NCBI GenBank assembly: GCA_043810925.1
Contig: JBDRNT010000171.1
Coordinates: 1-64,000, forward strand
DNA: 64,000 nucleotides
Direction: 5' to 3'
Source: Candidatus Eiseniibacteriota bacterium
Lineage (GTDB): Bacteria > Arandabacterota > Arandabacteria > Arandabacterales > Arandabacteraceae
Below, in pieces: positions 1 through 64,000 of the stretch. The notes under the pieces were generated by a model, which had not been told where the DNA came from, did no database searches, and was given only the letters and a program-made list of their open reading frames with translations. The translations under genes were made by a program, and so were the position numbers. Position 1 is the stretch's first letter. The number at the start of each line of letters is the position of its first letter.

Positions 1-145
1 CGTTCGAGACCTTATGATCAAGATCAATCGCTATCTGGAACTCTACAACCACAACACCAAACCATTTGTCTGGACCAAATCGGCTGACGAAATCTTCGAG
101 ACCATCTATGCTATGTGTCAAGATACTTCTGAGTCACAACAATAG
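1..145 (+). mobile_element. IS630-family transposase, 3' end (partial) and right end of the element
   Basis: Frame from nt 2 reads VRDLMIKINRYLELYNHNTKPFVWTKSADEIFETIYAMCQDTSESQQ*. The 'KPFxWTKSADEI' C-terminus is typical of IS630 transposases. The stop TAG (143-145) contains the TA expected at the IS630 target site. Not in the ORF track. Confidence 0.85.
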
Positions 146-305
146 TAGGTTCACTCGCGTTACAACCTGCCGGTTCGCGTCGCCACCTTAAAGAGGCTTT
201 GTCGGGCCGCTTAGATGGAAAGCGTTACCGCCTCCCACCCGGCCCCACGCTACGGGGCTGACAGGCATTTACCCTGGCGGGCACCTCTCAGCCGACTAGT
301 AGAAC

Positions 306-323
306 GTGCCCTTACCTGGGCAC
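306..323 (-). terminator. Possible terminator hairpin after the M28 peptidase gene
   Basis: GTGCCC-6nt-GGGCAC immediately after the stop codon; weak U tract. Confidence 0.3.
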
Positions 324-2888
324 TCACTTCAACAGAACGATCTTGGTTGCCCGCTTCTCCCCTGCAGACTTAATGTAGTAAATGCCGGGGCCGACGGGGC
401 TACCGGAATCGTCCTCACCCTGCCAGACCGCTCTGACCTTGCCATCGGCGAGAGAGGGTTCGAGTTTGCTTACGAGCCTGCCGGTCACATCGTATATTTC
501 GAGCAATCCGATCCGCTTGCCCCGCGCTGACATTTCGATCGATATCTCACCACGACCGGGGTTGGGGCGCACCCTGAACCAGGCGGGTTCAAATACATGT
601 GCGATGGAGCTTGTAACCGTATCTATCACCGCCAGCTCCACGAGGGTGGCGACGCCGCCCTTTACAACGTCCGTATAGAAATCGAAATCGAGGGTCGAAA
701 CGCGATCGGTCGTCCGGTGATACTGGGGATTGGTAAGCGGCGAATCCTCTATGCCGCAGAACGACGGATAGCCGTAATCCCAGAATGATGAATTATCGCT
801 TCCCACATACGTCCTCAGCCCCTTGTTGACGCCAAGGCCCGGTACATAGAGGGCTGCCGCGTTTTCATATGCATTGGCCAGCCAGCCTGAAATCGAGTTG
901 TAGAGTATCTCAATGTCCTCGGGGTGGCTGTCCTCATACGCTATCATGTCGAAGTTCAGAGCAGCGATGATCGAATCACCTTCTTCATAGGCCTGCCTGG
1001 CATACTGGCCGCTTCCGATCAGCCCCTGCTCTTCCCTCGAGAAGGTGACGAATTTCAAGGTCGCCTCGAAATCATAGTCCTTAAGCACCCTCGCCGCCTC
1101 GATTGTTGCGATCGTACCTGTGGCGTTGTCATCCGCACCCGGCGCGTATGAGCTCGGCATCTGCGAGATACAGTCGTGGTGACCGCAAATGATGTAGATC
1201 TCATCAGCCCGTATAGTTCCCGGCAATGTCGCAACCACGTTGACATCGCCCGACTCCACCGCATCGTGTCTGGTCACCCAATCGGGCCCACCGTTGATGG
1301 TCTGGAAGACCACACCGTTCCCGACAACCCAGCCTTCGGCGGAGCTCACGAAAAACACGTCGTTGAGATCCGACGCTACTCCAAGACTCACCTCGCTCCA
1401 TGATGATCCACCATCGATGGATTTGATGATCGTACCTGCCAGACCGCACGCCCAGCCCACAGTCGGGTTCAAGAAGAAGACCGAGTTCAGGTTGTCCGAC
1501 ACCGGTGTTGACATCTCCTGCCAGGTCTCACCGTCCTGGGTCCTGAGAATCCTGCCCGAGTCTCCGGCGATCCAGCCTTTCAAGGCATCAACGAACATCA
1601 CTTCATATAGATTGACACTGACGGGACTCGAGAAGATGCTCCAGCTCGATCCACCGTTTTCGGTCTTGATGATCCGTCCATTCTCTCCAACAGCCCAGCC
1701 CACGGTCGGGCTGGCAAAGCAAATGTGATTGAGATCGTAACTTGTAGGTGACGAGATGCTGGACCAGGTATCACCCCCGTTGACCGACCTTAGGATTGTG
1801 CCGTTGTAGCCGCAGCAGAAGACCGTTATCGAATCGATGAATGCAACACTCTGGAGGTCATATGATGTCGGCGAGCTGACAGTCTGCCAGGTCCGCCCGT
1901 CATCGGTCACTTTGATAATGCCGTTGTTGCCGGCTATACACCCGTGCGAGCGGCTCCACATGGCGATGTCGTTAAGCCCTCCCTCATCGTCGTAGCTGTC
2001 TTCGACCCAGAGATCACCACCATCGTCGGTGTGTATGACTGTCGTCCGTTTGCCGACGGCCCAGCCTTCCTGGTCATCGAAGGGAAAGATGATCGACTTC
2101 ATGTTGGTACGGAAGTTGAAGTAGTCATACTCGGCCTCAAGACCCATCCCCTGAAACTGTTCTTTGATAAACTGCGCGGCACGCCTGCACATCATTTCGG
2201 GGGAGTACCTTGTATTGATGGTGTAGGTATCGCCACCGATCGTGACGGAGTTCTCTCCCGTGATGTCGTTCATAAGCGAGTAGAGGTTACTCGATGACAC
2301 CTGATCGACGATCCCCTGGATCAGGGGGTTGTATGAAAGCGGAGCCTGAGCCTGCTTTTCACTGCCGGCCACCCTCACCTCAAACGGCAGACCCGGCTCG
2401 GATGGCAGTGGAAGCCGTTTCTTGGACTGAAGAAGGTGAATATCAAGGACCGCGCGCGGTTCGGCCGCCACGAGATAATATGAATCCCCTTCACTCAGGA
2501 TCTCGGAATATCTCTCGAGTGAGGACCGCGCCACCCCGTTTTTCCCGATCAGGTAAATCTCATAATGAGAAACATCCTCACAGAGCAGGGCATAGCTGAG
2601 GCCGGCTGCCTGGAGCATACCGGGTCCCCCGGGTCCCAGGTAAAGGAACGCGTCTTCTTCGACCCGGCCTGCAAGTCTCAAGTGACCGCCCTCCTCGGCA
2701 GCACGGAATATGGAGATATTCCGCTCAATATCCTCCGATGGCAGATTCACCAGCATCACCTGGGTATCCGCTCCGCTGCGCGGGAGCTGCGTGGGTCCCT
2801 CAGAGATCTGCCCCGCACGGGGTGTCGAGACCGCCAATAACATGACGGCGGTTGTAAGTGCAACAGTTGCAAGGCTAAAACGCGGCAT
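324..2888 (-). CDS. Secreted M28-family Zn aminopeptidase with inserted YCF48/BNR beta-propeller and FlgD/T9SS-like C-terminal domain
   Basis: Signal peptide MPRFSLATVALTTAVMLLAVSTPRA after a GGAGGAG RBS (start 2888 rather than 2903). M28 motifs GHHD, GADDNATG, REEQGLIGS, NFDMI, SDN, YHRTTD. Repeated 'T.DGG..W' Asp-boxes. C-terminal PNP...IYDVTGRLV...W.G.DD.G..V.PGIY...KIVLLK. Confidence 0.9.
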   Translation of the reverse strand: MPRFSLATVALTTAVMLLAVSTPRAGQISEGPTQLPRSGADTQVMLVNLPSEDIERNISIFRAAEEGGHLRLAGRVEEDAFLYLGPGGPGMLQAAGLSYALLCEDVSHYEIYLIGKNGVARSSLERYSEILSEGDSYYLVAAEPRAVLDIHLLQSKKRLPLPSEPGLPFEVRVAGSEKQAQAPLSYNPLIQGIVDQVSSSNLYSLMNDITGENSVTIGGDTYTINTRYSPEMMCRRAAQFIKEQFQGMGLEAEYDYFNFRTNMKSIIFPFDDQEGWAVGKRTTVIHTDDGGDLWVEDSYDDEGGLNDIAMWSRSHGCIAGNNGIIKVTDDGRTWQTVSSPTSYDLQSVAFIDSITVFCCGYNGTILRSVNGGDTWSSISSPTSYDLNHICFASPTVGWAVGENGRIIKTENGGSSWSIFSSPVSVNLYEVMFVDALKGWIAGDSGRILRTQDGETWQEMSTPVSDNLNSVFFLNPTVGWACGLAGTIIKSIDGGSSWSEVSLGVASDLNDVFFVSSAEGWVVGNGVVFQTINGGPDWVTRHDAVESGDVNVVATLPGTIRADEIYIICGHHDCISQMPSSYAPGADDNATGTIATIEAARVLKDYDFEATLKFVTFSREEQGLIGSGQYARQAYEEGDSIIAALNFDMIAYEDSHPEDIEILYNSISGWLANAYENAAALYVPGLGVNKGLRTYVGSDNSSFWDYGYPSFCGIEDSPLTNPQYHRTTDRVSTLDFDFYTDVVKGGVATLVELAVIDTVTSSIAHVFEPAWFRVRPNPGRGEISIEMSARGKRIGLLEIYDVTGRLVSKLEPSLADGKVRAVWQGEDDSGSPVGPGIYYIKSAGEKRATKIVLLK

Positions 2889-2920
2889 AATAGTCTCCTC
2901 CATTATTGCATAGTTATTTG

Positions 2921-2949
2921 ATTATACCATATTTCCGTCCTCATGTCAA
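2921..2949 (-). promoter_or_regulatory. Consensus sigma70 promoter of the peptidase gene
   Basis: Minus strand TTGACA-17nt-TATAAT with an extended -10 TG (TGGTATAAT), 32 nt upstream of the start codon. Confidence 0.85.
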
Positions 2950-3007
2950 AATCTGCGCAGTCTCTTCTACAGACTTGCTACGTTACAAAACTGATTCACA
3001 ATTTGAG

Positions 3008-3035
3008 CTAAAGCTTCCCCCCCTGCTGCCGAAGC
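3008..3035 (+). promoter_or_regulatory. Sigma28 (FliA/SigD)-like promoter
   Basis: CTAAA-15nt-GCCGAAGC versus consensus TAAA-N15-GCCGATAA, upstream of the HTH gene. Confidence 0.45.
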
Positions 3036-3099
3036 AACTGTAGTGATATCTTGCATAATGCGTGAAGCCTTGCGAAAACCACTCTGAGGAGGTGGCTCG

Positions 3100-3297
3100 A
3101 TGGACGTGATATTCGACATCGGAGGTGCTGCGGAGTACCTCCATATCAAGAAGTGGACCCTCTACCGGCTAGCCAAAAAAGGCAAGGTACCTGGTATCAA
3201 AGTTGGAGGACAGTGGAGATTCAAGAAGGACGTTCTTGATAGCATGTTCTATGGCGAGGGCCAGAGAAAAAAGAAGAGACTGCAACCGGCAGATTAG
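3100..3297 (+). CDS. Small excisionase-type (HTH_17) DNA-binding protein
   Basis: AAEYLHIKKWTLYRLAKKGKVPGIKVGGQWRF motif; RBS GAGGAGG. Confidence 0.85.
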   Translation: MDVIFDIGGAAEYLHIKKWTLYRLAKKGKVPGIKVGGQWRFKKDVLDSMFYGEGQRKKKRLQPAD

Positions 3298-3326
3298 GGC
3301 TTCGATGAGATAGATTGACGGTCCAA

Positions 3327-3410
3327 TGCGGGTTGTGAGCGGGTAGTCAGAGCTTCCACGTAGACTGAGAGCCAGGCGCGGGGCTTAGACAACCTAACTC
3401 ACAACCCGCA
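3327..3410 (+). other. Long imperfect hairpin (structured non-coding element)
   Basis: Perfect 13-bp IR TGCGGGTTGTGAG (3327-3339)/CTCACAACCCGCA (3398-3410), extended inward by about 15 bp that include G-U pairs. Confidence 0.6.
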
Positions 3411-3420
3411 GTTTTTGTAG

Positions 3421-3617
3421 ATGGGGTCAGGCTTTGAATTCTGGATAATTTCGGGGATGGTAATTTGGGGACACCATACTTGATTATTTGCGAGGCCGTC
3501 ATCACGGAAGTGATTGCACTGCGATCCAATCAGCGCGGCGATATCGACTAGAGGTCTCCCCAGAATAACTAAGTACGGTGTCCCCGAAATTATCCAGAAT
3601 TCAAAGCCTGACCCCAT
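3421..3617. repeat. REP/MITE-like palindromic element, GGGG(T/A)CA family, copy 1
   Basis: Perfect 37-bp IR ATGGGGTCAGGCTTTGAATTCTGGATAATTTCGGGGA (3421-3457 / 3581-3617), plus an inner imperfect IR GGGGACACCATACTTGATTATT / AATAACTAAGTACGGTGTCCCC. Confidence 0.85.
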
Positions 3618-3619
3618 TT

Positions 3620-3648
3620 CTAAAGCGTGGGGGTGGGCGTGCCGATGG
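3620..3648 (+). promoter_or_regulatory. Sigma28-like promoter upstream of the HEAT/HD-GYP genes
   Basis: CTAAA-16nt-GCCGATGG. Confidence 0.5.
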
Positions 3649-3717
3649 TTCCGTAGGTTAGTGGTGTAAACACATGGCCCGCAGGATCGACCTGATGGGC
3701 GAACTGGTTGTCACTTT

Positions 3718-5385
3718 ATGGAAATTGTGAAGCAAACCGTTTCGACAGTGGAGAATCAAGTCAAAGAAGTCGCCGCGCTTCTCTCCAAAGCCACGAAAAA
3801 CTACCAGATGTACCTGCCCAACAACCGTATGTTCATCTCGTCACGCGACGCTGTGAAGAAGGCGCTCGACTGTTTTCTTGAGGAAAACGGTATCCTGACA
3901 TTCGTGGTGAAGGAATTCGAGCTGATCCACGAGGATGTCCCCGTCTATGTCAACATGGACAAACACCAGAGCATCGCTTTCAGGATGTACCGGGATGGTG
4001 TCCGGCTTCTCTCATTCCACAAAGGCCTAACCGACGATGAGCTGCTTGCGTTTTTCGAAGCCCTGACCAGGTGCATTGAGACCGATAACAGTGAAGAGGA
4101 CTTCGTTACGCTCCTCTGGGCCCGCGATCTGCAAGCAATAACGTACTATGAGGTCAACGAATTCGAAGCCGACTGCGAAGGCCTCGAGAAGAGCAGCAAG
4201 AACACCCTGGCCAACGCAGTCCCGCTGAAGCCCGACTTCAAACAGGACCGCCCGGGCAGGATATCCGAAGATGTGGAAAAACTCAAACCGGCCCTCAGTC
4301 TTAGCGCCAGAGATGTCGAGGAAGTGCGGGGCCTTGCGATAGCCGTTGACGACGACCTCTTTCTGAGACGCGCGTGGCACGTTCTCGCCTACACGCTGGA
4401 GGCCGAAGAGGCGAAGGACGGTTACCCCGACTTTGAGAACGGACTGATCGGTTTCCTTGATACCTGCGTTGCAAAGCGTCAGTTGGGTATGGCCGCAGAC
4501 GCCCTGGCAAGCATCAGACTGCAATTCGATCAATGTGAAACCGAAGAGGTCGCGCAAACACTGACAAGAATAGTTGCATCGAGATATACCGAGAGAAACA
4601 TGGAGGTCATCGGAGAGACTCTTTCGGCGGGCAGAGAGGTCGAACAGGTGCAATGTCTGGCCTACCTGTCCCGACTGAGCGATGATGCTATTCCCTCAAT
4701 TCTCGGTCTTCTCCCAAGCTGCACGCGGCAATCGGCGAAGCAGACCGTGATTGCCGCACTGGCCTCACTCGGCGGCGGGTGCCCGGCGGAGATAGTAAGG
4801 GGCGTCGACGAGGCCCGGTCGGATGATGTCGAAGTCGTGCTTGACGTACTGGACATGATCGGCACGGAGGCGGCCCTGGAGAGCGCCATGCAACTCAGAC
4901 ACCACCCGGCACCGCGAATAAGGGCCAGAGTGGCGTCCCTTGCCGGATCGCTTAAGACCGACTCGTCACTGAGGATCGTGAATGACCTGCTAAATGACGA
5001 GGATCAGTCGGTCAGGCGGCGTGCCGTGGTTTCACTGGTCAAGATCGGTGGTGAGCGATGTGCTGAGACCCTCACGGAACTCTACACGTCAAAGGAATTC
5101 GGGCTCCTCCCTCACAATGCCAAGCGAAGTATGCTGCTTGTAACCAGAAACCTGCCACCGTCCGGCCAGAAACAGATAATCCAGGCCGTTTTCGGGATGA
5201 GGAATCTGCTTAAGAAGAAACCTGTTGAAGATACCAAGGTAGCGCTTGGTGAGATCATTCACCTGATGAACAGGAACGTCGCAGCCGAGATCCTCAAGAA
5301 GGTGGTCTCGAAGTCATCGGGATCCGTCCGCAAGACCCTTGAATCTGCATTGGAGAGGTTAGACCTTGCCGGTAGAATACACTGA
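3718..5385 (+). CDS. HEAT-repeat protein (HD-GYP-associated)
   Basis: C-terminal HEAT-like repeats (LLNDEDQSVRRRAVVSLVKIGG); N-terminal 'YLPNNRMF...MYRDGVRLLSFHKGL' domain; overlaps the HD-GYP gene. Confidence 0.75.
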   Translation: MEIVKQTVSTVENQVKEVAALLSKATKNYQMYLPNNRMFISSRDAVKKALDCFLEENGILTFVVKEFELIHEDVPVYVNMDKHQSIAFRMYRDGVRLLSFHKGLTDDELLAFFEALTRCIETDNSEEDFVTLLWARDLQAITYYEVNEFEADCEGLEKSSKNTLANAVPLKPDFKQDRPGRISEDVEKLKPALSLSARDVEEVRGLAIAVDDDLFLRRAWHVLAYTLEAEEAKDGYPDFENGLIGFLDTCVAKRQLGMAADALASIRLQFDQCETEEVAQTLTRIVASRYTERNMEVIGETLSAGREVEQVQCLAYLSRLSDDAIPSILGLLPSCTRQSAKQTVIAALASLGGGCPAEIVRGVDEARSDDVEVVLDVLDMIGTEAALESAMQLRHHPAPRIRARVASLAGSLKTDSSLRIVNDLLNDEDQSVRRRAVVSLVKIGGERCAETLTELYTSKEFGLLPHNAKRSMLLVTRNLPPSGQKQIIQAVFGMRNLLKKKPVEDTKVALGEIIHLMNRNVAAEILKKVVSKSSGSVRKTLESALERLDLAGRIH

Positions 5386-6865
5386 AACAGCAGAGGCAAT
5401 AGCCAGAAGGACTGATTCCGACGCGGATCAGTTCCAGCCGCAGGCCGAACTCCATGCCGGGAGGACGCTGATCAGCCAGATGGCAGCGATCGAGAGGCTC
5501 CTTCACATCTACAAGCCCAACAACACAGCCATTATGCAGGCTGGAGACTCCGTTCTCGCCACGATCGCAGTCCTGCTCCAGGGTTCACCTTCGATCGAGA
5601 TGAGGTTCTGGCGGGATTGTATCTTCATCAACGGGGAGCGCATCCGGTGTGACGTCGCGAACTTCGCGGCCTACAAGCATCTTTTGAGCAAAGCCGGCAG
5701 GCTGGAAGTTGAGAAAATCATACTCGAAGACGGACTGTCACGAGATGATGTCGTCGACTTCTTCTTCCTGCTCAGCGCGCTGGAGAAAGAGGGTGCGACC
5801 GGCCCGACCGTCGCCGACAGGGTCGCATCGGAGGGACTCAATCGCATAGGTATAGTGCCGTCCACACAGTCGGCGAAGGATCTTCAGGATCTCGGGATTA
5901 GCGCACTCACTCACGAGGAGCGCGCGAAACGTGCCTTTTACGCGGCTCTCGGATCGACCAAAGAAGTCATGATGGCCCAGACTTCGCAGGGTGCAGTCAG
6001 CATAAGGAAGGCTCGAAGGGCCGTGCAGGCCGCAGCCGACTCCCTGCTTGAGGATGAGTCGTCGATCCTCGCGCTTGCCACGATAAAGGACCACGATGAG
6101 TACACCTTCACGCACAGCGTCAACGTGTGCATATTCTCGCTGGCGATCGGGCAGCGACTCGGACTTCACAGGAACTGGCTCGCACGGCTGGGGATGGCCG
6201 CGCTGTTTCACGATATCGGTAAGATATCCATACCTCCGGGTGTTTTGAACAAGATCGGGGTACTGGATGTCAATGAATGGAAGACCATAAGGCAGCACAC
6301 CCTGACGGGTGTCAGAGCTCTTTCCAGAATGCCTGCTTGTAACGAGCATATCCTGCACTCCATGATAGTCGCGTTTCAGCACCATCTGAACCTCGATATG
6401 TCGGGCTACCCCAAGGTCAAGGCCGACTCTTCCATGGATCTCTTCAGCAGGATTGTCAGAATCGCGGATACCTTCGACGCCATGACAACGGAGAGGCCGT
6501 ACCGGAACAAAGTCTACTCACCCCATGACGCAATCCGGTACCTGATCTCGCAGTCCGGATCGAAGTTCGACCCGGTGCTGGTCAAGGCTTTCGCGGGTGC
6601 GATGGGCATCTTCCCGGTCGGCACCGTTTTAAGGCTCAACACCGGAGAAACCGGGATCGTCATAAGACGAAGCGAACTCAGCGGGGATCCCGACCGGGCC
6701 CTGATAAGAGTCGTTGTCGACGGCGACGGAACCCAGCCCGCCGACGAGAAGTTCATCGACCTCGGAGAGGTCGAGGCGGACACAGGGGAGTTCATATACT
6801 CCGTCGTCGATGCCATGTCATGCAAGGACCTGGGTCTTGACCCTCGCAACTACCTGCTGACATAG
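5366..6865 (+). CDS. HD-GYP c-di-GMP phosphodiesterase
   Basis: YTFTHSVNV, FHDIGK, QHHLNLDMSGYP and ADTFDAMTTERPY motifs intact. Confidence 0.9.
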   Translation: MPVEYTETAEAIARRTDSDADQFQPQAELHAGRTLISQMAAIERLLHIYKPNNTAIMQAGDSVLATIAVLLQGSPSIEMRFWRDCIFINGERIRCDVANFAAYKHLLSKAGRLEVEKIILEDGLSRDDVVDFFFLLSALEKEGATGPTVADRVASEGLNRIGIVPSTQSAKDLQDLGISALTHEERAKRAFYAALGSTKEVMMAQTSQGAVSIRKARRAVQAAADSLLEDESSILALATIKDHDEYTFTHSVNVCIFSLAIGQRLGLHRNWLARLGMAALFHDIGKISIPPGVLNKIGVLDVNEWKTIRQHTLTGVRALSRMPACNEHILHSMIVAFQHHLNLDMSGYPKVKADSSMDLFSRIVRIADTFDAMTTERPYRNKVYSPHDAIRYLISQSGSKFDPVLVKAFAGAMGIFPVGTVLRLNTGETGIVIRRSELSGDPDRALIRVVVDGDGTQPADEKFIDLGEVEADTGEFIYSVVDAMSCKDLGLDPRNYLLT

Positions 6866-6907
6866 CCCGGGTTGTTCAAAACAAGTCTTGGCACCGCCCA
6901 ATTCCTC

Positions 6908-6935
6908 TTGACTGATGCGGTTTTTCGGATATGCT
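6908..6935 (+). promoter_or_regulatory. Putative sigma70 promoter
   Basis: TTGACT-16nt-TATGCT upstream of an AGGAGG RBS. Confidence 0.4.
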
Positions 6936-6983
6936 CTAATATGTAGGTTGTAGTATGACTTTCCCCAAGAGGAGGTTCACGAA

Positions 6984-8213
6984 TTGGATTGCGAAGACCA
7001 TATTGGACCCATAATGACCGAGGCGACGACAGAGTGGGACTCAAAGCTGTCGGAGCGGTCGCGATCGATGAAACCTTCATTTATAAGAGAGATTCTTAAG
7101 TTCACGCAGATGCCGGATGTGATCTCTTTCGCGGGGGGCCTTCCCGCCCCCGAGCTGTTCCCAATAAGAGAGTTTGAGGAGGCATGCGCACACGTCCTGA
7201 GAAACGACGGCCAGAGGGCACTTCAATATGGCCCCACCGAAGGCTTCCTGCCGCTCAAAGAAGCACTGGCCGAGAAGATGAACAAGTACGATATCGCATG
7301 CGAACCGCATAACATCCTGCTTACGAACGGGTCGCAGCAAGCCCTCGACCTTCTCGGAAGGGTCTTTATCGATCCGGGTGACGTAATCGTAACAGGCGCG
7401 CCAACCTACATAGGTGCGTTGCAGGCTTTCAAGGTTTACGGACCCCGCATCATAGGTGTGCCCGTAGATGACGAAGGTATGCGGGTCGATGTGCTTGAGG
7501 ACATCCTGAAGCAGGAGACACCCAAGTTCATATACGTCCTGCCCAACTTCCACAATCCGATGGGTGTCACGCTCACACTGGAGAGAAGGATTAAACTCAT
7601 CAAGTTGGCGGCCAAGCACGGCATTCCGATTATCGAGGACGACCCGTACGGCGAGTTGCGCTTCGAGGGAGAGGACATCGCCCCGATATACGCGCTGCAC
7701 AAGCAGAATGTGATCTACCTCAGTACTTTCTCGAAGATCCTTTCCCCAGGGATCAGGCTGGGCTGGGTGGTCGGTCCCGAGGGAGTGATCAGGAAGATCG
7801 TTCTGGCGAAGCAGGCCAATGACCTTCACACCGGCACCTTCGTACAGATGATCACGCATGACATAATGAAGCGCGGGATCCTCAAGGCCCACTCAAAGGA
7901 ACTCAAGAAGGTCTACGGTGAAAGAAGGCACATAATGACCTGTGCCATGGAGGAGTTCTTCCCGAAAGGCGCCAGCTGGACCAGACCCAAGGGTGGACTC
8001 TTCATGTGGGCCATAACCCCCGACCGCGTCAGCACGATGAAGCTGATCGACAAGGCGGTTGAGAAGAAGGTAGCCTTCGTGCCGGGATGCGTTTTCTATC
8101 CTGATGACAGCGGTGACAACACGATGCGTCTCAACTTCTCCAATGCCCAACCGGACAATATCCGGGAGGGAATCAAGAGACTCGGCATCGCGATCGCCGA
8201 GGCAATGGGTTGA
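6984..8213 (+). CDS. PLP-dependent class I/II aminotransferase (LysN/aromatic aminotransferase type)
   Basis: ISFAGGLPAPE, TNGSQQALD, PNFHNPMG, EDDPYGEL, STFSKILSPGIRLGW, MRLNFS; TTG start 7 nt after AGGAGGT. Confidence 0.9.
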   Translation: MDCEDHIGPIMTEATTEWDSKLSERSRSMKPSFIREILKFTQMPDVISFAGGLPAPELFPIREFEEACAHVLRNDGQRALQYGPTEGFLPLKEALAEKMNKYDIACEPHNILLTNGSQQALDLLGRVFIDPGDVIVTGAPTYIGALQAFKVYGPRIIGVPVDDEGMRVDVLEDILKQETPKFIYVLPNFHNPMGVTLTLERRIKLIKLAAKHGIPIIEDDPYGELRFEGEDIAPIYALHKQNVIYLSTFSKILSPGIRLGWVVGPEGVIRKIVLAKQANDLHTGTFVQMITHDIMKRGILKAHSKELKKVYGERRHIMTCAMEEFFPKGASWTRPKGGLFMWAITPDRVSTMKLIDKAVEKKVAFVPGCVFYPDDSGDNTMRLNFSNAQPDNIREGIKRLGIAIAEAMG

Positions 8214-8252
8214 TATCCGGTCTGACAACAGCTGGCCCCCAAGGAGGAGCAC

Positions 8253-10211
8253 ATGGCCGACGATAAGAAATTCGTACCGTTCGTCCCGCCTGAGAAATCA
8301 ATTGCTGAGTTCACGCTTGCAGCAGTCATTCTGGGTGTAGTACTCGGCGCGATAATGACGGCGGCTAATACCTATGCAGGGCTCTATGCCGGGATGACCG
8401 TGACGGCTTCAATCCCCGCTGCTGTCATATCGATGGGTGTCCTGAGGGGAGTGCTGGGCCGCGGTACCATCCTTGAAAACAATGTGGTACAGACCATAGC
8501 GTCAGCAGGTGAATCATTGGCGGCGGGCATCATCTTTACGATCCCCGCAATCGTTATCGTCGGCATCTGGCAGGATTTCAAGTTCTGGCCGGTCACCATA
8601 ATCGCGATCTCAGGCGGGCTCCTCGGCGTTCTCTTCATGATACCGCTGAGAAGAACTCTTATCATAGAGGAAAAGGAGCTGATCTACCCCGAGGGACTGG
8701 CATGTGCCGAGGTTCTGGAGGTCGGTGAGACCAAGGGCAGCGGAGTCGTCTACATCTTCTCAGCCCTTGGACTCGGAGTGGTGTTCAAGCACTTCGTTGC
8801 AGCCTTCGGGATCATAAGGGGGACTGTAGAGGGTGCGTGGACCACCGGCAAGACCGCGATGTATTTCGGTTGTGACATGTCCGTCTTGCTCTTAGGGATA
8901 GGCTATATCGTCGGCATGAACATAGGCGTCCTGGTTTTCATAGGCGGGGCGATCGGCTGGCTGGTAGGTATCCCCATATACGGCGCAGTCAGAGGATTTC
9001 CTGCGGGTGATTCTCTTGTCGACTCCGCATATACCGTCTGGAGCACTCAGATAAGGTACATGGGAGTCGGGGCCATGATTGTCGGAGGGCTCTGGTCGAT
9101 CATAAGAATCCGGAGTGGTATCGCCAAAGGTCTTCGCGATGCCCTGTTCGGGCGCAGGCTCGCTGCGGGGGCCATGATCCCGAGGACCGAGCAGGATCTC
9201 AAGCAGAAGCTGGTTCTGATTCTCTCCGTGGTCACGATCATTTCCGTTTTCAGTATCTACCTTTACCTTACCCCCACGGTGGGTATAGCACTTGTCTCGA
9301 CGGTCGCGATGGTGCTGATGGGTTTCTTCTTCGTGGCAGTGTCCAGTTACATCGTGGGGCTGGTCGGGAGTTCCAACAACCCGATATCAGGTATGACCAT
9401 ATGCACGATCCTCTTTACATCCGCGCTTCTCCTGCTCTCCGGGATGAGCGGAAACCAGGGCATTCTTGCCGCACTCGGGGTGGCAGGTGTAGTCTGCTGT
9501 GCGGCGGCTACGGCCGGGGACATATCCCAGGACTTGAAGACGGGTTACCTGGTGGGCGCAACGCCCCGCAGTCAACAGATGAGTCAGATTCTGGGGGTTG
9601 TGCTCCCTGCATTTGTCATAGCACCTGTGCTGACGGTATTGCAGAAGGCGTACGGTATCGGCTCCCCTGAGCTGCCGGCGCCACAGGCCACACTGTTTGC
9701 AAGCATAGCCAGTGCGATGTTCACCGAGGCTTCCATGCCCTGGGGCATGGTGAAGATCGGCGCCGGGATAGGTATTGTGCTGGTGATCGCAGATGAGATC
9801 TTAAGGAACCGGGGCGCCAAGTTCAGGGCGCATGTCATGCCGGTAGCGGTAGGCATCTACCTCCCGCTCGGTCTTGCAGTGCCCATCTTCGTGGGCGGAG
9901 CAACAAACCTGGTAACGAGAACGATCGCCAGGAGGCGAGGTGACGCGGAGAGCGCCGTGCATCGCGGCGTGCTGTTCAGTTCAGGACTCATCGCCGGCGA
10001 GGCCATCATGGGGATCATCCTGGCATTCCTCATCGTTGGAGGCGTCAGTTTGCCGTGGCCGGTCATCAGCTGGCTCGGTTCGGTCTTTGAGTCGATCGGA
10101 CTTCCATTTGCAGCGAACATCTTCCAGAACACGATCTCGCTCTTTTTCTTCGGAATCGGTATCGCTGCCCTGGTCTACGTGGCTCTGAAGCGTGAACGGA
10201 CGGGGAGGTAA
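8253..10211 (+). CDS. OPT-family oligopeptide transporter
   Basis: AANTYAGLYAGMTVTASIPAAVIS, ENNVVQTIASAGES, YPEGLACAEVL, SQDLKTGYLVGATP and LPAPQATL motifs; many TM segments. Confidence 0.92.
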   Translation: MADDKKFVPFVPPEKSIAEFTLAAVILGVVLGAIMTAANTYAGLYAGMTVTASIPAAVISMGVLRGVLGRGTILENNVVQTIASAGESLAAGIIFTIPAIVIVGIWQDFKFWPVTIIAISGGLLGVLFMIPLRRTLIIEEKELIYPEGLACAEVLEVGETKGSGVVYIFSALGLGVVFKHFVAAFGIIRGTVEGAWTTGKTAMYFGCDMSVLLLGIGYIVGMNIGVLVFIGGAIGWLVGIPIYGAVRGFPAGDSLVDSAYTVWSTQIRYMGVGAMIVGGLWSIIRIRSGIAKGLRDALFGRRLAAGAMIPRTEQDLKQKLVLILSVVTIISVFSIYLYLTPTVGIALVSTVAMVLMGFFFVAVSSYIVGLVGSSNNPISGMTICTILFTSALLLLSGMSGNQGILAALGVAGVVCCAAATAGDISQDLKTGYLVGATPRSQQMSQILGVVLPAFVIAPVLTVLQKAYGIGSPELPAPQATLFASIASAMFTEASMPWGMVKIGAGIGIVLVIADEILRNRGAKFRAHVMPVAVGIYLPLGLAVPIFVGGATNLVTRTIARRRGDAESAVHRGVLFSSGLIAGEAIMGIILAFLIVGGVSLPWPVISWLGSVFESIGLPFAANIFQNTISLFFFGIGIAALVYVALKRERTGR

Positions 10212-10217
10212 ACACCT

Positions 10218-11171
10218 ATGAAGGAACTGATTGAAGCAGCACACGTTGCCCTGACTGATTGTGCCGCGGTCAGGAAAGGTGAGAATGTCGTCATCGTCAC
10301 CGACGAACCCCTGAGAAGGATCGGAACAGCCTTCTGGGAAGCTGCACGGGCACTGAAAGCCGACGCCATATTCTGCGAGATCGTCTCCAGAAAAACACAC
10401 GGAGAGGAACCCCCGCGGGCTGTGGCAGCTCTACTCAAAGTCTGCGACGTTTTCATGATTCCAACGAGCAAGTCCCTGACCCACACCGACGCGCGTCGGG
10501 ACGCGTGCGCCAACGGTGCCCGGGGAGCTACGCTGCCCAACATCAATGAGGACATGATGAAACGCACCCTCAGAGCAGATTATAAGAAGATCGAGGAGCG
10601 GACCAGGAAGGTCATCTCCCTGATCGAGGGTGCGGCCGAGGCACGTGTCACAACCGCGAAGGGAACCGACATCACTATGTCGCTTGCGGGGCGGTCATGT
10701 CATGAGGATACCGGTATCATCACAGAGCCGGGGACATCAACCAACCTGCCTGCCGGGGAAGCCTACCTGGCTCCGGTGGAGGGAACCGCCAGGGGCAGAA
10801 TTGTCGCCGACGGATCATGCGCCGGGATCGGAGTGTTGCACGAGCCTATAGCGATCGAAGTAGCTGACGGTCTTGCGGGCGACATCTCCGGGGGCGGTGA
10901 GGCCGAGAAGCTGATCGGTCTTGTCTCGGCGTTCGGCAGGGACGCAAGGAACATAGCTGAGCTCGGCATCGGCACCAACGACAAAGCGATCCTCTCAGGG
11001 AGCACTCTCGAGGATGAAAAGGTGATGGGGACCGTGCACATCGCACTCGGCGACAACGTGAGCATGGGAGGCAATGTCTCGGTCGCAAGCCATCTCGATC
11101 TCATAATCAAATCGCCCACTCTGATCATAGACGGCAGGGAGATCATAAAGGACGGGAAGCTCCTGGTGTAG
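10218..11171 (+). CDS. M29-like (thermophilic metallo-) aminopeptidase
   Basis: NLPAGEAY, IAELGIGTN, EDEKVMGTVHIALGDN and HLD motifs. Confidence 0.85.
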   Translation: MKELIEAAHVALTDCAAVRKGENVVIVTDEPLRRIGTAFWEAARALKADAIFCEIVSRKTHGEEPPRAVAALLKVCDVFMIPTSKSLTHTDARRDACANGARGATLPNINEDMMKRTLRADYKKIEERTRKVISLIEGAAEARVTTAKGTDITMSLAGRSCHEDTGIITEPGTSTNLPAGEAYLAPVEGTARGRIVADGSCAGIGVLHEPIAIEVADGLAGDISGGGEAEKLIGLVSAFGRDARNIAELGIGTNDKAILSGSTLEDEKVMGTVHIALGDNVSMGGNVSVASHLDLIIKSPTLIIDGREIIKDGKLLV

Positions 11172-11518
11172 CCGCAACCCCCGACAGGCAGGCACGGACT
11201 CTCCGTTTTGCGATATTTCGCTAATGCTTGGCACCCCCCCCTCCGATAATGCCTGCAGAGGTCGTAACCAAATGGTAAGACGGAAGTCTGTTCCTCGTAA
11301 AACGGTGGCATCGAAACTCAGTGGACGATTCTGCCGACAAGCCGGGGAGTACTTAGCCCTACGTTCCGTCTACAACCATCAATGATTCAGTCTTGATCGG
11401 CATTTGAAGTTGCTTTAAACCGTTTGGAGGTCGCGGTACATTGAAAGCCTGTTCAGGCATCAGTCTGTATTCATCCACCCTTTTCTCACGTCTTCGGACA
11501 GTCTCAAGGAGGAATACC

Positions 11519-12007
11519 ATGCACTTGCGCATTGGACTCGCGATAACTGTGGCATTACTCGTCATATGTACAGCCGCATCTGCGCAGGAACCGATCGACG
11601 CCGGCGCAACCCCGGGTGGGGCTCAGTATTATGTGTATCTCGGCAAGAACTGGGAGCTCCAGATAAATGTCTATGTATGGGGTCGTGTGGCCAGACCGGG
11701 GATGTATTCCGTGCCAAACACCACCGATCTCGTCGCTGTAATATCGCTTGCAGGCGGACCCGGAGAACATGCGAATCTTAAGAACGTCAGGGTCATCCGC
11801 AGCAATCCCAACCCTGAGGTAATGACCGTCAATGTGAAGGCTTACATGCACACGGGTAAACCGAGCTCGATTCCCGTGCTCCATCCGGGCGACACGGTTA
11901 TCGTATCGGCAAACAAGTCTCACAGCTTCGCGAGTGTCGTGAATGTGTTTTCACAGATCGCGATCATAGGCAACGTCTACTACCTGTTCTTCTTGCACGA
12001 AAGGTAG
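11519..12007 (+). CDS. SLBB-domain polysaccharide export (short Wza/OPX-like) protein
   Basis: AGGAGG RBS before ATG 11519; signal peptide; VYVWGRVARPGMY...ISLAGG...VRVIR...LHPGDTVIV SLBB motif; directly upstream of wzc. Confidence 0.8.
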   Translation: MHLRIGLAITVALLVICTAASAQEPIDAGATPGGAQYYVYLGKNWELQINVYVWGRVARPGMYSVPNTTDLVAVISLAGGPGEHANLKNVRVIRSNPNPEVMTVNVKAYMHTGKPSSIPVLHPGDTVIVSANKSHSFASVVNVFSQIAIIGNVYYLFFLHER

Positions 12008-12104
12008 ATCTAACCCAAACCATGCACACGACAGAGCACAGCCGTATCCAGAAGCAGACGAATCACAAACAACAGAATCCATGGATCAATTCGCGGAGGG
12101 AGCA

Positions 12105-14321
12105 ATGCCTGTAGAAGAAAACGAGGTCACTTTTCACGACTACCTGCGGATCGTCTTTGAAAGGAAGTGGATTATCCTGCCCCTGCTGATCATCACGATC
12201 GCATTGACAGGATACTATACATTCACACAACCGGAAGTGTACCAGGCGACCGCCACGTTGATGATCGGGCCGGGAGGAACGGGCCAGTCCATTCTCGGGT
12301 TCGGCTACCAGAGTAGGGGTAGCAGCCCTATCCAGAACTATTGTCAGATACTCAAGAGCCGGAGCGTCGCGAAGAAGACGGCCGACAGACTCAACGACAT
12401 GCCGGTCGTCTCCACATCCCCGGTGACCACGTACAATGCCGATGCAATGATGGGCCGCATCGGAGTGGAACCGGTGCGGGGTACCGACGTCCTCAAGGTC
12501 TCGGGCAGAGCATCCACACCTGAGGCGGCGGCCATCATCGCCAACACGGTCACCGACGTGTTCATAGAAGAACAGATCACTATTGTCAGAGGTGAATACA
12601 CCCAGCAGCGTCTGTTCCTCGAAGAACAGATTCCCATAGCTGAGGCGAAACTGCAAATCTCAGAGGAAGATCTCAAGCTTTTCAAGGAAGAGAACGAGTT
12701 TGTCGCGCTTTCGGAGGAAACCAGGGGTACAACCCAGAAGCTGGTTGAATTCGACAAGCAACTCGGAGAGACGCAGACCGGGATCAATACGACGCTTACC
12801 AGGCTTGACTATCTTGAGGCGCAGCTCGCCGAACAGCAGAAGACGCTGCCTGAGGACATCGCAGAGGTATCAAGCCCCTACATACTGGAGCTTAGAAGGC
12901 AGCTCGTAGAGCTCGAAACCAATGCCTCGATGTACCTTGTCCAGGGTTTGGCCGAGGACAGTCCAAAGATGGCCAACCTCAGAAAGAGCATCGAGGATAC
13001 GAAATCCAATTTGATCGAAGAGACGAAGAGCCTTGGCGGCAAAGACATACCGTCACTTGACCCGCTTTCATACGCCCGGAATCTTTTTGACAGAGTGCTG
13101 GAACTCAAGGGCGAGATGGTCACGCTGAATGCAAGACGGGATGCGCTGCTGGGGGTCCGGAAGATCTATGCGGTCAAACTGGAGAAGTTGCCAAAAACGG
13201 AGCTCGATCTTGCCCGGCTGGAGCGTGACCGGCTGTTAAACAACAGTACCTACGGCATGCTGATGCAGAAGTACGAAGAGGCCAAGATTGCCGAGGCCGG
13301 CAAGATATCGAACATACGTGTGGTCGATCGTGCGAGGGTACCGCGATCACCTATCCAGCCCCAGAAGAAACGCAACATGGCATTCGGGGCGATCATCGGA
13401 TTGGCCCTCGGGTTGGGCGCGGCATTCATGCTGGACTATACCGACAATTCGGTGAGAACACCGAAGGACATCGACAGGTCCGGCAGCATGACGATACTCG
13501 GGACCGTGCCCATGATAAAAGTCAAGGCAAGTAAGAAAGACAGAGCGTCGGGTATCGTTGCGCATCTGCTGACGGAGCAACCGACCAGGTCTTCCCTGGG
13601 CGAGGCGTTCCGTTCGATCCGGACCAACCTGCAGTTCGCCAGCCCCGACAAACCCATACACACATTGCTTGTCACCTCAGCGATACCCGGTGAGGGCAAG
13701 TCTACGGTCACCTCCAATCTGGGTATTGCGATGGCGCAGATGGGAATAAGAACACTGCTGGTGGACACGGATCTCAGGAAACCAGTACTCAGAAAGGTAT
13801 TCAAACTCGAACAGGAAACGGGATTCACCGACTTCATGGCGGACCACATCAGTCTTGAAGAGGCTTTGTGCCAGACGGATGTGGAGAATCTCACGGTGCT
13901 GCCGGCCGGTTCGTTGCCGCCGAACCCATCCGAGTTGATTGGATCGAAGAAGATGGAGTCGGTGATAGAGCGACTCAAGAACGATTACCAACTGGTGATA
14001 TTCGACTCGCCTCCGGCCATAGGAGTCACGGATGCGGCCATCCTGGGCTCCAAGCTCGACGGCGCCGTCCTGGTCGTACGAACGGGCAAGACCGATAGAG
14101 CTGCCCTGCTTCGTGCGAAGGAGATACTCGAGAGGGTGCACACAAACGTTCTGGGTGTTGTTCTCCACATGGTCACCCCCGTACATGGGCGGTACGGCTA
14201 TTACTACGGCTACTACTACCATTACTACCCTTACTACGGTGAGGGAAACGACAAGAAGTCGAAGAGAAGCAAGAAGAAGGATAAGGATCGGGAAAAGGAA
14301 CCGGAAACAGTGTCATGTTGA
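12105..14321 (+). CDS. wzc: Polysaccharide co-polymerase / BY-kinase
   Basis: Two TMs flanking a coiled-coil periplasmic domain; EAFRSIRTN, Walker A GEGKST, VDTDLRKP, IFDSPP; C-terminal Tyr cluster YGYYYGYYYHYYPYY; start after GGAGGGAG. Confidence 0.93.
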   Translation: MPVEENEVTFHDYLRIVFERKWIILPLLIITIALTGYYTFTQPEVYQATATLMIGPGGTGQSILGFGYQSRGSSPIQNYCQILKSRSVAKKTADRLNDMPVVSTSPVTTYNADAMMGRIGVEPVRGTDVLKVSGRASTPEAAAIIANTVTDVFIEEQITIVRGEYTQQRLFLEEQIPIAEAKLQISEEDLKLFKEENEFVALSEETRGTTQKLVEFDKQLGETQTGINTTLTRLDYLEAQLAEQQKTLPEDIAEVSSPYILELRRQLVELETNASMYLVQGLAEDSPKMANLRKSIEDTKSNLIEETKSLGGKDIPSLDPLSYARNLFDRVLELKGEMVTLNARRDALLGVRKIYAVKLEKLPKTELDLARLERDRLLNNSTYGMLMQKYEEAKIAEAGKISNIRVVDRARVPRSPIQPQKKRNMAFGAIIGLALGLGAAFMLDYTDNSVRTPKDIDRSGSMTILGTVPMIKVKASKKDRASGIVAHLLTEQPTRSSLGEAFRSIRTNLQFASPDKPIHTLLVTSAIPGEGKSTVTSNLGIAMAQMGIRTLLVDTDLRKPVLRKVFKLEQETGFTDFMADHISLEEALCQTDVENLTVLPAGSLPPNPSELIGSKKMESVIERLKNDYQLVIFDSPPAIGVTDAAILGSKLDGAVLVVRTGKTDRAALLRAKEILERVHTNVLGVVLHMVTPVHGRYGYYYGYYYHYYPYYGEGNDKKSKRSKKKDKDREKEPETVSC

Positions 14322-14411
14322 GAAGACACGAAACATCTACGAGAAGTTACAACCGGGGTTCCCGGGAATGTGCCGGAGAAGTACAGGTTTCATTTGACGT
14401 TGTGACATCGG

Positions 14412-14500
14412 GCCCGAGGGCTTGAAGCTTCGGGCACTATAGATAGGTTATTAATTTAGCGAAGCGGTTATGTAACCGACAAGGGCGTGCTGTATCTACC
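14412..14500 (+). promoter_or_regulatory. Structured leader upstream of the NusG paralogue (candidate antiterminator loading site)
   Basis: Hairpin GCCCGA...TCGGGC (14412-14435), followed by GCGAAG-[CGGTTA tg TAACCG]-ACAAGGGCG enclosed by TAGATA/TATCTA. Confidence 0.45.
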
Positions 14501-14515
14501 GCCCGGGGGAGAACG

Positions 14516-15118
14516 ATGCAAAAGACGCGCACGGACCACAGGACGGACATCAGTACCGACTCCCTGGGCTATCCGGCGACACCGGACCGCGGTGCGTCAC
14601 CGGCGGCGCGCTTCTCGCCGGTCATTCCCTGGTACGTAGCCTACACCCGGTGTCATCACGAACAGCGGGTCGCCAGGCATCTGGCACTTAAGAACGTCCC
14701 GGTGTTGTTTCCCAAGTACAAGACGTGGAGCCGGCGCAAGGACAGACGCAAGATGATAGAGCTGCCGCTCTTTCCGGGCTACCTGTTTATCCAGAGCGAA
14801 CCCTTTGCCCACCGCTTCACAGAGATTTCCGACACCCCGGGGCTTGCATTCATCCTTGGCAATGGAAACGGACCAAAGGCTATAGCCGACGACGAGATCA
14901 AGAGCCTGTTGATCCTTCTTTCCTCCTCGACGCCTTTTGAACCGCATCCGTATTTCTGTACCGGCGAGCAGGTCATCGTGCTGTCGGGACCGCTCAAGGG
15001 CGCTGTAGGCTACGTGCTCCAGTCACGTCCCGACAAGCGAAAGCTGGTGATCACAGTCGATCTCCTCGGCCGCTCTGCCGCCGTACACATCTCCGATGAG
15101 ATAGTGGATAAATACTGA
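14516..15118 (+). CDS. upxY: UpxY/RfaH/LoaP-like NusG-paralogue transcription antiterminator
   Basis: WYVAYTRCHHEQRV...WSRRKDRRKMIELPLFPGYLF NGN domain; KOW motif GEQVIVLSGPLKG. Confidence 0.88.
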   Translation: MQKTRTDHRTDISTDSLGYPATPDRGASPAARFSPVIPWYVAYTRCHHEQRVARHLALKNVPVLFPKYKTWSRRKDRRKMIELPLFPGYLFIQSEPFAHRFTEISDTPGLAFILGNGNGPKAIADDEIKSLLILLSSSTPFEPHPYFCTGEQVIVLSGPLKGAVGYVLQSRPDKRKLVITVDLLGRSAAVHISDEIVDKY

Positions 15119-15147
15119 CCCCGTGAATCAACCAACAAACCATAGCG

Positions 15148-15206
15148 GTAGCATCAGGGTTCCAACCCGGACGATCCGTGCGTCGGGCACGGAGACCCGA
15201 TGCTGC
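15148..15206. repeat. GTAG/GCAG-type REP doublet, copy 1 (intergenic)
   Basis: GTAGCATCAGGGTTCCAACCCGGACG followed by inverted TGCAGCATCGGGTCTCCGTGCCCGACG; homologous to 52216-52300 and 57507-57587. Confidence 0.75.
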
Positions 15207-15207
15207 A

Positions 15208-15224
15208 TTTCAAGACCTGACCCC
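15208..15224 (-). repeat. Single GGGGTCAG-family half-site
   Basis: TTTCAAGACCTGACCCC is the reverse complement of GGGGTCAGGTCTTGAAA, similar to the arm at 3423 (GGGGTCAGGCTTTGAAT). Confidence 0.55.
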
Positions 15225-15235
15225 AAGGTGATCTC

Positions 15236-17110
15236 ATGTGCGGTATAGCCGGAATCCACAGCCAGAGCGGAATGGCGCCGGACACTATGGCGGACGCTGT
15301 GGGCGTCATGACGCGCACCCTGAAACACCGGGGCACCGATGACATGGGTTTTCACTTCTCCGAGGACAGGAAGACCGGTCTGGGTCATACGAGATTGTCG
15401 ATCATCGACCTGTCAAGTGCCGGGCACCAGCCGATGTCCAATGAAAGCAAGTCAATCTGGATAGTCTATAATGGCGAGATATACAACTTCCCCGAATTGC
15501 GCGATGCCCTGCTTAGCTGCGGGCACAGATTCAATAGTGAGACGGACACCGAAACGGTGCTTCACGGCTACGAGGAATGGGGAATCGAAGACCTGCTTAA
15601 GAGGCTTCGGGGGATGTTCGCCTTTGCCGTCTACGATACCAGACCGGCAGCCGCGGGCGGACGCATCATCCTGGCCAGGGACCGGCTGGGTCTTAAGCCC
15701 CTCTACTATTCTTACCGTGACGGCGTTTTGGTTCTTGCGTCGGAAATCAAGGCGATCCTTGCATCACATCTGGAGACAAGAGAGATCGATCCGCATGCCG
15801 TGGGCTCGTACCTGCTCCGCGGTTTCATACCGCCACCGGCGACTATCTATAAGGACATAACCGCATTGAGACCCGGACATTACATCACAGTGGACGGAAA
15901 CGGCGTCTCGGAGACTCGCTACTACGACCTCGCAGAAGCTTTCTGCGACACCTCGCTTGCGTCGGTATCCGAGGGTGAAGCTGTTGAGATGATTCATTCG
16001 TGCCTGGTGGATACCATGAAGTGTCATCTTATAAGTGACGTACCCGTCGGGGCGTTCCTGAGCGGCGGAATAGACTCAAGCTCGATAGTCGCCGTTATGC
16101 GTGAGGTCGATCATAGACGCGTGAAGACCGTCTCCGCGGTCTTTCCGGATACGGCTCAGGACGAGAGCCGGTTCTCAAGGGCCGCAGCCGAGATGTTCAA
16201 TACCGATCATGCAGAAATCGAGATAAGCGGCCGGGACGTCGCAGGCCACATGGAGAAGATCCTGTATGCGATGGACCAGCCAACGGTAGACGGTGTTAAT
16301 ACTTACTTTGTCTCGTGGGCAACCGCACTCAGCGGTCTAAAGGTCGCGATGTCGGGTGTGGGTGGCGATGAGATATTCTGGGGTTATCCTTCCTTCAGAC
16401 AAATACCGAGACTGCACATGCTTCTAAAGATCCTCGCGACGATTCCTTTCGGAAGACGTGCCGCGAAGTCTCTGCTCAGGGACTCAGGTAATTCACGAAA
16501 CAGAAAACTCCACGCGATGGTCTCAAACGACCGGTCGATACCTGAGATCTATATGGACTACAGGGGGCTCTTTGCAAGGGACCAGATCCGAGAACTCCTT
16601 TGTGGAGACCTGGGCGAGGATGCGCTCAAAGACACCGGGACGCCTCACTATCTCTCGGACTGCGCCAGCACGATAGGTCAGAGCAACCTTGTGGGCCTCC
16701 TTGAGACCACTTCATACATGGCAAGCCAGCTTCTGAGGGATACGGATGTGTTCAGCATGACTCATACCCTCGAGGTCAGGGCGCCTTTCGTCGACCACAC
16801 CCTGGTCGAACTCCTGGCAAGGCTTCCTGCCCGCCACAAGACCCGCAATGACGTACCCAAACGCCTTCTGGTCAAGGCCCTGGACAGAGAGTTGCCGGCT
16901 GAAATAGTCGACCGCCCGAAACAGGGCTTTGTTTTCCCCTTCGATCTGTGGATGCGAAACGAACTCAAAGACCTGACCGAAGACGCCCTCAACGGCTGCC
17001 GTGCACTCAACGGACAATACGTGTCAAAACTCCTCAGTGGCTTCTATGACCACAAGGTTCACTGGTCACGTGTATGGAGCCTGGTGGTACTGGCAAACTG
17101 GCTGAATTGA
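15236..17110 (+). CDS. asnB: Asparagine-synthase-like glutamine amidotransferase (polysaccharide amidation)
   Basis: N-terminal MCGIAG, HTRLSIID, YNGEIYN, LSGGIDSS, SGVGGDE and RPKQGF motifs. Confidence 0.92.
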   Translation: MCGIAGIHSQSGMAPDTMADAVGVMTRTLKHRGTDDMGFHFSEDRKTGLGHTRLSIIDLSSAGHQPMSNESKSIWIVYNGEIYNFPELRDALLSCGHRFNSETDTETVLHGYEEWGIEDLLKRLRGMFAFAVYDTRPAAAGGRIILARDRLGLKPLYYSYRDGVLVLASEIKAILASHLETREIDPHAVGSYLLRGFIPPPATIYKDITALRPGHYITVDGNGVSETRYYDLAEAFCDTSLASVSEGEAVEMIHSCLVDTMKCHLISDVPVGAFLSGGIDSSSIVAVMREVDHRRVKTVSAVFPDTAQDESRFSRAAAEMFNTDHAEIEISGRDVAGHMEKILYAMDQPTVDGVNTYFVSWATALSGLKVAMSGVGGDEIFWGYPSFRQIPRLHMLLKILATIPFGRRAAKSLLRDSGNSRNRKLHAMVSNDRSIPEIYMDYRGLFARDQIRELLCGDLGEDALKDTGTPHYLSDCASTIGQSNLVGLLETTSYMASQLLRDTDVFSMTHTLEVRAPFVDHTLVELLARLPARHKTRNDVPKRLLVKALDRELPAEIVDRPKQGFVFPFDLWMRNELKDLTEDALNGCRALNGQYVSKLLSGFYDHKVHWSRVWSLVVLANWLN

Positions 17111-17118
17111 AAACCCCA

Positions 17119-17250
17119 ATGGTCATCGAAAAGTCATTGCTGATCAGACTGCTGATAGCAGGCTGGACTCTCATGATAAGCGCATTTTACTACCTGCAGT
17201 TTAAGTCCATGCTGAACATGCTTCTCAACAAGGTACTGGAAACCATCTGA
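17119..17250 (+). CDS. 43-aa single-TM small protein (not in the ORF track)
   Basis: MVIEKSLLIRLLIAGWTLMISAFYYLQFKSMLNMLLNKVLETI*; fills the asnB to GT-C gap and overlaps the next start (TGATG). Confidence 0.7.
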   Translation: MVIEKSLLIRLLIAGWTLMISAFYYLQFKSMLNMLLNKVLETI

Positions 17251-19106
17251 TGATCGAACTGGCTTGTCTCGTTCTCATCTATCTATTGGCGACTGGTCTG
17301 GGAAAGATGACGCTACGCTACTTCGGCGTTTCCTTTGAGACCTGGAAGGAGGAGTCCATCTTTTCGATCGGTCTGGGACTGGGGCTTCTGGCATATGCCG
17401 TGTTTGCCGTCGGTATCCTGGGCATTCTTTACACCTGGGCGGTCTGTGCGGTGCTTGTGGTTGCTGCGATCGCATGCCGGCGGGAGCTAAAGCATACGGT
17501 AATGAGGTTGCCCGGACTCTTTCGCAACCTCAAACCGGGGACGCGTCCCAGGGTCATCCTTGCCTTGACCGCCGTAGTGGTGGTATGCATAGCGATGAAC
17601 TCCCTGGGAACACTGGCGCCCGTCAGCTCGATGGACGCCCTGGCTTACCACTTCGCAGCCCCCAAGGTCTACATTGAGCACCACAAGATTATCGAGACCC
17701 CCTGGTTACACTGGCATTCCTACCAGCCGTTCACGGTGCAAATGCTCTTTACCCTTGGGATGTTGCTCCGAAACGCCGCGCTGGGGTCGCTGTTTCATTA
17801 TGGATTCGGGGTTCTCATTGCCGCAGGGATCGCGGTGTTCTGTCTCCGTTATTTTCCGGGAAACACCTCCCTCCTGTCGGTGGCGATCTTCTATACAACC
17901 GGTCTCATGACCTGGCAGGCCACATCCGGTTTCATAGATCTGGGGCTTGCGTTTTTCGCGTTTCTCGCGGTCTTCGGATTCCTCCGGTGGCTGGAGACAA
18001 GCCACCGGCACTGGTTGGCGTTGTCGGGCGTGTTCGCCGGCTTTGCCGCGGGATGCAAGACTACGGGTGGAGTGGTCGTCGTTGCACTGGCGGCCATGCT
18101 CATCTGCCGTCTGATGCTTGTGAAAGGAAGATCTGTCTCAAGCGCAGTCAGGGATGTGGGGGTCTTTGTGAGCCTGGCAATCCTGATAGCCTCGCCATGG
18201 TACATCAAGAGCCTCGTTCAAACCGGTAATCCTGTTTTTCCTTTTCTCTATACCATCTTCGGGGGCAAGAACTGGGACGGCGAGGCGTCCGCAACACTTC
18301 GAGGGGCCCTGAGGGTCTACGGCTTCGGCTACGGTATCAAGGAGTTGATCATGGCACCCTGGAACATCACGCTCCGGGGGGAGTCGTTTGACTATGGGCA
18401 GTTGGTCGGACCGCTCTATCTTTCCTTCATACCGCTGTCGCTTCTTTATATCAGGAAGAGCATGGTTATCAGGACCCTGCTGATCTTCTGCGGTCTCGTC
18501 TTCTGCGTCTGGTTCAGCCAGTCCCAGCAGATCAGATTTCTGCTTCCCGTCCTGCCGTTCTTGAGCGTGATAGCGGCATGGGTGATTGTGGATCTCCTCG
18601 GAAAGGGTCGATTCCTCAAGTACACCGTGGCTGTGGTTGTCGGGTTGTTCCTGCTCTTCGGTACGGGGCTCAATCTGATTTACAACTCACAATTCCTGCC
18701 CGTGGTCTTCGGTCTTCAACCGGAAGATGAGTTCCTTGCCGAGAAGACCTGGTTCTACGAGGACACGAAGTATATCAACGAGAACATCCCTGAAGACAGC
18801 AAGGTGCTGGCGGATCTGCGCGGAACCTACTACCTGGACAGGGACTTCGTCCCATGGGGCTATGTCGAGGTCGGGGAGGATCCACGGGCGGCACTCGAGG
18901 CGCTTGGACGACACGGCATTACCCACATCTTTGTAGCCCACCAGAATCGCCTGAGGCAACTGGATGTGATCCGCGATAACCTCACGCTGATACGCACAAG
19001 TCAAACGACTGTTCTCGGTCACCGGACGTTCTGGCGGGATCCGAAAGCGGTAACCACTCATCTCTTTGAGGTCAAGAGAACAGCACATCACGCGATGGGA
19101 GCATAA
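17250..19106 (+). CDS. ArnT/PMT-like (GT-C) polyprenol-phosphate-dependent glycosyltransferase
   Basis: About 13 TMs; DALAYHFAAPK, IDLG, AAGCKTTG, PWYIKS..QTGNPVFP and QIRFLLP motifs. Confidence 0.75.
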   Translation: MIELACLVLIYLLATGLGKMTLRYFGVSFETWKEESIFSIGLGLGLLAYAVFAVGILGILYTWAVCAVLVVAAIACRRELKHTVMRLPGLFRNLKPGTRPRVILALTAVVVVCIAMNSLGTLAPVSSMDALAYHFAAPKVYIEHHKIIETPWLHWHSYQPFTVQMLFTLGMLLRNAALGSLFHYGFGVLIAAGIAVFCLRYFPGNTSLLSVAIFYTTGLMTWQATSGFIDLGLAFFAFLAVFGFLRWLETSHRHWLALSGVFAGFAAGCKTTGGVVVVALAAMLICRLMLVKGRSVSSAVRDVGVFVSLAILIASPWYIKSLVQTGNPVFPFLYTIFGGKNWDGEASATLRGALRVYGFGYGIKELIMAPWNITLRGESFDYGQLVGPLYLSFIPLSLLYIRKSMVIRTLLIFCGLVFCVWFSQSQQIRFLLPVLPFLSVIAAWVIVDLLGKGRFLKYTVAVVVGLFLLFGTGLNLIYNSQFLPVVFGLQPEDEFLAEKTWFYEDTKYINENIPEDSKVLADLRGTYYLDRDFVPWGYVEVGEDPRAALEALGRHGITHIFVAHQNRLRQLDVIRDNLTLIRTSQTTVLGHRTFWRDPKAVTTHLFEVKRTAHHAMGA

Positions 19107-19110
19107 ACCA

Positions 19111-20115
19111 ATGGCAACACAAGTTCTGGTAACAGGCGGAGCGGGTTACCTCGGATCGGTGCTCTGCGAACATCTGCTGGCCACGGGTTACAAGGTCACG
19201 GTGGTCGACAACCTGATGTATGGACAACACACCTTGTTCCATCTTTGCGCGAATCCGCATTTTGAGTTTGTACCCGGTGATGCCCGTGACGAGAAGTTGC
19301 TTTCGGGACTCGTGAAGAACGCTGACGTGCTTATTCCTCTGGCGGCGGTCGTGGGCGCGACGGCATGCGAGCGGGACCCCTGGCTGGCCATGGCGGTCAA
19401 TCTCGAGGCCATCCGGATGCTCAACAGGCTGCGTAGCCCGGACCAGCTGGTAGTCTTCCCGACGACCAACAGTGGTTACGGAACCCAGACAAGCGATGTG
19501 TTCTGTACCGAAGACACCCCGCTGGAACCCATCTCGCTTTACGGACGGACCAAAGTCGACGCGGAGGCTGATCTCCTGGGATCGCCCGGGGTGATTACCC
19601 TGCGTCTTGCTACCGTGTTCGGTATGTCTCCCCGGATGCGTCTGGATCTTCTGGTTAACCACTTCGTTTACGCGGCGGTCACCGATGGTTACATCGTTAT
19701 CTTCGAGCGGGAGTTCAAACGGAACTACATACACATACGCGACGTCGCAGAATGCTTCGTACACTGTATAGAACACGCCGACCGGATGGTGGGACGTCCG
19801 TACAATGCCGGTCTCGATGCGGCGAATCTCTCCAAGGAGGAGCTGGCACTCAAGATCAAACAGTATGTCCCGGACTTCTACACCCACTTCTCCGAAGTCG
19901 GAAGCGATCCCGACAAGCGCAACTACATCGTTTCGAACCAGAGGCTTCGTGAAGCCGGGTTCGAGGCACGGCGTTCGCTGGATGAGGGGATCAAGGAACT
20001 CCTGAAGGGGTACCGGATGATGGGACGCGCTCCCTTTAAGAACACCGGATGCGTGCGGGACATCCCCCGCCATGAATGCCTGATGTCAACAACCGGAGGT
20101 TCTCAGGGTGGTTGA
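19111..20115 (+). CDS. SDR resembling Campylobacter Cj1427 (GDP-heptose C4-dehydrogenase, WcaG)
   Basis: TGGAGYLG, IPLAAVVGA, FPTTNSGYG, YGRTK, RLATVFGMSPRMRLDLLVN, RNYIHIRDV and DPDKRNYIVSN match the Cj1427 signature as recalled; start 19111. Confidence 0.75.
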   Translation: MATQVLVTGGAGYLGSVLCEHLLATGYKVTVVDNLMYGQHTLFHLCANPHFEFVPGDARDEKLLSGLVKNADVLIPLAAVVGATACERDPWLAMAVNLEAIRMLNRLRSPDQLVVFPTTNSGYGTQTSDVFCTEDTPLEPISLYGRTKVDAEADLLGSPGVITLRLATVFGMSPRMRLDLLVNHFVYAAVTDGYIVIFEREFKRNYIHIRDVAECFVHCIEHADRMVGRPYNAGLDAANLSKEELALKIKQYVPDFYTHFSEVGSDPDKRNYIVSNQRLREAGFEARRSLDEGIKELLKGYRMMGRAPFKNTGCVRDIPRHECLMSTTGGSQGG

Positions 20116-20119
20116 GAAT

Positions 20120-20857
20120 ATGACCGGCTTGAGCGCCGCGATACTGGCAGGTGGGCTGGGGTCGAGGCTGAGCCCCGTCCTCGCCGGCCGCCAGAAGGTC
20201 ATGGCCGAGTTCGGGGGACAGCCATTTCTCGCTTACCTCCTGGACCAGTTGGCCGGTGTTGGTGTGCCCGATGTGGTGCTCTGCACGGGTCATCTGGGCG
20301 AGCAGGTGCGCGCTGCCCTTGGCGAGACCCACGGTCCATTACATCTTACGTATTCACAGGAAGCATCTCCCAGGGGTACGGCAGGCGCGTTGCGGAGGGC
20401 TCTGCCCCTTCTGAAGTCGGATACAGTGCTTGTCATGAATGGCGACTCTTTCTGCGAAGCGGACCTCGGGGCCTTCTGGACGTGGCATTGCGCACGGGAG
20501 GCGGAGGCCTCATTGCTGCTCGCGAGGGTGCCGGATACCGGGCGTTACGGCCGGGTCAGGGTGGATACCGACGGATTCATGCTCAGTTTCGGCGAGAAAG
20601 ACGGGACAACCGGACCCGGATGGATCAATGCCGGGATCTACCTGATCAGCCGCAGCCTGCTTGTCGACATACCGCCGGATCAGATGGTGTCCCTGGAACG
20701 GGCGGTGTTTCCCACCTGGATCGGCCGGCGTCTCTACGGCTACAGGTGCGAGGGCCGTTTTCTGGATATCGGTACGCCGGAGACATACGCGGCGGCAGAA
20801 CGTTTTCTTGAACCATACGCTCCGACATGCAGCGTAGGAAGGGAATGTAATCCATGA
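20120..20857 (+). CDS. hddC: D-glycero-D-manno-heptose 1-phosphate guanylyltransferase
   Basis: LAGGLGSRL, GTAGAL, NGDSF, INAGIY, FLDIGTPE; adjacent to gmhA/hddA. Confidence 0.85.
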   Translation: MTGLSAAILAGGLGSRLSPVLAGRQKVMAEFGGQPFLAYLLDQLAGVGVPDVVLCTGHLGEQVRAALGETHGPLHLTYSQEASPRGTAGALRRALPLLKSDTVLVMNGDSFCEADLGAFWTWHCAREAEASLLLARVPDTGRYGRVRVDTDGFMLSFGEKDGTTGPGWINAGIYLISRSLLVDIPPDQMVSLERAVFPTWIGRRLYGYRCEGRFLDIGTPETYAAAERFLEPYAPTCSVGRECNP

Positions 20858-21474
20858 GAGTAGGTACTGATTATCTCAGCAGGGTGCGTCAGCACCTGTT
20901 CGAAAGTGCGGAGGTCAAGTGCCAGATCGCCGAGACGTGCGTGGAGTCGATTGCGGCCGCGGCCAACCTGCTGGCCGACACATACCGGTCCGGCGGAAAG
21001 GTGCTCCTGTGCGGTAACGGCGGGAGCGCGGCCGATTGCCAGCACATGGCGGCCGAACTGGTCAACCGGCTGACGTCGGACTTCGAACGGCCCGGCCTTC
21101 CGGCGATTGCACTCACGACCGATACGTCCTTCATAACAGCATACGCCAACGATTGCATGTTTGAGGGCGTGTTCGAAAGACAGGTGCAGGCACTTGGAAA
21201 CCCGGTAGATACCCTGGTCGCCATAAGCACGAGTGGGAACTCGGCTAATGTGCTGCGCGCCATCACGGCAGCACAGTCGGCCAATATGCGAACCATCGCC
21301 ATCACCGGCACCGGCGGACGTCTCAATCGCGTCGTGGATCTGGCCATCTCCGTTCCGAGTACAAACGCACAGTGCATCCAGGAGGCCCATCTGGCGATCG
21401 AGCATATGCTGTGTCACCTGGTTGAGCGAATTCTCTTCGGTGACGAGGCCCACGGGGAGGATCCGGCTCTGTGA
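20854..21474 (+). CDS. gmhA: Sedoheptulose-7-phosphate isomerase
   Basis: CGNGGSAADCQHMAAEL, ISTSGNS, IQEAHLAIEH. Confidence 0.93.
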   Translation: MRVGTDYLSRVRQHLFESAEVKCQIAETCVESIAAAANLLADTYRSGGKVLLCGNGGSAADCQHMAAELVNRLTSDFERPGLPAIALTTDTSFITAYANDCMFEGVFERQVQALGNPVDTLVAISTSGNSANVLRAITAAQSANMRTIAITGTGGRLNRVVDLAISVPSTNAQCIQEAHLAIEHMLCHLVERILFGDEAHGEDPAL

Positions 21475-22541
21475 TTATAAGCAGGACACCCTTCCGGATT
21501 TCCTTCTTCGGCGGAGGAACGGATTACCCGGCGTGGTACCGGAAACGGGGAGGTGCCGTGCTGGCAACCACAATCGACAAGTATTGCTATCTCACGTGCC
21601 GATATCTTCCCCCGTTCTTCGAGCACCGGTTCCGTGTCGTCTATTCCGAGAATGAAAGATGCAAGGAGATCGATGACATCAGCCATCCGGCCGTCCGCCA
21701 TGTAATGCGGTATCTCGGCATGGAGCGTGGCGTGGAAATCCATCATGACGGCGACCTGCCTGCCAGGAGTGGAATGGGATCGAGTTCCTCCTTCACCGTG
21801 GGGCTCCTTCATGCCCTCTACGCGCTAAAAGGCTATATGCCCACAAGGTTGCAGCTGGCAATGGAGAGCATTTTCATCGAGCAGGAACTTCTGAAGGAGA
21901 CTGTCGGATCCCAGGACCAAGTGCTGGCGGCCTATGGCGGTTTCAATCACATATCCTTTCTCGCAACCGGCGAGATCTCGATCAAGCCGATCACCATCGC
22001 CAGGGAGCGTATCACTGAACTCAACTCGCATCTCATGTTGTTTTATACGGGGATCAAACGCACAGCCTCGAATCTGGCGGAAACCTACGTCAACGATATC
22101 GAGCGCAGGGAACGCCAGCTCGAAAAGATCGGCGACATGGTGGGCCAGGGCATCGCGATCCTAAACAGCACTCAGGATATCAACCACTTCGGTGAACTGC
22201 TGCATGAGACCTGGCAGGCCAAACGCAGCCTCGGCAAGAAGATATCGAACTCCTGTGTTGATGAGATCTACGATCAGGCAATTTCCGCGGGAGCCAAGGG
22301 CGGGAAGCTTACAGGGGCTGGCGGCGGCGGATTCGCCCTCCTCTTCGTCCCTCCTTCCCGCCGGGATAGCGTGAAGGCGAGATTGAACAAGCTGATCCAC
22401 GTACCGTTCAAGTTTGAATGCGCGGGAAGCCAGATCATCTTCTTCGATCTCGAACAGGACTACTCAGCGGAAGAGAAGATCCGCGCCGGCCAGTCGATCG
22501 AGGCCTTTAGAGAGCTCAGCCACATACAGGAGGACGCGTGA
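21471..22541 (+). CDS. hddA: Heptose-7-phosphate 1-kinase (GHMP family)
   Basis: RTPFRISFFGGGTDYP, DLPARSGMGSSSSF, GSQDQ, KLTGAGGGGF. Confidence 0.88.
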   Translation: MIISRTPFRISFFGGGTDYPAWYRKRGGAVLATTIDKYCYLTCRYLPPFFEHRFRVVYSENERCKEIDDISHPAVRHVMRYLGMERGVEIHHDGDLPARSGMGSSSSFTVGLLHALYALKGYMPTRLQLAMESIFIEQELLKETVGSQDQVLAAYGGFNHISFLATGEISIKPITIARERITELNSHLMLFYTGIKRTASNLAETYVNDIERRERQLEKIGDMVGQGIAILNSTQDINHFGELLHETWQAKRSLGKKISNSCVDEIYDQAISAGAKGGKLTGAGGGGFALLFVPPSRRDSVKARLNKLIHVPFKFECAGSQIIFFDLEQDYSAEEKIRAGQSIEAFRELSHIQEDA

Positions 22542-23539
22542 ACGATCATCTGCCCATAACCCGCGTACTTATCACGGGGATCGCCGGATCGGGCGGGAGC
22601 TATCTCGCCGAGCACATCGTCAACGATCACCCGGATGTCGAAGTCCATGGAATATCGCGGTGGCACAGCACGACGTCGAGCGATAACCTTGGCGCGATCC
22701 GTGACAGGATAACGGTGCACGAGGCCGACCTTCTCGATTTCGGATCGGTGCTTGGGGCGGTCCGCGCGGCAAAACCCGATGCTGTGTTCCACCTGGCAGC
22801 TCACGCTAACGTTCATGCTTCATTCGTGACCCCGAACACTGTACTCAGCAATAACATCATCGGGACGAGCAACCTCCTCGAGGCGATCAGACTGGAAGAC
22901 CTCGATCCCGTTATCCAGATCTGCAGTACTTCCGAGGTATACGGCCAGGTTGACCCGGAGAACGTCCCGATAAAGGAAGATACACCGATGCAACCGGCCA
23001 GCCCCTACGCCGTTTCAAAGGTCGCCCAGGACCAGCTCGGAAGGGTCTATTTCACGAGCTACAAGATGCGCATCATCCGCACACGGATGTTTGCATACCT
23101 CAATCCCCGGCGTACCGACCTGTTTGCGACATCGTTCGCAAGACAGGTGGCATGGATTGAGCGCGGACTCCAGCAGGAGCTTGTCCACGGCAACCTCGAT
23201 TCGGTCCGCACCCTGATTGATGTTCGCGACGCGATGCGAGCTTACTGGGAGGCCCTTCTCCACTGCCGGTGGGGAGAGGCCTACAACATCGGGGGTACGA
23301 CCACTATGACGGTCGGTGAGTTCCTGGAACGCCTGACCGCCATGAGCAGAGTACCGGTCCCGACACGCTGTGATCCCCGGTTGCTTCGCCCGGCGGATGT
23401 GACATTGCAGATACCCTGCACCGATAAGTTCGTGCGTGAGACAGGGTGGCAACCTGTCTACACCTTCGAGCAAAGCCTGGCGAACTTGCTTGACTACTGG
23501 AGGAAACAGGCGGATGCGGCAGCCGAGGCCGCTCTCTAA
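22538..23539 (+). CDS. GDP-sugar (probably heptose) 4,6-dehydratase, Gmd-like
   Basis: LITGIAGSGGSYLAE, HLAAHANVHASF, STSEVYG, PYAVSK, GNLDSVRTLIDVRD, LLRPAD. Confidence 0.75.
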   Translation: MNDHLPITRVLITGIAGSGGSYLAEHIVNDHPDVEVHGISRWHSTTSSDNLGAIRDRITVHEADLLDFGSVLGAVRAAKPDAVFHLAAHANVHASFVTPNTVLSNNIIGTSNLLEAIRLEDLDPVIQICSTSEVYGQVDPENVPIKEDTPMQPASPYAVSKVAQDQLGRVYFTSYKMRIIRTRMFAYLNPRRTDLFATSFARQVAWIERGLQQELVHGNLDSVRTLIDVRDAMRAYWEALLHCRWGEAYNIGGTTTMTVGEFLERLTAMSRVPVPTRCDPRLLRPADVTLQIPCTDKFVRETGWQPVYTFEQSLANLLDYWRKQADAAAEAAL

Positions 23540-23544
23540 GAGGT

Positions 23545-24507
23545 ATGAGAAACATGGCACTTCCGAAGATTGCACAGTTCTATCGCTCGCTCTACAGGAT
23601 TCGACGCGTGGAAGAGGAAATCATCAGGATCTACCCGACGGACAGGGTCAAGAGCCCCGTACACCTTTCGATCGGGCAGGAGGCGGTTTCCGTAGGAGTG
23701 TGTGAAGCCCTGCGCCAGGACGACGTGGTTTTCGGCACCTACCGGGGGCACGCTCTCTATCTGGCCAAGGGCGGCGATCTGAAGAAGATGATGGCCGAGT
23801 TGTACGGGAAGGTCACCGGCTGCGCCCGGGGCAAGGCAGGGTCGATGCACCTTGTCGATACCGCTTCCGGAATCATGGGGACATCTGCAATCGTTTCAAC
23901 CACCATTCCCCAGTCGGTCGGTTATGGTTACGCCCTGAAGGTTCAGGGCAGGGACTCGCTTGTGGCAAGTTTTTTCGGCGACGGGGCAGTGGATGAGGGG
24001 GCATTTCACGAAAGCATGAACTTTGCCGCCCTTAAACACGTGCCCGTCGTCTTCATTTGTGAGAACAACCTCTACGCCATTCACTCGCACTACCTCAACA
24101 GACAGCCGAAGGACAACATCTGCGAGCGTGTGCGCACGTACGGCATGCCCGCAGAGAGGATCGAGGGAAACGACGTCGTCAGGATCTACGACCGTGTAAA
24201 GGACGCTGCGAAGAGGATTCGCAGTGGAGCCTCCGGCCCCATGTTCTTTGAGTGTATGACCTACCGCTGGAGGGAGCACGTCGGGCCCGGCGAAGACTGG
24301 GATCTTGGCTACCGCGGTGAGGACGAGGCTAAGCAGTGGATCGAAGGAGACCAGGTCGACCGCCTGGGGGCAATGCTTGATCCCGAGGCGAGACGGCGTA
24401 TGGAGGCGGAGGTGGAGACGGAGATCCGTGAGGCTATTGAGTTTGCGGAACGGAGTCCATTCCCGGATGCAGAGGAACTCTACACAGACGTTTTCAGGGA
24501 GTGTTGA
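23545..24507 (+). CDS. TPP-dependent dehydrogenase E1 alpha-like subunit
   Basis: HLSIGQEA, GKAGSMH, TPP motif GDGAVDEG...ENN, TYRWREH. Confidence 0.9.
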   Translation: MRNMALPKIAQFYRSLYRIRRVEEEIIRIYPTDRVKSPVHLSIGQEAVSVGVCEALRQDDVVFGTYRGHALYLAKGGDLKKMMAELYGKVTGCARGKAGSMHLVDTASGIMGTSAIVSTTIPQSVGYGYALKVQGRDSLVASFFGDGAVDEGAFHESMNFAALKHVPVVFICENNLYAIHSHYLNRQPKDNICERVRTYGMPAERIEGNDVVRIYDRVKDAAKRIRSGASGPMFFECMTYRWREHVGPGEDWDLGYRGEDEAKQWIEGDQVDRLGAMLDPEARRRMEAEVETEIREAIEFAERSPFPDAEELYTDVFREC

Positions 24508-24508
24508 G

Positions 24509-25558
24509 ATGGAACGCACACTGACTTATGCCGATGCGATTCGCGAGGCGACCGAGCAGGAGATGGCGCGTGACCCTCGGGTGATTGTCATGGGTCTGGG
24601 TGTCGATGACCCAAAGGGCATCTACGGTACCACCCTGGGGCTTAGAGACGAGTTCGGACCCGAACGCGTCTTCGATACCCCGCTTTCTGAGGATGCGATG
24701 ACCGGCGTCGCCATCGGTGCTTCGCTCGCCGGACTCCGGCCGATCCATGTTCACCAGCGTATGGATTTCCTCCTGCTCGCCATGAACCAACTTGTCAACA
24801 TCGCCGCCAAGACAAGGTACATGTTTGCGGGGGCCGTATCGGTTCCGATCGTGGTCCGCGCAATCATCGGCAGAAGCTGGGGACAGGGTGCCCAGCACTC
24901 CCAGGCACTCCATTCATTGTTCATGCATGTCCCCGGTATCAAGATAGTCGCACCGACAACCCCCTACGATGCCAAGGGCTGTCTGATCAGGAGCATCAGG
25001 GAGCATGACCCGGTGATCTTTGTCGAGCACAGACTCCTGCACAAGTACCAGGAAGGTTATGTCGCCGAAGGTTCATACGAGGTCCCCCTTGGGAAGGCCC
25101 GCGTCCTCGTAGAGGGCAATGATCTTACCATCGTTGGGATTTCCCATATGGCGGTTGAATGCTTGAGGGCCCAGCGGTACCTCGAGGATGTCGGGCTGAG
25201 TGCCGAGGTGATCGATCCCGTTTCTTTGTGCCCGCTCGACATGGACACGATAGCAGCATCGGTACGCAAGACCGGAAGAATGCTTGTCGTGGACAACGGG
25301 TGGATCACCTGCGGGGCCGGCACCGAGATTCTCGCACAGGTGGTCGAACGCTTTCAGGGCCACCTGGATGTGCGCGTCCAGAGGATGGGGTTTGAGAGCG
25401 TGACCTGCCCAACCACGAGGAATCTGGAAACCGAGTTCTACCCGAATGCACAGACGATAGCGTCAGGAGCATATGCGCTGGTTCACGACAATCATGAGTC
25501 GTGGACGCCTGCGCATGAGGAAGCTCCGGAGATCCTTCAATTCAAGGGGCCGTTCTGA
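24509..25558 (+). CDS. TPP-dependent dehydrogenase E1 beta / transketolase C-terminal-like subunit
   Basis: RVFDTPLSE, GQGAQHSQ, DPVIFVEHR, EVIDP..L.PLD; start 24509 right after the alpha stop. Confidence 0.9.
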   Translation: MERTLTYADAIREATEQEMARDPRVIVMGLGVDDPKGIYGTTLGLRDEFGPERVFDTPLSEDAMTGVAIGASLAGLRPIHVHQRMDFLLLAMNQLVNIAAKTRYMFAGAVSVPIVVRAIIGRSWGQGAQHSQALHSLFMHVPGIKIVAPTTPYDAKGCLIRSIREHDPVIFVEHRLLHKYQEGYVAEGSYEVPLGKARVLVEGNDLTIVGISHMAVECLRAQRYLEDVGLSAEVIDPVSLCPLDMDTIAASVRKTGRMLVVDNGWITCGAGTEILAQVVERFQGHLDVRVQRMGFESVTCPTTRNLETEFYPNAQTIASGAYALVHDNHESWTPAHEEAPEILQFKGPF

Positions 25559-26811
25559 TGAAACAGCAAGACATGAAGTCCGGCGGCAGCGCCACCGCAA
25601 CCAGGGAGATCGCCGTCCCGTTCGGGACGATGTCGGTCCCCAGAAGAGCGAAGCAGATCATAGCCGAGGTCCTGACGACCCGGCGAATCTCGAGTGGCAA
25701 GTACGTCCGTGAATTCGAAAACAGATTCGCCGAGTTGCTTGGCGTCAAAGAAGCCGTCGCTGTAAGCAGCGGTACAGACGCAGACGTTCTTGCCCTGGCC
25801 GTGCTTCACGATTACGGGGCACAGCGGGGCGACGAGATCATCGTTCCCGCACTGTCCTTTGTGGCTTCGGGTAATGCCGTGTTCCACGCCGGTTTCACAC
25901 CGGTCTTCGTCGACATTGATTTCAACACCCTGAATATCGACCCATCCGGGATTGAAGCAGCAGTGACGGACAAGACACGTGCGATAATGCCGGTTCACCT
26001 GATGGGTAAACCCGCGGAGATGGATCTTATCAGGGACGTCGCCCGGAAGCATGATCTTCGCGTGATCGAGGATGCCGCAGAGGCTCACGGCGCTATTTAC
26101 AAGGGAGAGCCGGTCGGCACCCTTGGCGACATGGGAGCTTTCAGCCTCTACCTCGCACATATCATCACCACAGGCGAGGGCGGCGTTGTCGTAACCGACA
26201 ACGAGGATTATGCGCAGATCCTTCGCTCGCTTCGCTCTCACGGACGTGCCTGCAAGTGCAGGCAATGCACGATAAATACAACCTCGGGATACTGCCCGAA
26301 GCGGTTTCAGGGCGATCAAGGCGAAGACATGAGGTTCGTGTTTGAGCGTATCGGCTACTCGGCGAAGATGAACGAACTCGAAGCCGCACTTGGATTGGCC
26401 AACCTCGATATCTACGACGAGATTCTGAGCAGACGCCGCCGGAATCTCCAGTATGTACTTGAGCGATTCAAGCAGTTCGACCCTTATCTGACAACGATCG
26501 AGGAAGGGCCGGACGAGAAGATCGGCCCCCACGCCATCCCGATTGTCGTCGGGCGCGGGGCGTCATTTACACGTGAAGCGCTTGCCAACTGTCTTGAAGA
26601 GCACGGTATCGAGACACGCACCCTGTTCGCATCCATGCCGACCCAGTGCGCCGGATTCGCCCATCTTGGTTACCGGCCGGGGCAGTTTCCCAATGCCGAG
26701 TACATAGGCATGCACGGTATCCACGTCGGGGTTCACCAGGATCTTGGACGGGAAGAGATGGACCACGTGCTGGGGACAATCGGGCGATTCCTCGAGGACA
26801 ACCAGAATTGA
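25558..26811 (+). CDS. DegT/DnrJ-fold PMP-dependent 3-dehydratase (DdhC/E1- or ColD-like)
   Basis: SSGTDA, IEDAAEAHG; His at the catalytic Lys position (FSLYLAHIITTGEGG); Cys cluster GRACKCRQC...YCPKRF. Confidence 0.75.
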   Translation: MKQQDMKSGGSATATREIAVPFGTMSVPRRAKQIIAEVLTTRRISSGKYVREFENRFAELLGVKEAVAVSSGTDADVLALAVLHDYGAQRGDEIIVPALSFVASGNAVFHAGFTPVFVDIDFNTLNIDPSGIEAAVTDKTRAIMPVHLMGKPAEMDLIRDVARKHDLRVIEDAAEAHGAIYKGEPVGTLGDMGAFSLYLAHIITTGEGGVVVTDNEDYAQILRSLRSHGRACKCRQCTINTTSGYCPKRFQGDQGEDMRFVFERIGYSAKMNELEAALGLANLDIYDEILSRRRRNLQYVLERFKQFDPYLTTIEEGPDEKIGPHAIPIVVGRGASFTREALANCLEEHGIETRTLFASMPTQCAGFAHLGYRPGQFPNAEYIGMHGIHVGVHQDLGREEMDHVLGTIGRFLEDNQN

Positions 26812-26825
26812 AAGCAGCAGGCGGA

Positions 26826-26876
26826 GCCTTTCGGTATGCAAGCGAATGCCTCTCTTGAGCAAGCGGACCGAAGGGC
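26826..26876 (+). other. Intergenic stem-loop inside the operon
   Basis: GCCTTTCGGT (26826-26835) / ACCGAAGGGC (26867-26876). Confidence 0.4.
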
Positions 26877-26909
26877 AGGCCGGCAACGGTCGGATTAAGG
26901 AGGACTGAG

Positions 26910-27911
26910 ATGTACGAAGGCATGAAGGTACTGGTCACAGGCGGCACGGGGATGATTGGAGTCGAAGTGGTGAAGTTACTGCTGGAGCGGGGAGCAGGCG
27001 TCCGCGTCGCGTCGTTGGACGACCCTTCGCGCGCACCTCGAGATGTTGAGTTCATACGCGGCAATCTCACGGACTGGGAATTCTGTCAGAAGATCACAAG
27101 AGGCATGGACTGCGTCTTTCACCTGGCAGGAATAAAGGGATCCGTCGGCATCGGGAACTCCAAAGCAGCAAGTTTCTTCGTTCCGCATCTTCTGATGAAC
27201 ACTCTGATGATGGAAGCAGCCCGACAGGCGGGGGCGGATCGTTACCTCTATACCAGCAGTATAGCCGTTTACCATCCCACCGATGTCTTTGTGGAGGACA
27301 GGGCATGGGACGGACCACCCCATCAGACGGACAGGTATGGTGCCTGGGCCAAGCGGATGGGAGAGCTGCAGGCGGAGGCCTACAAGGAAGAGTACGGCTG
27401 GGACAGGATCGCCATAGTGCGGCCCGCCAACGTGTACGGACCCTACGACAATTTCGATTCTAAGACTGCGATGGTCGTGCCGGCGGTGATCAGCCGCGTG
27501 GCCGCGGGTGAAAACCCGCTGGTTGTATGGGGTGACGGTTCGGCAATACGGGATTTCATTTATGCCCGGGACTGCGCGGAGGGCATGTTGCTGGCCATGG
27601 AGAAGGGGGCGAATTGCACACCGGTCAACCTGGGTAGCGGCAAAGGGGCGTCGATCAGGGAGTTGGTGGAAGCGGTTGTGGCCGCCTTCGACAACCCGCC
27701 CGAGGTGAAATGGGATACAAGCAAGCCGGCAGGCCAGAGCGTTCGTCTGATGGATATGACCAGGGCCCGCGAGATGCTGGGTTTCAAAGCGCGCACATCG
27801 CTTAAGCAGGGCGTACAGGAGACCGTAGCATGGTACCTGGCAAACACCGAACTTGCAGGCAACAGGTTCAATGTGTTTCACGAGTCAGACTTCATGGCGG
27901 TCAAGAGATAG
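26910..27911 (+). CDS. NAD-dependent epimerase/reductase (Fcl/GME-like extended SDR)
   Basis: TGGTGMIG, RPANVYGPYDNF, VWGDGSAIRDFIY; atypical YGAWAK. Confidence 0.85.
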   Translation: MYEGMKVLVTGGTGMIGVEVVKLLLERGAGVRVASLDDPSRAPRDVEFIRGNLTDWEFCQKITRGMDCVFHLAGIKGSVGIGNSKAASFFVPHLLMNTLMMEAARQAGADRYLYTSSIAVYHPTDVFVEDRAWDGPPHQTDRYGAWAKRMGELQAEAYKEEYGWDRIAIVRPANVYGPYDNFDSKTAMVVPAVISRVAAGENPLVVWGDGSAIRDFIYARDCAEGMLLAMEKGANCTPVNLGSGKGASIRELVEAVVAAFDNPPEVKWDTSKPAGQSVRLMDMTRAREMLGFKARTSLKQGVQETVAWYLANTELAGNRFNVFHESDFMAVKR

Positions 27912-27913
27912 CA

Positions 27914-28699
27914 GTGAGAATCCTCACGAGCGGCGCGCTGAGCGGTCTCGGCAAACATCTGTACGAAAGGTTCGGCGGTCTTGCCTGGACCAGGCAACTG
28001 CCGGCCCACGACCGCGAGGAGATCAAGCGTGAAGGCGTTGATGTTGTGTTCCACTGTGCGGCGACTTCACGCCGGCCGGTCACCTCGGATGATCTCTATG
28101 AGTACATCGCGGACAACGTACTGCTCACGGAGGAACTGGTCTCGGTTCCCCATCGGAAGTTCGTATTCGTATCTTCCGTTGATGTCTATCCGTGCGGGCA
28201 TGAGCCCCGCTCTGAAAACAGTGTGATCGATGTGGACACTGTGAGAGGGATCTACGGCAAGACAAAACTGATGTCTGAAGCAATAGTCCAGCGGCACTGT
28301 CCCGATCACCTGATCCTGCGATGTGTCGCTCTATTAGGCGAACACGCACGTAAGAACAGCCTGACACGGATTCTGGACGACGACTCCTGCACCCTGACTC
28401 TCTCAGGAGATTCGCAGTTCAACTACGTTCTCCACGAGGATGTTTCAGAGTTCATAGAGTCTGCGGTGAAGAACGATGTCCGGGGGATATACAATGTTGC
28501 GTCAAGTGAGAACGTGACGCTCTCAGAAGTCGTCGACATCTTCAACAGACGAGTCGATTTCGGAGCGTACCGTTACGCCATCAGCGATGTTGACAACAAG
28601 CGGATAGCGTCGATCTTCCCCGCGTTCAGAAAGACTTCCAAAGAGGTCGTAGCCCGTTTCGCGCGCGAGCGTGCCGGAAGGAGGCAAAGATGCAGTTAA
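27914..28699 (+). CDS. Short NAD-dependent epimerase/reductase (SDR)
   Basis: RILTSGALSGLG, FVSSVDVY, YGKTK; GTG start at 27914. Confidence 0.75.
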   Translation: MRILTSGALSGLGKHLYERFGGLAWTRQLPAHDREEIKREGVDVVFHCAATSRRPVTSDDLYEYIADNVLLTEELVSVPHRKFVFVSSVDVYPCGHEPRSENSVIDVDTVRGIYGKTKLMSEAIVQRHCPDHLILRCVALLGEHARKNSLTRILDDDSCTLTLSGDSQFNYVLHEDVSEFIESAVKNDVRGIYNVASSENVTLSEVVDIFNRRVDFGAYRYAISDVDNKRIASIFPAFRKTSKEVVARFARERAGRRQRCS

Positions 28700-29685
28700 A
28701 AAACCAAGCCGTGCTGGTAACAGGTGCTACCGGTCTGGTGGGCAGCAATCTGATCAAGCGCCTGCTCGACGAGGGAGCGAATGTCCGTGCCACAGTACAC
28801 AGCAAACCGCCTGTCATCGACGATGACAGGATCGACTATGTCCGTTCGGACCTTACGAGAGACGAGGATTGCCGGGCGGTCGTTGAGGGCCAGCGCTTCG
28901 TCTTTATGTGTGCGGCAAGCACTTCCGGTGCGGCCACGATTGCCGCCACTCCGATGGTGCACGTGGTGCCCAACGTTGTGATGAACACGCAGATGCTCGA
29001 GGCAGCATACCAGGCAGGCGTTGAGAAGTTCTTGTGGTTGAGCAGCACGACGGGTTATCCGCCATCCAGTTACCGGCCGGTCAGCGAAGACGACATGTTC
29101 GACGGTGAACCGTTCGAGAAGTACTTCTTCGTGGGCTGGATGAAGCGGTTTACGGAAGTACTCTGCCGTATGTACGGGGAGAAACTGCCGAAGCCGATGA
29201 CCACAATCGCACTCCGGCCGACCAACATCTACGGCCCCAATGATGACTTCGAACCTGCAACCTCACACGTCACGGCGGCCTTGATCAGGAAAGTCGTGGA
29301 GCGTCAGAGTCCGATCGAGGTCTGGGGCACGGGTGACGACATCCGTGACGTGATCTATATCGATGACATGGTGGAAGCCATGGTCAAGGCCATGGAGAAG
29401 ATCGAGTCGTACACGGCGATCAACATCGGGCTGGGCAAAGCCTACAGCGTCAAGGAAATCCTCAGTACCTTACTCGAGCAAGACGGTTACCCGGACGCGA
29501 AGGTCGTGTTCAACTCGTCAAAGCCGACGATGATACCTGTCCGCTTGATTGACACGAGTAAGGCCGAGACCCTATTGGGTTTCAAGGCAAAGACAGATCT
29601 TGTTGAAGGTATCCAGAAGACCCTTGAGTGGTTCCGGGACGCCAAGAGTGTCCCAAGACCGTGCGGCGCATTGAGGGAGAAGTAA
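28690..29685 (+). CDS. NAD-dependent epimerase/reductase (Fcl-like extended SDR)
   Basis: TGATGLVG, RPTNIYGPNDDF, SHV, VWGTGDDIRD; atypical VGWMK. Confidence 0.85.
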   Translation: MQLKNQAVLVTGATGLVGSNLIKRLLDEGANVRATVHSKPPVIDDDRIDYVRSDLTRDEDCRAVVEGQRFVFMCAASTSGAATIAATPMVHVVPNVVMNTQMLEAAYQAGVEKFLWLSSTTGYPPSSYRPVSEDDMFDGEPFEKYFFVGWMKRFTEVLCRMYGEKLPKPMTTIALRPTNIYGPNDDFEPATSHVTAALIRKVVERQSPIEVWGTGDDIRDVIYIDDMVEAMVKAMEKIESYTAINIGLGKAYSVKEILSTLLEQDGYPDAKVVFNSSKPTMIPVRLIDTSKAETLLGFKAKTDLVEGIQKTLEWFRDAKSVPRPCGALREK

Positions 29686-29686
29686 A

Positions 29687-31273
29687 ATGAGTGGGCCCAA
29701 CCTTGCCGTCCACCACCGCCCCGCGAGTGGGATATCCGTGTCACCACAAGCTGACAAACCTGAAGTCCTGCTGATCCAGCCTGGTGAAGAGACAGACTAC
29801 TATCTGATCCCGATGGGTTTGCTGTACGTGGCGCAGGCGCTGAGAGAGGCCGGTGTGGAGGTCACGATATTCGACATGAGAAAGAGCCGCATCACGGACC
29901 TACCGCTGCGCCGCTACCTTTTCGCCGGAATCACCATGATGACCGGGAAGATGATAAAGCATGGCCTGAGGGCCGCAAGGATGATCAGAGAGTACGATCC
30001 CCGGATTCCCATCGTTCTGGGGGGCGTGCACCCATCCATGTTGCCGGAGCAAACACTGCGGCATGAACTGGCTGATATCGTCGTTGTAGGTGAGGGTGAG
30101 GAGACCGCCAAAGAGATTGCGAGGAGCTTGCTTGGTGACGGAGATCTGTCGGAGATCAAAGGCATAGGCTACAAAGGCAACGGGAACCCCATCACCATGA
30201 ACCCGCGCAGAGAATTCATCGATCTGAACGAAACCAGTATGGATTTGCCCCACGATCTACTGGGAATCGATTTCCAAGGGGCCCGCGCATTTCCCATAAA
30301 TACCAGCCGGGGATGCCCTTACCGCTGTGGGTTCTGTTATAACCAGTCCTTCAACAAAAGGAGTTTTCGCTACAAGAGTGCCACGCGAATCGTCGATGAA
30401 GTTGAATACTACATCAAGAAGTACGATATCCCTTCATTCAGCTTCGGCTTTGAAGACGAGTTCTTCAGCAAACCCAGCAGGGTCCGCGAGATGGCCGACC
30501 TGATTCTGAGCAGAGACTTGAAGATCACCTGGGGATCGTTCTGCCGTTTTGACTCGTTTGAGAAAATCGACGATCACTCCTTGAAGTTGCTGAAGAGATC
30601 GGGGTGCAAATCCCTGTTCTTCGGAGCAGAGTCGGGCTCACAGAGGATCCTCGATGAGGTCATCAAAAAAGACATCACCACTGAACAGGTGGTACGCGGG
30701 GTTGAGAGGCTCAAGAGGGCGGATATCTTCCATCTCGTGAGCTTCATGTGCTGCCTACCGACGGAAACTCAAGAGGACCTTGATGCCACCTTCGCGCTCA
30801 TCGACAGAATAGCCGAGAACAACTCGAAACTGTTCATCAATGGAATCTTTGTCTACTTCCCAATCCCCGGCACACCTCTGTTCGACATGGTAAAGAACGG
30901 ATACGACCTCGAGTTTCCCGATTGCCTGGAAGGGTGGGCGGAATACGAGATGCCCAGTGCTTCGATCTCGCGCATTCCCTGGCACCCGGCCAAGTATGCC
31001 AGGCGATGCCGGAACCTCTACCAGATGTCGCTTTATCCCTTTCACCACGATATCACATCCTACGGCGCGTACAGGCAGTTGACCACTACCCACACCAGCT
31101 ACCGCCGCTCCTACGTCCATTACCTGATGGCCCGGATGCAACGGTGGCGCTGGAAGAACAGGAATCTTGAATTCCCCCTGGAACTCTTGATGTCCGAGAA
31201 GATCAGGGAGATGACTCCTGCACTGAGGAGGGGCTACCGCATGGCCAAGAAGGTCCGTGCACACTTAAGATAA
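29687..31273 (+). CDS. Cobalamin-binding radical SAM enzyme (class B methyltransferase-like)
   Basis: PMGLLYVA, LGGVHPS, VVGEGE B12 domain; SRGCPYRCGFC; GAESGSQRIL. Confidence 0.9.
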   Translation: MSGPNLAVHHRPASGISVSPQADKPEVLLIQPGEETDYYLIPMGLLYVAQALREAGVEVTIFDMRKSRITDLPLRRYLFAGITMMTGKMIKHGLRAARMIREYDPRIPIVLGGVHPSMLPEQTLRHELADIVVVGEGEETAKEIARSLLGDGDLSEIKGIGYKGNGNPITMNPRREFIDLNETSMDLPHDLLGIDFQGARAFPINTSRGCPYRCGFCYNQSFNKRSFRYKSATRIVDEVEYYIKKYDIPSFSFGFEDEFFSKPSRVREMADLILSRDLKITWGSFCRFDSFEKIDDHSLKLLKRSGCKSLFFGAESGSQRILDEVIKKDITTEQVVRGVERLKRADIFHLVSFMCCLPTETQEDLDATFALIDRIAENNSKLFINGIFVYFPIPGTPLFDMVKNGYDLEFPDCLEGWAEYEMPSASISRIPWHPAKYARRCRNLYQMSLYPFHHDITSYGAYRQLTTTHTSYRRSYVHYLMARMQRWRWKNRNLEFPLELLMSEKIREMTPALRRGYRMAKKVRAHLR

Positions 31274-31276
31274 ACC

Positions 31277-32716
31277 ATGAACTTACCAAGGAAAATAGCC
31301 GCCAACAGCGGTGTCCTGCTCGCAGGCAGGATCGCTACGAGCGCGATCTCGCTCCTCGTGAGCATCTGGCTGATCCGGTATCTCGGAAGCATCGGATATG
31401 GCAGGTACAGCGTGGTCTTCGCATATCTCACGTTCTTCCGGATACTGACCGCTCTCGGTGTCGATCCCATCATCATTAGGGAGATCTCCAAGGGCAATGC
31501 GAGGAAAAACGTGCTGATCGGTAATGCGATTCTCATGAAGATGAGCTTTTCTCTCATCGCAGTTCTGAGTGCGTGTGTGGTAGCACAGTTCATGGGCTAC
31601 GGCAGCGAGATAAAGCTGCTTATCTATGTCGCCTCATTCAGCATGCTTTTGAGTTTCGGGCGCGTGTATGTGGACATCTTCCAGGCCAACCTGAAGATCG
31701 TTTGGTATACGATAGCCGAACTGGCCGTCACACTGCTTTTCTCAGGGCTTACGTTGATGGTCATCGCCATGAAGGGCTCGCTGCTTCACTTCGTGCTATT
31801 GCAGACGGTCAGGATCGTCCCTCTCACCGTTGCCTATTTCCACTTCTCGAGGAGGATCGCCGACAGCCGCCCGGTCTTCACACTGGATTTCAGTGTCTGG
31901 AAAAGTCTGACCAGGAGTGCCATGCCGATTTTCCTATCGGGGCTCTTCGGTTCGATAAACTTGAGAATCGATCAGGTCATGCTGTTCAACATGTTGGGTG
32001 AGAAGAACCTCGGGTTCTACTCCTCGATTGTGCGAATAACCGAAAGCGTGAATCTCATGCCCGGTGTGTTGATGGTCTCCATATTCCCTGTGCTCTCCAC
32101 GGCATTCGTGCAATCGAATGAACGATTCTCAAAGATCTATAATCTCTCCTTCAAGTACATGGGCATGATCATCCTTCCTGTTGCGTTCGGAACGACGCTG
32201 CTGTCCGGAAGGCTGATCACCATCGTTTACGGAACCGAGTTTCTCCCTGCCGCCACCGCGTTCGCAATCCTGATATGGTCCGCCGTATTCGTGTTCCTGG
32301 GGACCGTGAATTTCAACATTCTGGTCGCTTCGGATCTGCAGAGATACATTCTCTTGTTCAGTGCACTCGGCGCTTCCTCAAATGTCGTATTGAATCTGAT
32401 CTTGATACCCAGGTACGGCATTGTCGGAGCGTCTCTGGCAACGGTGATTTCATACAGTGTTGTGGGTCTTGTCCCCCAGTACCTGATCAAGAAGACGCGA
32501 CAGATCACAAAGGACTATATCAAAGCAACGTTAAGACCACTTCTCTGCTCCGCTGTTATGAGCATCGGCATACTCTGTTTCTATTCTCTAAACACATTTG
32601 TCCTGATAGCACTCAGTGCGGCAGTCTACTTCGCTTTGCTCCTGCTCACAAAAGCTCTTGATGAGCACGATTTCCGGTATTTCAGGCAGATTGCGCGAAG
32701 GCGCTCGGAGACCTAG
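31277..32716 (+). CDS. wzx: Polysaccharide flippase
   Basis: 12-14 TMs; RYLG...YG, RIDQVML, GFYS, LNLILIPRYGIVGASLAT. Confidence 0.9.
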   Translation: MNLPRKIAANSGVLLAGRIATSAISLLVSIWLIRYLGSIGYGRYSVVFAYLTFFRILTALGVDPIIIREISKGNARKNVLIGNAILMKMSFSLIAVLSACVVAQFMGYGSEIKLLIYVASFSMLLSFGRVYVDIFQANLKIVWYTIAELAVTLLFSGLTLMVIAMKGSLLHFVLLQTVRIVPLTVAYFHFSRRIADSRPVFTLDFSVWKSLTRSAMPIFLSGLFGSINLRIDQVMLFNMLGEKNLGFYSSIVRITESVNLMPGVLMVSIFPVLSTAFVQSNERFSKIYNLSFKYMGMIILPVAFGTTLLSGRLITIVYGTEFLPAATAFAILIWSAVFVFLGTVNFNILVASDLQRYILLFSALGASSNVVLNLILIPRYGIVGASLATVISYSVVGLVPQYLIKKTRQITKDYIKATLRPLLCSAVMSIGILCFYSLNTFVLIALSAAVYFALLLLTKALDEHDFRYFRQIARRRSET

Positions 32717-32728
32717 GATGGGAGAGTT

Positions 32729-33904
32729 TTGCGAATAGCATTCTTGATGTACAGCTTCGAAGACCTGGCAACTACATCAATGTCATTCTGGCTAAGCCGG
32801 GAGTTGGTCAAACGCGGGCATGAGGTGACCTTCGTTGCCCTTTCACGCAAGCACCGCTTCCGGTCCGAGACACAGGTCCGTGACGGCGTGCGTGTGCTGC
32901 TCACGCCCCGGGGAATCACCGGGCGCTTCCACTACGACGGCTGGGGACCCCATGACATCCTGACCCGGCTTCTTCATCTCACCAGTGAAACTTATGATGT
33001 CCTTGTTACAGCGGATTGCCGCGCCAATGTGTATCTCCCCTTCCGCATCATGAAGCGTAACGGCATGCTCCGGATCGCACTCTGGTATGACCGGTGGGGT
33101 GACGGCGGTCTGGCGTCCGGCGCCAGCAGATTCGGCTTCCAACAGCGGCTCGAGGCCGGCTGGGAGAAAGCGCTTGTACAGAAGGCGGCCGGCGTGATCA
33201 CGACAAGCCGGATGCTTCTCGATCTTGGAAAGGAGTGGGGGGTTCCGGACTCGAGAATCCGGTGTATTCCCCACGGTTCTCCCGTTGACATGATCCAGGT
33301 TGTTCCCAGGAAGGAAGCGCGCAGACGCACCGGGTTGGAGGCCGGTGGCCCGGTGATCGGATACATGGGACACACACTCGAGCAGATCCCCGCGTTCTTC
33401 CCGAGCTTCAAGCAGGTGATCCACCGTCACCCGAATACTGTGTTCCTGTGTTTGGGCTCGTGTGTGACCGAACGCAGCAAGGTGGAACGGGCCGGATTGG
33501 GACGGCACTTTCACTTCACAGGATTTGTCCCGGCGGATGAACTCCAAGACTGGTTGGCATGTGCCGACCTCTTCTTGATCCCGGTTGTACAGGGTTCCGT
33601 CAATGATTACTACAGGTACCCCGGAAAACTCGGCGAGTACGCCGCTGCCGGCCGCCCTATTGTCGCCCCTGACGTGGGAGAGACAGGACGGCTTATCAAG
33701 GAGGAAGGTATAGGAGTGGTCGCCTGTGCCGATCTCGCGGATCTCGGAGACCGGATCTGCGAGCTGATTGAAGATCCCGAACTGGCAGACCGATTGGGAA
33801 TGCGCGCGCGAAGGCTGGCGGAAGAGCGTCTCGCCTGGCCGGTTCTGGCAGACCGCTTTGAAGAGTTCATTGAACAGGTGTCCAAAGACAGGAAAGGCTG
33901 GTGA
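32729..33904 (+). CDS. GT4 glycosyltransferase
   Basis: RELVKRGHEV, FTGFVP, ADLFL, PGKLGEYAAAGRPIV. Confidence 0.85.
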   Translation: MRIAFLMYSFEDLATTSMSFWLSRELVKRGHEVTFVALSRKHRFRSETQVRDGVRVLLTPRGITGRFHYDGWGPHDILTRLLHLTSETYDVLVTADCRANVYLPFRIMKRNGMLRIALWYDRWGDGGLASGASRFGFQQRLEAGWEKALVQKAAGVITTSRMLLDLGKEWGVPDSRIRCIPHGSPVDMIQVVPRKEARRRTGLEAGGPVIGYMGHTLEQIPAFFPSFKQVIHRHPNTVFLCLGSCVTERSKVERAGLGRHFHFTGFVPADELQDWLACADLFLIPVVQGSVNDYYRYPGKLGEYAAAGRPIVAPDVGETGRLIKEEGIGVVACADLADLGDRICELIEDPELADRLGMRARRLAEERLAWPVLADRFEEFIEQVSKDRKGW

Positions 33905-34953
33905 TTGAGTTGACCCGTATAGCAGTGATCGGTTGCGGCCGGTGGGGCCCCCACCATATTCGAAACTTCAACTCGCTTCAAGAAGCCAAGGTTGTAACAG
34001 TCGTTGATTCAGACCCGGCAAGGCTCGCCCATGTATGCGACCTCTACACGGGGATCGGGTACAGGACGGATTGTCGTGGGGTGTTCGAAGACCCCCAGGT
34101 AGACGCGGTGGTGGTCGCTACTCCCACCAGTACGCACTACGAACTGGTGCATGAAGCCCTGATGGCGGACAAGCATGTCCTGTGCGAGAAGCCACTGTGC
34201 AAAACCTCAGAGCAGGCAATCGAACTGGCGGAACTCGCGCGGTCACGAGACCGCATCCTCATGGTCGGACACGTGTTTCTGTTCAACTCGGGCATCGCGA
34301 AGCTCAAGGAGATCATCGACAGCGGCACCCTGGGAGAGATGTACTACATGTCGGCCGTACGTACAAACCTGGGACCGATTCGCGACGACGTCGACGTGGC
34401 CTACGACCTCGCCACGCACGACATCTCGATCTTCAACTGGCTGCTCGGCTCAGAACCCGAGTCCGTGTCTGCCACCGGAGGCTCGTTCATCCAGCCGGGC
34501 ATTGAAGATGCGGTGTTCCTGTCACTGAAGTACCCGGGCAATGTGATTGCCAACATACAGGCCAGCTGGCTCAACCCCAAGAAGGTGAGACAAATCACCA
34601 CCGTGGGGAGTAAGAAGATGGTCACGTGGGACGATCTTGATCTCAACACGCCGGTCGCAATCTACGACCGCGGTGCCAATGCCAAGAACGGGCACGGAGA
34701 CTACGGGGAGTTCCTCAGAATATCCATGTGGGACGGAGACGTCAGTCTTCCCAAGGTCCGAGTGGATGAGCCCCTGAAGTCGCAGAACAAGTACTTCCTG
34801 GATGCAATAGAACGCGGCACCGTTGAGCGGTCCGACGGTAAGTTCGCGGTGGGCGTGATGAAGGTCCTCGAAGCGACCAGCGAATCGCTCAAACGAGACG
34901 GGAGTTCAGTGCAGATCGTCTCAGCAGTCCCGGACCCGGTGCTCACCGGATAA
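33901..34953 (+). CDS. Gfo/Idh/MocA oxidoreductase (sugar 3-oxidase, WbpB-like)
   Basis: IGCGRWG, VATPTSTH, HVLCEKP, DLATHD. Confidence 0.88.
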   Translation: MIELTRIAVIGCGRWGPHHIRNFNSLQEAKVVTVVDSDPARLAHVCDLYTGIGYRTDCRGVFEDPQVDAVVVATPTSTHYELVHEALMADKHVLCEKPLCKTSEQAIELAELARSRDRILMVGHVFLFNSGIAKLKEIIDSGTLGEMYYMSAVRTNLGPIRDDVDVAYDLATHDISIFNWLLGSEPESVSATGGSFIQPGIEDAVFLSLKYPGNVIANIQASWLNPKKVRQITTVGSKKMVTWDDLDLNTPVAIYDRGANAKNGHGDYGEFLRISMWDGDVSLPKVRVDEPLKSQNKYFLDAIERGTVERSDGKFAVGVMKVLEATSESLKRDGSSVQIVSAVPDPVLTG

Positions 34954-34975
34954 ACAATATCAACGGAGGGTTAGC

Positions 34976-36139
34976 ATGACTGTCATTCCGTTTGTCGATC
35001 TTGGCGCGCAGTACCGCGCCACCGAATCGGGAGTGAACTCAGCCGTAAACAAAGCAATCTCAGACTGCAGCTACATCCTGGGCCCAAGCGTGGAAGAGTT
35101 TGAAGAGGCCTTTGCCGCGTTCATAGGGGTTAAGCACGCTGTCGGTGTTGGAAGCGGGCTGGACGCCCTGCGTCTCGCTTTGATGGCGCTTGATATCGGT
35201 CCCGGTGACGAGGTGATCCTCCCCGCCAACACATATATCGCAACTGCACTCGCGGTATCGGCGCTCGGCGCAAGGCCGGTGCTCGTGGATTGTGACCCTA
35301 AAACCTACAACATGGACACGGAGTTGATCGAAAGAGCGATCACGTCCCGCACACGCGTGCTGATTCCGGTCCACCTGACAGGCCAGGCGGCGGATATGGA
35401 CAGGATTCTTGCGATAGCCGACGCGCACGGCCTCAAGGTCGTTGAGGATGCCGCCCAGGCGCATGGAGCTGTCTACAAAGGGAAGTGCTGCGGCTCGATG
35501 GGATTGGCCGGATGCTTCAGCTTCTACCCGTCCAAGAACCTGGGAGCCTGTGGAGACGGCGGTATCGTCACAACCAATGATGACGAACTGGCCGCACGAC
35601 TCAGGTGTCTTCGCAACTACGGTCAGAAGGCAAAACACGATCACGTAGAGAAGGGGCTGAACACACGCCTGGACACCATGCAGGCCGCCATCCTCAACGT
35701 GAAGCTGCCGCTTCTGGCCGAATGGAATGCGATGCGGGCGAGGCACGCCGAGAAATACAGAGAGAGGCTGACCGGCGTCGGTGACATAACGTTCCAGGCC
35801 CCGGCCCCCCACTCCACCCACATCTATCACCTGTTCATCATCGAGACGGAACAGCGCGACGCGCTGGCCCATCACCTGAACACCCTGGGTGTTCAGACCG
35901 GCATACACTATCCCAGACCGATCCATCTCCAGACGGCCTACGCCGATCTCGGGTACAAGGAAGGGGATTTCCCCCACACCGAGAAGTGCGCGAAACGGAT
36001 GCTGTCGCTGCCGATGTTCCCTCAGCTTCACGAAGAACAGATCCACTATGTCACGGAGCAGATTGCGCAATTCTTTGAGGCGTCATCTGCCAACCGCCGG
36101 TCCGTAGCCGTGGCGCAGGAAGGGCAGTCTACCAGGTGA
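34976..36139 (+). CDS. DegT/DnrJ/EryC1 sugar aminotransferase (FdtB/WbpE-like)
   Basis: IPFVDL, EDAAQAHGA, SFYPSKNLGACGDGG (catalytic Lys present), NTRLD. Confidence 0.92.
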   Translation: MTVIPFVDLGAQYRATESGVNSAVNKAISDCSYILGPSVEEFEEAFAAFIGVKHAVGVGSGLDALRLALMALDIGPGDEVILPANTYIATALAVSALGARPVLVDCDPKTYNMDTELIERAITSRTRVLIPVHLTGQAADMDRILAIADAHGLKVVEDAAQAHGAVYKGKCCGSMGLAGCFSFYPSKNLGACGDGGIVTTNDDELAARLRCLRNYGQKAKHDHVEKGLNTRLDTMQAAILNVKLPLLAEWNAMRARHAEKYRERLTGVGDITFQAPAPHSTHIYHLFIIETEQRDALAHHLNTLGVQTGIHYPRPIHLQTAYADLGYKEGDFPHTEKCAKRMLSLPMFPQLHEEQIHYVTEQIAQFFEASSANRRSVAVAQEGQSTR

Positions 36140-37254
36140 AAGTTCTGCTTTCCGGGGCATTTCATCCCAGGGGCACGCTCGCCTACTACGAACGGGCCTT
36201 CAGAAAACTGAACGTCCCTGTAACCTACAGCGGTATCCCGTATGGATTTGAGCGGCCGGGATATGCCGCAGACACGGATCTCAATGAGCTGCCGGGTCAG
36301 GGGGTATGTGACTGGTTCATGTACATCGAAGATATGGTGCAAAGGCCTGTCTTCCCCTTGGGCCTTGCGGAGACAAAGTATCCCACAGTCGGATACTTCC
36401 CTGACGCGGCGCTCGATCTTTCGAGACGGAAGGTGATGGCGTTGTTCTTCGACTACGTGTTCGTGGCATCCAAATGGGCGGTCGAGCCGCTCCGCCGGGT
36501 GAACCCCAATACGTTTTACCTTCCGTTTGCGTATGATCCGGAGTGCGTACCCTATCGCAGGCAGGAATACCGGTACGACGTTGCATTCGTCGGCTCCGTC
36601 TACGGCGACCGGAAGGACCTGCTGGCACAAGTAGCCTCTGAGTTCAAGATGAACGACTACGCCGGGCGCGCGACACCTGAGGAAATCGGTGAGATCTACA
36701 GTGCAAGCAAGATCGTGTTCAACAGACCGCCACCGAGAGGTCTCGACTATAACATGCGCGTTTTCGAAGCTATGGGATGCGGCAGCCTGCTCCTGACCGA
36801 GAGACTGCCCGAAGATCCGCTCTTCACGCCCGGGGAACACCTGATCACTTACGACGACAGCAAGGATTGCATCGAGTTGATCCGGTACTACCTGGCAAAT
36901 GAAGAGGAACGGGCGCGCATCGCGCGGCAGGGTCAGGAGGCCGTAAGAAGCGGGCACATGTATACGCACCGTTTGCAGACGGTTATCCGGATTCTCGAAC
37001 AGACCGGATTTCAGAGATGCGCCCCGATTCGAGAGGCCGACGTCAATCAGAGGTTTCTGTCGTACCAGAGGGTTTTCAGCCGGATGATGATGCTTGACAG
37101 CATGGCCGACATGTTTGGTGAGCCGGATGTTTCGGCCACCGCCCGGATTCGAGCTCTTCCACTCGTAGGTGCCGCCGTCGGCCGGCGGACCAGGAGGATG
37201 TTCTGGCGAAAACTGGCGGAATCGATGCTGGGAAGGTCCAACAATGGGAGCTGA
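36136..37254 (+). CDS. CgeB-family glycosyltransferase
   Basis: YLPFAYDP, YDVAFVGS, SKIVFN, NMRVFEAMGCG. Confidence 0.8.
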   Translation: MKVLLSGAFHPRGTLAYYERAFRKLNVPVTYSGIPYGFERPGYAADTDLNELPGQGVCDWFMYIEDMVQRPVFPLGLAETKYPTVGYFPDAALDLSRRKVMALFFDYVFVASKWAVEPLRRVNPNTFYLPFAYDPECVPYRRQEYRYDVAFVGSVYGDRKDLLAQVASEFKMNDYAGRATPEEIGEIYSASKIVFNRPPPRGLDYNMRVFEAMGCGSLLLTERLPEDPLFTPGEHLITYDDSKDCIELIRYYLANEEERARIARQGQEAVRSGHMYTHRLQTVIRILEQTGFQRCAPIREADVNQRFLSYQRVFSRMMMLDSMADMFGEPDVSATARIRALPLVGAAVGRRTRRMFWRKLAESMLGRSNNGS

Positions 37255-38122
37255 TGTAATAGTGCCTGCACAGCAATCATCCCGGGCGGTGAGCACCCAC
37301 GAGGTAACCTTGCCGAACAGACCTGAATGCTATCTCTGCGGCGGTGAGGTTTTCCATCTGGTCGAAGGCGTTGCAGACAGATACGACATATCGATATGCC
37401 GCAAGTGCGGCCTGGGTAAGACGGAGGGCTTCGAGCTCAGGGCCGCCCCACCCAGCGATGCTGTGAAGCCCGGTGGGACATACCGGCGCGATCTGTGCGC
37501 AATGAGCAAGCGCCGGGGCGAACTGGCAGGGGCAACAGCCAAGAGGATACAGCACCTGGCAGGCTCCGGATGCATTCTCGACATAGGTTGTTCGGGCGGC
37601 CGCCTGGTACGGGAGGTCAGCAACCGCGGGGTCACGGCATACGGTATAGACGTCGAAATCGAGCCGCTTGTCCTGGCCGGGAAGTCCGGAGTTAAGGACC
37701 TGGCCGCCGGGGACGCCCATGCGCTGCCATTCGGTGACGGCAGTTTCGATCTTGTTCATCTGAGCCACACCCTCGAACACCTGATGGACCCCGGGGCAGT
37801 GCTATCTGAGGCCTACCGGGTACTGAAGCCGGAGGGTCTCCTGATGGCAAGCGTACCGAACCACACCGGCATGCTGCCGCGCATAACCAGGAACTGGGTC
37901 GGCTACGCGCCCTGGATGCATGTGTGGCATTTCTCGCCGGACAGTCTGGTCACTCTGCTCAGGAAAGCCCGGTTTCGGCCGTTGAAACTGACACGCTGTA
38001 ACATGGAAACGCCTGAGATTGAATCCCGCTGGAAGAAGTTTGCGTGGATCTGCCTGGCGGCAATCCAGAAACACATCGGCATGGGTGACAGTATGAGCAT
38101 CCTTGCTAAGAGGACACAGTGA
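37244..38122 (+). CDS. Class I SAM methyltransferase with N-terminal Zn ribbon
   Basis: CYLC...CRKC; ILDIGCSGG; FDLV..SHTLEH; LKPEG. Confidence 0.85.
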   Translation: MGADVIVPAQQSSRAVSTHEVTLPNRPECYLCGGEVFHLVEGVADRYDISICRKCGLGKTEGFELRAAPPSDAVKPGGTYRRDLCAMSKRRGELAGATAKRIQHLAGSGCILDIGCSGGRLVREVSNRGVTAYGIDVEIEPLVLAGKSGVKDLAAGDAHALPFGDGSFDLVHLSHTLEHLMDPGAVLSEAYRVLKPEGLLMASVPNHTGMLPRITRNWVGYAPWMHVWHFSPDSLVTLLRKARFRPLKLTRCNMETPEIESRWKKFAWICLAAIQKHIGMGDSMSILAKRTQ

Positions 38123-39102
38123 ATTCACCCCTGGTCTCCGTGATAGTACTCAACTACAACGGGGCCGGTCTGCTGCCCGAATGCCTGTCGTCCCTCAGTG
38201 GGCAGGACTGGCCGAACCTCGAGATCATCGTTGCCGATAACGCAAGTCACGACAACAGCCGGGAGGTCACAGAGTCGTGCGGCGCACACTTCCATGCTAT
38301 GGACCGCAACTACGGCTTCTCCTACACCAATGATCATGCGGCAGCTGCCGCAAACGGGGACTTCCTGTTCTTCGTCAACAACGACATGAAATTCGACGCG
38401 TCGTGCATCTCCCGCATGATGGGACTGATACTTGCCGACGACCGGGTGTTTTCCGCGGATCCCAAGCAGCTGGACTGGGCGGGTAACAAGATAGTCCACC
38501 ATGCGCTGCGCTTCGCCCCCGGTACGTTCTTCCACAGGTCGATTCTTCCGTGGGTTGATATCGTTCCGCAGGACGGGCCAATCGAGGTCCCGTTCGGCTG
38601 CGCAGGTGCCATGCTTGCAAGGAAAAGCATGTTTGATCAACTCGGCGGCTTCGACAAGGAGTTCCTTTTTGACTTTGAAGACGTCGACCTCAGCTGGCGG
38701 GCATGGCTGAAGGGCTGGAAGACGGTCCATGTGCCCGAGGCACTTGTCTACCACAAGATCTGCGGAACGTTCAAGACCGTGGCAAACACTCAGAGCGATG
38801 TCGCCGGAAAGGCCGCCCAGGACTTCACAACCCTTCGGATGATCAGCGGGCAAAAGAACTACCTGCGCTTCATCTTGAAGACCATGTCACCGGGTCTGGT
38901 AAGCCTGGTGCTCGTCCGCGAACTCCTGCGGATAGCCGGTCATGCAGTGCTCCGTCACAAGGCAATCGCATATGTCCGGCTGCGTGCTTTCGCAACAGTC
39001 CTTAAGACGCTGCCCGCCATAATGCGGGCCAGAAAACTGGCGCTCGACGGCGCCACCACCGACAGCAGAACGCTTATAAAAAGGTTCATGGTACGAACTT
39101 GA
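38119..39102 (+). CDS. GT2 glycosyltransferase
   Basis: VSVIVLNYNG, ADNAS, NYGFS, NND, GGFD, EDVDLSWR. Confidence 0.9.
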   Translation: MNSPLVSVIVLNYNGAGLLPECLSSLSGQDWPNLEIIVADNASHDNSREVTESCGAHFHAMDRNYGFSYTNDHAAAAANGDFLFFVNNDMKFDASCISRMMGLILADDRVFSADPKQLDWAGNKIVHHALRFAPGTFFHRSILPWVDIVPQDGPIEVPFGCAGAMLARKSMFDQLGGFDKEFLFDFEDVDLSWRAWLKGWKTVHVPEALVYHKICGTFKTVANTQSDVAGKAAQDFTTLRMISGQKNYLRFILKTMSPGLVSLVLVRELLRIAGHAVLRHKAIAYVRLRAFATVLKTLPAIMRARKLALDGATTDSRTLIKRFMVRT

Positions 39103-39902
39103 AATACACAGACTCACACCTGTTGGAGCAGATTCCAGTCCGGGAAGTATTCGAGGATTTCGACATCGAATTCTACGAGCGCGAGGCGGCGCGGCGCGGG
39201 AGCGTGTGGTCATGCTCCTCGAAGGAGGAACAGTTCTTCAACGAGGCGACTCGCTTCCACTCAGTCCGAGACTTGATTCACAGGTACTTGCCCCACGGCC
39301 GCATCCTCGATGCAGCGTGCGGAGACGGCTACCTGCTCCACATGCTCGGCCGGGCCGGAGCCTTCGAGCTTTTCGGAGTCGATCTCTCGATGAGGCGTCT
39401 CAACCGCATCCCCCCTACTACTCGGGAACATAATACCGGCTTGGTCCAGGGCAATGTCTGCTGTCTACCGGTCAAAGATCAAACCTTCGATGGCTGTGTC
39501 GTGTCGGAGATCCTCGAACACCTCGGGGACACCTCTGCTCTAGCTGAGGCTTATCGCGCTCTCAAGCCGGACGGGTACCTGTTTGCGACTGTTCCCTACA
39601 AGGAGCAGATAGTCCATTACACGTGTCCTCATTGCCGGACAAGGTTCAATCCGAGCGGGCACGTGCGGGTCTATGACGAGCAAGGCCTTCGAGAGACGCT
39701 CAAAGCGCATGGCTTCATCGTTGAGGAATCGGGTGTACTGTGCAGCACTCATCTCAAGAGGCTCCGGGGCATCACGGAACGGTACCTCCGGATCAAGCCT
39801 GCATTCGGTTCGTACTACACAGGTCTCGACAGGTGGTTCTCCAGGCGGTGGCCCGACGCGTGCACATACCTGGCAATGGTCGGTCGAAAGCCGGCAGGGT
39901 GA
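39099..39902 (+). CDS. Class I SAM methyltransferase
   Basis: ILDAACGDG, SEILEHL, LKPDG, CPHC. Confidence 0.85.
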   Translation: MKYTDSHLLEQIPVREVFEDFDIEFYEREAARRGSVWSCSSKEEQFFNEATRFHSVRDLIHRYLPHGRILDAACGDGYLLHMLGRAGAFELFGVDLSMRRLNRIPPTTREHNTGLVQGNVCCLPVKDQTFDGCVVSEILEHLGDTSALAEAYRALKPDGYLFATVPYKEQIVHYTCPHCRTRFNPSGHVRVYDEQGLRETLKAHGFIVEESGVLCSTHLKRLRGITERYLRIKPAFGSYYTGLDRWFSRRWPDACTYLAMVGRKPAG

Positions 39903-39912
39903 TCAACTGCTG

Positions 39913-41574
39913 ATGAAAACAATCCTCATAATGAAAGACGACGACAGCCGAATCCTCGGAGCCACCCGGCGCCGGTTCGCCGGTTCCGAGGTTTCCCGGA
40001 TCGCATGGAAAGATATCAAGGCCGATCGTTCGCTCAAGCAACTGGCAGCCTATTTCCGCACCATCGGGTGTGAGCACCTGGTGATGGGAGTGTCCGATCT
40101 GGCAATGCTTCGAAAGCCGCTCTTCCACAAAGTGCTTCTGCTGCTCACACGGTCAAAGGACCGCTGTATTGTCGATGCGAGCGGCAGGACGGAGCAGGTT
40201 TCATGGATTTCGCTTTTTACCCGGGATCTCCCTGTATTCGCATTCGCCCTCTTGAGCGCATTACCGCTCGTTGTTTCCACATATGTCGCAGTCTGGGCTC
40301 TGCGCATGCTGCCCCGGCGGAAAAGGTGGGCCCACGAAATCCGCGAAAGCAAGACGGTGGCCTACCTGCGCATTCATTTCTTCAACACAATCTTCGGCGG
40401 CACGCTCGCACATACACACGGCGTGATCCAGGGCTTTGAGGAGAACGGGTATGAGGTCGTCCTGCTGTGCTCCGACGAGTTGCTGGCTGCGGAGCGATAT
40501 CCGACCCGGTACCGGCTTGCACCGCCCTACCTCTATCGAGATCTCCCGGAAATTCAGGAGCTCGCCTACAACTTCAAGCTTGTACTGTCCGGCTGGCGCA
40601 TTCTGAGACGGCACCGTCCGGGCGTACTTTACCAGCGCCATCACGGTCGCACGTTCGCCGGGCTCGCTCTCGCACGGCTCCTGGGAGTACCCCTGGTTCT
40701 CGAGTTCAACAGCTCGGACTACCAGCGTGCGAGGTTGTGGAATGAGCGCACGTACCGATTCACTCATCTGTTAGGAACAATTGAGAATCTCAGTGTCTCA
40801 AAAGCGGAGCTGGTCGTGGTGGTGTCCGAGCCCCTCAAGCGGCTCGCACTCAGCCTCGACGGAACCGAGCCGGAGCGGGTACTGGTCCAGCCGAACGGGG
40901 TCAACACGTCCGAGTTCACGCCCGGGATGTCGGGTGAGCCGGTACGCGCACGCCTGGGCATCCCCGGTGAGAGTGTGGTCGTCGGATTCATCGGCAGCAT
41001 CATGCCCTACATGGGTATCGATGTTTTGATCGACGCCGCCCTTGAGATCGGAAAACGGCGGCGGCCGGCGGGTAAGGAACGACCGGACCTGCACATTTTG
41101 ATCGTCGGAGACGGCGGCCTGCGAGCAGATCTCGAACACAGAGCGCAAAGCCAGGGTTCCCCGGAGTGCCGGGTGCACTTCACCGGTGCAGTCCCATTTA
41201 CCGAGGTCGGACACTACATGGCCGCCTGCGACGTGCTTGCGTCACCGCACAATACTCAACTCCGCGATGAGGATTTCTACTGGTCGCCGATCAAACTTTT
41301 CGAATACATGGCGATGGGAAAGGCCATCATCGCCAGCCGCATCGGGCAGATCGCAGAGGTGCTCGCGGATAACGAAGACGCTTTACTCGTGAGGCCCGGC
41401 GATGTGAAAGCCCTGGCGGACGCGATCACGGAGCTGGCGAATGACCCGGAGAAGCGACGGCGGCTCGGGGCCAACGCCAGACAGAGCGCAGTCAGTAACC
41501 ACACCTGGCAGAAAAACGTAGCGAATGTCCTGAAGACGCAGGAGGCGATGGTGCATGCAGGGATGGAGATATGA
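39913..41574 (+). CDS. GT4 glycosyltransferase with N-terminal extension and TM segment
   Basis: PNGVN, VGFIGS, IVGDG, SPIKLFEYMAMGKAII; start 39913. Confidence 0.85.
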   Translation: MKTILIMKDDDSRILGATRRRFAGSEVSRIAWKDIKADRSLKQLAAYFRTIGCEHLVMGVSDLAMLRKPLFHKVLLLLTRSKDRCIVDASGRTEQVSWISLFTRDLPVFAFALLSALPLVVSTYVAVWALRMLPRRKRWAHEIRESKTVAYLRIHFFNTIFGGTLAHTHGVIQGFEENGYEVVLLCSDELLAAERYPTRYRLAPPYLYRDLPEIQELAYNFKLVLSGWRILRRHRPGVLYQRHHGRTFAGLALARLLGVPLVLEFNSSDYQRARLWNERTYRFTHLLGTIENLSVSKAELVVVVSEPLKRLALSLDGTEPERVLVQPNGVNTSEFTPGMSGEPVRARLGIPGESVVVGFIGSIMPYMGIDVLIDAALEIGKRRRPAGKERPDLHILIVGDGGLRADLEHRAQSQGSPECRVHFTGAVPFTEVGHYMAACDVLASPHNTQLRDEDFYWSPIKLFEYMAMGKAIIASRIGQIAEVLADNEDALLVRPGDVKALADAITELANDPEKRRRLGANARQSAVSNHTWQKNVANVLKTQEAMVHAGMEI

Positions 41575-42521
41575 ACTTAAAGACCGCGCGTAGAGAGCCT
41601 TCCCAGTCCGCATCGGAGTGGTGGCAAGGTCTCTGGGACACTGTTGCATACCACCCCAACATGAGTTTCACCCTGACACTGGTAAACCATGCCCCTCTGG
41701 TCTACAACAGGTACCTTGCAAGGTTCCAGAAGCAGAGTGTGCTCCACGCTTTGAAGCACATTGGCTCGCTTGCAGGCAAGCGCGTACTGGATGTCGGCTG
41801 CGGCCAGGGACGCTGGACAAAACTCTGGAGCCGTCTCGGGGCGGATGCGATCGGCGTAGATATCAGTTTGCCCCTGTTGTCGGCCAACATTGTCGGTCCG
41901 TCAGACAACCCAAAACCGGAATACCATTATGCGGCCATGGCTGTTGAGAACCTCGCTATTGCCGACCGGTCCGTCGACATGACCTCGTCAATCACGGTGC
42001 TCCAACATATTCCGTATGAACGCCAGCAAAGAGCGATCCGGGAAATGGTCAGATGTGTAAGACCAGGCGGACTAATCCTCATACACGAGCATGTTCGCAG
42101 ACAACCCGGCGTGGAAGGTTCTGATGCCTCGACGACATTCCCGAACCTTCCGGAGGAATGGGTGGGCATGTTCGGCGATGAGGGCTGCCATCTCCTCTTT
42201 GCCGAACGATGCCCCCTTATGCCGTTGTTTGCCGCATACTGGTCGCTGCGCGATCGGATCCTCCGGCTGGTAAAGCCCGCGGGATCCCGGTCCCCCTCTC
42301 CCGGCTCGCCGTCCGGGTCCCTGCAACAGGTACCGGCGCGAAACCGGCACGCGCTGGCCAGACTGTATCGCACCGTCAACTACTGCGTTTACTGGCTGCT
42401 CACATGGCCTTCCTGGGGGATGGAGTATCTGCTCCAACTTCTTCCCCGGAAGGACAGATGGACCGGCCAGGCCACACTCGGCGCGCACCAGACATTCCTT
42501 TTCAAGAAGGGCGGGAAATGA
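41571..42521 (+). CDS. Class I SAM methyltransferase
   Basis: VLDVGCGQGRW, ITVLQHI, VRPGG. Confidence 0.85.
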   Translation: MNLKTARREPSQSASEWWQGLWDTVAYHPNMSFTLTLVNHAPLVYNRYLARFQKQSVLHALKHIGSLAGKRVLDVGCGQGRWTKLWSRLGADAIGVDISLPLLSANIVGPSDNPKPEYHYAAMAVENLAIADRSVDMTSSITVLQHIPYERQQRAIREMVRCVRPGGLILIHEHVRRQPGVEGSDASTTFPNLPEEWVGMFGDEGCHLLFAERCPLMPLFAAYWSLRDRILRLVKPAGSRSPSPGSPSGSLQQVPARNRHALARLYRTVNYCVYWLLTWPSWGMEYLLQLLPRKDRWTGQATLGAHQTFLFKKGGK

Positions 42522-43336
42522 ACATCCAAGCCGCGACAAAGCCGACTCGATCCGAAACCGAAGACGCTTTCTGGGATGCCCGCTGGGCCGGCGGCCACAT
42601 GATTCATGTAAATGAGAGGGAGAAGCTGGAAGGCATTCTTACCATGATACCGGAAACGCTGGGGACTCTCCTCGACGTGGGATGCGGGACCGGCTGGATG
42701 CTCGAGGCCTTACGGCCACGTTGCGATTACATGGTGGGGCTCGATTCCTCGCTCCAGGGACTTGGGCGGGCGAGTGGAACAGGTGATGCGGTCGCCGGCT
42801 CGGGAATCCATCTCCCCTTCCGTGACGGCACCTTTGACCTGGTTCTGTGCGCCGAGGTACTTGAGCACTACCGCGATGACGTGCTGGATGAGGCCGCCGC
42901 GGAGCTCGCACGGGTAAGCAAGCGCTCTGTACTTGTGACGGTGCCGTTTGAGGAGAACCTGGTAATGAACACCGTGCGGTGTGACAACTGCTCGACCGAG
43001 TTCCACTCAAGCCTCCACATGCGCTCCTTTTCCGCGCAGGATCTGGTCAGGCTTTTCGAACCGCATGGCCTTACAGCAGCTGCCGTTCGAAAAACCGGGA
43101 ACAGACCTTATCGTTCCGAGTGGATCGTTCGCATGAACGCGGCCCTTACCGGGTACCGCGCATTCTGGCGGAGGGGGCTGCGATGTCCCCGTTGCGGAAA
43201 CACGGAGTTTCGATGCCGCCGGGCCCGTGAGAACCCGGTCTCACTCGTGCTGGAGGGCATGAACCGGATTCTCAGCCGCCTGCTGCCGTCTCAACCCCAT
43301 AACCTGTGCGTGCTTCTGGAAAAGGACCAGGGATGA
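42518..43336 (+). CDS. Class I SAM methyltransferase with two CxxC pairs
   Basis: LLDVGCGTG, FDLVLCAEVLEH, CDNC, CPRC; start 42518 (ATGA overlap). Confidence 0.85.
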   Translation: MNIQAATKPTRSETEDAFWDARWAGGHMIHVNEREKLEGILTMIPETLGTLLDVGCGTGWMLEALRPRCDYMVGLDSSLQGLGRASGTGDAVAGSGIHLPFRDGTFDLVLCAEVLEHYRDDVLDEAAAELARVSKRSVLVTVPFEENLVMNTVRCDNCSTEFHSSLHMRSFSAQDLVRLFEPHGLTAAAVRKTGNRPYRSEWIVRMNAALTGYRAFWRRGLRCPRCGNTEFRCRRARENPVSLVLEGMNRILSRLLPSQPHNLCVLLEKDQG

Positions 43337-45384
43337 AGAACTGCGGCCTGATGTTGAGCCATCTCTCACCTTCTGAATTGCTCAAGCGAGCAATCCGCAA
43401 GCCCGTTCGCGCCGTCGGACTTTACCACAGGGAGCACCAGGCACGAAAGGCGATCGAAGACGGGCACCTGGATCAGGTCCTCGAACAGGCAGTGACCGGT
43501 GGTGGAAATCGCGACGTCTGGCTGAGAGAGGTCAGATTCGGCTGTCCCCCGGTACTCTTCACTGAATGGAACCAGGACTTCTTCAGAATGCTTGCGCAGC
43601 GGCTTTCCGATGGCGGTAGAGACGCCCGCAACGATGCAGACCGCGTCTGCCGGCATGTGTTCGACCTGATGGGTTCCGGACCCACTGAGTTGGGTGAGAC
43701 AATTGACTGGCACACGGATTTTAAGTCGGGCAAAACGTGGAAACCGGACGTCTTCTACAAGCGCGTCCGTATGGATGAACTTGAGGGTGCTGACATTCTG
43801 GTTCCGTGGTGGATGAGCTCCTTCTACCACATAATGCCACTCGGGAGAGCTTATCGACTGAGCCAGCATGAGGCGTACGCCGGTGAATTCGCGCGACAGA
43901 TCACCGGCTGGATCGATGCCAATCCCTATCCCTTCGGTATCAACTGGGCGTCCCCGACAGTTGTTTCTATTCGTTTGATTCACTGGATCTGGGGCTATCA
44001 CTTCTTCCGGCGCAGCTATGTCATACCGGACGCCTTCTGGTGGCAATACCTCAAGCAAATCTGGCTCCATGCCCGACACATAAGAGACAATCTTGAGTGG
44101 TTCCCGGTTCGAACCAATCACTACCTCTCCAACCTGGCAGCGTTGTTCTTCACGGGGTTGCTCTTCCCTTCCCTACCGGAGGCAGGCAAGTGGCGTGACT
44201 TCGCCCACCAGGAGCTCATACGCGAGATAGAGCATCATGTGTATCCGGACGGGACGGTACACGAAGGGTCGCTCAACTATCACCGGTTCGTGACTGAGAT
44301 CATGCTGACGGTCCTGGTGCTCGGCAAGCGCCACGGTCTCGAATTTCCGGCGTCATACCTTAAGCGTTTGGAGAAAGCACTGGAATTCACCCTTCATTAT
44401 ACGGCGCCCGACGGCACCGCACCACGCGTCGGAGACGGGGCACCGATTGCGCTTCAGAATCTGGGGCAGCCCGACTTGACCGGCGACCACCGATGGCTTC
44501 TTGCAGTGGGCGCGGTAGTGTTCGGTCGTTCCGACTTCAAGGCAGCGGCAGGCCGTCCGTCCGAGGCCCTGCTCTGGCTCATGGGCCCCGATGGGTTGGA
44601 CGCGTACGAGAAGCTCCCGGTCGTGAAGCCGGGCGCAACCGCACACCCCGTGGCTTCGCGTAGCTTTCCCGACGGAGGTTTTCACATCATCCGGGACGGT
44701 GGCCTCTACGTGCTGATAAGATGCGGCCCCCTTGCGGTGGAAGGAGTCCGCGGGCACTGGCATTATGACCAGCTCCACTTCGAACTCTGGGCACACGGCC
44801 GGCCGGTTATCGTAGACCCGGGCTGGTACTGCTACGAGGCCGATGCAAACGAGATGCGGCGGTTCAAGTCTACTGCTTATCACAACACGCTGGTTGTCGA
44901 TGAGCGGGACCAGATAAAGGACGATTTATTCATCTACCCTGCCCCTCAAAGGCCCGAGCCGAGGGTGGTCCGGTGGGACACGAACGAACACGGCGCAAAG
45001 TTCGCCGGTGTTCACGAGCTCTACCGTGACCTGCCACATCCGGCCGTTCACGAGAGGCTCATAGACTATGCCGGGGGCGGGGGATCGCTTGTGATCGAGG
45101 ACACGGTCGATGGGGCCGGCAGCAACCGGCTGGACTGGTTCTTCCACTTTGCGCCCGGCATCAGTGTGAAACTGCAGGGAGGGCGCGTGGAATTCGAGGG
45201 GGATGGTCTGAAGGGGACACTTTCGCCTATAGCAGCGGTCGAGATGAAGGCCGATGTCACTGAAGGCTGGGTGGCGAAGCGATACGGCGAGAAGTGCAGC
45301 GGACAGGTTCTGCATTACCGCGCCGGCTCTCCCCTGCCGGTGAAGGCCAGGTTCGAGATTGCTATTTCCCCGGAGCAAGCATGA
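43333..45384 (+). CDS. Heparinase II/III-family (polysaccharide lyase-like) protein
   Basis: IDWHTDF, WIDANP..GINW, NHYLSN, EGSLNYH, GHWHYDQL, DPG.Y.Y, STAYHNT. Confidence 0.88.
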   Translation: MKNCGLMLSHLSPSELLKRAIRKPVRAVGLYHREHQARKAIEDGHLDQVLEQAVTGGGNRDVWLREVRFGCPPVLFTEWNQDFFRMLAQRLSDGGRDARNDADRVCRHVFDLMGSGPTELGETIDWHTDFKSGKTWKPDVFYKRVRMDELEGADILVPWWMSSFYHIMPLGRAYRLSQHEAYAGEFARQITGWIDANPYPFGINWASPTVVSIRLIHWIWGYHFFRRSYVIPDAFWWQYLKQIWLHARHIRDNLEWFPVRTNHYLSNLAALFFTGLLFPSLPEAGKWRDFAHQELIREIEHHVYPDGTVHEGSLNYHRFVTEIMLTVLVLGKRHGLEFPASYLKRLEKALEFTLHYTAPDGTAPRVGDGAPIALQNLGQPDLTGDHRWLLAVGAVVFGRSDFKAAAGRPSEALLWLMGPDGLDAYEKLPVVKPGATAHPVASRSFPDGGFHIIRDGGLYVLIRCGPLAVEGVRGHWHYDQLHFELWAHGRPVIVDPGWYCYEADANEMRRFKSTAYHNTLVVDERDQIKDDLFIYPAPQRPEPRVVRWDTNEHGAKFAGVHELYRDLPHPAVHERLIDYAGGGGSLVIEDTVDGAGSNRLDWFFHFAPGISVKLQGGRVEFEGDGLKGTLSPIAAVEMKADVTEGWVAKRYGEKCSGQVLHYRAGSPLPVKARFEIAISPEQA

Positions 45385-46466
45385 GAATCCTGTTCAATGC
45401 ATTTCCCACGCACTGCCAGGGCGGTGGTGCGCTTGTAAAACTCAGGAAGCTCGAAGAGCATTTCACGGCCAGGGGCCACCTGGTGGACTTCTACGACCCG
45501 TGGCGAACCGACATAGAGAAGTACGATATCTATCATCACTTTTCCTTCTTCAAGTGGGACCTGCCGATGATCCAGTATGCCCGGGCTACCGGCGTCAAGG
45601 TGGTCGTCGAGACCATGTACTGGTGGTCATGGAAGTACGCCCTCTTCTATCCGCAACCCCTGGCAGGCCGGCTTCGTGCCATGGCGCATCACGCGATCAA
45701 GACGGTTGTTCCACGGCTTGCGCCCCAGCACAAAGTTGCCTGTGCCGCTGATCTCCTGATGGCCAACTCCCGTACCGAGGCCCGCCTGCTCGCGCGGCAC
45801 TTCGCAGTTTCCTACGACAAGATTGCCGTCATACCCAACGCGGCCGATGCCCGGTTCCGAGAGGCATCCCCTGATCGCTTCGTCGAGAAGTACGGACTTA
45901 AGGATTTCGTCCTGGTCGTGGGTATGTTCGAGTTGAGGAAGAACCAGCTGACACTCATACGCGCCCTCAAGGAAACCGGGGTACCGGTTGTCTTTATCGG
46001 CGTATCGCCTCCACCGCACAGGTGGTACTACGAGCTCTGTCGCCGTGAGGCCACGCAAGAGATGAAGTTCATCGACCGGATAGACCATGACGATCCGCTT
46101 CTGGCATCGACTTATGCCGCAGCCGACACGCTTGTCATGCCCTCATGGCATGAGACCGTCGGGAAGGTCGCACTCGAAGCCGGGCTGGCCGGCGCGAAGC
46201 TGGTGGTCACCACATTCTGCCCAATCCGGGAGTATCTCGGTGACCTAGCACGGTACGTGCACCCCGGAGACGAGCGTGGACTCAGGAAGGCCGTTATCGA
46301 AAGCATGGCATCGCCAAAGGACTTCCGGGTAAGAGAGCATATGGGCAGTGATTATCTCTGGGACAGGGTTGCAGACCTGCGCCTGGAAGCATACGGCAGG
46401 TTGCTTGACGGCAAACAGGCGGCCTCATGCGAATCTGAACTTGTGGGAGCCAGCACATGCCGGTAA
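45381..46466 (+). CDS. GT4 glycosyltransferase
   Basis: IPNAAD, RKNQL, PSWHETVGKVALEAG. Confidence 0.87.
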   Translation: MRILFNAFPTHCQGGGALVKLRKLEEHFTARGHLVDFYDPWRTDIEKYDIYHHFSFFKWDLPMIQYARATGVKVVVETMYWWSWKYALFYPQPLAGRLRAMAHHAIKTVVPRLAPQHKVACAADLLMANSRTEARLLARHFAVSYDKIAVIPNAADARFREASPDRFVEKYGLKDFVLVVGMFELRKNQLTLIRALKETGVPVVFIGVSPPPHRWYYELCRREATQEMKFIDRIDHDDPLLASTYAAADTLVMPSWHETVGKVALEAGLAGAKLVVTTFCPIREYLGDLARYVHPGDERGLRKAVIESMASPKDFRVREHMGSDYLWDRVADLRLEAYGRLLDGKQAASCESELVGASTCR

Positions 46467-47461
46467 CCGTGAGCAGCACGTTAGCATCAAGAGTGAAAAC
46501 CACCTGCTATCTGTGCGGTTCCGCAACACCTGAGACCTCACTGAATACACGTGAGCTCGCCGTTATCCGTTGCGGGAGTTGCGGCCTGCGATTCTCCCAT
46601 CCGGCCCCGGCACCCGAAGCATTGCTTGAACTCAATTTGAAGAACCGGGCGTGTTACAGCCCTCCCACCGAGAAGAGACTGCACGCCGCTGTCAGGACCA
46701 TGGTCATGGAGGCAAACGGGGACTATCCGGAGGCGGGCATAACGGGAACGGTGGTAGCGCGACTCGTTCCCCGGCGCTTCACGCCCGATGTGATCCGGTA
46801 CATTCCCCACGGAAAAATCCTCGATGTGGGATTCGGGTCCGGGAAAATGCTCGACTGGCTGAAGGCTCACAGGTGGGAAACATGGGGAATAGACTTCTCC
46901 ATCAACGCTGTAGAGGTGATGTCGCTTAAGGGACATCATGTCGTCACAGCGGACGTCGAAAGAGATAATCTTGACTTACTGTCCAGGGGTTACTTCGATG
47001 TCATCAGGCTCAGTCACATACTCGAGCACCTGCGCGACCCCATAGGAGCACTCAAACGACTCAGACCCCTGCTCAAACCGGACGGGCGCATAGTCGTATC
47101 GATACCAAACCTCGAGAGCACGGCTGCACGGATACTAGGGCGGGATTGCACGATGCTCAATATCCCGCGTCACCTCTACTTCTTCTCACCCGCGGTGCTC
47201 GAAACCGTCCTGATGAAATCAGGATTCACGGTAACTCACAAGAGGGGCAAGGACTCACCGGGCATGGCCATGGGCAGTCTGGGCCGGATCCAGCGGGGGC
47301 AAAGCAGACTTGCTACATGGCGGGCATTCGCCCGATTGGCATACAACTGGTTGAAACCCCGGAGACCGCTTGAGTCATTCGATCTCATAACGTTCGACGC
47401 GACTGTCGCTGAGGATCAAACGCTAAACATGACACCCATGCAGCCAACTGGAGAACACTGA
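46457..47461 (+). CDS. Class I SAM methyltransferase with N-terminal Zn ribbon
   Basis: CYLC...CGSC; ILDVGFGSG; SHILEHL; PRHLYFFS. Confidence 0.85.
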   Translation: MPVTVSSTLASRVKTTCYLCGSATPETSLNTRELAVIRCGSCGLRFSHPAPAPEALLELNLKNRACYSPPTEKRLHAAVRTMVMEANGDYPEAGITGTVVARLVPRRFTPDVIRYIPHGKILDVGFGSGKMLDWLKAHRWETWGIDFSINAVEVMSLKGHHVVTADVERDNLDLLSRGYFDVIRLSHILEHLRDPIGALKRLRPLLKPDGRIVVSIPNLESTAARILGRDCTMLNIPRHLYFFSPAVLETVLMKSGFTVTHKRGKDSPGMAMGSLGRIQRGQSRLATWRAFARLAYNWLKPRRPLESFDLITFDATVAEDQTLNMTPMQPTGEH

Positions 47462-48894
47462 TGAATTATCTGAATTTCGGCCAATCAGCACTTGTACTGA
47501 TTTCAATTCTCTGCGTTCTGACCCTCGTGGTCCTCAAGAACTGGCGGTTCGGGATGTATACCTTCTTCGTATGGCTGCCCTTTGAAGACTTCGTCAGAAA
47601 ATTCGCGGGAAATGACATGGTGATCTATTTCGTAAAGGACTTCATCATCGCGATAACCTACTTCAGTTTCGTCATGTGGTCTCGTCACTCAGGGCAGAAA
47701 GACAGGCTCAGAAATCCTATTGCGGTCCCGCTTGCCCTGTGGTTCATATGGTCGGTCATCCAGGTCTTCAATCCCAGCCTGCCGGGGCTTATCCTCGGTC
47801 CTATCGGTCTGCGGATGAGCTTCATCTATGTACCGTTACTCTACCTTGGCTACCATTTCTTTGCAACGGAACGGACACTCCGGAAGTTCGCCCGGATCGT
47901 ACTGCTGGTAGCGCTTGTAGTGGGCGCCGTCGGTCTGGGACAGCTTCTCAGGGGTCCGGAGTTTCTGAATCCCTCGGGTATGGAGGTCAGGGGACTGCTC
48001 CTGACCAGCACAAGGGGGACAGAGGAGTCGGGGTATTTCAGCTACATGAGTTCGGTCTTCACCAATGCAGCCCGGTTCGGCCGTTTCTCACTGGTTACAC
48101 TTGCAATCGTCGGAGGGATCTTCTTCTACGCACGATCCAGCCAGTACCGGAGGCTCTCCCGCTATTCGCTGCTGGCGCTGATCGTCATCATGGCCAATCT
48201 CCTGGTCAACGGCTCGAGAGCTTTGTTTCTCGTCGTGGTTGCTTTCATTCTCGCGTTTGTCTGGATGACATCGATGTCACGGCGGGGACCGATACGCGCA
48301 TTCGTTCTGGGCCGGCGTATGGTGCTGATAGCCATCATAGGGCTGGTGAGTCTCCTGCTTGTCAATGCAGTAAATCCCCGGGTGGTCTCGGCCATCACAG
48401 GGTTTTACGGCCAGACCCTGCGGCCTGATTCTCAGGAATTCGAGGTAACCGATCGCATAAAGAAATATGCATTCACCAATCGAGGCAGCGTGTGGGGTGC
48501 GGTTACAAAATCCGGTGTCCTGGCTCACGGGACTGGCTCCGCCTCACAGGGACAGCAGTATCTCGGTATAGAGAAACCTCATGACTGGGTACCGGTTGAA
48601 GGAGGCTATGCAGCAATCGCCTGGGAGCACGGTATCATCGGCGTGGTGCTGGTACTCTGGTGGGCGGTATTTCTGCTCAGAGCGCAGTACCGGGTTGTCC
48701 GTAGACTTCGCGATACGCGTTTACATGGTCTTGGCGTGGGGATATTCCTCTGGTCCATGGCGTTCTTGTTTCCGCTCACTTTCATGGGGATGCAGGTGTT
48801 CCAGGACTTCATACCGAATGCGTACTTCTGGTTCTGGTCGGGAGTGATCTTCAAGCTGCCGGATCTGATCGAGAGCAATGCGAATCCTTCTTAA
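47461..48894 (+). CDS. wzy: Probable polysaccharide polymerase / O-antigen-ligase-like membrane protein
   Basis: About 11-12 TMs with large periplasmic loops; NGSRA; G.G...E.G.IG pattern; operon context. Confidence 0.65.
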   Translation: MNYLNFGQSALVLISILCVLTLVVLKNWRFGMYTFFVWLPFEDFVRKFAGNDMVIYFVKDFIIAITYFSFVMWSRHSGQKDRLRNPIAVPLALWFIWSVIQVFNPSLPGLILGPIGLRMSFIYVPLLYLGYHFFATERTLRKFARIVLLVALVVGAVGLGQLLRGPEFLNPSGMEVRGLLLTSTRGTEESGYFSYMSSVFTNAARFGRFSLVTLAIVGGIFFYARSSQYRRLSRYSLLALIVIMANLLVNGSRALFLVVVAFILAFVWMTSMSRRGPIRAFVLGRRMVLIAIIGLVSLLLVNAVNPRVVSAITGFYGQTLRPDSQEFEVTDRIKKYAFTNRGSVWGAVTKSGVLAHGTGSASQGQQYLGIEKPHDWVPVEGGYAAIAWEHGIIGVVLVLWWAVFLLRAQYRVVRRLRDTRLHGLGVGIFLWSMAFLFPLTFMGMQVFQDFIPNAYFWFWSGVIFKLPDLIESNANPS

Positions 48895-50017
48895 CAGCAC
48901 ACGTGATGAGATGCACAGCCTGGGTGGGGATTTCACCCACTGCCGGGACTGGCTCCGTTTGAACGATATGGATGACGTCGGTTTCAGGTTTGAGCCCGTC
49001 GAACGGGCCGGAGTGCGCGATCTCGGGGTGTTTCTGCGTAAGGGTATCGAGAAGGCCTGCAGAACCTGGCAGCCTGCCACACTGCGCCGCCGGTTGCTGC
49101 TTCTGTCACGCTATCTGTACGTGCCGCATAAATCTGTGGAGGATGCGGACCTGATATTCTCGCACCTCCTCTTCCCGCTCATACCGGGACAGAGCGACAT
49201 CCCGATAGTCTGGAATTCCCAGGGCATCTCACCCACGGCCTACTACGAGCGCTATAACGGTGGGCAGTGGACCACGGAAGATGTTGCCTTCATCTACAGC
49301 GCCCTGAGCAAGACCGCGCGGGTTCTTACGATAGCGACGGAAGCCTGCGCTCTTAACCTGCTCAGGTGGTGCCCCGAGCTGGCGGGAAAAATCCATGTTG
49401 TTCCGGCACCGGTCTTTGTTGAGAACGGAGCCGGCCGTGCCAAGCCATCGGAACGTGATGGTGAGATCAGACTCCTCTTCGTCGGTGTCGATGCCGTGCG
49501 GAAAGGACTTGTGGAGGTTATCGAGGCCCTTAAGACCGTCCGGACCAGACACCGCAACCTTCGGCTCGACATAGTCAGCGACCCTCCTGCCCGACTCCGG
49601 GATGAGATCGAACGGATCCCCGAAGCGCGGCTCCACATCTCATCCGAGGACATCAACGTGAGAGGAATGATGGCGGAGGCTGACATCTTCCTGATACCGA
49701 CCCATGCCGATACCTATGCCCTCGCAGCAGTCGAGGCGCTGGCACACAGGTGCGCCGTGATCATCTCCGATCTTGAACCTCTACCCGAGGTCGTACCGGA
49801 CGGCAGGGTGGGCTTCAACGTCCCCGTGGGTGATTCCGAGACGCTCACCCGGAAACTGGAGTCCCTGCTCGGCGATGATGATCTGCTCCGGCGGATGCAG
49901 GACAACGCCTACGATCTCTATCTCGAACGGCACCACCCCAACGCCGTGGCCGAAAGGCTGAGATCGGCATTTGAACACGCTACCCGGGGCCAAAACAGCG
50001 GCAGTCACCGGCAATGA
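48878..50017 (+). CDS. GT4 glycosyltransferase
   Basis: LLFVG...RKG, ADIFLIPTHADTYALAAVEA. Confidence 0.85.
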   Translation: MRILLNSTRDEMHSLGGDFTHCRDWLRLNDMDDVGFRFEPVERAGVRDLGVFLRKGIEKACRTWQPATLRRRLLLLSRYLYVPHKSVEDADLIFSHLLFPLIPGQSDIPIVWNSQGISPTAYYERYNGGQWTTEDVAFIYSALSKTARVLTIATEACALNLLRWCPELAGKIHVVPAPVFVENGAGRAKPSERDGEIRLLFVGVDAVRKGLVEVIEALKTVRTRHRNLRLDIVSDPPARLRDEIERIPEARLHISSEDINVRGMMAEADIFLIPTHADTYALAAVEALAHRCAVIISDLEPLPEVVPDGRVGFNVPVGDSETLTRKLESLLGDDDLLRRMQDNAYDLYLERHHPNAVAERLRSAFEHATRGQNSGSHRQ

Positions 50018-51153
50018 AAGTCCTTGTACTCGGAACCGACGCCTTCTCACGTGGAGGTATTCAACGCTATACCCACATGATGGCGCGTGCAATGGGAGAG
50101 ATAATGGGTAAACAGTCGGTGCGGTTGCTCACGGTCCTGGAACGCGACACCGGTCCCGATGCCCTCGGCTTTGACTATCTCGGGGGCGGTGGAAAGTCGC
50201 CCGGTCTTCGGGCCAAGCTCAAGTTCACATCGCTGGCACCCTACCATGTCGCAAAGAGCCGGCCCGATCTCATACTTTGCACGCATGTTAATGTGACCCC
50301 CATTGCCCTGCTGGCCAAGATGCTCTTCGGAACCAGGTACTACACATCGGCTCACGGCATAGAGGTCTGGGACGACCTGCCGTGGCTTAAGGGGATGGGG
50401 CTCCGGAGATCGGACCTGATACTTGCGGTCAGTAACTTCACCAGAGACCGCCTAATTGGAGATCATGGGATCGATCCCTCAAAAATCAGAATACTCACAA
50501 ACGCATTGGATTGCGACCTGATCAATCCCGCCACCCGCGGGGAGTCGGTCAATCAGTTGGATAAGAAGCCCGTGATCCTCACTGTCGGGAGAATCTCACG
50601 GCAAGAGCAGTACAAGGGCCAGGATGTGATCATCCTCTCCCTTCCCGCAGTGCTCAAGGAGATCCCCGAAGCATGCTACGTCATTGTCGGCGAAGGAGAT
50701 GACAGAGAGCGCCTCGAAAGACTGGCCCGGCAGACCGGTGTCAGTGATTCCGTAGTCTTCACCGGTTGGGTTGACGAGGACGACCTGCCGGCGTACTACC
50801 GCGCATGCAATGTCTTCGCCATGCCGAGCCGGGTTGAGGAGCGTGATGGCAGGTGGACAGGCGAGGGTTTTGGGATCGCCTATATCGAAGCTGCGGCTTT
50901 CGGCAAACCCGTGGTCGCCGGCAGGCACGGAGGCTCAGGCGAGGCGGTGCTCGACGGGAAAACCGGTTTTCTGGTAGACCCGGGTGACACCGGCCAGGTC
51001 GCATCGGCTCTGATCAGACTGCTCAAAGACAAGAACCTCGCTGAGAGCATGGGCAGGCGGGGACAGGAATGGGTGACCGGCAATTTCACATCCGACGTTT
51101 TCAAGAGAACACTGAGGGACATTATCAACCTCGAACCCGTTAAGACATTATGA
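50014..51153 (+). CDS. GT4 glycosyltransferase (PimB-like)
   Basis: AHGIEVW, LTVGRI...YKGQD, EGFGIAYIEAAAFGKPVV. Confidence 0.9.
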   Translation: MKVLVLGTDAFSRGGIQRYTHMMARAMGEIMGKQSVRLLTVLERDTGPDALGFDYLGGGGKSPGLRAKLKFTSLAPYHVAKSRPDLILCTHVNVTPIALLAKMLFGTRYYTSAHGIEVWDDLPWLKGMGLRRSDLILAVSNFTRDRLIGDHGIDPSKIRILTNALDCDLINPATRGESVNQLDKKPVILTVGRISRQEQYKGQDVIILSLPAVLKEIPEACYVIVGEGDDRERLERLARQTGVSDSVVFTGWVDEDDLPAYYRACNVFAMPSRVEERDGRWTGEGFGIAYIEAAAFGKPVVAGRHGGSGEAVLDGKTGFLVDPGDTGQVASALIRLLKDKNLAESMGRRGQEWVTGNFTSDVFKRTLRDIINLEPVKTL

Positions 51154-52520
51154 TGAAGATTCTCAATACAAGTCGCTGTTTCTACCCGGCAACCCAGTAC
51201 GGTGGACCGATCTGGAAGATGCGGGCGATCGCCGGCGGGCTCTCGGAGCTAGGGCACTCAATCACGGTCTATACCTCCAATCTCACGAGCCCTGGAAAAA
51301 AGATGTCCGCCAGGACTACCACAGATCAAGTTGACGCCGCACGGGTCGTTTACTTCAACAGTCTCCTGAGTTACCACTGGGATGCAGTGACTCCGGAAAT
51401 CATGGGTCTCTGCCACCGGGAACTCAGGACTTTTGATGTTATTCACGTCTACGGCTACAGGGATTTCCTGTCGACCGTCGTGTGCTGGTATGCCCGCAGA
51501 TGGGATATTCCCTACGTCCTCGAACCGATGGGCATGTTCATCCCGATAGTCCGGAGCTTCGCAAAGAAGAGGATCTACGACAGGCTCTTGGGACGGAAAC
51601 TCACCGGTGGCGCCGCCAGAGTGATCGCCACGTCACTGGCCGAGCAACAGGACCTGATAAGCGCAGGCATCGACCCTGAAAAGATAGTCGTGAGACGAAA
51701 CGGCCTCGATCTTGCGGAGTTTAAAGACCGGCCCGTGCACGGCCGGTTTCGGGAACGTCTTGGACTTGCCCCATCCGACCGGCTGGTGCTCTATCTCGGT
51801 CGGATCTCAAGAAAGAAAGGCATCGATCTTCTGATACAGGCGTTTTCAAACAGGGGCATTCCGAGGACCAGGCTGGCGGTGGTCGGACCTGACGACTGTG
51901 ACGGTTATCTGAATGAACTCAAAACGCTGGTGGAAACACTGGGTCTCACCAACCACGTCACCTTCATCCCCCCCATCTATGGCAGCGCGAAACTCACAGC
52001 TTTAAGTGACGCAGACGTGTTTGTGCTTCCTTCACAGAACGAGAATTTCGGGAATGCGGTAGCCGAGGCGGTGGCATGCCGGACTCCGGTGATCGTCACC
52101 GACCGATGCGGTATCGCTCCCTTTATCATAGGAAAGCAAGGGGCCGGGTCCAGGCTGTCACAGAACGCGGAATACGGGGAGGGGTTTGGAACCCAGGCCG
52201 GACCCGGTCTGACTTGTAGCATCGGGGTTCCACCCCCGGCGAACCTCCATGCGTCAGGTGCGGAGCCCGGACTTGCCGGGCGCGGTGACCCGGCGGTGCA
52301 ACTGAAGGATGTCGCTACCCACTGCACCGAAGGTCGTGTCGGCCTCGTCATCCCGTACGATGTCGGCGCGCTCGGCGATGCGATGGTAAGAGTGCTCCTG
52401 GATGACGATCTCGCGAACCGATTCAGGCAAAACGCACCGGGAGCAGCGGAAGAGCTCTCCTGGGATGAACCAATCCGGCAAATGGAAGGACTCTACGAGG
52501 GAATAAGGAGGAAGTCATGA
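51150..52520 (+). CDS. GT4 glycosyltransferase carrying a ~67-aa in-frame insertion
   Basis: YGGP, YLGRISRKKG, PSQNENFGNAVAEA; non-GT segment between APFI and EGRVGLVIP. Confidence 0.87.
   Translation: MMKILNTSRCFYPATQYGGPIWKMRAIAGGLSELGHSITVYTSNLTSPGKKMSARTTTDQVDAARVVYFNSLLSYHWDAVTPEIMGLCHRELRTFDVIHVYGYRDFLSTVVCWYARRWDIPYVLEPMGMFIPIVRSFAKKRIYDRLLGRKLTGGAARVIATSLAEQQDLISAGIDPEKIVVRRNGLDLAEFKDRPVHGRFRERLGLAPSDRLVLYLGRISRKKGIDLLIQAFSNRGIPRTRLAVVGPDDCDGYLNELKTLVETLGLTNHVTFIPPIYGSAKLTALSDADVFVLPSQNENFGNAVAEAVACRTPVIVTDRCGIAPFIIGKQGAGSRLSQNAEYGEGFGTQAGPGLTCSIGVPPPANLHASGAEPGLAGRGDPAVQLKDVATHCTEGRVGLVIPYDVGALGDAMVRVLLDDDLANRFRQNAPGAAEELSWDEPIRQMEGLYEGIRRKS
52216..52300. repeat. GTAG/GCAG-type REP doublet, copy 2 (inside the CDS)
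   Basis: GTAGCATCGGGGTTCCACCCCCGGCG (52216-52241) and inverted TGCACCGCCGGGTCACCGCGCCCGGCA (52274-52300). Confidence 0.75.
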
Positions 52521-54274
52521 ACATTCTGGGTATCAACGCCTACCATGGCGATGCTTCGGCGGCACTCGTATGCGACGGCAAGCTCGTGGCGGCCGTCGAA
52601 GAGGAAAGATTCAACAGGGTCAAGCACGTCGCCGGCTTTCCTTACAATGCCGTCCGCTATTGTATTGAGGCGGCGGGCATAAAGCCCGAAGAGATAGACC
52701 ATGTGGCGATCTCGCGCAATCCGAGCGCTCACATTCACAAGAAACTCCTCTTCACTTTTTCCAGGCTGCCGAGTCTCAGCCTGCTCAGGAACAGGCTGGC
52801 CAACGTGGCCAGAGTCAGGGATGTGAAAGAGGAAGTGGCCAAGGCCCTCGATGTAGGTCCTGGGGACCTCCGATGTCAGATGCACAACATCGAACACCAT
52901 CGCGCCCACATGGCAAGCAGCTTCTTTGTGTCGGGTCTTGACCAGGCGGCCATCTTGTCGGTTGACGGTTTCGGTGATTTCGTCAGCGCCATGTGGGGAC
53001 TGGGGCATGGCAATAAGATCGACGTCGGCGGCTGGGTCGAATTTCCACACTCGCTCGGTCTTGCCTACACGGCTGTCACACAGTTCCTCGGTTTCCCGAA
53101 GTATGGCGACGAGTACAAAGTGATGGGTCTCGCCTCCTACGGGGAGCCCGTGTATGTCGACAAATTGCGCCGGATGATCAACGTAAGCAATAACGGCATC
53201 GGATACAAGCTCGACCTGTCGTGTTTCATTCATCACCGTGAGGGCGTGATGATGACCTGGGAAGAGGGCCCGCCCATAATGGCGAACGCCTATTCCTCAG
53301 GTATGGCCGACCTGCTGGGGCCCCCGCGCGAACCGGGTACCGAGATCGAAAGAAGGCATGAAAACATCGCCGCCTCGCTTCAGGCTGTGTTGGAGGAGGC
53401 GGTTTTCAGCATGGCCAATAAGCTCCACCGTCTCTATGACGTCGACAAGCTTTGCATGACAGGCGGCGTAGCCCTCAATTGCGTGGCGAACGGCAAGATC
53501 CTAAGCCAGACACCCTTCCAGGATCTCTACGTCCAACCCGCAAGTCACGACGGCGGCACGTCTCTCGGTGCTGCATACTGGGTCTGGCACCAGCTCCTGG
53601 GCAAACCCCGTGACTTCAACATGAACCACGTCTACTGGGGACCCGGATTCGACGACCAGGAGATACGCCGCGCCCTGGAGGCAAAGACGGCTAAGATCGA
53701 GAGCCAGGGCTGCACCCTGAAGAAGATCGAGGATCGCCAGGAACTTTGCCGCTGGACGGCTGCGGAGATCGACAAGGGCAAGGTCGTAGGGTGGTTCCAG
53801 GACAGAATGGAGTGGGGCCCGCGTGCACTTGGAAACAGGAGCATCGTAGTCGATCCGAGGAAGGCTGAGATGAAAGAGGTCTTGAACACCAGGATAAAAC
53901 GCAGGGAACCTTTCCGTCCGTTCGCTCCCTCGGTACTCGAAGAGGCCGTGGGGCACTATTTCGAAGCCAACTGTAAGTCGCCGTTCATGCTGGTGGCGCA
54001 GAATGTGATGCGCAGCAAGCAGGACGTGATACCCGCAGTCACGCATGTCGACGGTACAGCGAGGCCGCAGGCCGTCAGCAGGGAGACCAACCCTGCATAC
54101 TGGATGCTGATCAAGGAGTTCGAGAAACTGACCGGCGTACCTGTCGTCCTCAATACGTCATTCAACGAGAATGAGCCCATAGTCTGCACACCCGAGGAGG
54201 CCCTTGAGTGCTTCCTCAGAACCAGGATGGATGTGCTGGTGATGGGCCCGTACACGCTGCACAGGGAGGTTTGA
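52517..54274 (+). CDS. NodU/CmcH-family O-carbamoyltransferase
   Basis: [61 protein letters not shown]. Confidence 0.93.
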
Positions 54275-54276
54275 GT

Positions 54277-55389
54277 ATGCCGAAGAAAGCGCTTATCACG
54301 GGCATAACCGGCCAGGACGGGTCCTATCTGGCGGAGTTCCTCGTCGCCAAGGGCTACGAGGTGCACGGCATAATCCGGAGGGCAAGCACCTTTAACACGG
54401 CCCGCATAGACCACATCTATGATGATCCTCACAGTCCGGACGCGCGGGTCTTCCTGCACTTTGGCGATCTCGCCGACTCCGAGCAGATCTCGAACATCAT
54501 CTACAACATAAGACCGCAAGAGGTCTATCACCTGGGTGCACAAAGCCACGTGCGCGTCAGCTTCGATGTTCCCGAGTACAGCGGCAACATCACGGGTCTC
54601 GGGACCACGCGGCTGCTTGAGGCCATAAGAAGAAGCGGCAACAATGTGAAGTTCTACCAGGCGTCGAGCAGTGAGATGTTCGGAGCCGCGCCGGCGCCTC
54701 AGAACGAACGCACACCCTTCATGCCCCGAAGTCCGTACGCATGCAGCAAGGTCTATGCATACTGGATGGTCGTCAACTACCGCCAGGGCTACGACATGTT
54801 CGCCTGCAACGGCATCCTCTTCAACCACGAGAGCCCCCGACGCGGGGAAACATTCGTCACACGCAAGATCACCCGCGCAGTCGCCGACATCGTCGCCAAA
54901 CGAAAGGACAAGCTCTACCTCGGCAATCTCGAAGCGAGAAGAGACTGGGGCTACGCGCCGGAATATGTTGAAGCGATGTATGAGGTGCTTCAGCTCGAAA
55001 GACCTGCCGATTTCGTGATCGGCACGGGCGAGTCACACTCGGTCAGGGCGTTCGCTGAGGCTGCCTTCTCGTATGTCGGTCTTGACTGGCGTGAACACGT
55101 CAGGGTCGATCAGCGTTACTTCCGCCCGACAGAGGTCGAGAGCCTGATCGCAGATCCGACGAAATCCGACCGGATCCTCCGACGCAGACCGAAACTGAGG
55201 TTCCATGAACTGGCGAAGGTGATGGTCGATGCCGACATGAGACGAATCGGGCTGACAGCACCCGGAGAGGGCGATGAGATTCTCGAGGACAAGTTCCCGA
55301 ACAGATGGTGGAGGGAAGGACAATGGATTTCTGGAAAAACAGAAGGGTCCTGGTCACAGGCGGAGCAGGGTTCCTTGGTACGCATCTAG
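54277..55389 (+). CDS. gmd: GDP-mannose 4,6-dehydratase
   Basis: [58 protein letters not shown]. Confidence 0.95.
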
Positions 55390-56275
55390 TAAAGCAGCTT
55401 CAGGCACGCGGAGGGCGGGAGATATTCATCCCCGACATCCCCGAATATGATCTGACGCAGTTGGAGGCTGTGGAACGGGTTTACCGGGATTCGAAACCCG
55501 ATGTGGTGATTCACCTTGCCGCACAGGTTGGCGGCATCGGAGCCAACCGGGCCAACCCCGGCAGGTTTTCTATGACAATCTTATGATGGGCGTACAGATG
55601 ATGGAAGTGGGACGGCACGCAGGCGTAGAGAAGTTCGTTGCCATCGGGACGATCTGCGCCTACCCGAAGCACACACCTGTCCCGTTTAAGGAGGAGAGCC
55701 TCTGGGACGGTTATCCCGAGGAGACGAACGCTCCTTACGGCCTCGCCAAGAAGATGTTGCTTGTACAGGCACAGGCATACCGGCAGCAATACGGTCTTAA
55801 TGCGATCTACCTGCTCCCTGTCAATCTCTATGGTCCCGGTGACAACTTCGATCTCGAGTCCTCCCATGTGATCCCGGCGATCATAAGGAAATGCGTGGAA
55901 GCCCGGGATAAGGGACATGGCCGGATAGCCGCCTGGGGCAGTGGTGAGGTCTCCCGTGAATTCCTTTATGTCAAGGACGCGGCCGAGGGCATTCTGCTTG
56001 CAGCGGAGCAATACAACAAGCCCGGCCCGGTCAACCTGGGCTCGGGCAAAGAGATAAAGATCAAAGACCTGGTACATCTGATTGGAGAGATTGTCGGATT
56101 CCAGGGTGAGATCGAGTGGGACCCCGCTCAGCCCGACGGACAGCCCAGACGTTGTCTGGATACGTCACTGGCCAAACGGGAATTCGGGTTCGAAGCCGCG
56201 ACCGACTTTCGGGAAGGGCTTGCGGAGACAGTACGATGGTACGAGGAGAGCATACGATGCGTATCCTGTTCATAA
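55323..56275 (+). pseudogene. fcl: GDP-L-fucose synthase, split by a 1-nt frameshift
   Basis: N-part [19 protein letters not shown]...[19 protein letters not shown] and C-part MMG...GTICAYPK...NAPYGLAKK...SHVIPA lie in different frames. One extra T at 55566-55569 restores [11 protein letters not shown]. Confidence 0.85.
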
Positions 56276-57489
56276 ACCAGTACTTCCACCCGGACCTGGC
56301 TTCCACCGGTCAACTGTTGACCGAACTCTGCACCAGTCTGGCAAAGCGCTTCGATGTCACCGTAGTCGCGGGGTTTCCTTCCTACACGGCCGGCGCCAAC
56401 CGCACACATCTAAAGAGTCCTGTAAGGATGGAGAGCCATGACGGGGTCAAGGTGATCCGGACCTACAACACCAGTCTGCCGCGCGGGTCCTCCATCGGGA
56501 GAATCGCCAATTACCTGAGCTTTTTCCTCTCATCTTTCTTCGGAGCCGTTTTCCTGGCCGGCAAACCCGACGTCGTGGTGACCATGACCGATCCACCCGT
56601 GATCGCTCTGACCGGCTACATCGTCAGCCGGATCAGGAAGGCGCGCTTTGTCTTCATCAGCCAAGATGTCTTCCCCGAGGTCAGTAAAGCGCTGGGCAAG
56701 ATGGATTATAAACCTCTTGTGTGGCTCCTTGACCGGCTGAACAGGTTCTTGCTGAGGAAGTCGGATCAGATCGTAGCCATCGGGGAGACCATGCGAAAGA
56801 GACTGATCGAGAAAGGTGCCGACCCGGACAAGGTGGCGATAATCGAGAACTGGGTGGACACAGATCTCATCGCCCCGCAGGACCGAAGCAACCCGTTTTC
56901 CCATGAGCATAAACTTACGGGCAAGTTCGTCGTCATGCACTCCGGGAACATCGGGCTTTCGCAGGATCTTGAAACCCTGATCGAGGCCGCAAGTCTTCTC
57001 AAAGACAACGATGAGGTGGTCTTCGCGATAATCGGGGACGGGGTCAGCAAGGATAAACTCAGCAAACTCGTGGACAAACTCTCACTTGCGAACGTGAAGT
57101 TTATCCCGTACCAGAACAAGGAAGACCTCAAGCACTCGTTGTCATCGGCGGACGTATCCGTTGTCTCTCTTAAGAAGGGGCTCGCGGGTTACATAGTGCC
57201 GAGCAAACTGCATGGCATCCTCGCGAGCGGCAGAACGGTACTGGCGGCGGTCGAGGACGAGTGCGAAGTCGCGAAAATCGTCAAGGATGAGAACTGCGGC
57301 AAGGTGATACAACCCGGCAATCCGCAGGAGATGGTCGACGCCATTATGCACTTCCTTAAGAACCCTGACCTGCTCGAAGAACACGGTAGGAACGCCAGGG
57401 ATGCCGGCGAGAAAAAGTACTCCAGGAAACAAGCCATGGACAAGTATGAAGATCTGCTCGTAACAGTAACCAACGGAAACAAGGATTGA
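56257..57489 (+). CDS. GT4 glycosyltransferase (WcaI/WbuB-like)
   Basis: [46 protein letters not shown]. Confidence 0.9.
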
Positions 57490-57506
57490 GTCACGCGCTG
57501 TTTCAA

Positions 57507-57587
57507 CACGGACCGTCGGGGGTGGAACCCCGGCGCTGCACCATCCGTCAGTTGTTTCCGTGCAGCGTCGAGCCTGCGTGCCCGGCG
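57507..57587. repeat. GTAG/GCAG-type REP doublet, copy 3 (intergenic, opposite arrangement)
   Basis: Reverse complement of 57507-57540 is TGCAGCGCCGGGGTTCCACCCCCGACGGTCCGTG; 57561-57587 reads TGCAGCGTCGAGCCTGCGTGCCCGGCG. Confidence 0.75.
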
Positions 57588-57616
57588 TGTCAATCCAATA
57601 CCAGGAGGGTAAGGTT

Positions 57617-58615
57617 ATGCATACACCCGACAAGTATCTGATCACCGGCGGGGCCGGTTTCATCGGATCATGGCTCGCCGAGGCGCTCCTCGAGCGGGGG
57701 GCCGAGGTCTACCTGCTTGATGACCTCTCAACAGGCAATCTCGAAAACATCCAGCACCTCATGGACAATCCCGATCTTCACTTTGTACTGGGCTCTGTGC
57801 TCGATGTCAGGACCGTCAACAGACTGATGGAAAAGTGTAACCAGGTGTTCCACCTTGCCGCGGCGGTCGGGGTCAGGCTGGTCTTCGAGCGTCCGATCTA
57901 TACGATAACAACGAATGTGACGGGGACGGAGATTGTCCTTGAGTCCGCGCTTCGCTACGGCAAGAAGATCTTTGTCGCATCGACGTCCGAAGTCTACGGC
58001 AAGGACGTGCCTGCGCCCCACAATCGCTTCAGGGAAACCGATGACATCACCCTCGGGTTCTCTCAACGCTGGTGTTACGCGGCCACAAAGGCACTTGATG
58101 AACACCTGGCCCGTGCGTACTACAAGACCAAGGGGTTGCCTGTAGTCATCTGCCGCTACTTCAACACTGTCGGACCAAGGCAGACCGGCGCATACGGCAT
58201 GGTGATACCCAGGTTTGTGAATGCGGCGCTTTCGGGACAACCCATCAAAGTCTACGGGGACGGAAACCAGACAAGAAGCTTCACCTGGGTCGGAGACGCG
58301 GTGGATGCCACGATCAAGCTGATGGACTCTCCCAACACCCTCGGGGAGATCTTCAACATAGGCAGCGAGGAGCCGATTACGATCGGTGAACTCGCTCGCA
58401 AGATCAGACAAATCACCCACAGTGACTCGGAGATAGTCCATGTACCTTACGAAGAAGCATATGGCAAAGACTTCGAAGACATCCGCTGCAGGCTCCCTGA
58501 TGTCAGCAAGATCAGACGATACATAGACTACAGTCCGACGCACGACCTCGAGCAGATCCTGGTGGAGACAATCGAGCATACGAGAAAGCGTGTGTGTGAG
58601 GAGGTGCTGGTATGA
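57617..58615 (+). CDS. NAD-dependent nucleotide-sugar epimerase/decarboxylase (Uxs/ArnA-related SDR)
   Basis: LITGGAGFIG, HLAAAVGV, STSEVYGK, RWCYAATK, FNTVGPRQ. Confidence 0.85.
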   Translation: MHTPDKYLITGGAGFIGSWLAEALLERGAEVYLLDDLSTGNLENIQHLMDNPDLHFVLGSVLDVRTVNRLMEKCNQVFHLAAAVGVRLVFERPIYTITTNVTGTEIVLESALRYGKKIFVASTSEVYGKDVPAPHNRFRETDDITLGFSQRWCYAATKALDEHLARAYYKTKGLPVVICRYFNTVGPRQTGAYGMVIPRFVNAALSGQPIKVYGDGNQTRSFTWVGDAVDATIKLMDSPNTLGEIFNIGSEEPITIGELARKIRQITHSDSEIVHVPYEEAYGKDFEDIRCRLPDVSKIRRYIDYSPTHDLEQILVETIEHTRKRVCEEVLV

Positions 58616-59310
58616 GAGCCGCACTCGCCGCCGGGGCACAGTGTGCCTCTGAACCTGAGGCCGACGGTGCTCGCGATAGACCGGTTGCACCTGCTGTGGA
58701 ACCGGTCCTCAAGAGGCCTTTCGATTTCGTGCTGGCCCTGACAGGCATCATCCTGTCAGCACCGGTGTGGCTCGCCATCGCCCTTGCGATCAAACTGGAG
58801 GACGGTGGGCCCGTTCTCTACGTCCAGCAGAGATGGGGTAAGAACAGAGAGGGATTCACGGCCTACAAGTTCAGATCGATGGTCGCCAACGCTGATGAAA
58901 AGTGGGGCTCGCTCCAGGCCACCGAGGATGATCCGAGGATCACGAGAATGGGTAAGCTACTCCGGGCGACAGCCCTGGATGAGATGCCACAGCTCTTGAA
59001 TATCCTCAAGGGTGACATGAGTTTCGTAGGACCTCGTGCGCTTCCGATGAACGAGGTCCAGGTGCGTGAGGAGGGCGACGGTCTTCCTGATAAGGAAATC
59101 CCCGGATTCGACGAGCGGCTCCGGGTGCGGCCGGGACTTACGGGTATCGCCCAGATCTACGCCCCGAGAGATGTCCCGCGCAAGGAGAAATTCGAATACG
59201 ACCTCGTGTACATACGCAAACAGAGCTTTGTGTATGATCTAAGGCTCATCATCCTGTCTTTCCTCATAACCTTCCGCGGCCGGGGGGAGGTCAGGGCCAA
59301 GAAGATCTGA
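58612..59310 (+). CDS. Initiating polyprenyl-phosphate sugar-1-P transferase (small WbaP/PglC type)
   Basis: KRPFD, one TM, KFRSM, LDEMPQL.NILKGDMSFVGPR, RPGLTG.AQ. Confidence 0.93.
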   Translation: MRAALAAGAQCASEPEADGARDRPVAPAVEPVLKRPFDFVLALTGIILSAPVWLAIALAIKLEDGGPVLYVQQRWGKNREGFTAYKFRSMVANADEKWGSLQATEDDPRITRMGKLLRATALDEMPQLLNILKGDMSFVGPRALPMNEVQVREEGDGLPDKEIPGFDERLRVRPGLTGIAQIYAPRDVPRKEKFEYDLVYIRKQSFVYDLRLIILSFLITFRGRGEVRAKKI

Positions 59311-59335
59311 CCCACCCGGACCCAAGGAGGGACAA

Positions 59336-60472
59336 ATGAAGACGTATGACATCATAGTAATCGGAGGAGGGCCGGTCGGCTCGTACACTGCCTACCAGCT
59401 TGCAGATCTGGGTTACGATGTCGGTTTGTTTGAAAGAGACATCGAGGTCGGTAAAGACGTCATCTGCACCGGTATCGTCGGTATGGATGCGTTCGACAAG
59501 TTCGATCTTCCGAGAGACGCTATTCTGCACGAGATGGAATCCGTCACCTTCCTCTCCCCCTCTCATCTTGCTCTGGACTATGCCGCCCCCGATGCGTTCG
59601 CATGTGTAATAGACCGCACCAGGTTCGACAAGGGAATTCTCCAGATGGCGGTTGATAGCGGCGCCGATGTTCATCTGGGGAAGCGGGTGAGGGAGGTTGA
59701 CATCGACAAGGATTTCGCCAAGATCGAGACCACCAACGGTGACGGCATGACGGAGGCCAGGGCAAAGGTGATTGTTGTCGCAACCGGAGTCAACTACAAT
59801 CTCCACCGGAGACTTGGCCTCGATCTTCCACCGTCCTTCCTGCTGGCCATGCAGACCGAGGCGGAAATCAAGGACCTCGATATGACCGAGGTTTATCTCA
59901 ACAGCCTGCCGCAAGGCTCCTTTGCGTGGGTTGTACCTTCTAACGGCACCACCGCACGTATAGGGGCCCTCACCAGGAGCGGGGGCCTGGGTCCGCTGAA
60001 GACGTTCATTGAAGAACGGCTGGATAACGGCAACCATGACGAGCCTCCGGAAATCTCATGCAAACCGATAGCGCACGGGATGCCGGAGAGGAGCGTGAAC
60101 GACCGTGTGATCGCCGTCGGCGAGGCTGCAGGCCAGGTCAAGACCACGACGGGCGGCGGTATCTTCTACGGGCTTATGTGTTCGGAAATTGCCGTCCACG
60201 TCCTCAGCCAGGCCATCCAGCAGGGTGACCTCAGCCGCGCCCGGCTTGTGGAGTACGAGAAACTCTGGAACTCGGCAATCGGCGACGAACTGGAGCTGGG
60301 ATGCCAGGCTCGCAAGTTTGCTTCATCACTCAGCCGCCAACAACTCGATTCGATATTCGAGTTCATCCAGCGTCACAAGACCATAAGAAGACTCATCAAA
60401 CGACGAATCAACTTCGACCATCATTGTGATCTACTCTCCCTCGGGATGAGACTGCTCCGCCCCTTCGTGTAA
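59336..60472 (+). CDS. Geranylgeranyl-reductase-family FAD oxidoreductase
   Basis: YDIIVIGGGPVG, CTG, IDRTRFD, FAWVVP, VGEAAGQVKTTTGGGI. Confidence 0.85.
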   Translation: MKTYDIIVIGGGPVGSYTAYQLADLGYDVGLFERDIEVGKDVICTGIVGMDAFDKFDLPRDAILHEMESVTFLSPSHLALDYAAPDAFACVIDRTRFDKGILQMAVDSGADVHLGKRVREVDIDKDFAKIETTNGDGMTEARAKVIVVATGVNYNLHRRLGLDLPPSFLLAMQTEAEIKDLDMTEVYLNSLPQGSFAWVVPSNGTTARIGALTRSGGLGPLKTFIEERLDNGNHDEPPEISCKPIAHGMPERSVNDRVIAVGEAAGQVKTTTGGGIFYGLMCSEIAVHVLSQAIQQGDLSRARLVEYEKLWNSAIGDELELGCQARKFASSLSRQQLDSIFEFIQRHKTIRRLIKRRINFDHHCDLLSLGMRLLRPFV

Positions 60473-60503
60473 TGTGGCCTTGGGGGGCCTGGGGGGGGGC
60501 CTT

Positions 60504-60653
60504 GGGGTCAGAGCTAAAAGAGTGACAATTCCGGGGTCAGAGCTAAAAAAGTCCGTAGTCGACAGCCTGGGAGGACCTTATGTCCGAGTGGTGGCATCGT
60601 GCGCACTTTTTTAGATCTGACCCCGGAATTGTCACTCTTTTAGCTCTGACCCC
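60504..60653. repeat. REP/MITE-like palindromic element, GGGG(T/A)CA family, copy 2, between convergent genes
   Basis: 49-bp IR with 1 mismatch (60504-60552 / 60605-60653); each arm carries GGGGTCAGA twice. Confidence 0.88.
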
Positions 60654-60657
60654 CTGC

Positions 60658-61578
60658 TCAATTGCGGGTGAGTTTCAGGAGAGGGATCAGGGAGTCGGTG
60701 ACGTGATGAAGTTCTGCGTGCGGAAGCGTCCGTCTGATTCGGCCCCGGAAGAGCCTTGCAAGCGCCGGATCGCGGAACATCCCGCCTGATACCACGACCC
60801 TGAAGCGCGTCCCGAGACCGGTCTTCGTCTTCACGGCCAGTACCATTTCCATGAGGTCACGCGCTGCCTCTCTCACCAATGACCTTGCAAATGGATCTCC
60901 AGCGGTATAAGCCTCAAGGGCTATTCTCGCCAACCCGGCTATCCGGTCGCGCTCCGGCGGCAGGAACCTACGGGGGACATCCTTAAGTTCGATACCGTAT
61001 CGCTCGCAGAGGAGTCTCACCGTGCCATTGACCGCTTCAGTACCATCGTAAGCCCCTAACGCAACCCCGAGCACGTCAAGACCCATTCTGAAACCACTGC
61101 CCCGATCCAGGTAACCTCCCCGGCCGCCAACTCTGGCTTTCATCACACGTCCGCGCCGGTGCTTCGCGCCGGCACACACGCTGCCCGTACCGGCGATGAG
61201 GACTATGCCGTCATGCTCGCTGAGGAAATACTCGGTCATCGCATCAAGATCGCTCAGTACCCTGACACGGGGACGTGTCGACCGGGATTTGATAACTCCA
61301 CCGAGAATACGCCTGCAGGCTGCGGCGACTCCGGGATCACCCGCCCCAGCGACGGCCGCGCATGCATAGATCCGGACACCCCCGGCGCCGAGCCGGTCAA
61401 GAAGCGGAATCACGAGCGTCCGAACCCGCTCCTCGAATACTGAGTAACCTACATCAACCGGATTGAGACCGGACCGGATGACCCGCACGGAGATCGCACC
61501 TTCGTGGTAGAGGGCTGCTTTGCCGGTCGAACCGCCGGCTTCGATGGCGAGTGAAGTCCGGAGGGATTCCCTGCTCAC
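60658..61578 (-). CDS. BadF/BadG/BcrA/BcrD-type sugar kinase (GlcNAc/MurNAc kinase-like)
   Basis: IEAGGSTGK, AGAG, IVLIAGTGS, GGRGGYLDRGSG, SGGMF. Confidence 0.8.
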   Translation of the reverse strand: MSRESLRTSLAIEAGGSTGKAALYHEGAISVRVIRSGLNPVDVGYSVFEERVRTLVIPLLDRLGAGGVRIYACAAVAGAGDPGVAAACRRILGGVIKSRSTRPRVRVLSDLDAMTEYFLSEHDGIVLIAGTGSVCAGAKHRRGRVMKARVGGRGGYLDRGSGFRMGLDVLGVALGAYDGTEAVNGTVRLLCERYGIELKDVPRRFLPPERDRIAGLARIALEAYTAGDPFARSLVREAARDLMEMVLAVKTKTGLGTRFRVVVSGGMFRDPALARLFRGRIRRTLPHAELHHVTDSLIPLLKLTRN

Positions 61579-62690
61579 TGCTCCTGCACCGCCGGTTCGT
61601 AGGCTTCAACCAGCGATGAGTAGGTCAGGGCATAGTCACTGTTGAAGATCGCGACGCCGCGGACCCCGGACTCGCGGATAGCCTCGAGTTGCTCCGAGAA
61701 TATGCTGTCTGTAAACCCTTCAAGGTAGGGTCCCATGCCGGCGATAACCCTTTCAGGCCCGGCAAGAGCCGAATAAGCGCTCAGACGCTCCTCAAACGCC
61801 TCCAGGCTCACGGTGTAGATCATAGGCACAAGGAAGTCCACGTACCCTCTCGTCACCCATTCGATCCCGTCCTGGAAGTGATACTGCCTGCCCGCCTCGA
61901 TCTTCTGCCAGACCGCCGCCGAAACCGCTACCCCAGGCCTTGACGTTCTCGCCGCGTCAGCAAGCCTTCCCACGAACTCACTTAGGTTCTCCCTCCTCCA
62001 GTCGGCATAAGTGATCTGGGTGTCCCTGAGGGCGCTGATATAGCCGGCCTTGCTGCGCGAGTCATACGAAAAAGAGGAATCCGGGAACCTCACATGGTCA
62101 AGGTGCAGACCGTCAATCTCGTACCTGCCGACGAGATCGGTCACCACGTCTTCCACATGTTGCTGTGCGCTGGGATGCGTGGGGCTTAAGAATGCGTAGT
62201 TATACCTGGTTTCCGATTTGAGTAGCGACATTGGCTCGCCGTCACGGTCTACGGCGATCCAGTTGGGGTGTACCCGCATTACATGCGAAGGCACAGTCTT
62301 CGGGGGCGGGCTGCCCTCATCGGAGACGGGCCAGGCGGAAAAGACGTTTATCCAGGCATGCACCTCCATCCCCCGCGCGTGGCCTTCTTCGATTGCAGCC
62401 CCGAGTGGGTCCCACCCCGGATAAACCCCAAGAGTGTCCGTAAGTACAGCCGACCACGGTTCGTAGGCCGACCTGTACAGCGCATCACAGGCGCCTCTGG
62501 CCTGGAAGAACACCATGTTGATGCCGAGGGGTTCAAGGTTCTCAAACAAATCTCTCAGGTCGGACTTGCTCTCGAACCCCCATCTGGTTACCCAGACGGC
62601 CTTAACACGACCGGTTTCGCCCGACTCCGACCGACCAATAACGCATAGGAGAATGAGTACGAACACCGGGAGTTGTCTGAAGCACTTCAT
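61575..62690 (-). CDS. GHL10 (DUF187/YddW-DigH-like) glycoside hydrolase, secreted
   Basis: KAVWV, FQARG..DALY.S..EPWS, WDPL..AIEEGHARGMEVHAW, YEIDGLHLD.VRFP, PMIY; N-terminal signal. Confidence 0.88.
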   Translation of the reverse strand: MKCFRQLPVFVLILLCVIGRSESGETGRVKAVWVTRWGFESKSDLRDLFENLEPLGINMVFFQARGACDALYRSAYEPWSAVLTDTLGVYPGWDPLGAAIEEGHARGMEVHAWINVFSAWPVSDEGSPPPKTVPSHVMRVHPNWIAVDRDGEPMSLLKSETRYNYAFLSPTHPSAQQHVEDVVTDLVGRYEIDGLHLDHVRFPDSSFSYDSRSKAGYISALRDTQITYADWRRENLSEFVGRLADAARTSRPGVAVSAAVWQKIEAGRQYHFQDGIEWVTRGYVDFLVPMIYTVSLEAFEERLSAYSALAGPERVIAGMGPYLEGFTDSIFSEQLEAIRESGVRGVAIFNSDYALTYSSLVEAYEPAVQEQ

Positions 62691-62739
62691 GGGGATATTT
62701 CTACATCAGGGTGGCCCGGTCTTTCAAGCAAATAAAACA

Positions 62740-62911
62740 TGGGTGGGGTCAGTTGTTCTCACGGGCTTGGCACGGAAGCCCGTTGGGACGCTCCTATCCA
62801 GCTTATGACCCCACCCAACCACAGGACCACAGGGGAAGGAGCTTGTCGCCTCGGTACTGCTAAGAGCGTTGCTCCTTCCAACAGTATTTAGATGAGTATC
62901 ATACCCTGTGG
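62740..62911. other. Two-domain structured non-coding element
   Basis: Stem TGGGTGGGGTCA/TGACCCCACCCA with inner ACGGGCTT/AAGCCCGT; second stem CCACAGGG/CCCTGTGG with inner GAAGGAGC/GCTCCTTC. Confidence 0.6.
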
Positions 62912-62939
62912 ATTCACCTGAAGCAACAGAATAATTCGA

Positions 62940-62968
62940 TTGACTGACTTCAGCAAGCGCTATAGGCT
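62940..62968 (+). promoter_or_regulatory. Putative sigma70 promoter
   Basis: TTGACT-17nt-TAGGCT. Confidence 0.45.
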
Positions 62969-62991
62969 ACGGGCGAAGGGAGGATTTGGAG

Positions 62992-63252
62992 ATGGCTGAA
63001 ACCAAGATCGGGGAGATAGTTAAGTTCTTTGCGAAACCTTCGGTTGCAGCAATCGTGATCACCGCCGATGGCCTGAACGTCGGAGACACCATCCGTATAA
63101 AGGGCCACACAACCGATTTCACCCAGACGGTGGATTCGATGCAGATCGACAATCAGTCGGTCACTGAGGCCAAAGTCGGTGACGATGTGGGGATCAAGGT
63201 CACCGACAGGACAAGGCCTGGAGACGTGGCCTACAAGGTGACCGGCGGCTAG
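62992..63252 (+). CDS. Small translation-factor-like beta-barrel protein (U32 peptidase C-terminal-like)
   Basis: IGEIVKFFAKPSVA...L.VGDTIRIKGHTTDF.Q.V.SMQI...GIKV..R.RPGD.Y; GGAGG RBS. Confidence 0.8.
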   Translation: MAETKIGEIVKFFAKPSVAAIVITADGLNVGDTIRIKGHTTDFTQTVDSMQIDNQSVTEAKVGDDVGIKVTDRTRPGDVAYKVTGG

Positions 63253-63394
63253 CAACGTCCTTCGCATCGGGAAAGCCTTGCCGGGCCTGCCTATTTTGGG
63301 CTTCAGGGCGCTACGGAGCCCCGGAATCGCACTTTTCTAGGCATAGACCGGTCCCGCACAGTGTCCATCGGGCTCGCGCACGCAAGATTTTCAC

Positions 63395-63423
63395 TTGACC
63401 CCTTCTGCCCTATTTGGTAGGGT
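63395..63423 (+). promoter_or_regulatory. Putative sigma70 promoter
   Basis: TTGACC-17nt-TAGGGT with upstream TG. Confidence 0.4.
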
Positions 63424-63539
63424 AAACACAAATCATGTCGACAAGGAGAATGAGTTCGAGAAGGAGGTGAAGGGATACAAACAAGCGACTCCGCGAAACT
63501 TTCGATATTCAAGCCAATCTGCTGTAAGGGGGGTATGAA

Positions 63540-64000
63540 ATGAAGAGGTTCTTGTTTTTGGCTATGGTCTTAGCGGCTTCACTCATTCTGGCCTCATGTG
63601 CAGAGGAGAAGTCGGTGTGGGAGCCCGCGGTAGAGCAGTCGACTTTCACCGAAATGGATCAGGCGCTGCCCGGTGTTAGAGAGGCCATGATGGATCTCGA
63701 CGAAACGATCAACAAGCGCATAACCTCCAAGAAGTACAAGGAAGAGGCGCTTGAGCAGTACAGGATGATGACCGATTTCATTGATATCCTTCAGTTCTAC
63801 TATCTCCCGATACTCAACGCCAGAGCCCACATAGCGCGCGCCTACAGGGAAATCGACCAGGGCATGTACTCGGAGGCCTCAGACGATATCAGGAAGGCTG
63901 TTGACAACATCAACAAGGCTGCCCTCAAGTCTACTGAAAGCACCAAGACGGGCTTTGACGTAGTCAAGGAAGGCCTGATGCAGGTCTCGCAGATATCGGA
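63540..64000 (+). CDS. Hypothetical lipoprotein (partial, runs off the window)
   Basis: MKRFLFLAMVLAASLILASC|AEEKSVWEP...; lipobox LASC; open to the window end; not in the ORF track. Confidence 0.8.
   Translation, partial: MKRFLFLAMVLAASLILASCAEEKSVWEPAVEQSTFTEMDQALPGVREAMMDLDETINKRITSKKYKEEALEQYRMMTDFIDILQFYYLPILNARAHIARAYREIDQGMYSEASDDIRKAVDNINKAALKSTESTKTGFDVVKEGLMQVSQIS

Follow-up and report, generated by a model that had tools for sequence, protein, structure and literature searches.

What kind of sugar is built by a compact set of biosynthetic genes lying inside a polysaccharide locus is the question raised by positions 19111-31273 of the 64-kb stretch of Candidatus Eiseniibacteriota DNA analysed here (the window). 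Open reading frames, Pfam and NCBIfam assignments place twelve contiguous, tightly packed plus-strand genes (g01 to g12) in this interval, all of those named in the original prediction. The first starts at ATG 19111, 4 nt past the stop of the preceding gene, and the intergenic junctions measure -10 to +5 nt, with the 98-nt spacing of g08 and g09 as the sole larger gap. A Wzx-type flippase with 12 hydrophobic segments (31277..32716, plus strand; PF01943/PF13440) starts 3 nt after g12, and the cassette is enclosed by a Wzx-type polysaccharide locus of ~48 kb (11441..59310, plus strand; Pfam scan of 38 flanking ORFs) that encodes Wza-like, Wzc-like and NusG-like proteins, AsnB, glycosyltransferases, methyltransferases, a carbamoyltransferase, Gmd and a priming sugar transferase. 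Most probably, the products of the twelve genes convert an activated seven-carbon sugar into one that is deoxygenated and bears an extra two-carbon piece. The best explanation overall, to which we assign somewhat better than even chances, is that the genes are a single operon within a surface-polysaccharide locus that depends on Wzx, represent a widespread GDP-heptose tailoring family that is biochemically uncharacterised, and specify a seven-step route to a branched deoxy-heptose.

The first step, heptose activation, follows chemistry established in Campylobacter jejuni and is assigned here by homology; it would be carried out by the products of g02, g03 and g04. The g02 gene (20108..20857, plus strand; PF00483) encodes an HddC-like sugar-1-phosphate, probably guanylyl, transferase, and its top two NCBIfam matches are guanylyltransferases (Rv mannose-1-P GTase, 153.8 bits; HddC, 115.5 bits). 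The g03 product (20854..21474, plus strand; SIS_2 domain) resembles the sedoheptulose-7-phosphate isomerase GmhA (NF010546, 212 bits against a cut-off of 276; TIGR00441, 183.5 bits against 209.45), and g04 (21471..22541, plus strand) encodes an HddA-like heptose-7-phosphate kinase of the GHMP type, with HddA (NF049969, E 7.4e-41) as its top NCBIfam match. Among the four top PDB matches of g04, 3K85 and 4N3O are titled heptose kinases, and 4USK and 4USM, titled sugar kinase only, are presumably the heptokinase WcbL. Because every NCBIfam match of g02-g04 falls below its curated cut-off, the nucleotide and the anomer are assigned provisionally. By homology, the gene identities of the original prediction hold with these corrections: the ThDP enzyme is not YerE-like, the His-type enzyme is of the E1/RfbH kind, and the GmhB that had been bracketed within the activation set is not found among the twelve cassette genes. 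A GmhB-like ORF lies on a different contig of the genome (130 bits, below the 149.6 cut-off).

Comparisons across genomes suggest that these activation genes and the tailoring genes beside them form a recurring unit. Eighty reference-genome loci were fetched by E1-alpha similarity, and the seven with a full-length E1-alpha match (53-62% identity; L011-L017), which are the closest reference-genome relatives of g06, all lie within heptose cassettes: HddA is found in 7/7, a Cj1427-like gene in 5/7, and a His-type DegT gene beside E1 alpha/beta in 7/7. A metagenome set of 34 loci of at least 15 kb, chosen through g08 itself, contains HddA in 27, HddC in 22, a Cj1427-like gene in 21, a g05-like gene in 6 and a B12 radical SAM gene in 29, counts that are non-independent events since related loci share descent. 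A two-subunit ThDP enzyme lies within 8 kb in 30 of these 34 loci (13 with E1 alpha/beta, 17 with a split transketolase, never both), and no ThDP pair was seen in the other 4. Both sets support the logic of the original prediction, with HddA, a ThDP pair and a His-type DegT enzyme occurring together. Loci L123 and L126 each unite E1 alpha/beta, g05, g09, g10, a g11-like gene, HddA and g08, and cultured Azospirillum strains carry the cassette core. That the same genes recur together in other phyla indicates more than chance juxtaposition, and a sugar pathway of this kind is common in environmental bacteria. Within its own family the cassette is accessory, because the E1 alpha gene was found in none of the 12 same-family genomes searched (0/12).

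Two enzymes could introduce the 4-keto group. The g01 product (19111..20115, plus strand) is a Cj1427-like SDR, a predicted GDP-heptose C4-dehydrogenase, whose orthologues (50-76%) are found in heptose cassettes. Its top PDB match is 6VO6 (E 3.8e-108, 365 bits, residues 16-326), which is titled only 'putative sugar-nucleotide epimerase/dehydratase' and which we take to be Cj1427. The g05 product (22538..23539, plus strand) is a GDP-heptose 4,6-dehydratase-like SDR with heptose 4,6-dehydratase 7US5 as its top PDB match (1.1e-55), and it has STSE and PRR motifs in common with dehydratases, where Rmd reductases have GPGQ. In the second step, g05 would yield GDP-6-deoxy-4-keto-heptose and g01 the 6-hydroxy 4-keto sugar, as alternative entries like those of C. 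jejuni HS:3/HS:4; the presence of both enzymes in the cassette makes 6-hydroxy as well as 6-deoxy products possible.

The GDP-heptose scaffold of the original prediction fits these data, since the nearest solved relatives of four tailoring enzymes (g01, g05, g09 and g11) are GDP-sugar or GDP-heptose enzymes and HddA lies beside g08 orthologues. It is very improbable that the tailoring enzymes instead use GDP-mannose or another hexose while the heptose genes serve a separate polymer residue. Such a division of labour would agree with the resemblance of g05, g09 and g11 to GDP-mannose pathway enzymes, and with the 7/34 long g08 loci in which no HddA was seen, but GDP-heptose enzymes are the top solved relatives of g01 and g05, HddA is the commonest partner of g08 (27/34 long loci; 50/80 of all g08 loci), and GDP-hexose chemistry could draw on a separate Gmd and fcl-like gene 23 kb downstream in the window (Pfam).

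Deoxygenation at C3 is assigned to g08 (25558..26811, plus strand), a DegT-fold protein whose His201 occupies the position of the Schiff-base Lys in an alignment with perosamine synthetase; His replaces Lys in g08 and in all 75 aligned orthologues, and Cys232/234/237/246 are kept in 74/75. This four-Cys loop has an aligned counterpart in E1 (3BCX) but none in ColD. Judged from these residues, g08 is an E1/RfbH-type PMP-dependent sugar C3-dehydratase, not a ColD-type enzyme. With its probable iron-sulfur loop, g08 would strip the C3 hydroxyl in the third step to give a 3-deoxy-4-keto-heptose. E1-type dehydrases require an electron donor (E3), and none was seen for g08 in the window or in annotated frequent neighbour clusters.

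Genes for the two subunits of a ThDP-dependent enzyme separate g05 from g08 (junctions of 5, 1 and -1 nt): g06 (23545..24507, plus strand; PF00676), an E1 alpha subunit (E1_dh) with the ThDP motif GDG-X26-NN, and g07 (24509..25558, plus strand, with an alternative GTG start at 24503; PF02779, Transket_pyr, and PF02780, Transketolase_C), the beta subunit, homologues of which adjoin g06-like genes in related loci. A single E1-alpha-like gene was found in the genome at E 1e-40. Scans of 50 window ORFs (Pfam, NCBIfam) yielded no gene for E2 or E3, and the PF00198 E2 domain was not found in the 91.7%-complete genome by a search whose control was positive in 10/14 known genomes. Paulomycin and avilamycin sugar pathways are described as using such PDH-E1 alpha/beta pairs to extend deoxysugar C4 by a two-carbon chain derived from pyruvate (PMC4802897). 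In the fourth step, g06/g07 may decarboxylate pyruvate and transfer the resulting two-carbon unit onto the carbonyl at C4. The yersiniose-like order originally proposed fits in its succession of 4-keto sugar, C3 deoxygenation and ThDP step, as seen in the pairing of these enzymes across loci; its YerE-like enzyme was rejected in favour of the two-subunit PDH-E1 pair.

The E1 pair might instead supply a pyruvate-derived substituent or metabolite, of acetaldehyde or acetoin type, for another polysaccharide decoration, leaving the cassette to make only heptoses that lack a branch (3,6-dideoxy or 3-deoxy), like those of C. jejuni HS:5. GDP-3,6-dideoxy-heptoses are reported to require just a 4,6-dehydratase, a C3-dehydratase, an epimerase and a reductase (PMC10440746), and the locus is rich in decorating enzymes (five methyltransferases and one carbamoyltransferase; Pfam, flanking ORFs). 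This explanation is nevertheless unlikely given the tight placement of the two genes between g05 and g08, the ThDP pair of either kind in 30/34 long loci and the E1 alpha/beta pairing with a His-type dehydratase in all seven closest loci; moreover, C-branching is the only role described for E2-less E1 pairs in sugar clusters (PMC4802897).

Returning to the branched product, the fifth step would be shared by three SDRs, with reduction of the acetyl branch and/or epimerisation and reduction as their proposed roles. GDP-L-fucose-synthase (GFS)-like proteins are encoded by g09 (26910..27911, plus strand; PDB GFS matches ~7e-37), a predicted C4 reductase and/or epimerase with orthologues (55-59%) in L011, L012, L017, L123 and L126, and by g11 (28690..29685, plus strand; PDB GFS matches 3e-39). 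The candidate branch ketoreductase is g10 (27914..28699, plus strand), a short, divergent RmlD-like SDR with a partial PF01370 match, a dTDP-4-dehydrorhamnose reductase (1.2e-5) as its sole PDB match, and orthologues (50-54%) in L123 and L126. A start at 27830 was rejected for g10; from the real start, GTG 27914, the sequence includes a Gly-rich motif and YxxxK.

The last cassette gene, g12 (29687..31273, plus strand; PF02310 and PF04055), has the features of class B (cobalamin) radical SAM enzymes: an N-terminal B12-binding domain, a radical SAM core and a CX3CX2C motif at residue 210. It differs from them in reaching no NCBIfam family cut-off and in a substrate that would be a nucleotide heptose. 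Solved relatives are 9CCB, OxsB, TokK and AprD4, and NCBIfam relatives are ApyD, BchE, PhpK and HpnJ. Orthologues (44-49%) occur in heptose cassettes of 4/5 Elusimicrobiota genomes, where they adjoin HddA, ColD-type dehydratase, Cj1427-like and g05-like genes. In the sixth step, g12 would alter the sugar by radical chemistry, C-methylation being the simplest outcome, though it could rearrange the sugar instead. The two-carbon unit would then be no simple branch: g12 would close or rearrange the skeleton into a carbocyclic or bicyclic higher-carbon sugar, for example a caryose-like 4,8-cyclo-nonose, formally a 3-deoxy-heptose plus a 4-C-acetyl group and a C7-C8 bond. The B12 radical SAM enzyme is a near-constant cassette partner (29/34 long loci, with an adjacent cluster in 26/34), and the ring-forming BchE and HpnJ score close to methylases among the NCBIfam matches. 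The origin of caryose is stated as unknown in PMC9092360, which implicates radical SAM enzymes in other sugar carbocycles, and its carbon count and 3-deoxy/tertiary C4 pattern, deduced from the name given there, fit a heptose plus C2. However, the majority of class B radical SAM enzymes characterised so far are described as methylases (PMC11659888), both the methylase TokK and OxsB are among the best solved relatives of g12, and g05 predicts a 6-deoxy sugar while caryose retains O6, so we consider such ring closure or rearrangement distinctly unlikely.

Our best guess for the product is a 3,6-dideoxy (and/or 3-deoxy) heptose that is branched at C4 by two carbons, expected as a 4-C-(1-hydroxyethyl or acetyl) derivative and possibly C-methylated; we infer the C4 branch, the 3,6-dideoxy pattern and C-methylation alike. 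In a seventh step it would be transferred to the repeat unit, which the adjacent Wzx would flip. The original prediction knew of no characterised GDP-heptose pathway of this kind, and none was found in the literature: no paper was found on ThDP and radical SAM steps acting on GDP-heptose, nor any biochemical or structural-glycan account of a cassette family member. The route as far as GDP-3,6-dideoxy-4-keto-heptose is known from C. jejuni HS:5, where it has been characterised (PMC10440746).

Among known systems, the actinomycete PDH-E1-like pairs Plm8/Plm9 and AviB1/AviB2 share with g06/g07 the E2-less alpha/beta organisation within a nucleotide-sugar cluster, their addition of the C4 chain to a 4-keto deoxysugar being proposed or genetically shown (PMC4802897). 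They act on dTDP-hexoses for Streptomyces antibiotics, in contrast to a GDP-heptose for a surface polysaccharide, and the Streptomyces E1-alpha homologues encountered are only 41-51% identical and may not be the Plm/Avi enzymes themselves. Yersiniose A synthesis in Yersinia pseudotuberculosis uses a CDP-glucose 4,6-dehydratase, an E1 3-dehydrase with E3, YerE and YerF (PMC9306805), and so offers the same order of chemistry: 4,6-dehydration, E1-type C3 deoxygenation, ThDP-dependent extension of C4 by a C2 unit from pyruvate, and reduction. The His and the Cys loop of g08 are also those of E1. Yersiniose A synthesis differs in its CDP-hexose context, its single-chain YerE and its E3 reductase, for which no gene was seen here (window and annotated neighbour clusters); the cassette has an extra C4-dehydrogenase and the B12 radical SAM enzyme.

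The Campylobacter capsular set, as reported, comprises GmhA/HddA/GmhB/HddC, the Cj1427 C4-dehydrogenase, a C4,6-dehydratase, the HS:5 C3-dehydratase and GFS-like C4-reductases (PMC10680097, PMC10440746). Cj1427 and a C3-dehydratase make GDP-3-deoxy-4-keto-heptose in vitro (PMC10680097), and HS:5 produces GDP-3,6-dideoxy-heptose (PMC10440746). The cassette has the same activation genes, the g01 and g05 counterparts, C3 deoxygenation of a 4-keto-heptose and GFS-like reductases, and both entry enzymes co-occur in it, as in the HS:3/HS:4 clusters (PMC10680097). Its C3-dehydratase is of the E1/RfbH type with a four-Cys loop, whereas the Campylobacter enzymes are ColD-like and 62-67% identical to E. 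coli O55 and Yersinia GDP-sugar enzymes (PMC10440746). The words 'thiamine' and 'branched' are both absent from the main text of PMC10680097; the cassette, which has no cupin epimerase, adds to the Campylobacter scheme a ThDP E1 alpha/beta pair and a B12 radical SAM enzyme.

The twelve plus-strand genes at 19111-31273 of the window (g01-g12, numbered 5′ to 3′) meet at junctions of -10 to +5 nt, except for a single 98-nt gap, and are followed directly by a gene for a Wzx-type flippase (31277-32716). This cassette is located inside a polysaccharide locus of ~48 kb (about 11.4-59.3 kb) that also encodes Wza-like, Wzc-like, NusG-like, AsnB and Gmd proteins, a priming sugar transferase, about ten glycosyltransferases, five class I methyltransferases and a carbamoyltransferase. 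The NusG-like gene (14516-15118) follows the Wzc-like gene at the start of the locus and may encode a locus-specific antiterminator. The methyltransferases, the carbamoyltransferase and a heparinase II/III-like protein are found among glycosyltransferases at 37169-47461 and 52517-54274, and the polymer of this locus is probably heavily decorated. Two ORFs without a Pfam match, 17250-19106 (618 aa) and 47461-48894 (477 aa), contain about 11 and 9 hydrophobic segments, respectively, and are candidates for the Wzy polymerase, or for some other membrane enzyme encoded there. In addition, the fcl-like (GDP-fucose synthase) gene after Gmd (55389-56275) is split near 55.57 kb between two reading frames, with its N-terminal part in one and a 230-aa ORF (55583-56275) in the other; either the gene is frameshifted or the assembly contains an error at this point.

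The gene identities of the original prediction were each confirmed by domain and family scans and by comparison with solved structures. For the putative GDP-heptose activation genes, g02-g04, every NCBIfam match was the best of its kind yet fell below its curated cut-off. The two top matches of the HddC-like g02 are guanylyltransferases (153.8 and 115.5 bits, against cut-offs of 440 and 300), while g03 is assigned as GmhA since phosphoheptose isomerase models match it over the full length (E 6e-63, below the equivalog cut-offs). HddA is the top NCBIfam match of g04, again below cut-off, and this protein is classed as an HddA-type heptose-7-phosphate kinase; two of its four best PDB matches are titled heptose kinases, and the two titled sugar kinase only are presumably WcbL. 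No GmhB gene was found in the cassette; a GmhB-like ORF is present on another contig of this genome (C104; 130.3 bits against a cut-off of 149.6).

Two enzymes of the cassette could convert GDP-heptose to a 4-keto sugar. The g01 protein aligns over 311 residues (E 3.8e-108) with PDB 6VO6, which we take to be the GDP-heptose C4-dehydrogenase Cj1427, and is a close relative of it. Cj1427-type enzymes oxidise C4 and have a tightly bound NADH that is recycled by alpha-ketoglutarate. The g05 protein (22538-23539), an SDR resembling GDP-heptose 4,6-dehydratases, has the STSE and PRR(T/S)D motifs common to 7US5 and E. coli GMD. An Rmd-type reductase was considered for g05, whose second-best match is 2PK3, and was ruled out by the PRR and STSE motifs; the second motif site reads GPGQ in both Rmd structures, unlike g05. 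Among the comparison loci (L numbers) fetched from reference genomes, metagenomes, Elusimicrobiota and Azospirillum, there are cassettes with only g05 (L123, L125, L126 and L133) or only the Cj1427-like gene (L011, L012, L111 and L118), so g01 and g05 are read as alternative entries that lead to 6-hydroxy and 6-deoxy forms of the sugar, respectively. The same conclusion about alternative entries is reported for the C. jejuni HS:3 and HS:4 clusters, which hold both enzymes (PMC10680097).

The DegT-fold enzyme g08 has His201 at the position of the Schiff-base Lys of perosamine synthetase, and this His is found in the window protein and in 75 of 75 aligned orthologues (the near-full-length matches from 80 metagenome loci, with 5 short matches left out). 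The protein also contains a loop, C232-x-C234-xx-C237-x8-C246, that lines up with the Cys-rich loop of 3BCX, the Yersinia E1 dehydrase, and whose four Cys are kept in 74 of the 75 orthologues; in the same alignment, ColD structures are without it. The GDP-sugar pathways of E. coli, Yersinia and C. jejuni are described as using the ColD type (PMC10440746), and ColD-type enzymes (SHH motif, no loop) fill the place of g08 in L011-L017, L187-L189 and Azospirillum. A ColD-type GDP-sugar 3-dehydratase is ruled out for g08 itself by the presence of the Cys loop. From His201 and the conserved four-Cys loop, which matches 3BCX and is absent from ColD, g08 is predicted to work like E1/RfbH, as a PMP-dependent enzyme that probably carries an iron-sulfur cluster, and not like ColD. 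Members of the E1/RfbH/DdhC-type 3-dehydrase group have a dedicated E3 reductase partner and act on a CDP-hexose. No E3-like or ferredoxin-reductase-like gene for g08 was found among the window ORFs scanned; given this finding and the GDP-heptose context, g08 falls outside the CDP-hexose E1 group.

The adjacent genes g06 and g07 encode the alpha and beta subunits of a ThDP-dependent E1 enzyme, with a GDG-X26-NN ThDP motif in g06 and pyrimidine-binding plus C-terminal transketolase domains in g07. The E1 of pyruvate or acetoin dehydrogenase works with a lipoyl E2 (and an E3), so membership in such a complex would call for these partners. However, the window ORFs scanned include no E2 or E3 gene, the E2 catalytic domain (PF00198) had no match in this 91.7%-complete genome (the control search was positive in 10 of 14 genomes), and at E 1e-40 the genome has no E1-alpha-like gene other than g06; these results rule out a role for g06/g07 in a pyruvate or acetoin dehydrogenase complex. 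Instead, the pair shares the features of sugar C-branching enzymes, namely alpha and beta subunits without an E2, a ThDP motif, a position in a nucleotide-sugar operon and conserved linkage. Such E2-less E1 pairs in actinomycete antibiotic sugar clusters are reported to link a two-carbon chain derived from pyruvate to C4 of 4-keto deoxysugars (PMC4802897).

The original prediction proposed a search across genomes for heptose activation genes that occur together with E1 alpha/beta and a His-type DegT enzyme, and this association was found from two starting points. Among 80 reference-genome loci fetched by E1-alpha similarity and not selected for sugar context, seven (L011-L017) encode a full-length E1 alpha at 53-62% identity. 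These loci come from a gammaproteobacterium, Lentisphaerales, Planctomycetaceae, Terriglobia, Candidatus Velthaea and two alphaproteobacteria, and all seven have HddA and, adjacent to E1 alpha/beta, a His-type DegT enzyme that is ColD-like (SHH/AHH motif); five also have a Cj1427-like gene. An eighth locus (L077) has a partial E1 alpha (56%) cut by the contig end, GmhA- and HddC-like genes and a Lys-type DegT enzyme; HddA was not found in the available portion of the contig. Loci with a more distant E1 alpha (47% or less) contain Lys-type aminotransferases or no sugar genes. In L020, L033, L037 and L048 (E1 alpha 41-44%), E1 alpha/beta lies beside two tandem Lys-type DegT aminotransferases (HPLKNLN) with no HddA, apparently as part of a different ThDP-dependent amino-sugar pathway. 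In the alphaproteobacterial MAG locus closest to the gene set of the window (L017:10001-16400; g05 48%, g08 48%, g09 57%), the genes are each broken into several pieces by frameshifts or sequencing errors. Among 60 relatives searched, the E1 alpha gene was present in 0 of the 12 genomes of the same family; therefore, the cassette is accessory and was probably acquired.

The second starting point was g08, with 34 metagenome loci that encode an orthologue (57-73% identity) and span at least 15 kb. HddA was found in 27 of these, HddC in 22, a Cj1427-like gene in 21, a g05-like gene in 6, at least one entry enzyme in 26 and a B12 radical SAM match in 29, counts that reflect the habit of a gene family rather than independent events, since the loci were chosen via g08 and are related by descent. 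Across all 80 g08 loci, many of them short, the corresponding numbers are 50 for HddA, 32 for HddC, 28 for Cj1427-like and 10 for g05-like genes, with E1 alpha or beta in 18. Locus maps were made by tblastn, since greedy ORF picking in GC-rich loci gave antisense artefacts. For a survey of neighbours, all ORFs within 8 kb of g08 were clustered, shadow ORFs that were still present were set aside by coordinates, and ten cluster representatives were annotated with Pfam. A two-subunit ThDP enzyme is present in 30 of the 34 long loci, as PDH-E1 alpha/beta in 13 and as a split transketolase in 17, never both, and this clustering places a B12 radical SAM of another subfamily than g12 in 26 of 34. At L100:5205-7075 and in 16 other g08 loci, E1 alpha/beta is replaced by the split transketolase (PF00456 plus PF02779/PF02780), a substitution that points to a pathway variant in which the two carbons come from another donor. 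Pyruvate as the donor would predict an acetyl branch, and a ketose or hydroxypyruvate a glycolyl branch. At L124:3647-4748, L187, L190 and L120, this position is occupied by E1-like pairs that are far shorter or strongly divergent (26-31% identity; about 170 aa each in L124). Two loci, L123 and L126, combine E1 alpha/beta (62-66%), g05 (50-51%), g09 (59%), g10 (50-54%), a g11-like gene, HddA and g08.

The remaining genes encode three SDRs and a B12 radical SAM protein. The g09 and g11 proteins resemble GDP-L-fucose synthases, while g10 is a short, divergent RmlD-like SDR with a true start at GTG 27914 that keeps the Gly-rich motif and YxxxK. The g12 protein, with a B12-binding domain (PF02310) and a radical SAM core (PF04055; CX3CX2C at residue 210), has the features of class B; it reached no family cut-off, and methylases and non-methylases score alike against it. 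Its metagenome relatives (45-53% identity) have no functional name, and orthologues (44-49%) were detected in 5 of 301 Elusimicrobiota genomes. In four of these five loci, the neighbours of the g12 orthologue are HddA, Cj1427-like and g05-like genes and a ColD-type His enzyme that lacks the Cys loop; one of the four also has E1 alpha/beta (40-43%), and the fifth locus has a g05-like gene at the contig edge. This recurrence of the same neighbours indicates that g12 is a genuine part of the heptose cassette rather than an incidental gene of the surrounding polysaccharide locus.

In C. jejuni, GDP-heptose synthesis, C4 oxidation by Cj1427 or 4,6-dehydration, and C3 deoxygenation of either 4-keto product are described as established, and Cj1427 plus the HS:5 dehydratase yield GDP-3-deoxy-4-keto-heptose in vitro (PMC10680097, PMC10440746). 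By analogy, the early steps of the cassette would lead from GDP-heptose through a 4-keto sugar to a 3-deoxy-4-keto-heptose, which would then be the acceptor for ThDP-dependent carbon-carbon bond formation. The interchange of two unrelated kinds of C3-dehydratase, ColD-type and E1-type, and of two kinds of ThDP enzyme, within the same cassette argues for this acceptor and for the logic reported for yersiniose, in which a 3-deoxy-4-keto sugar is made before ThDP-dependent bond formation (PMC9306805). We infer the attack at C4, the roles of g09-g11 and the reaction of g12. The idea that a C7-methylated 3,6-dideoxy branched heptose made by the cassette could be erwiniose was dropped, as erwiniose has another published origin, from CDP-3,6-dideoxy-4-keto-hexose and a C5 keto acid via the YerE-like ErwE (PMC9306805).

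We consider it improbable that cassettes of this family supply the missing route to caryose and other carbocyclic or ring-fused higher-carbon sugars. Caryose (4,8-cyclo-3,9-dideoxy-nonose) formally corresponds to a 3-deoxy-heptose plus a 4-C-acetyl group with the carbonyl carbon bonded to C7, and the near-constant B12 radical SAM partner could be a carbocycle-forming cyclase. In such a route, the ThDP pair would place an acetyl group on C4 of the 3-deoxy-4-keto-heptose, the B12 radical SAM enzyme would then join C7 to the acetyl carbonyl to form a cyclopentane-fused sugar, and the window version, having a 4,6-dehydratase, would make a 6-deoxy relative. It is stated not to be known how caryose arises biosynthetically, and the formation of other sugar carbocycles involves radical SAM enzymes (PMC9092360). 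Caryose is produced by Trinickia (Burkholderia) caryophylli, and bradyrhizose by Bradyrhizobium sp. BTAi1.

For the preferred route to 3-deoxy, carbon-branched heptoses, a compact core is also present on plasmids of the cultured Azospirillum lipoferum 4B and A. ramasamyi, beside GT41/TPR, WavE and GT2 genes. The A. lipoferum core encodes a Cj1427-like protein (56%), E1 alpha (55%), E1 beta (60%), a ColD-type His enzyme and a HAD hydrolase ORF that includes an HddC-like stretch; HddA was not found in the 29 kb read. The A. ramasamyi region has the same gene order by annotation (E1 alpha 54%). A literature search for unusual heptose-derived sugars in Azospirillum gave no result. The E1 alpha/beta genes of A. 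lipoferum 4B lie around 42-48 kb on plasmid AZO_p6 (NC_016588.1). In L192 (A. lipoferum 4B plasmid AZO_p6, 31.5-60.4 kb) and L193, the core adjoins genes for GT41 (O-GlcNAc-transferase-like), TPR proteins, sulfotransferases and methylthioadenosine salvage, which hints that its target is a glycoprotein or a sulfated glycan.

Heptose-derived surface sugars shape the recognition of bacteria by phages, hosts and antibodies, and branched higher sugars are rare and chemically prized. The original prediction knew of no characterised pathway of this kind based on GDP-heptose; the route as far as GDP-3,6-dideoxy-4-keto-heptose is published. Neither a ThDP step nor a B12 radical SAM step on GDP-heptose was found in the full-text literature (subscription journals were mostly beyond reach), nor was an E1-type dehydrase in a GDP-heptose context. 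The literature searched contained nothing relevant to a pathway for this cassette, and supplements of the C. jejuni papers might show related clusters. Among the branched monosaccharides named in part of an NMR review are erwiniose, caryophyllose-like sugars, 3-C-methyl-mannose and bradyrhizose, with no heptose-derived one in that list (PMC9912281). If our proposal is correct, a cassette that is very common in uncultured bacteria, across at least eight named lineages, makes a class of 3-deoxy, carbon-branched heptoses so far absent from structural studies. The proposal would likewise extend iron-sulfur E1-type 3-dehydrases to a GDP-heptose substrate, E2-less PDH-E1 (or split transketolase) carboligases beyond antibiotic pathways, and B12 radical SAM enzymes to nucleotide heptoses. 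The presence of the core in cultured Azospirillum strains makes this question experimentally approachable.

The cassette differs from known sugar-branching systems in some features and resembles them in others. YerE-type enzymes are single-chain ThDP proteins of the acetolactate-synthase type, whereas the ThDP enzyme of the window is the two-subunit g06/g07, and a scan of 50 window ORFs gave no single-chain YerE-type domain. Compared with the yersiniose-type E1 (3BCX), g08 has the same His and Cys loop, but no E3-like gene was found among the window ORFs scanned and the context is GDP-heptose rather than CDP-hexose. Like Plm8/9 and AviB1/B2, g06/g07 is an E2-less pair inside a sugar operon, for which transfer of a two-carbon unit is predicted here.
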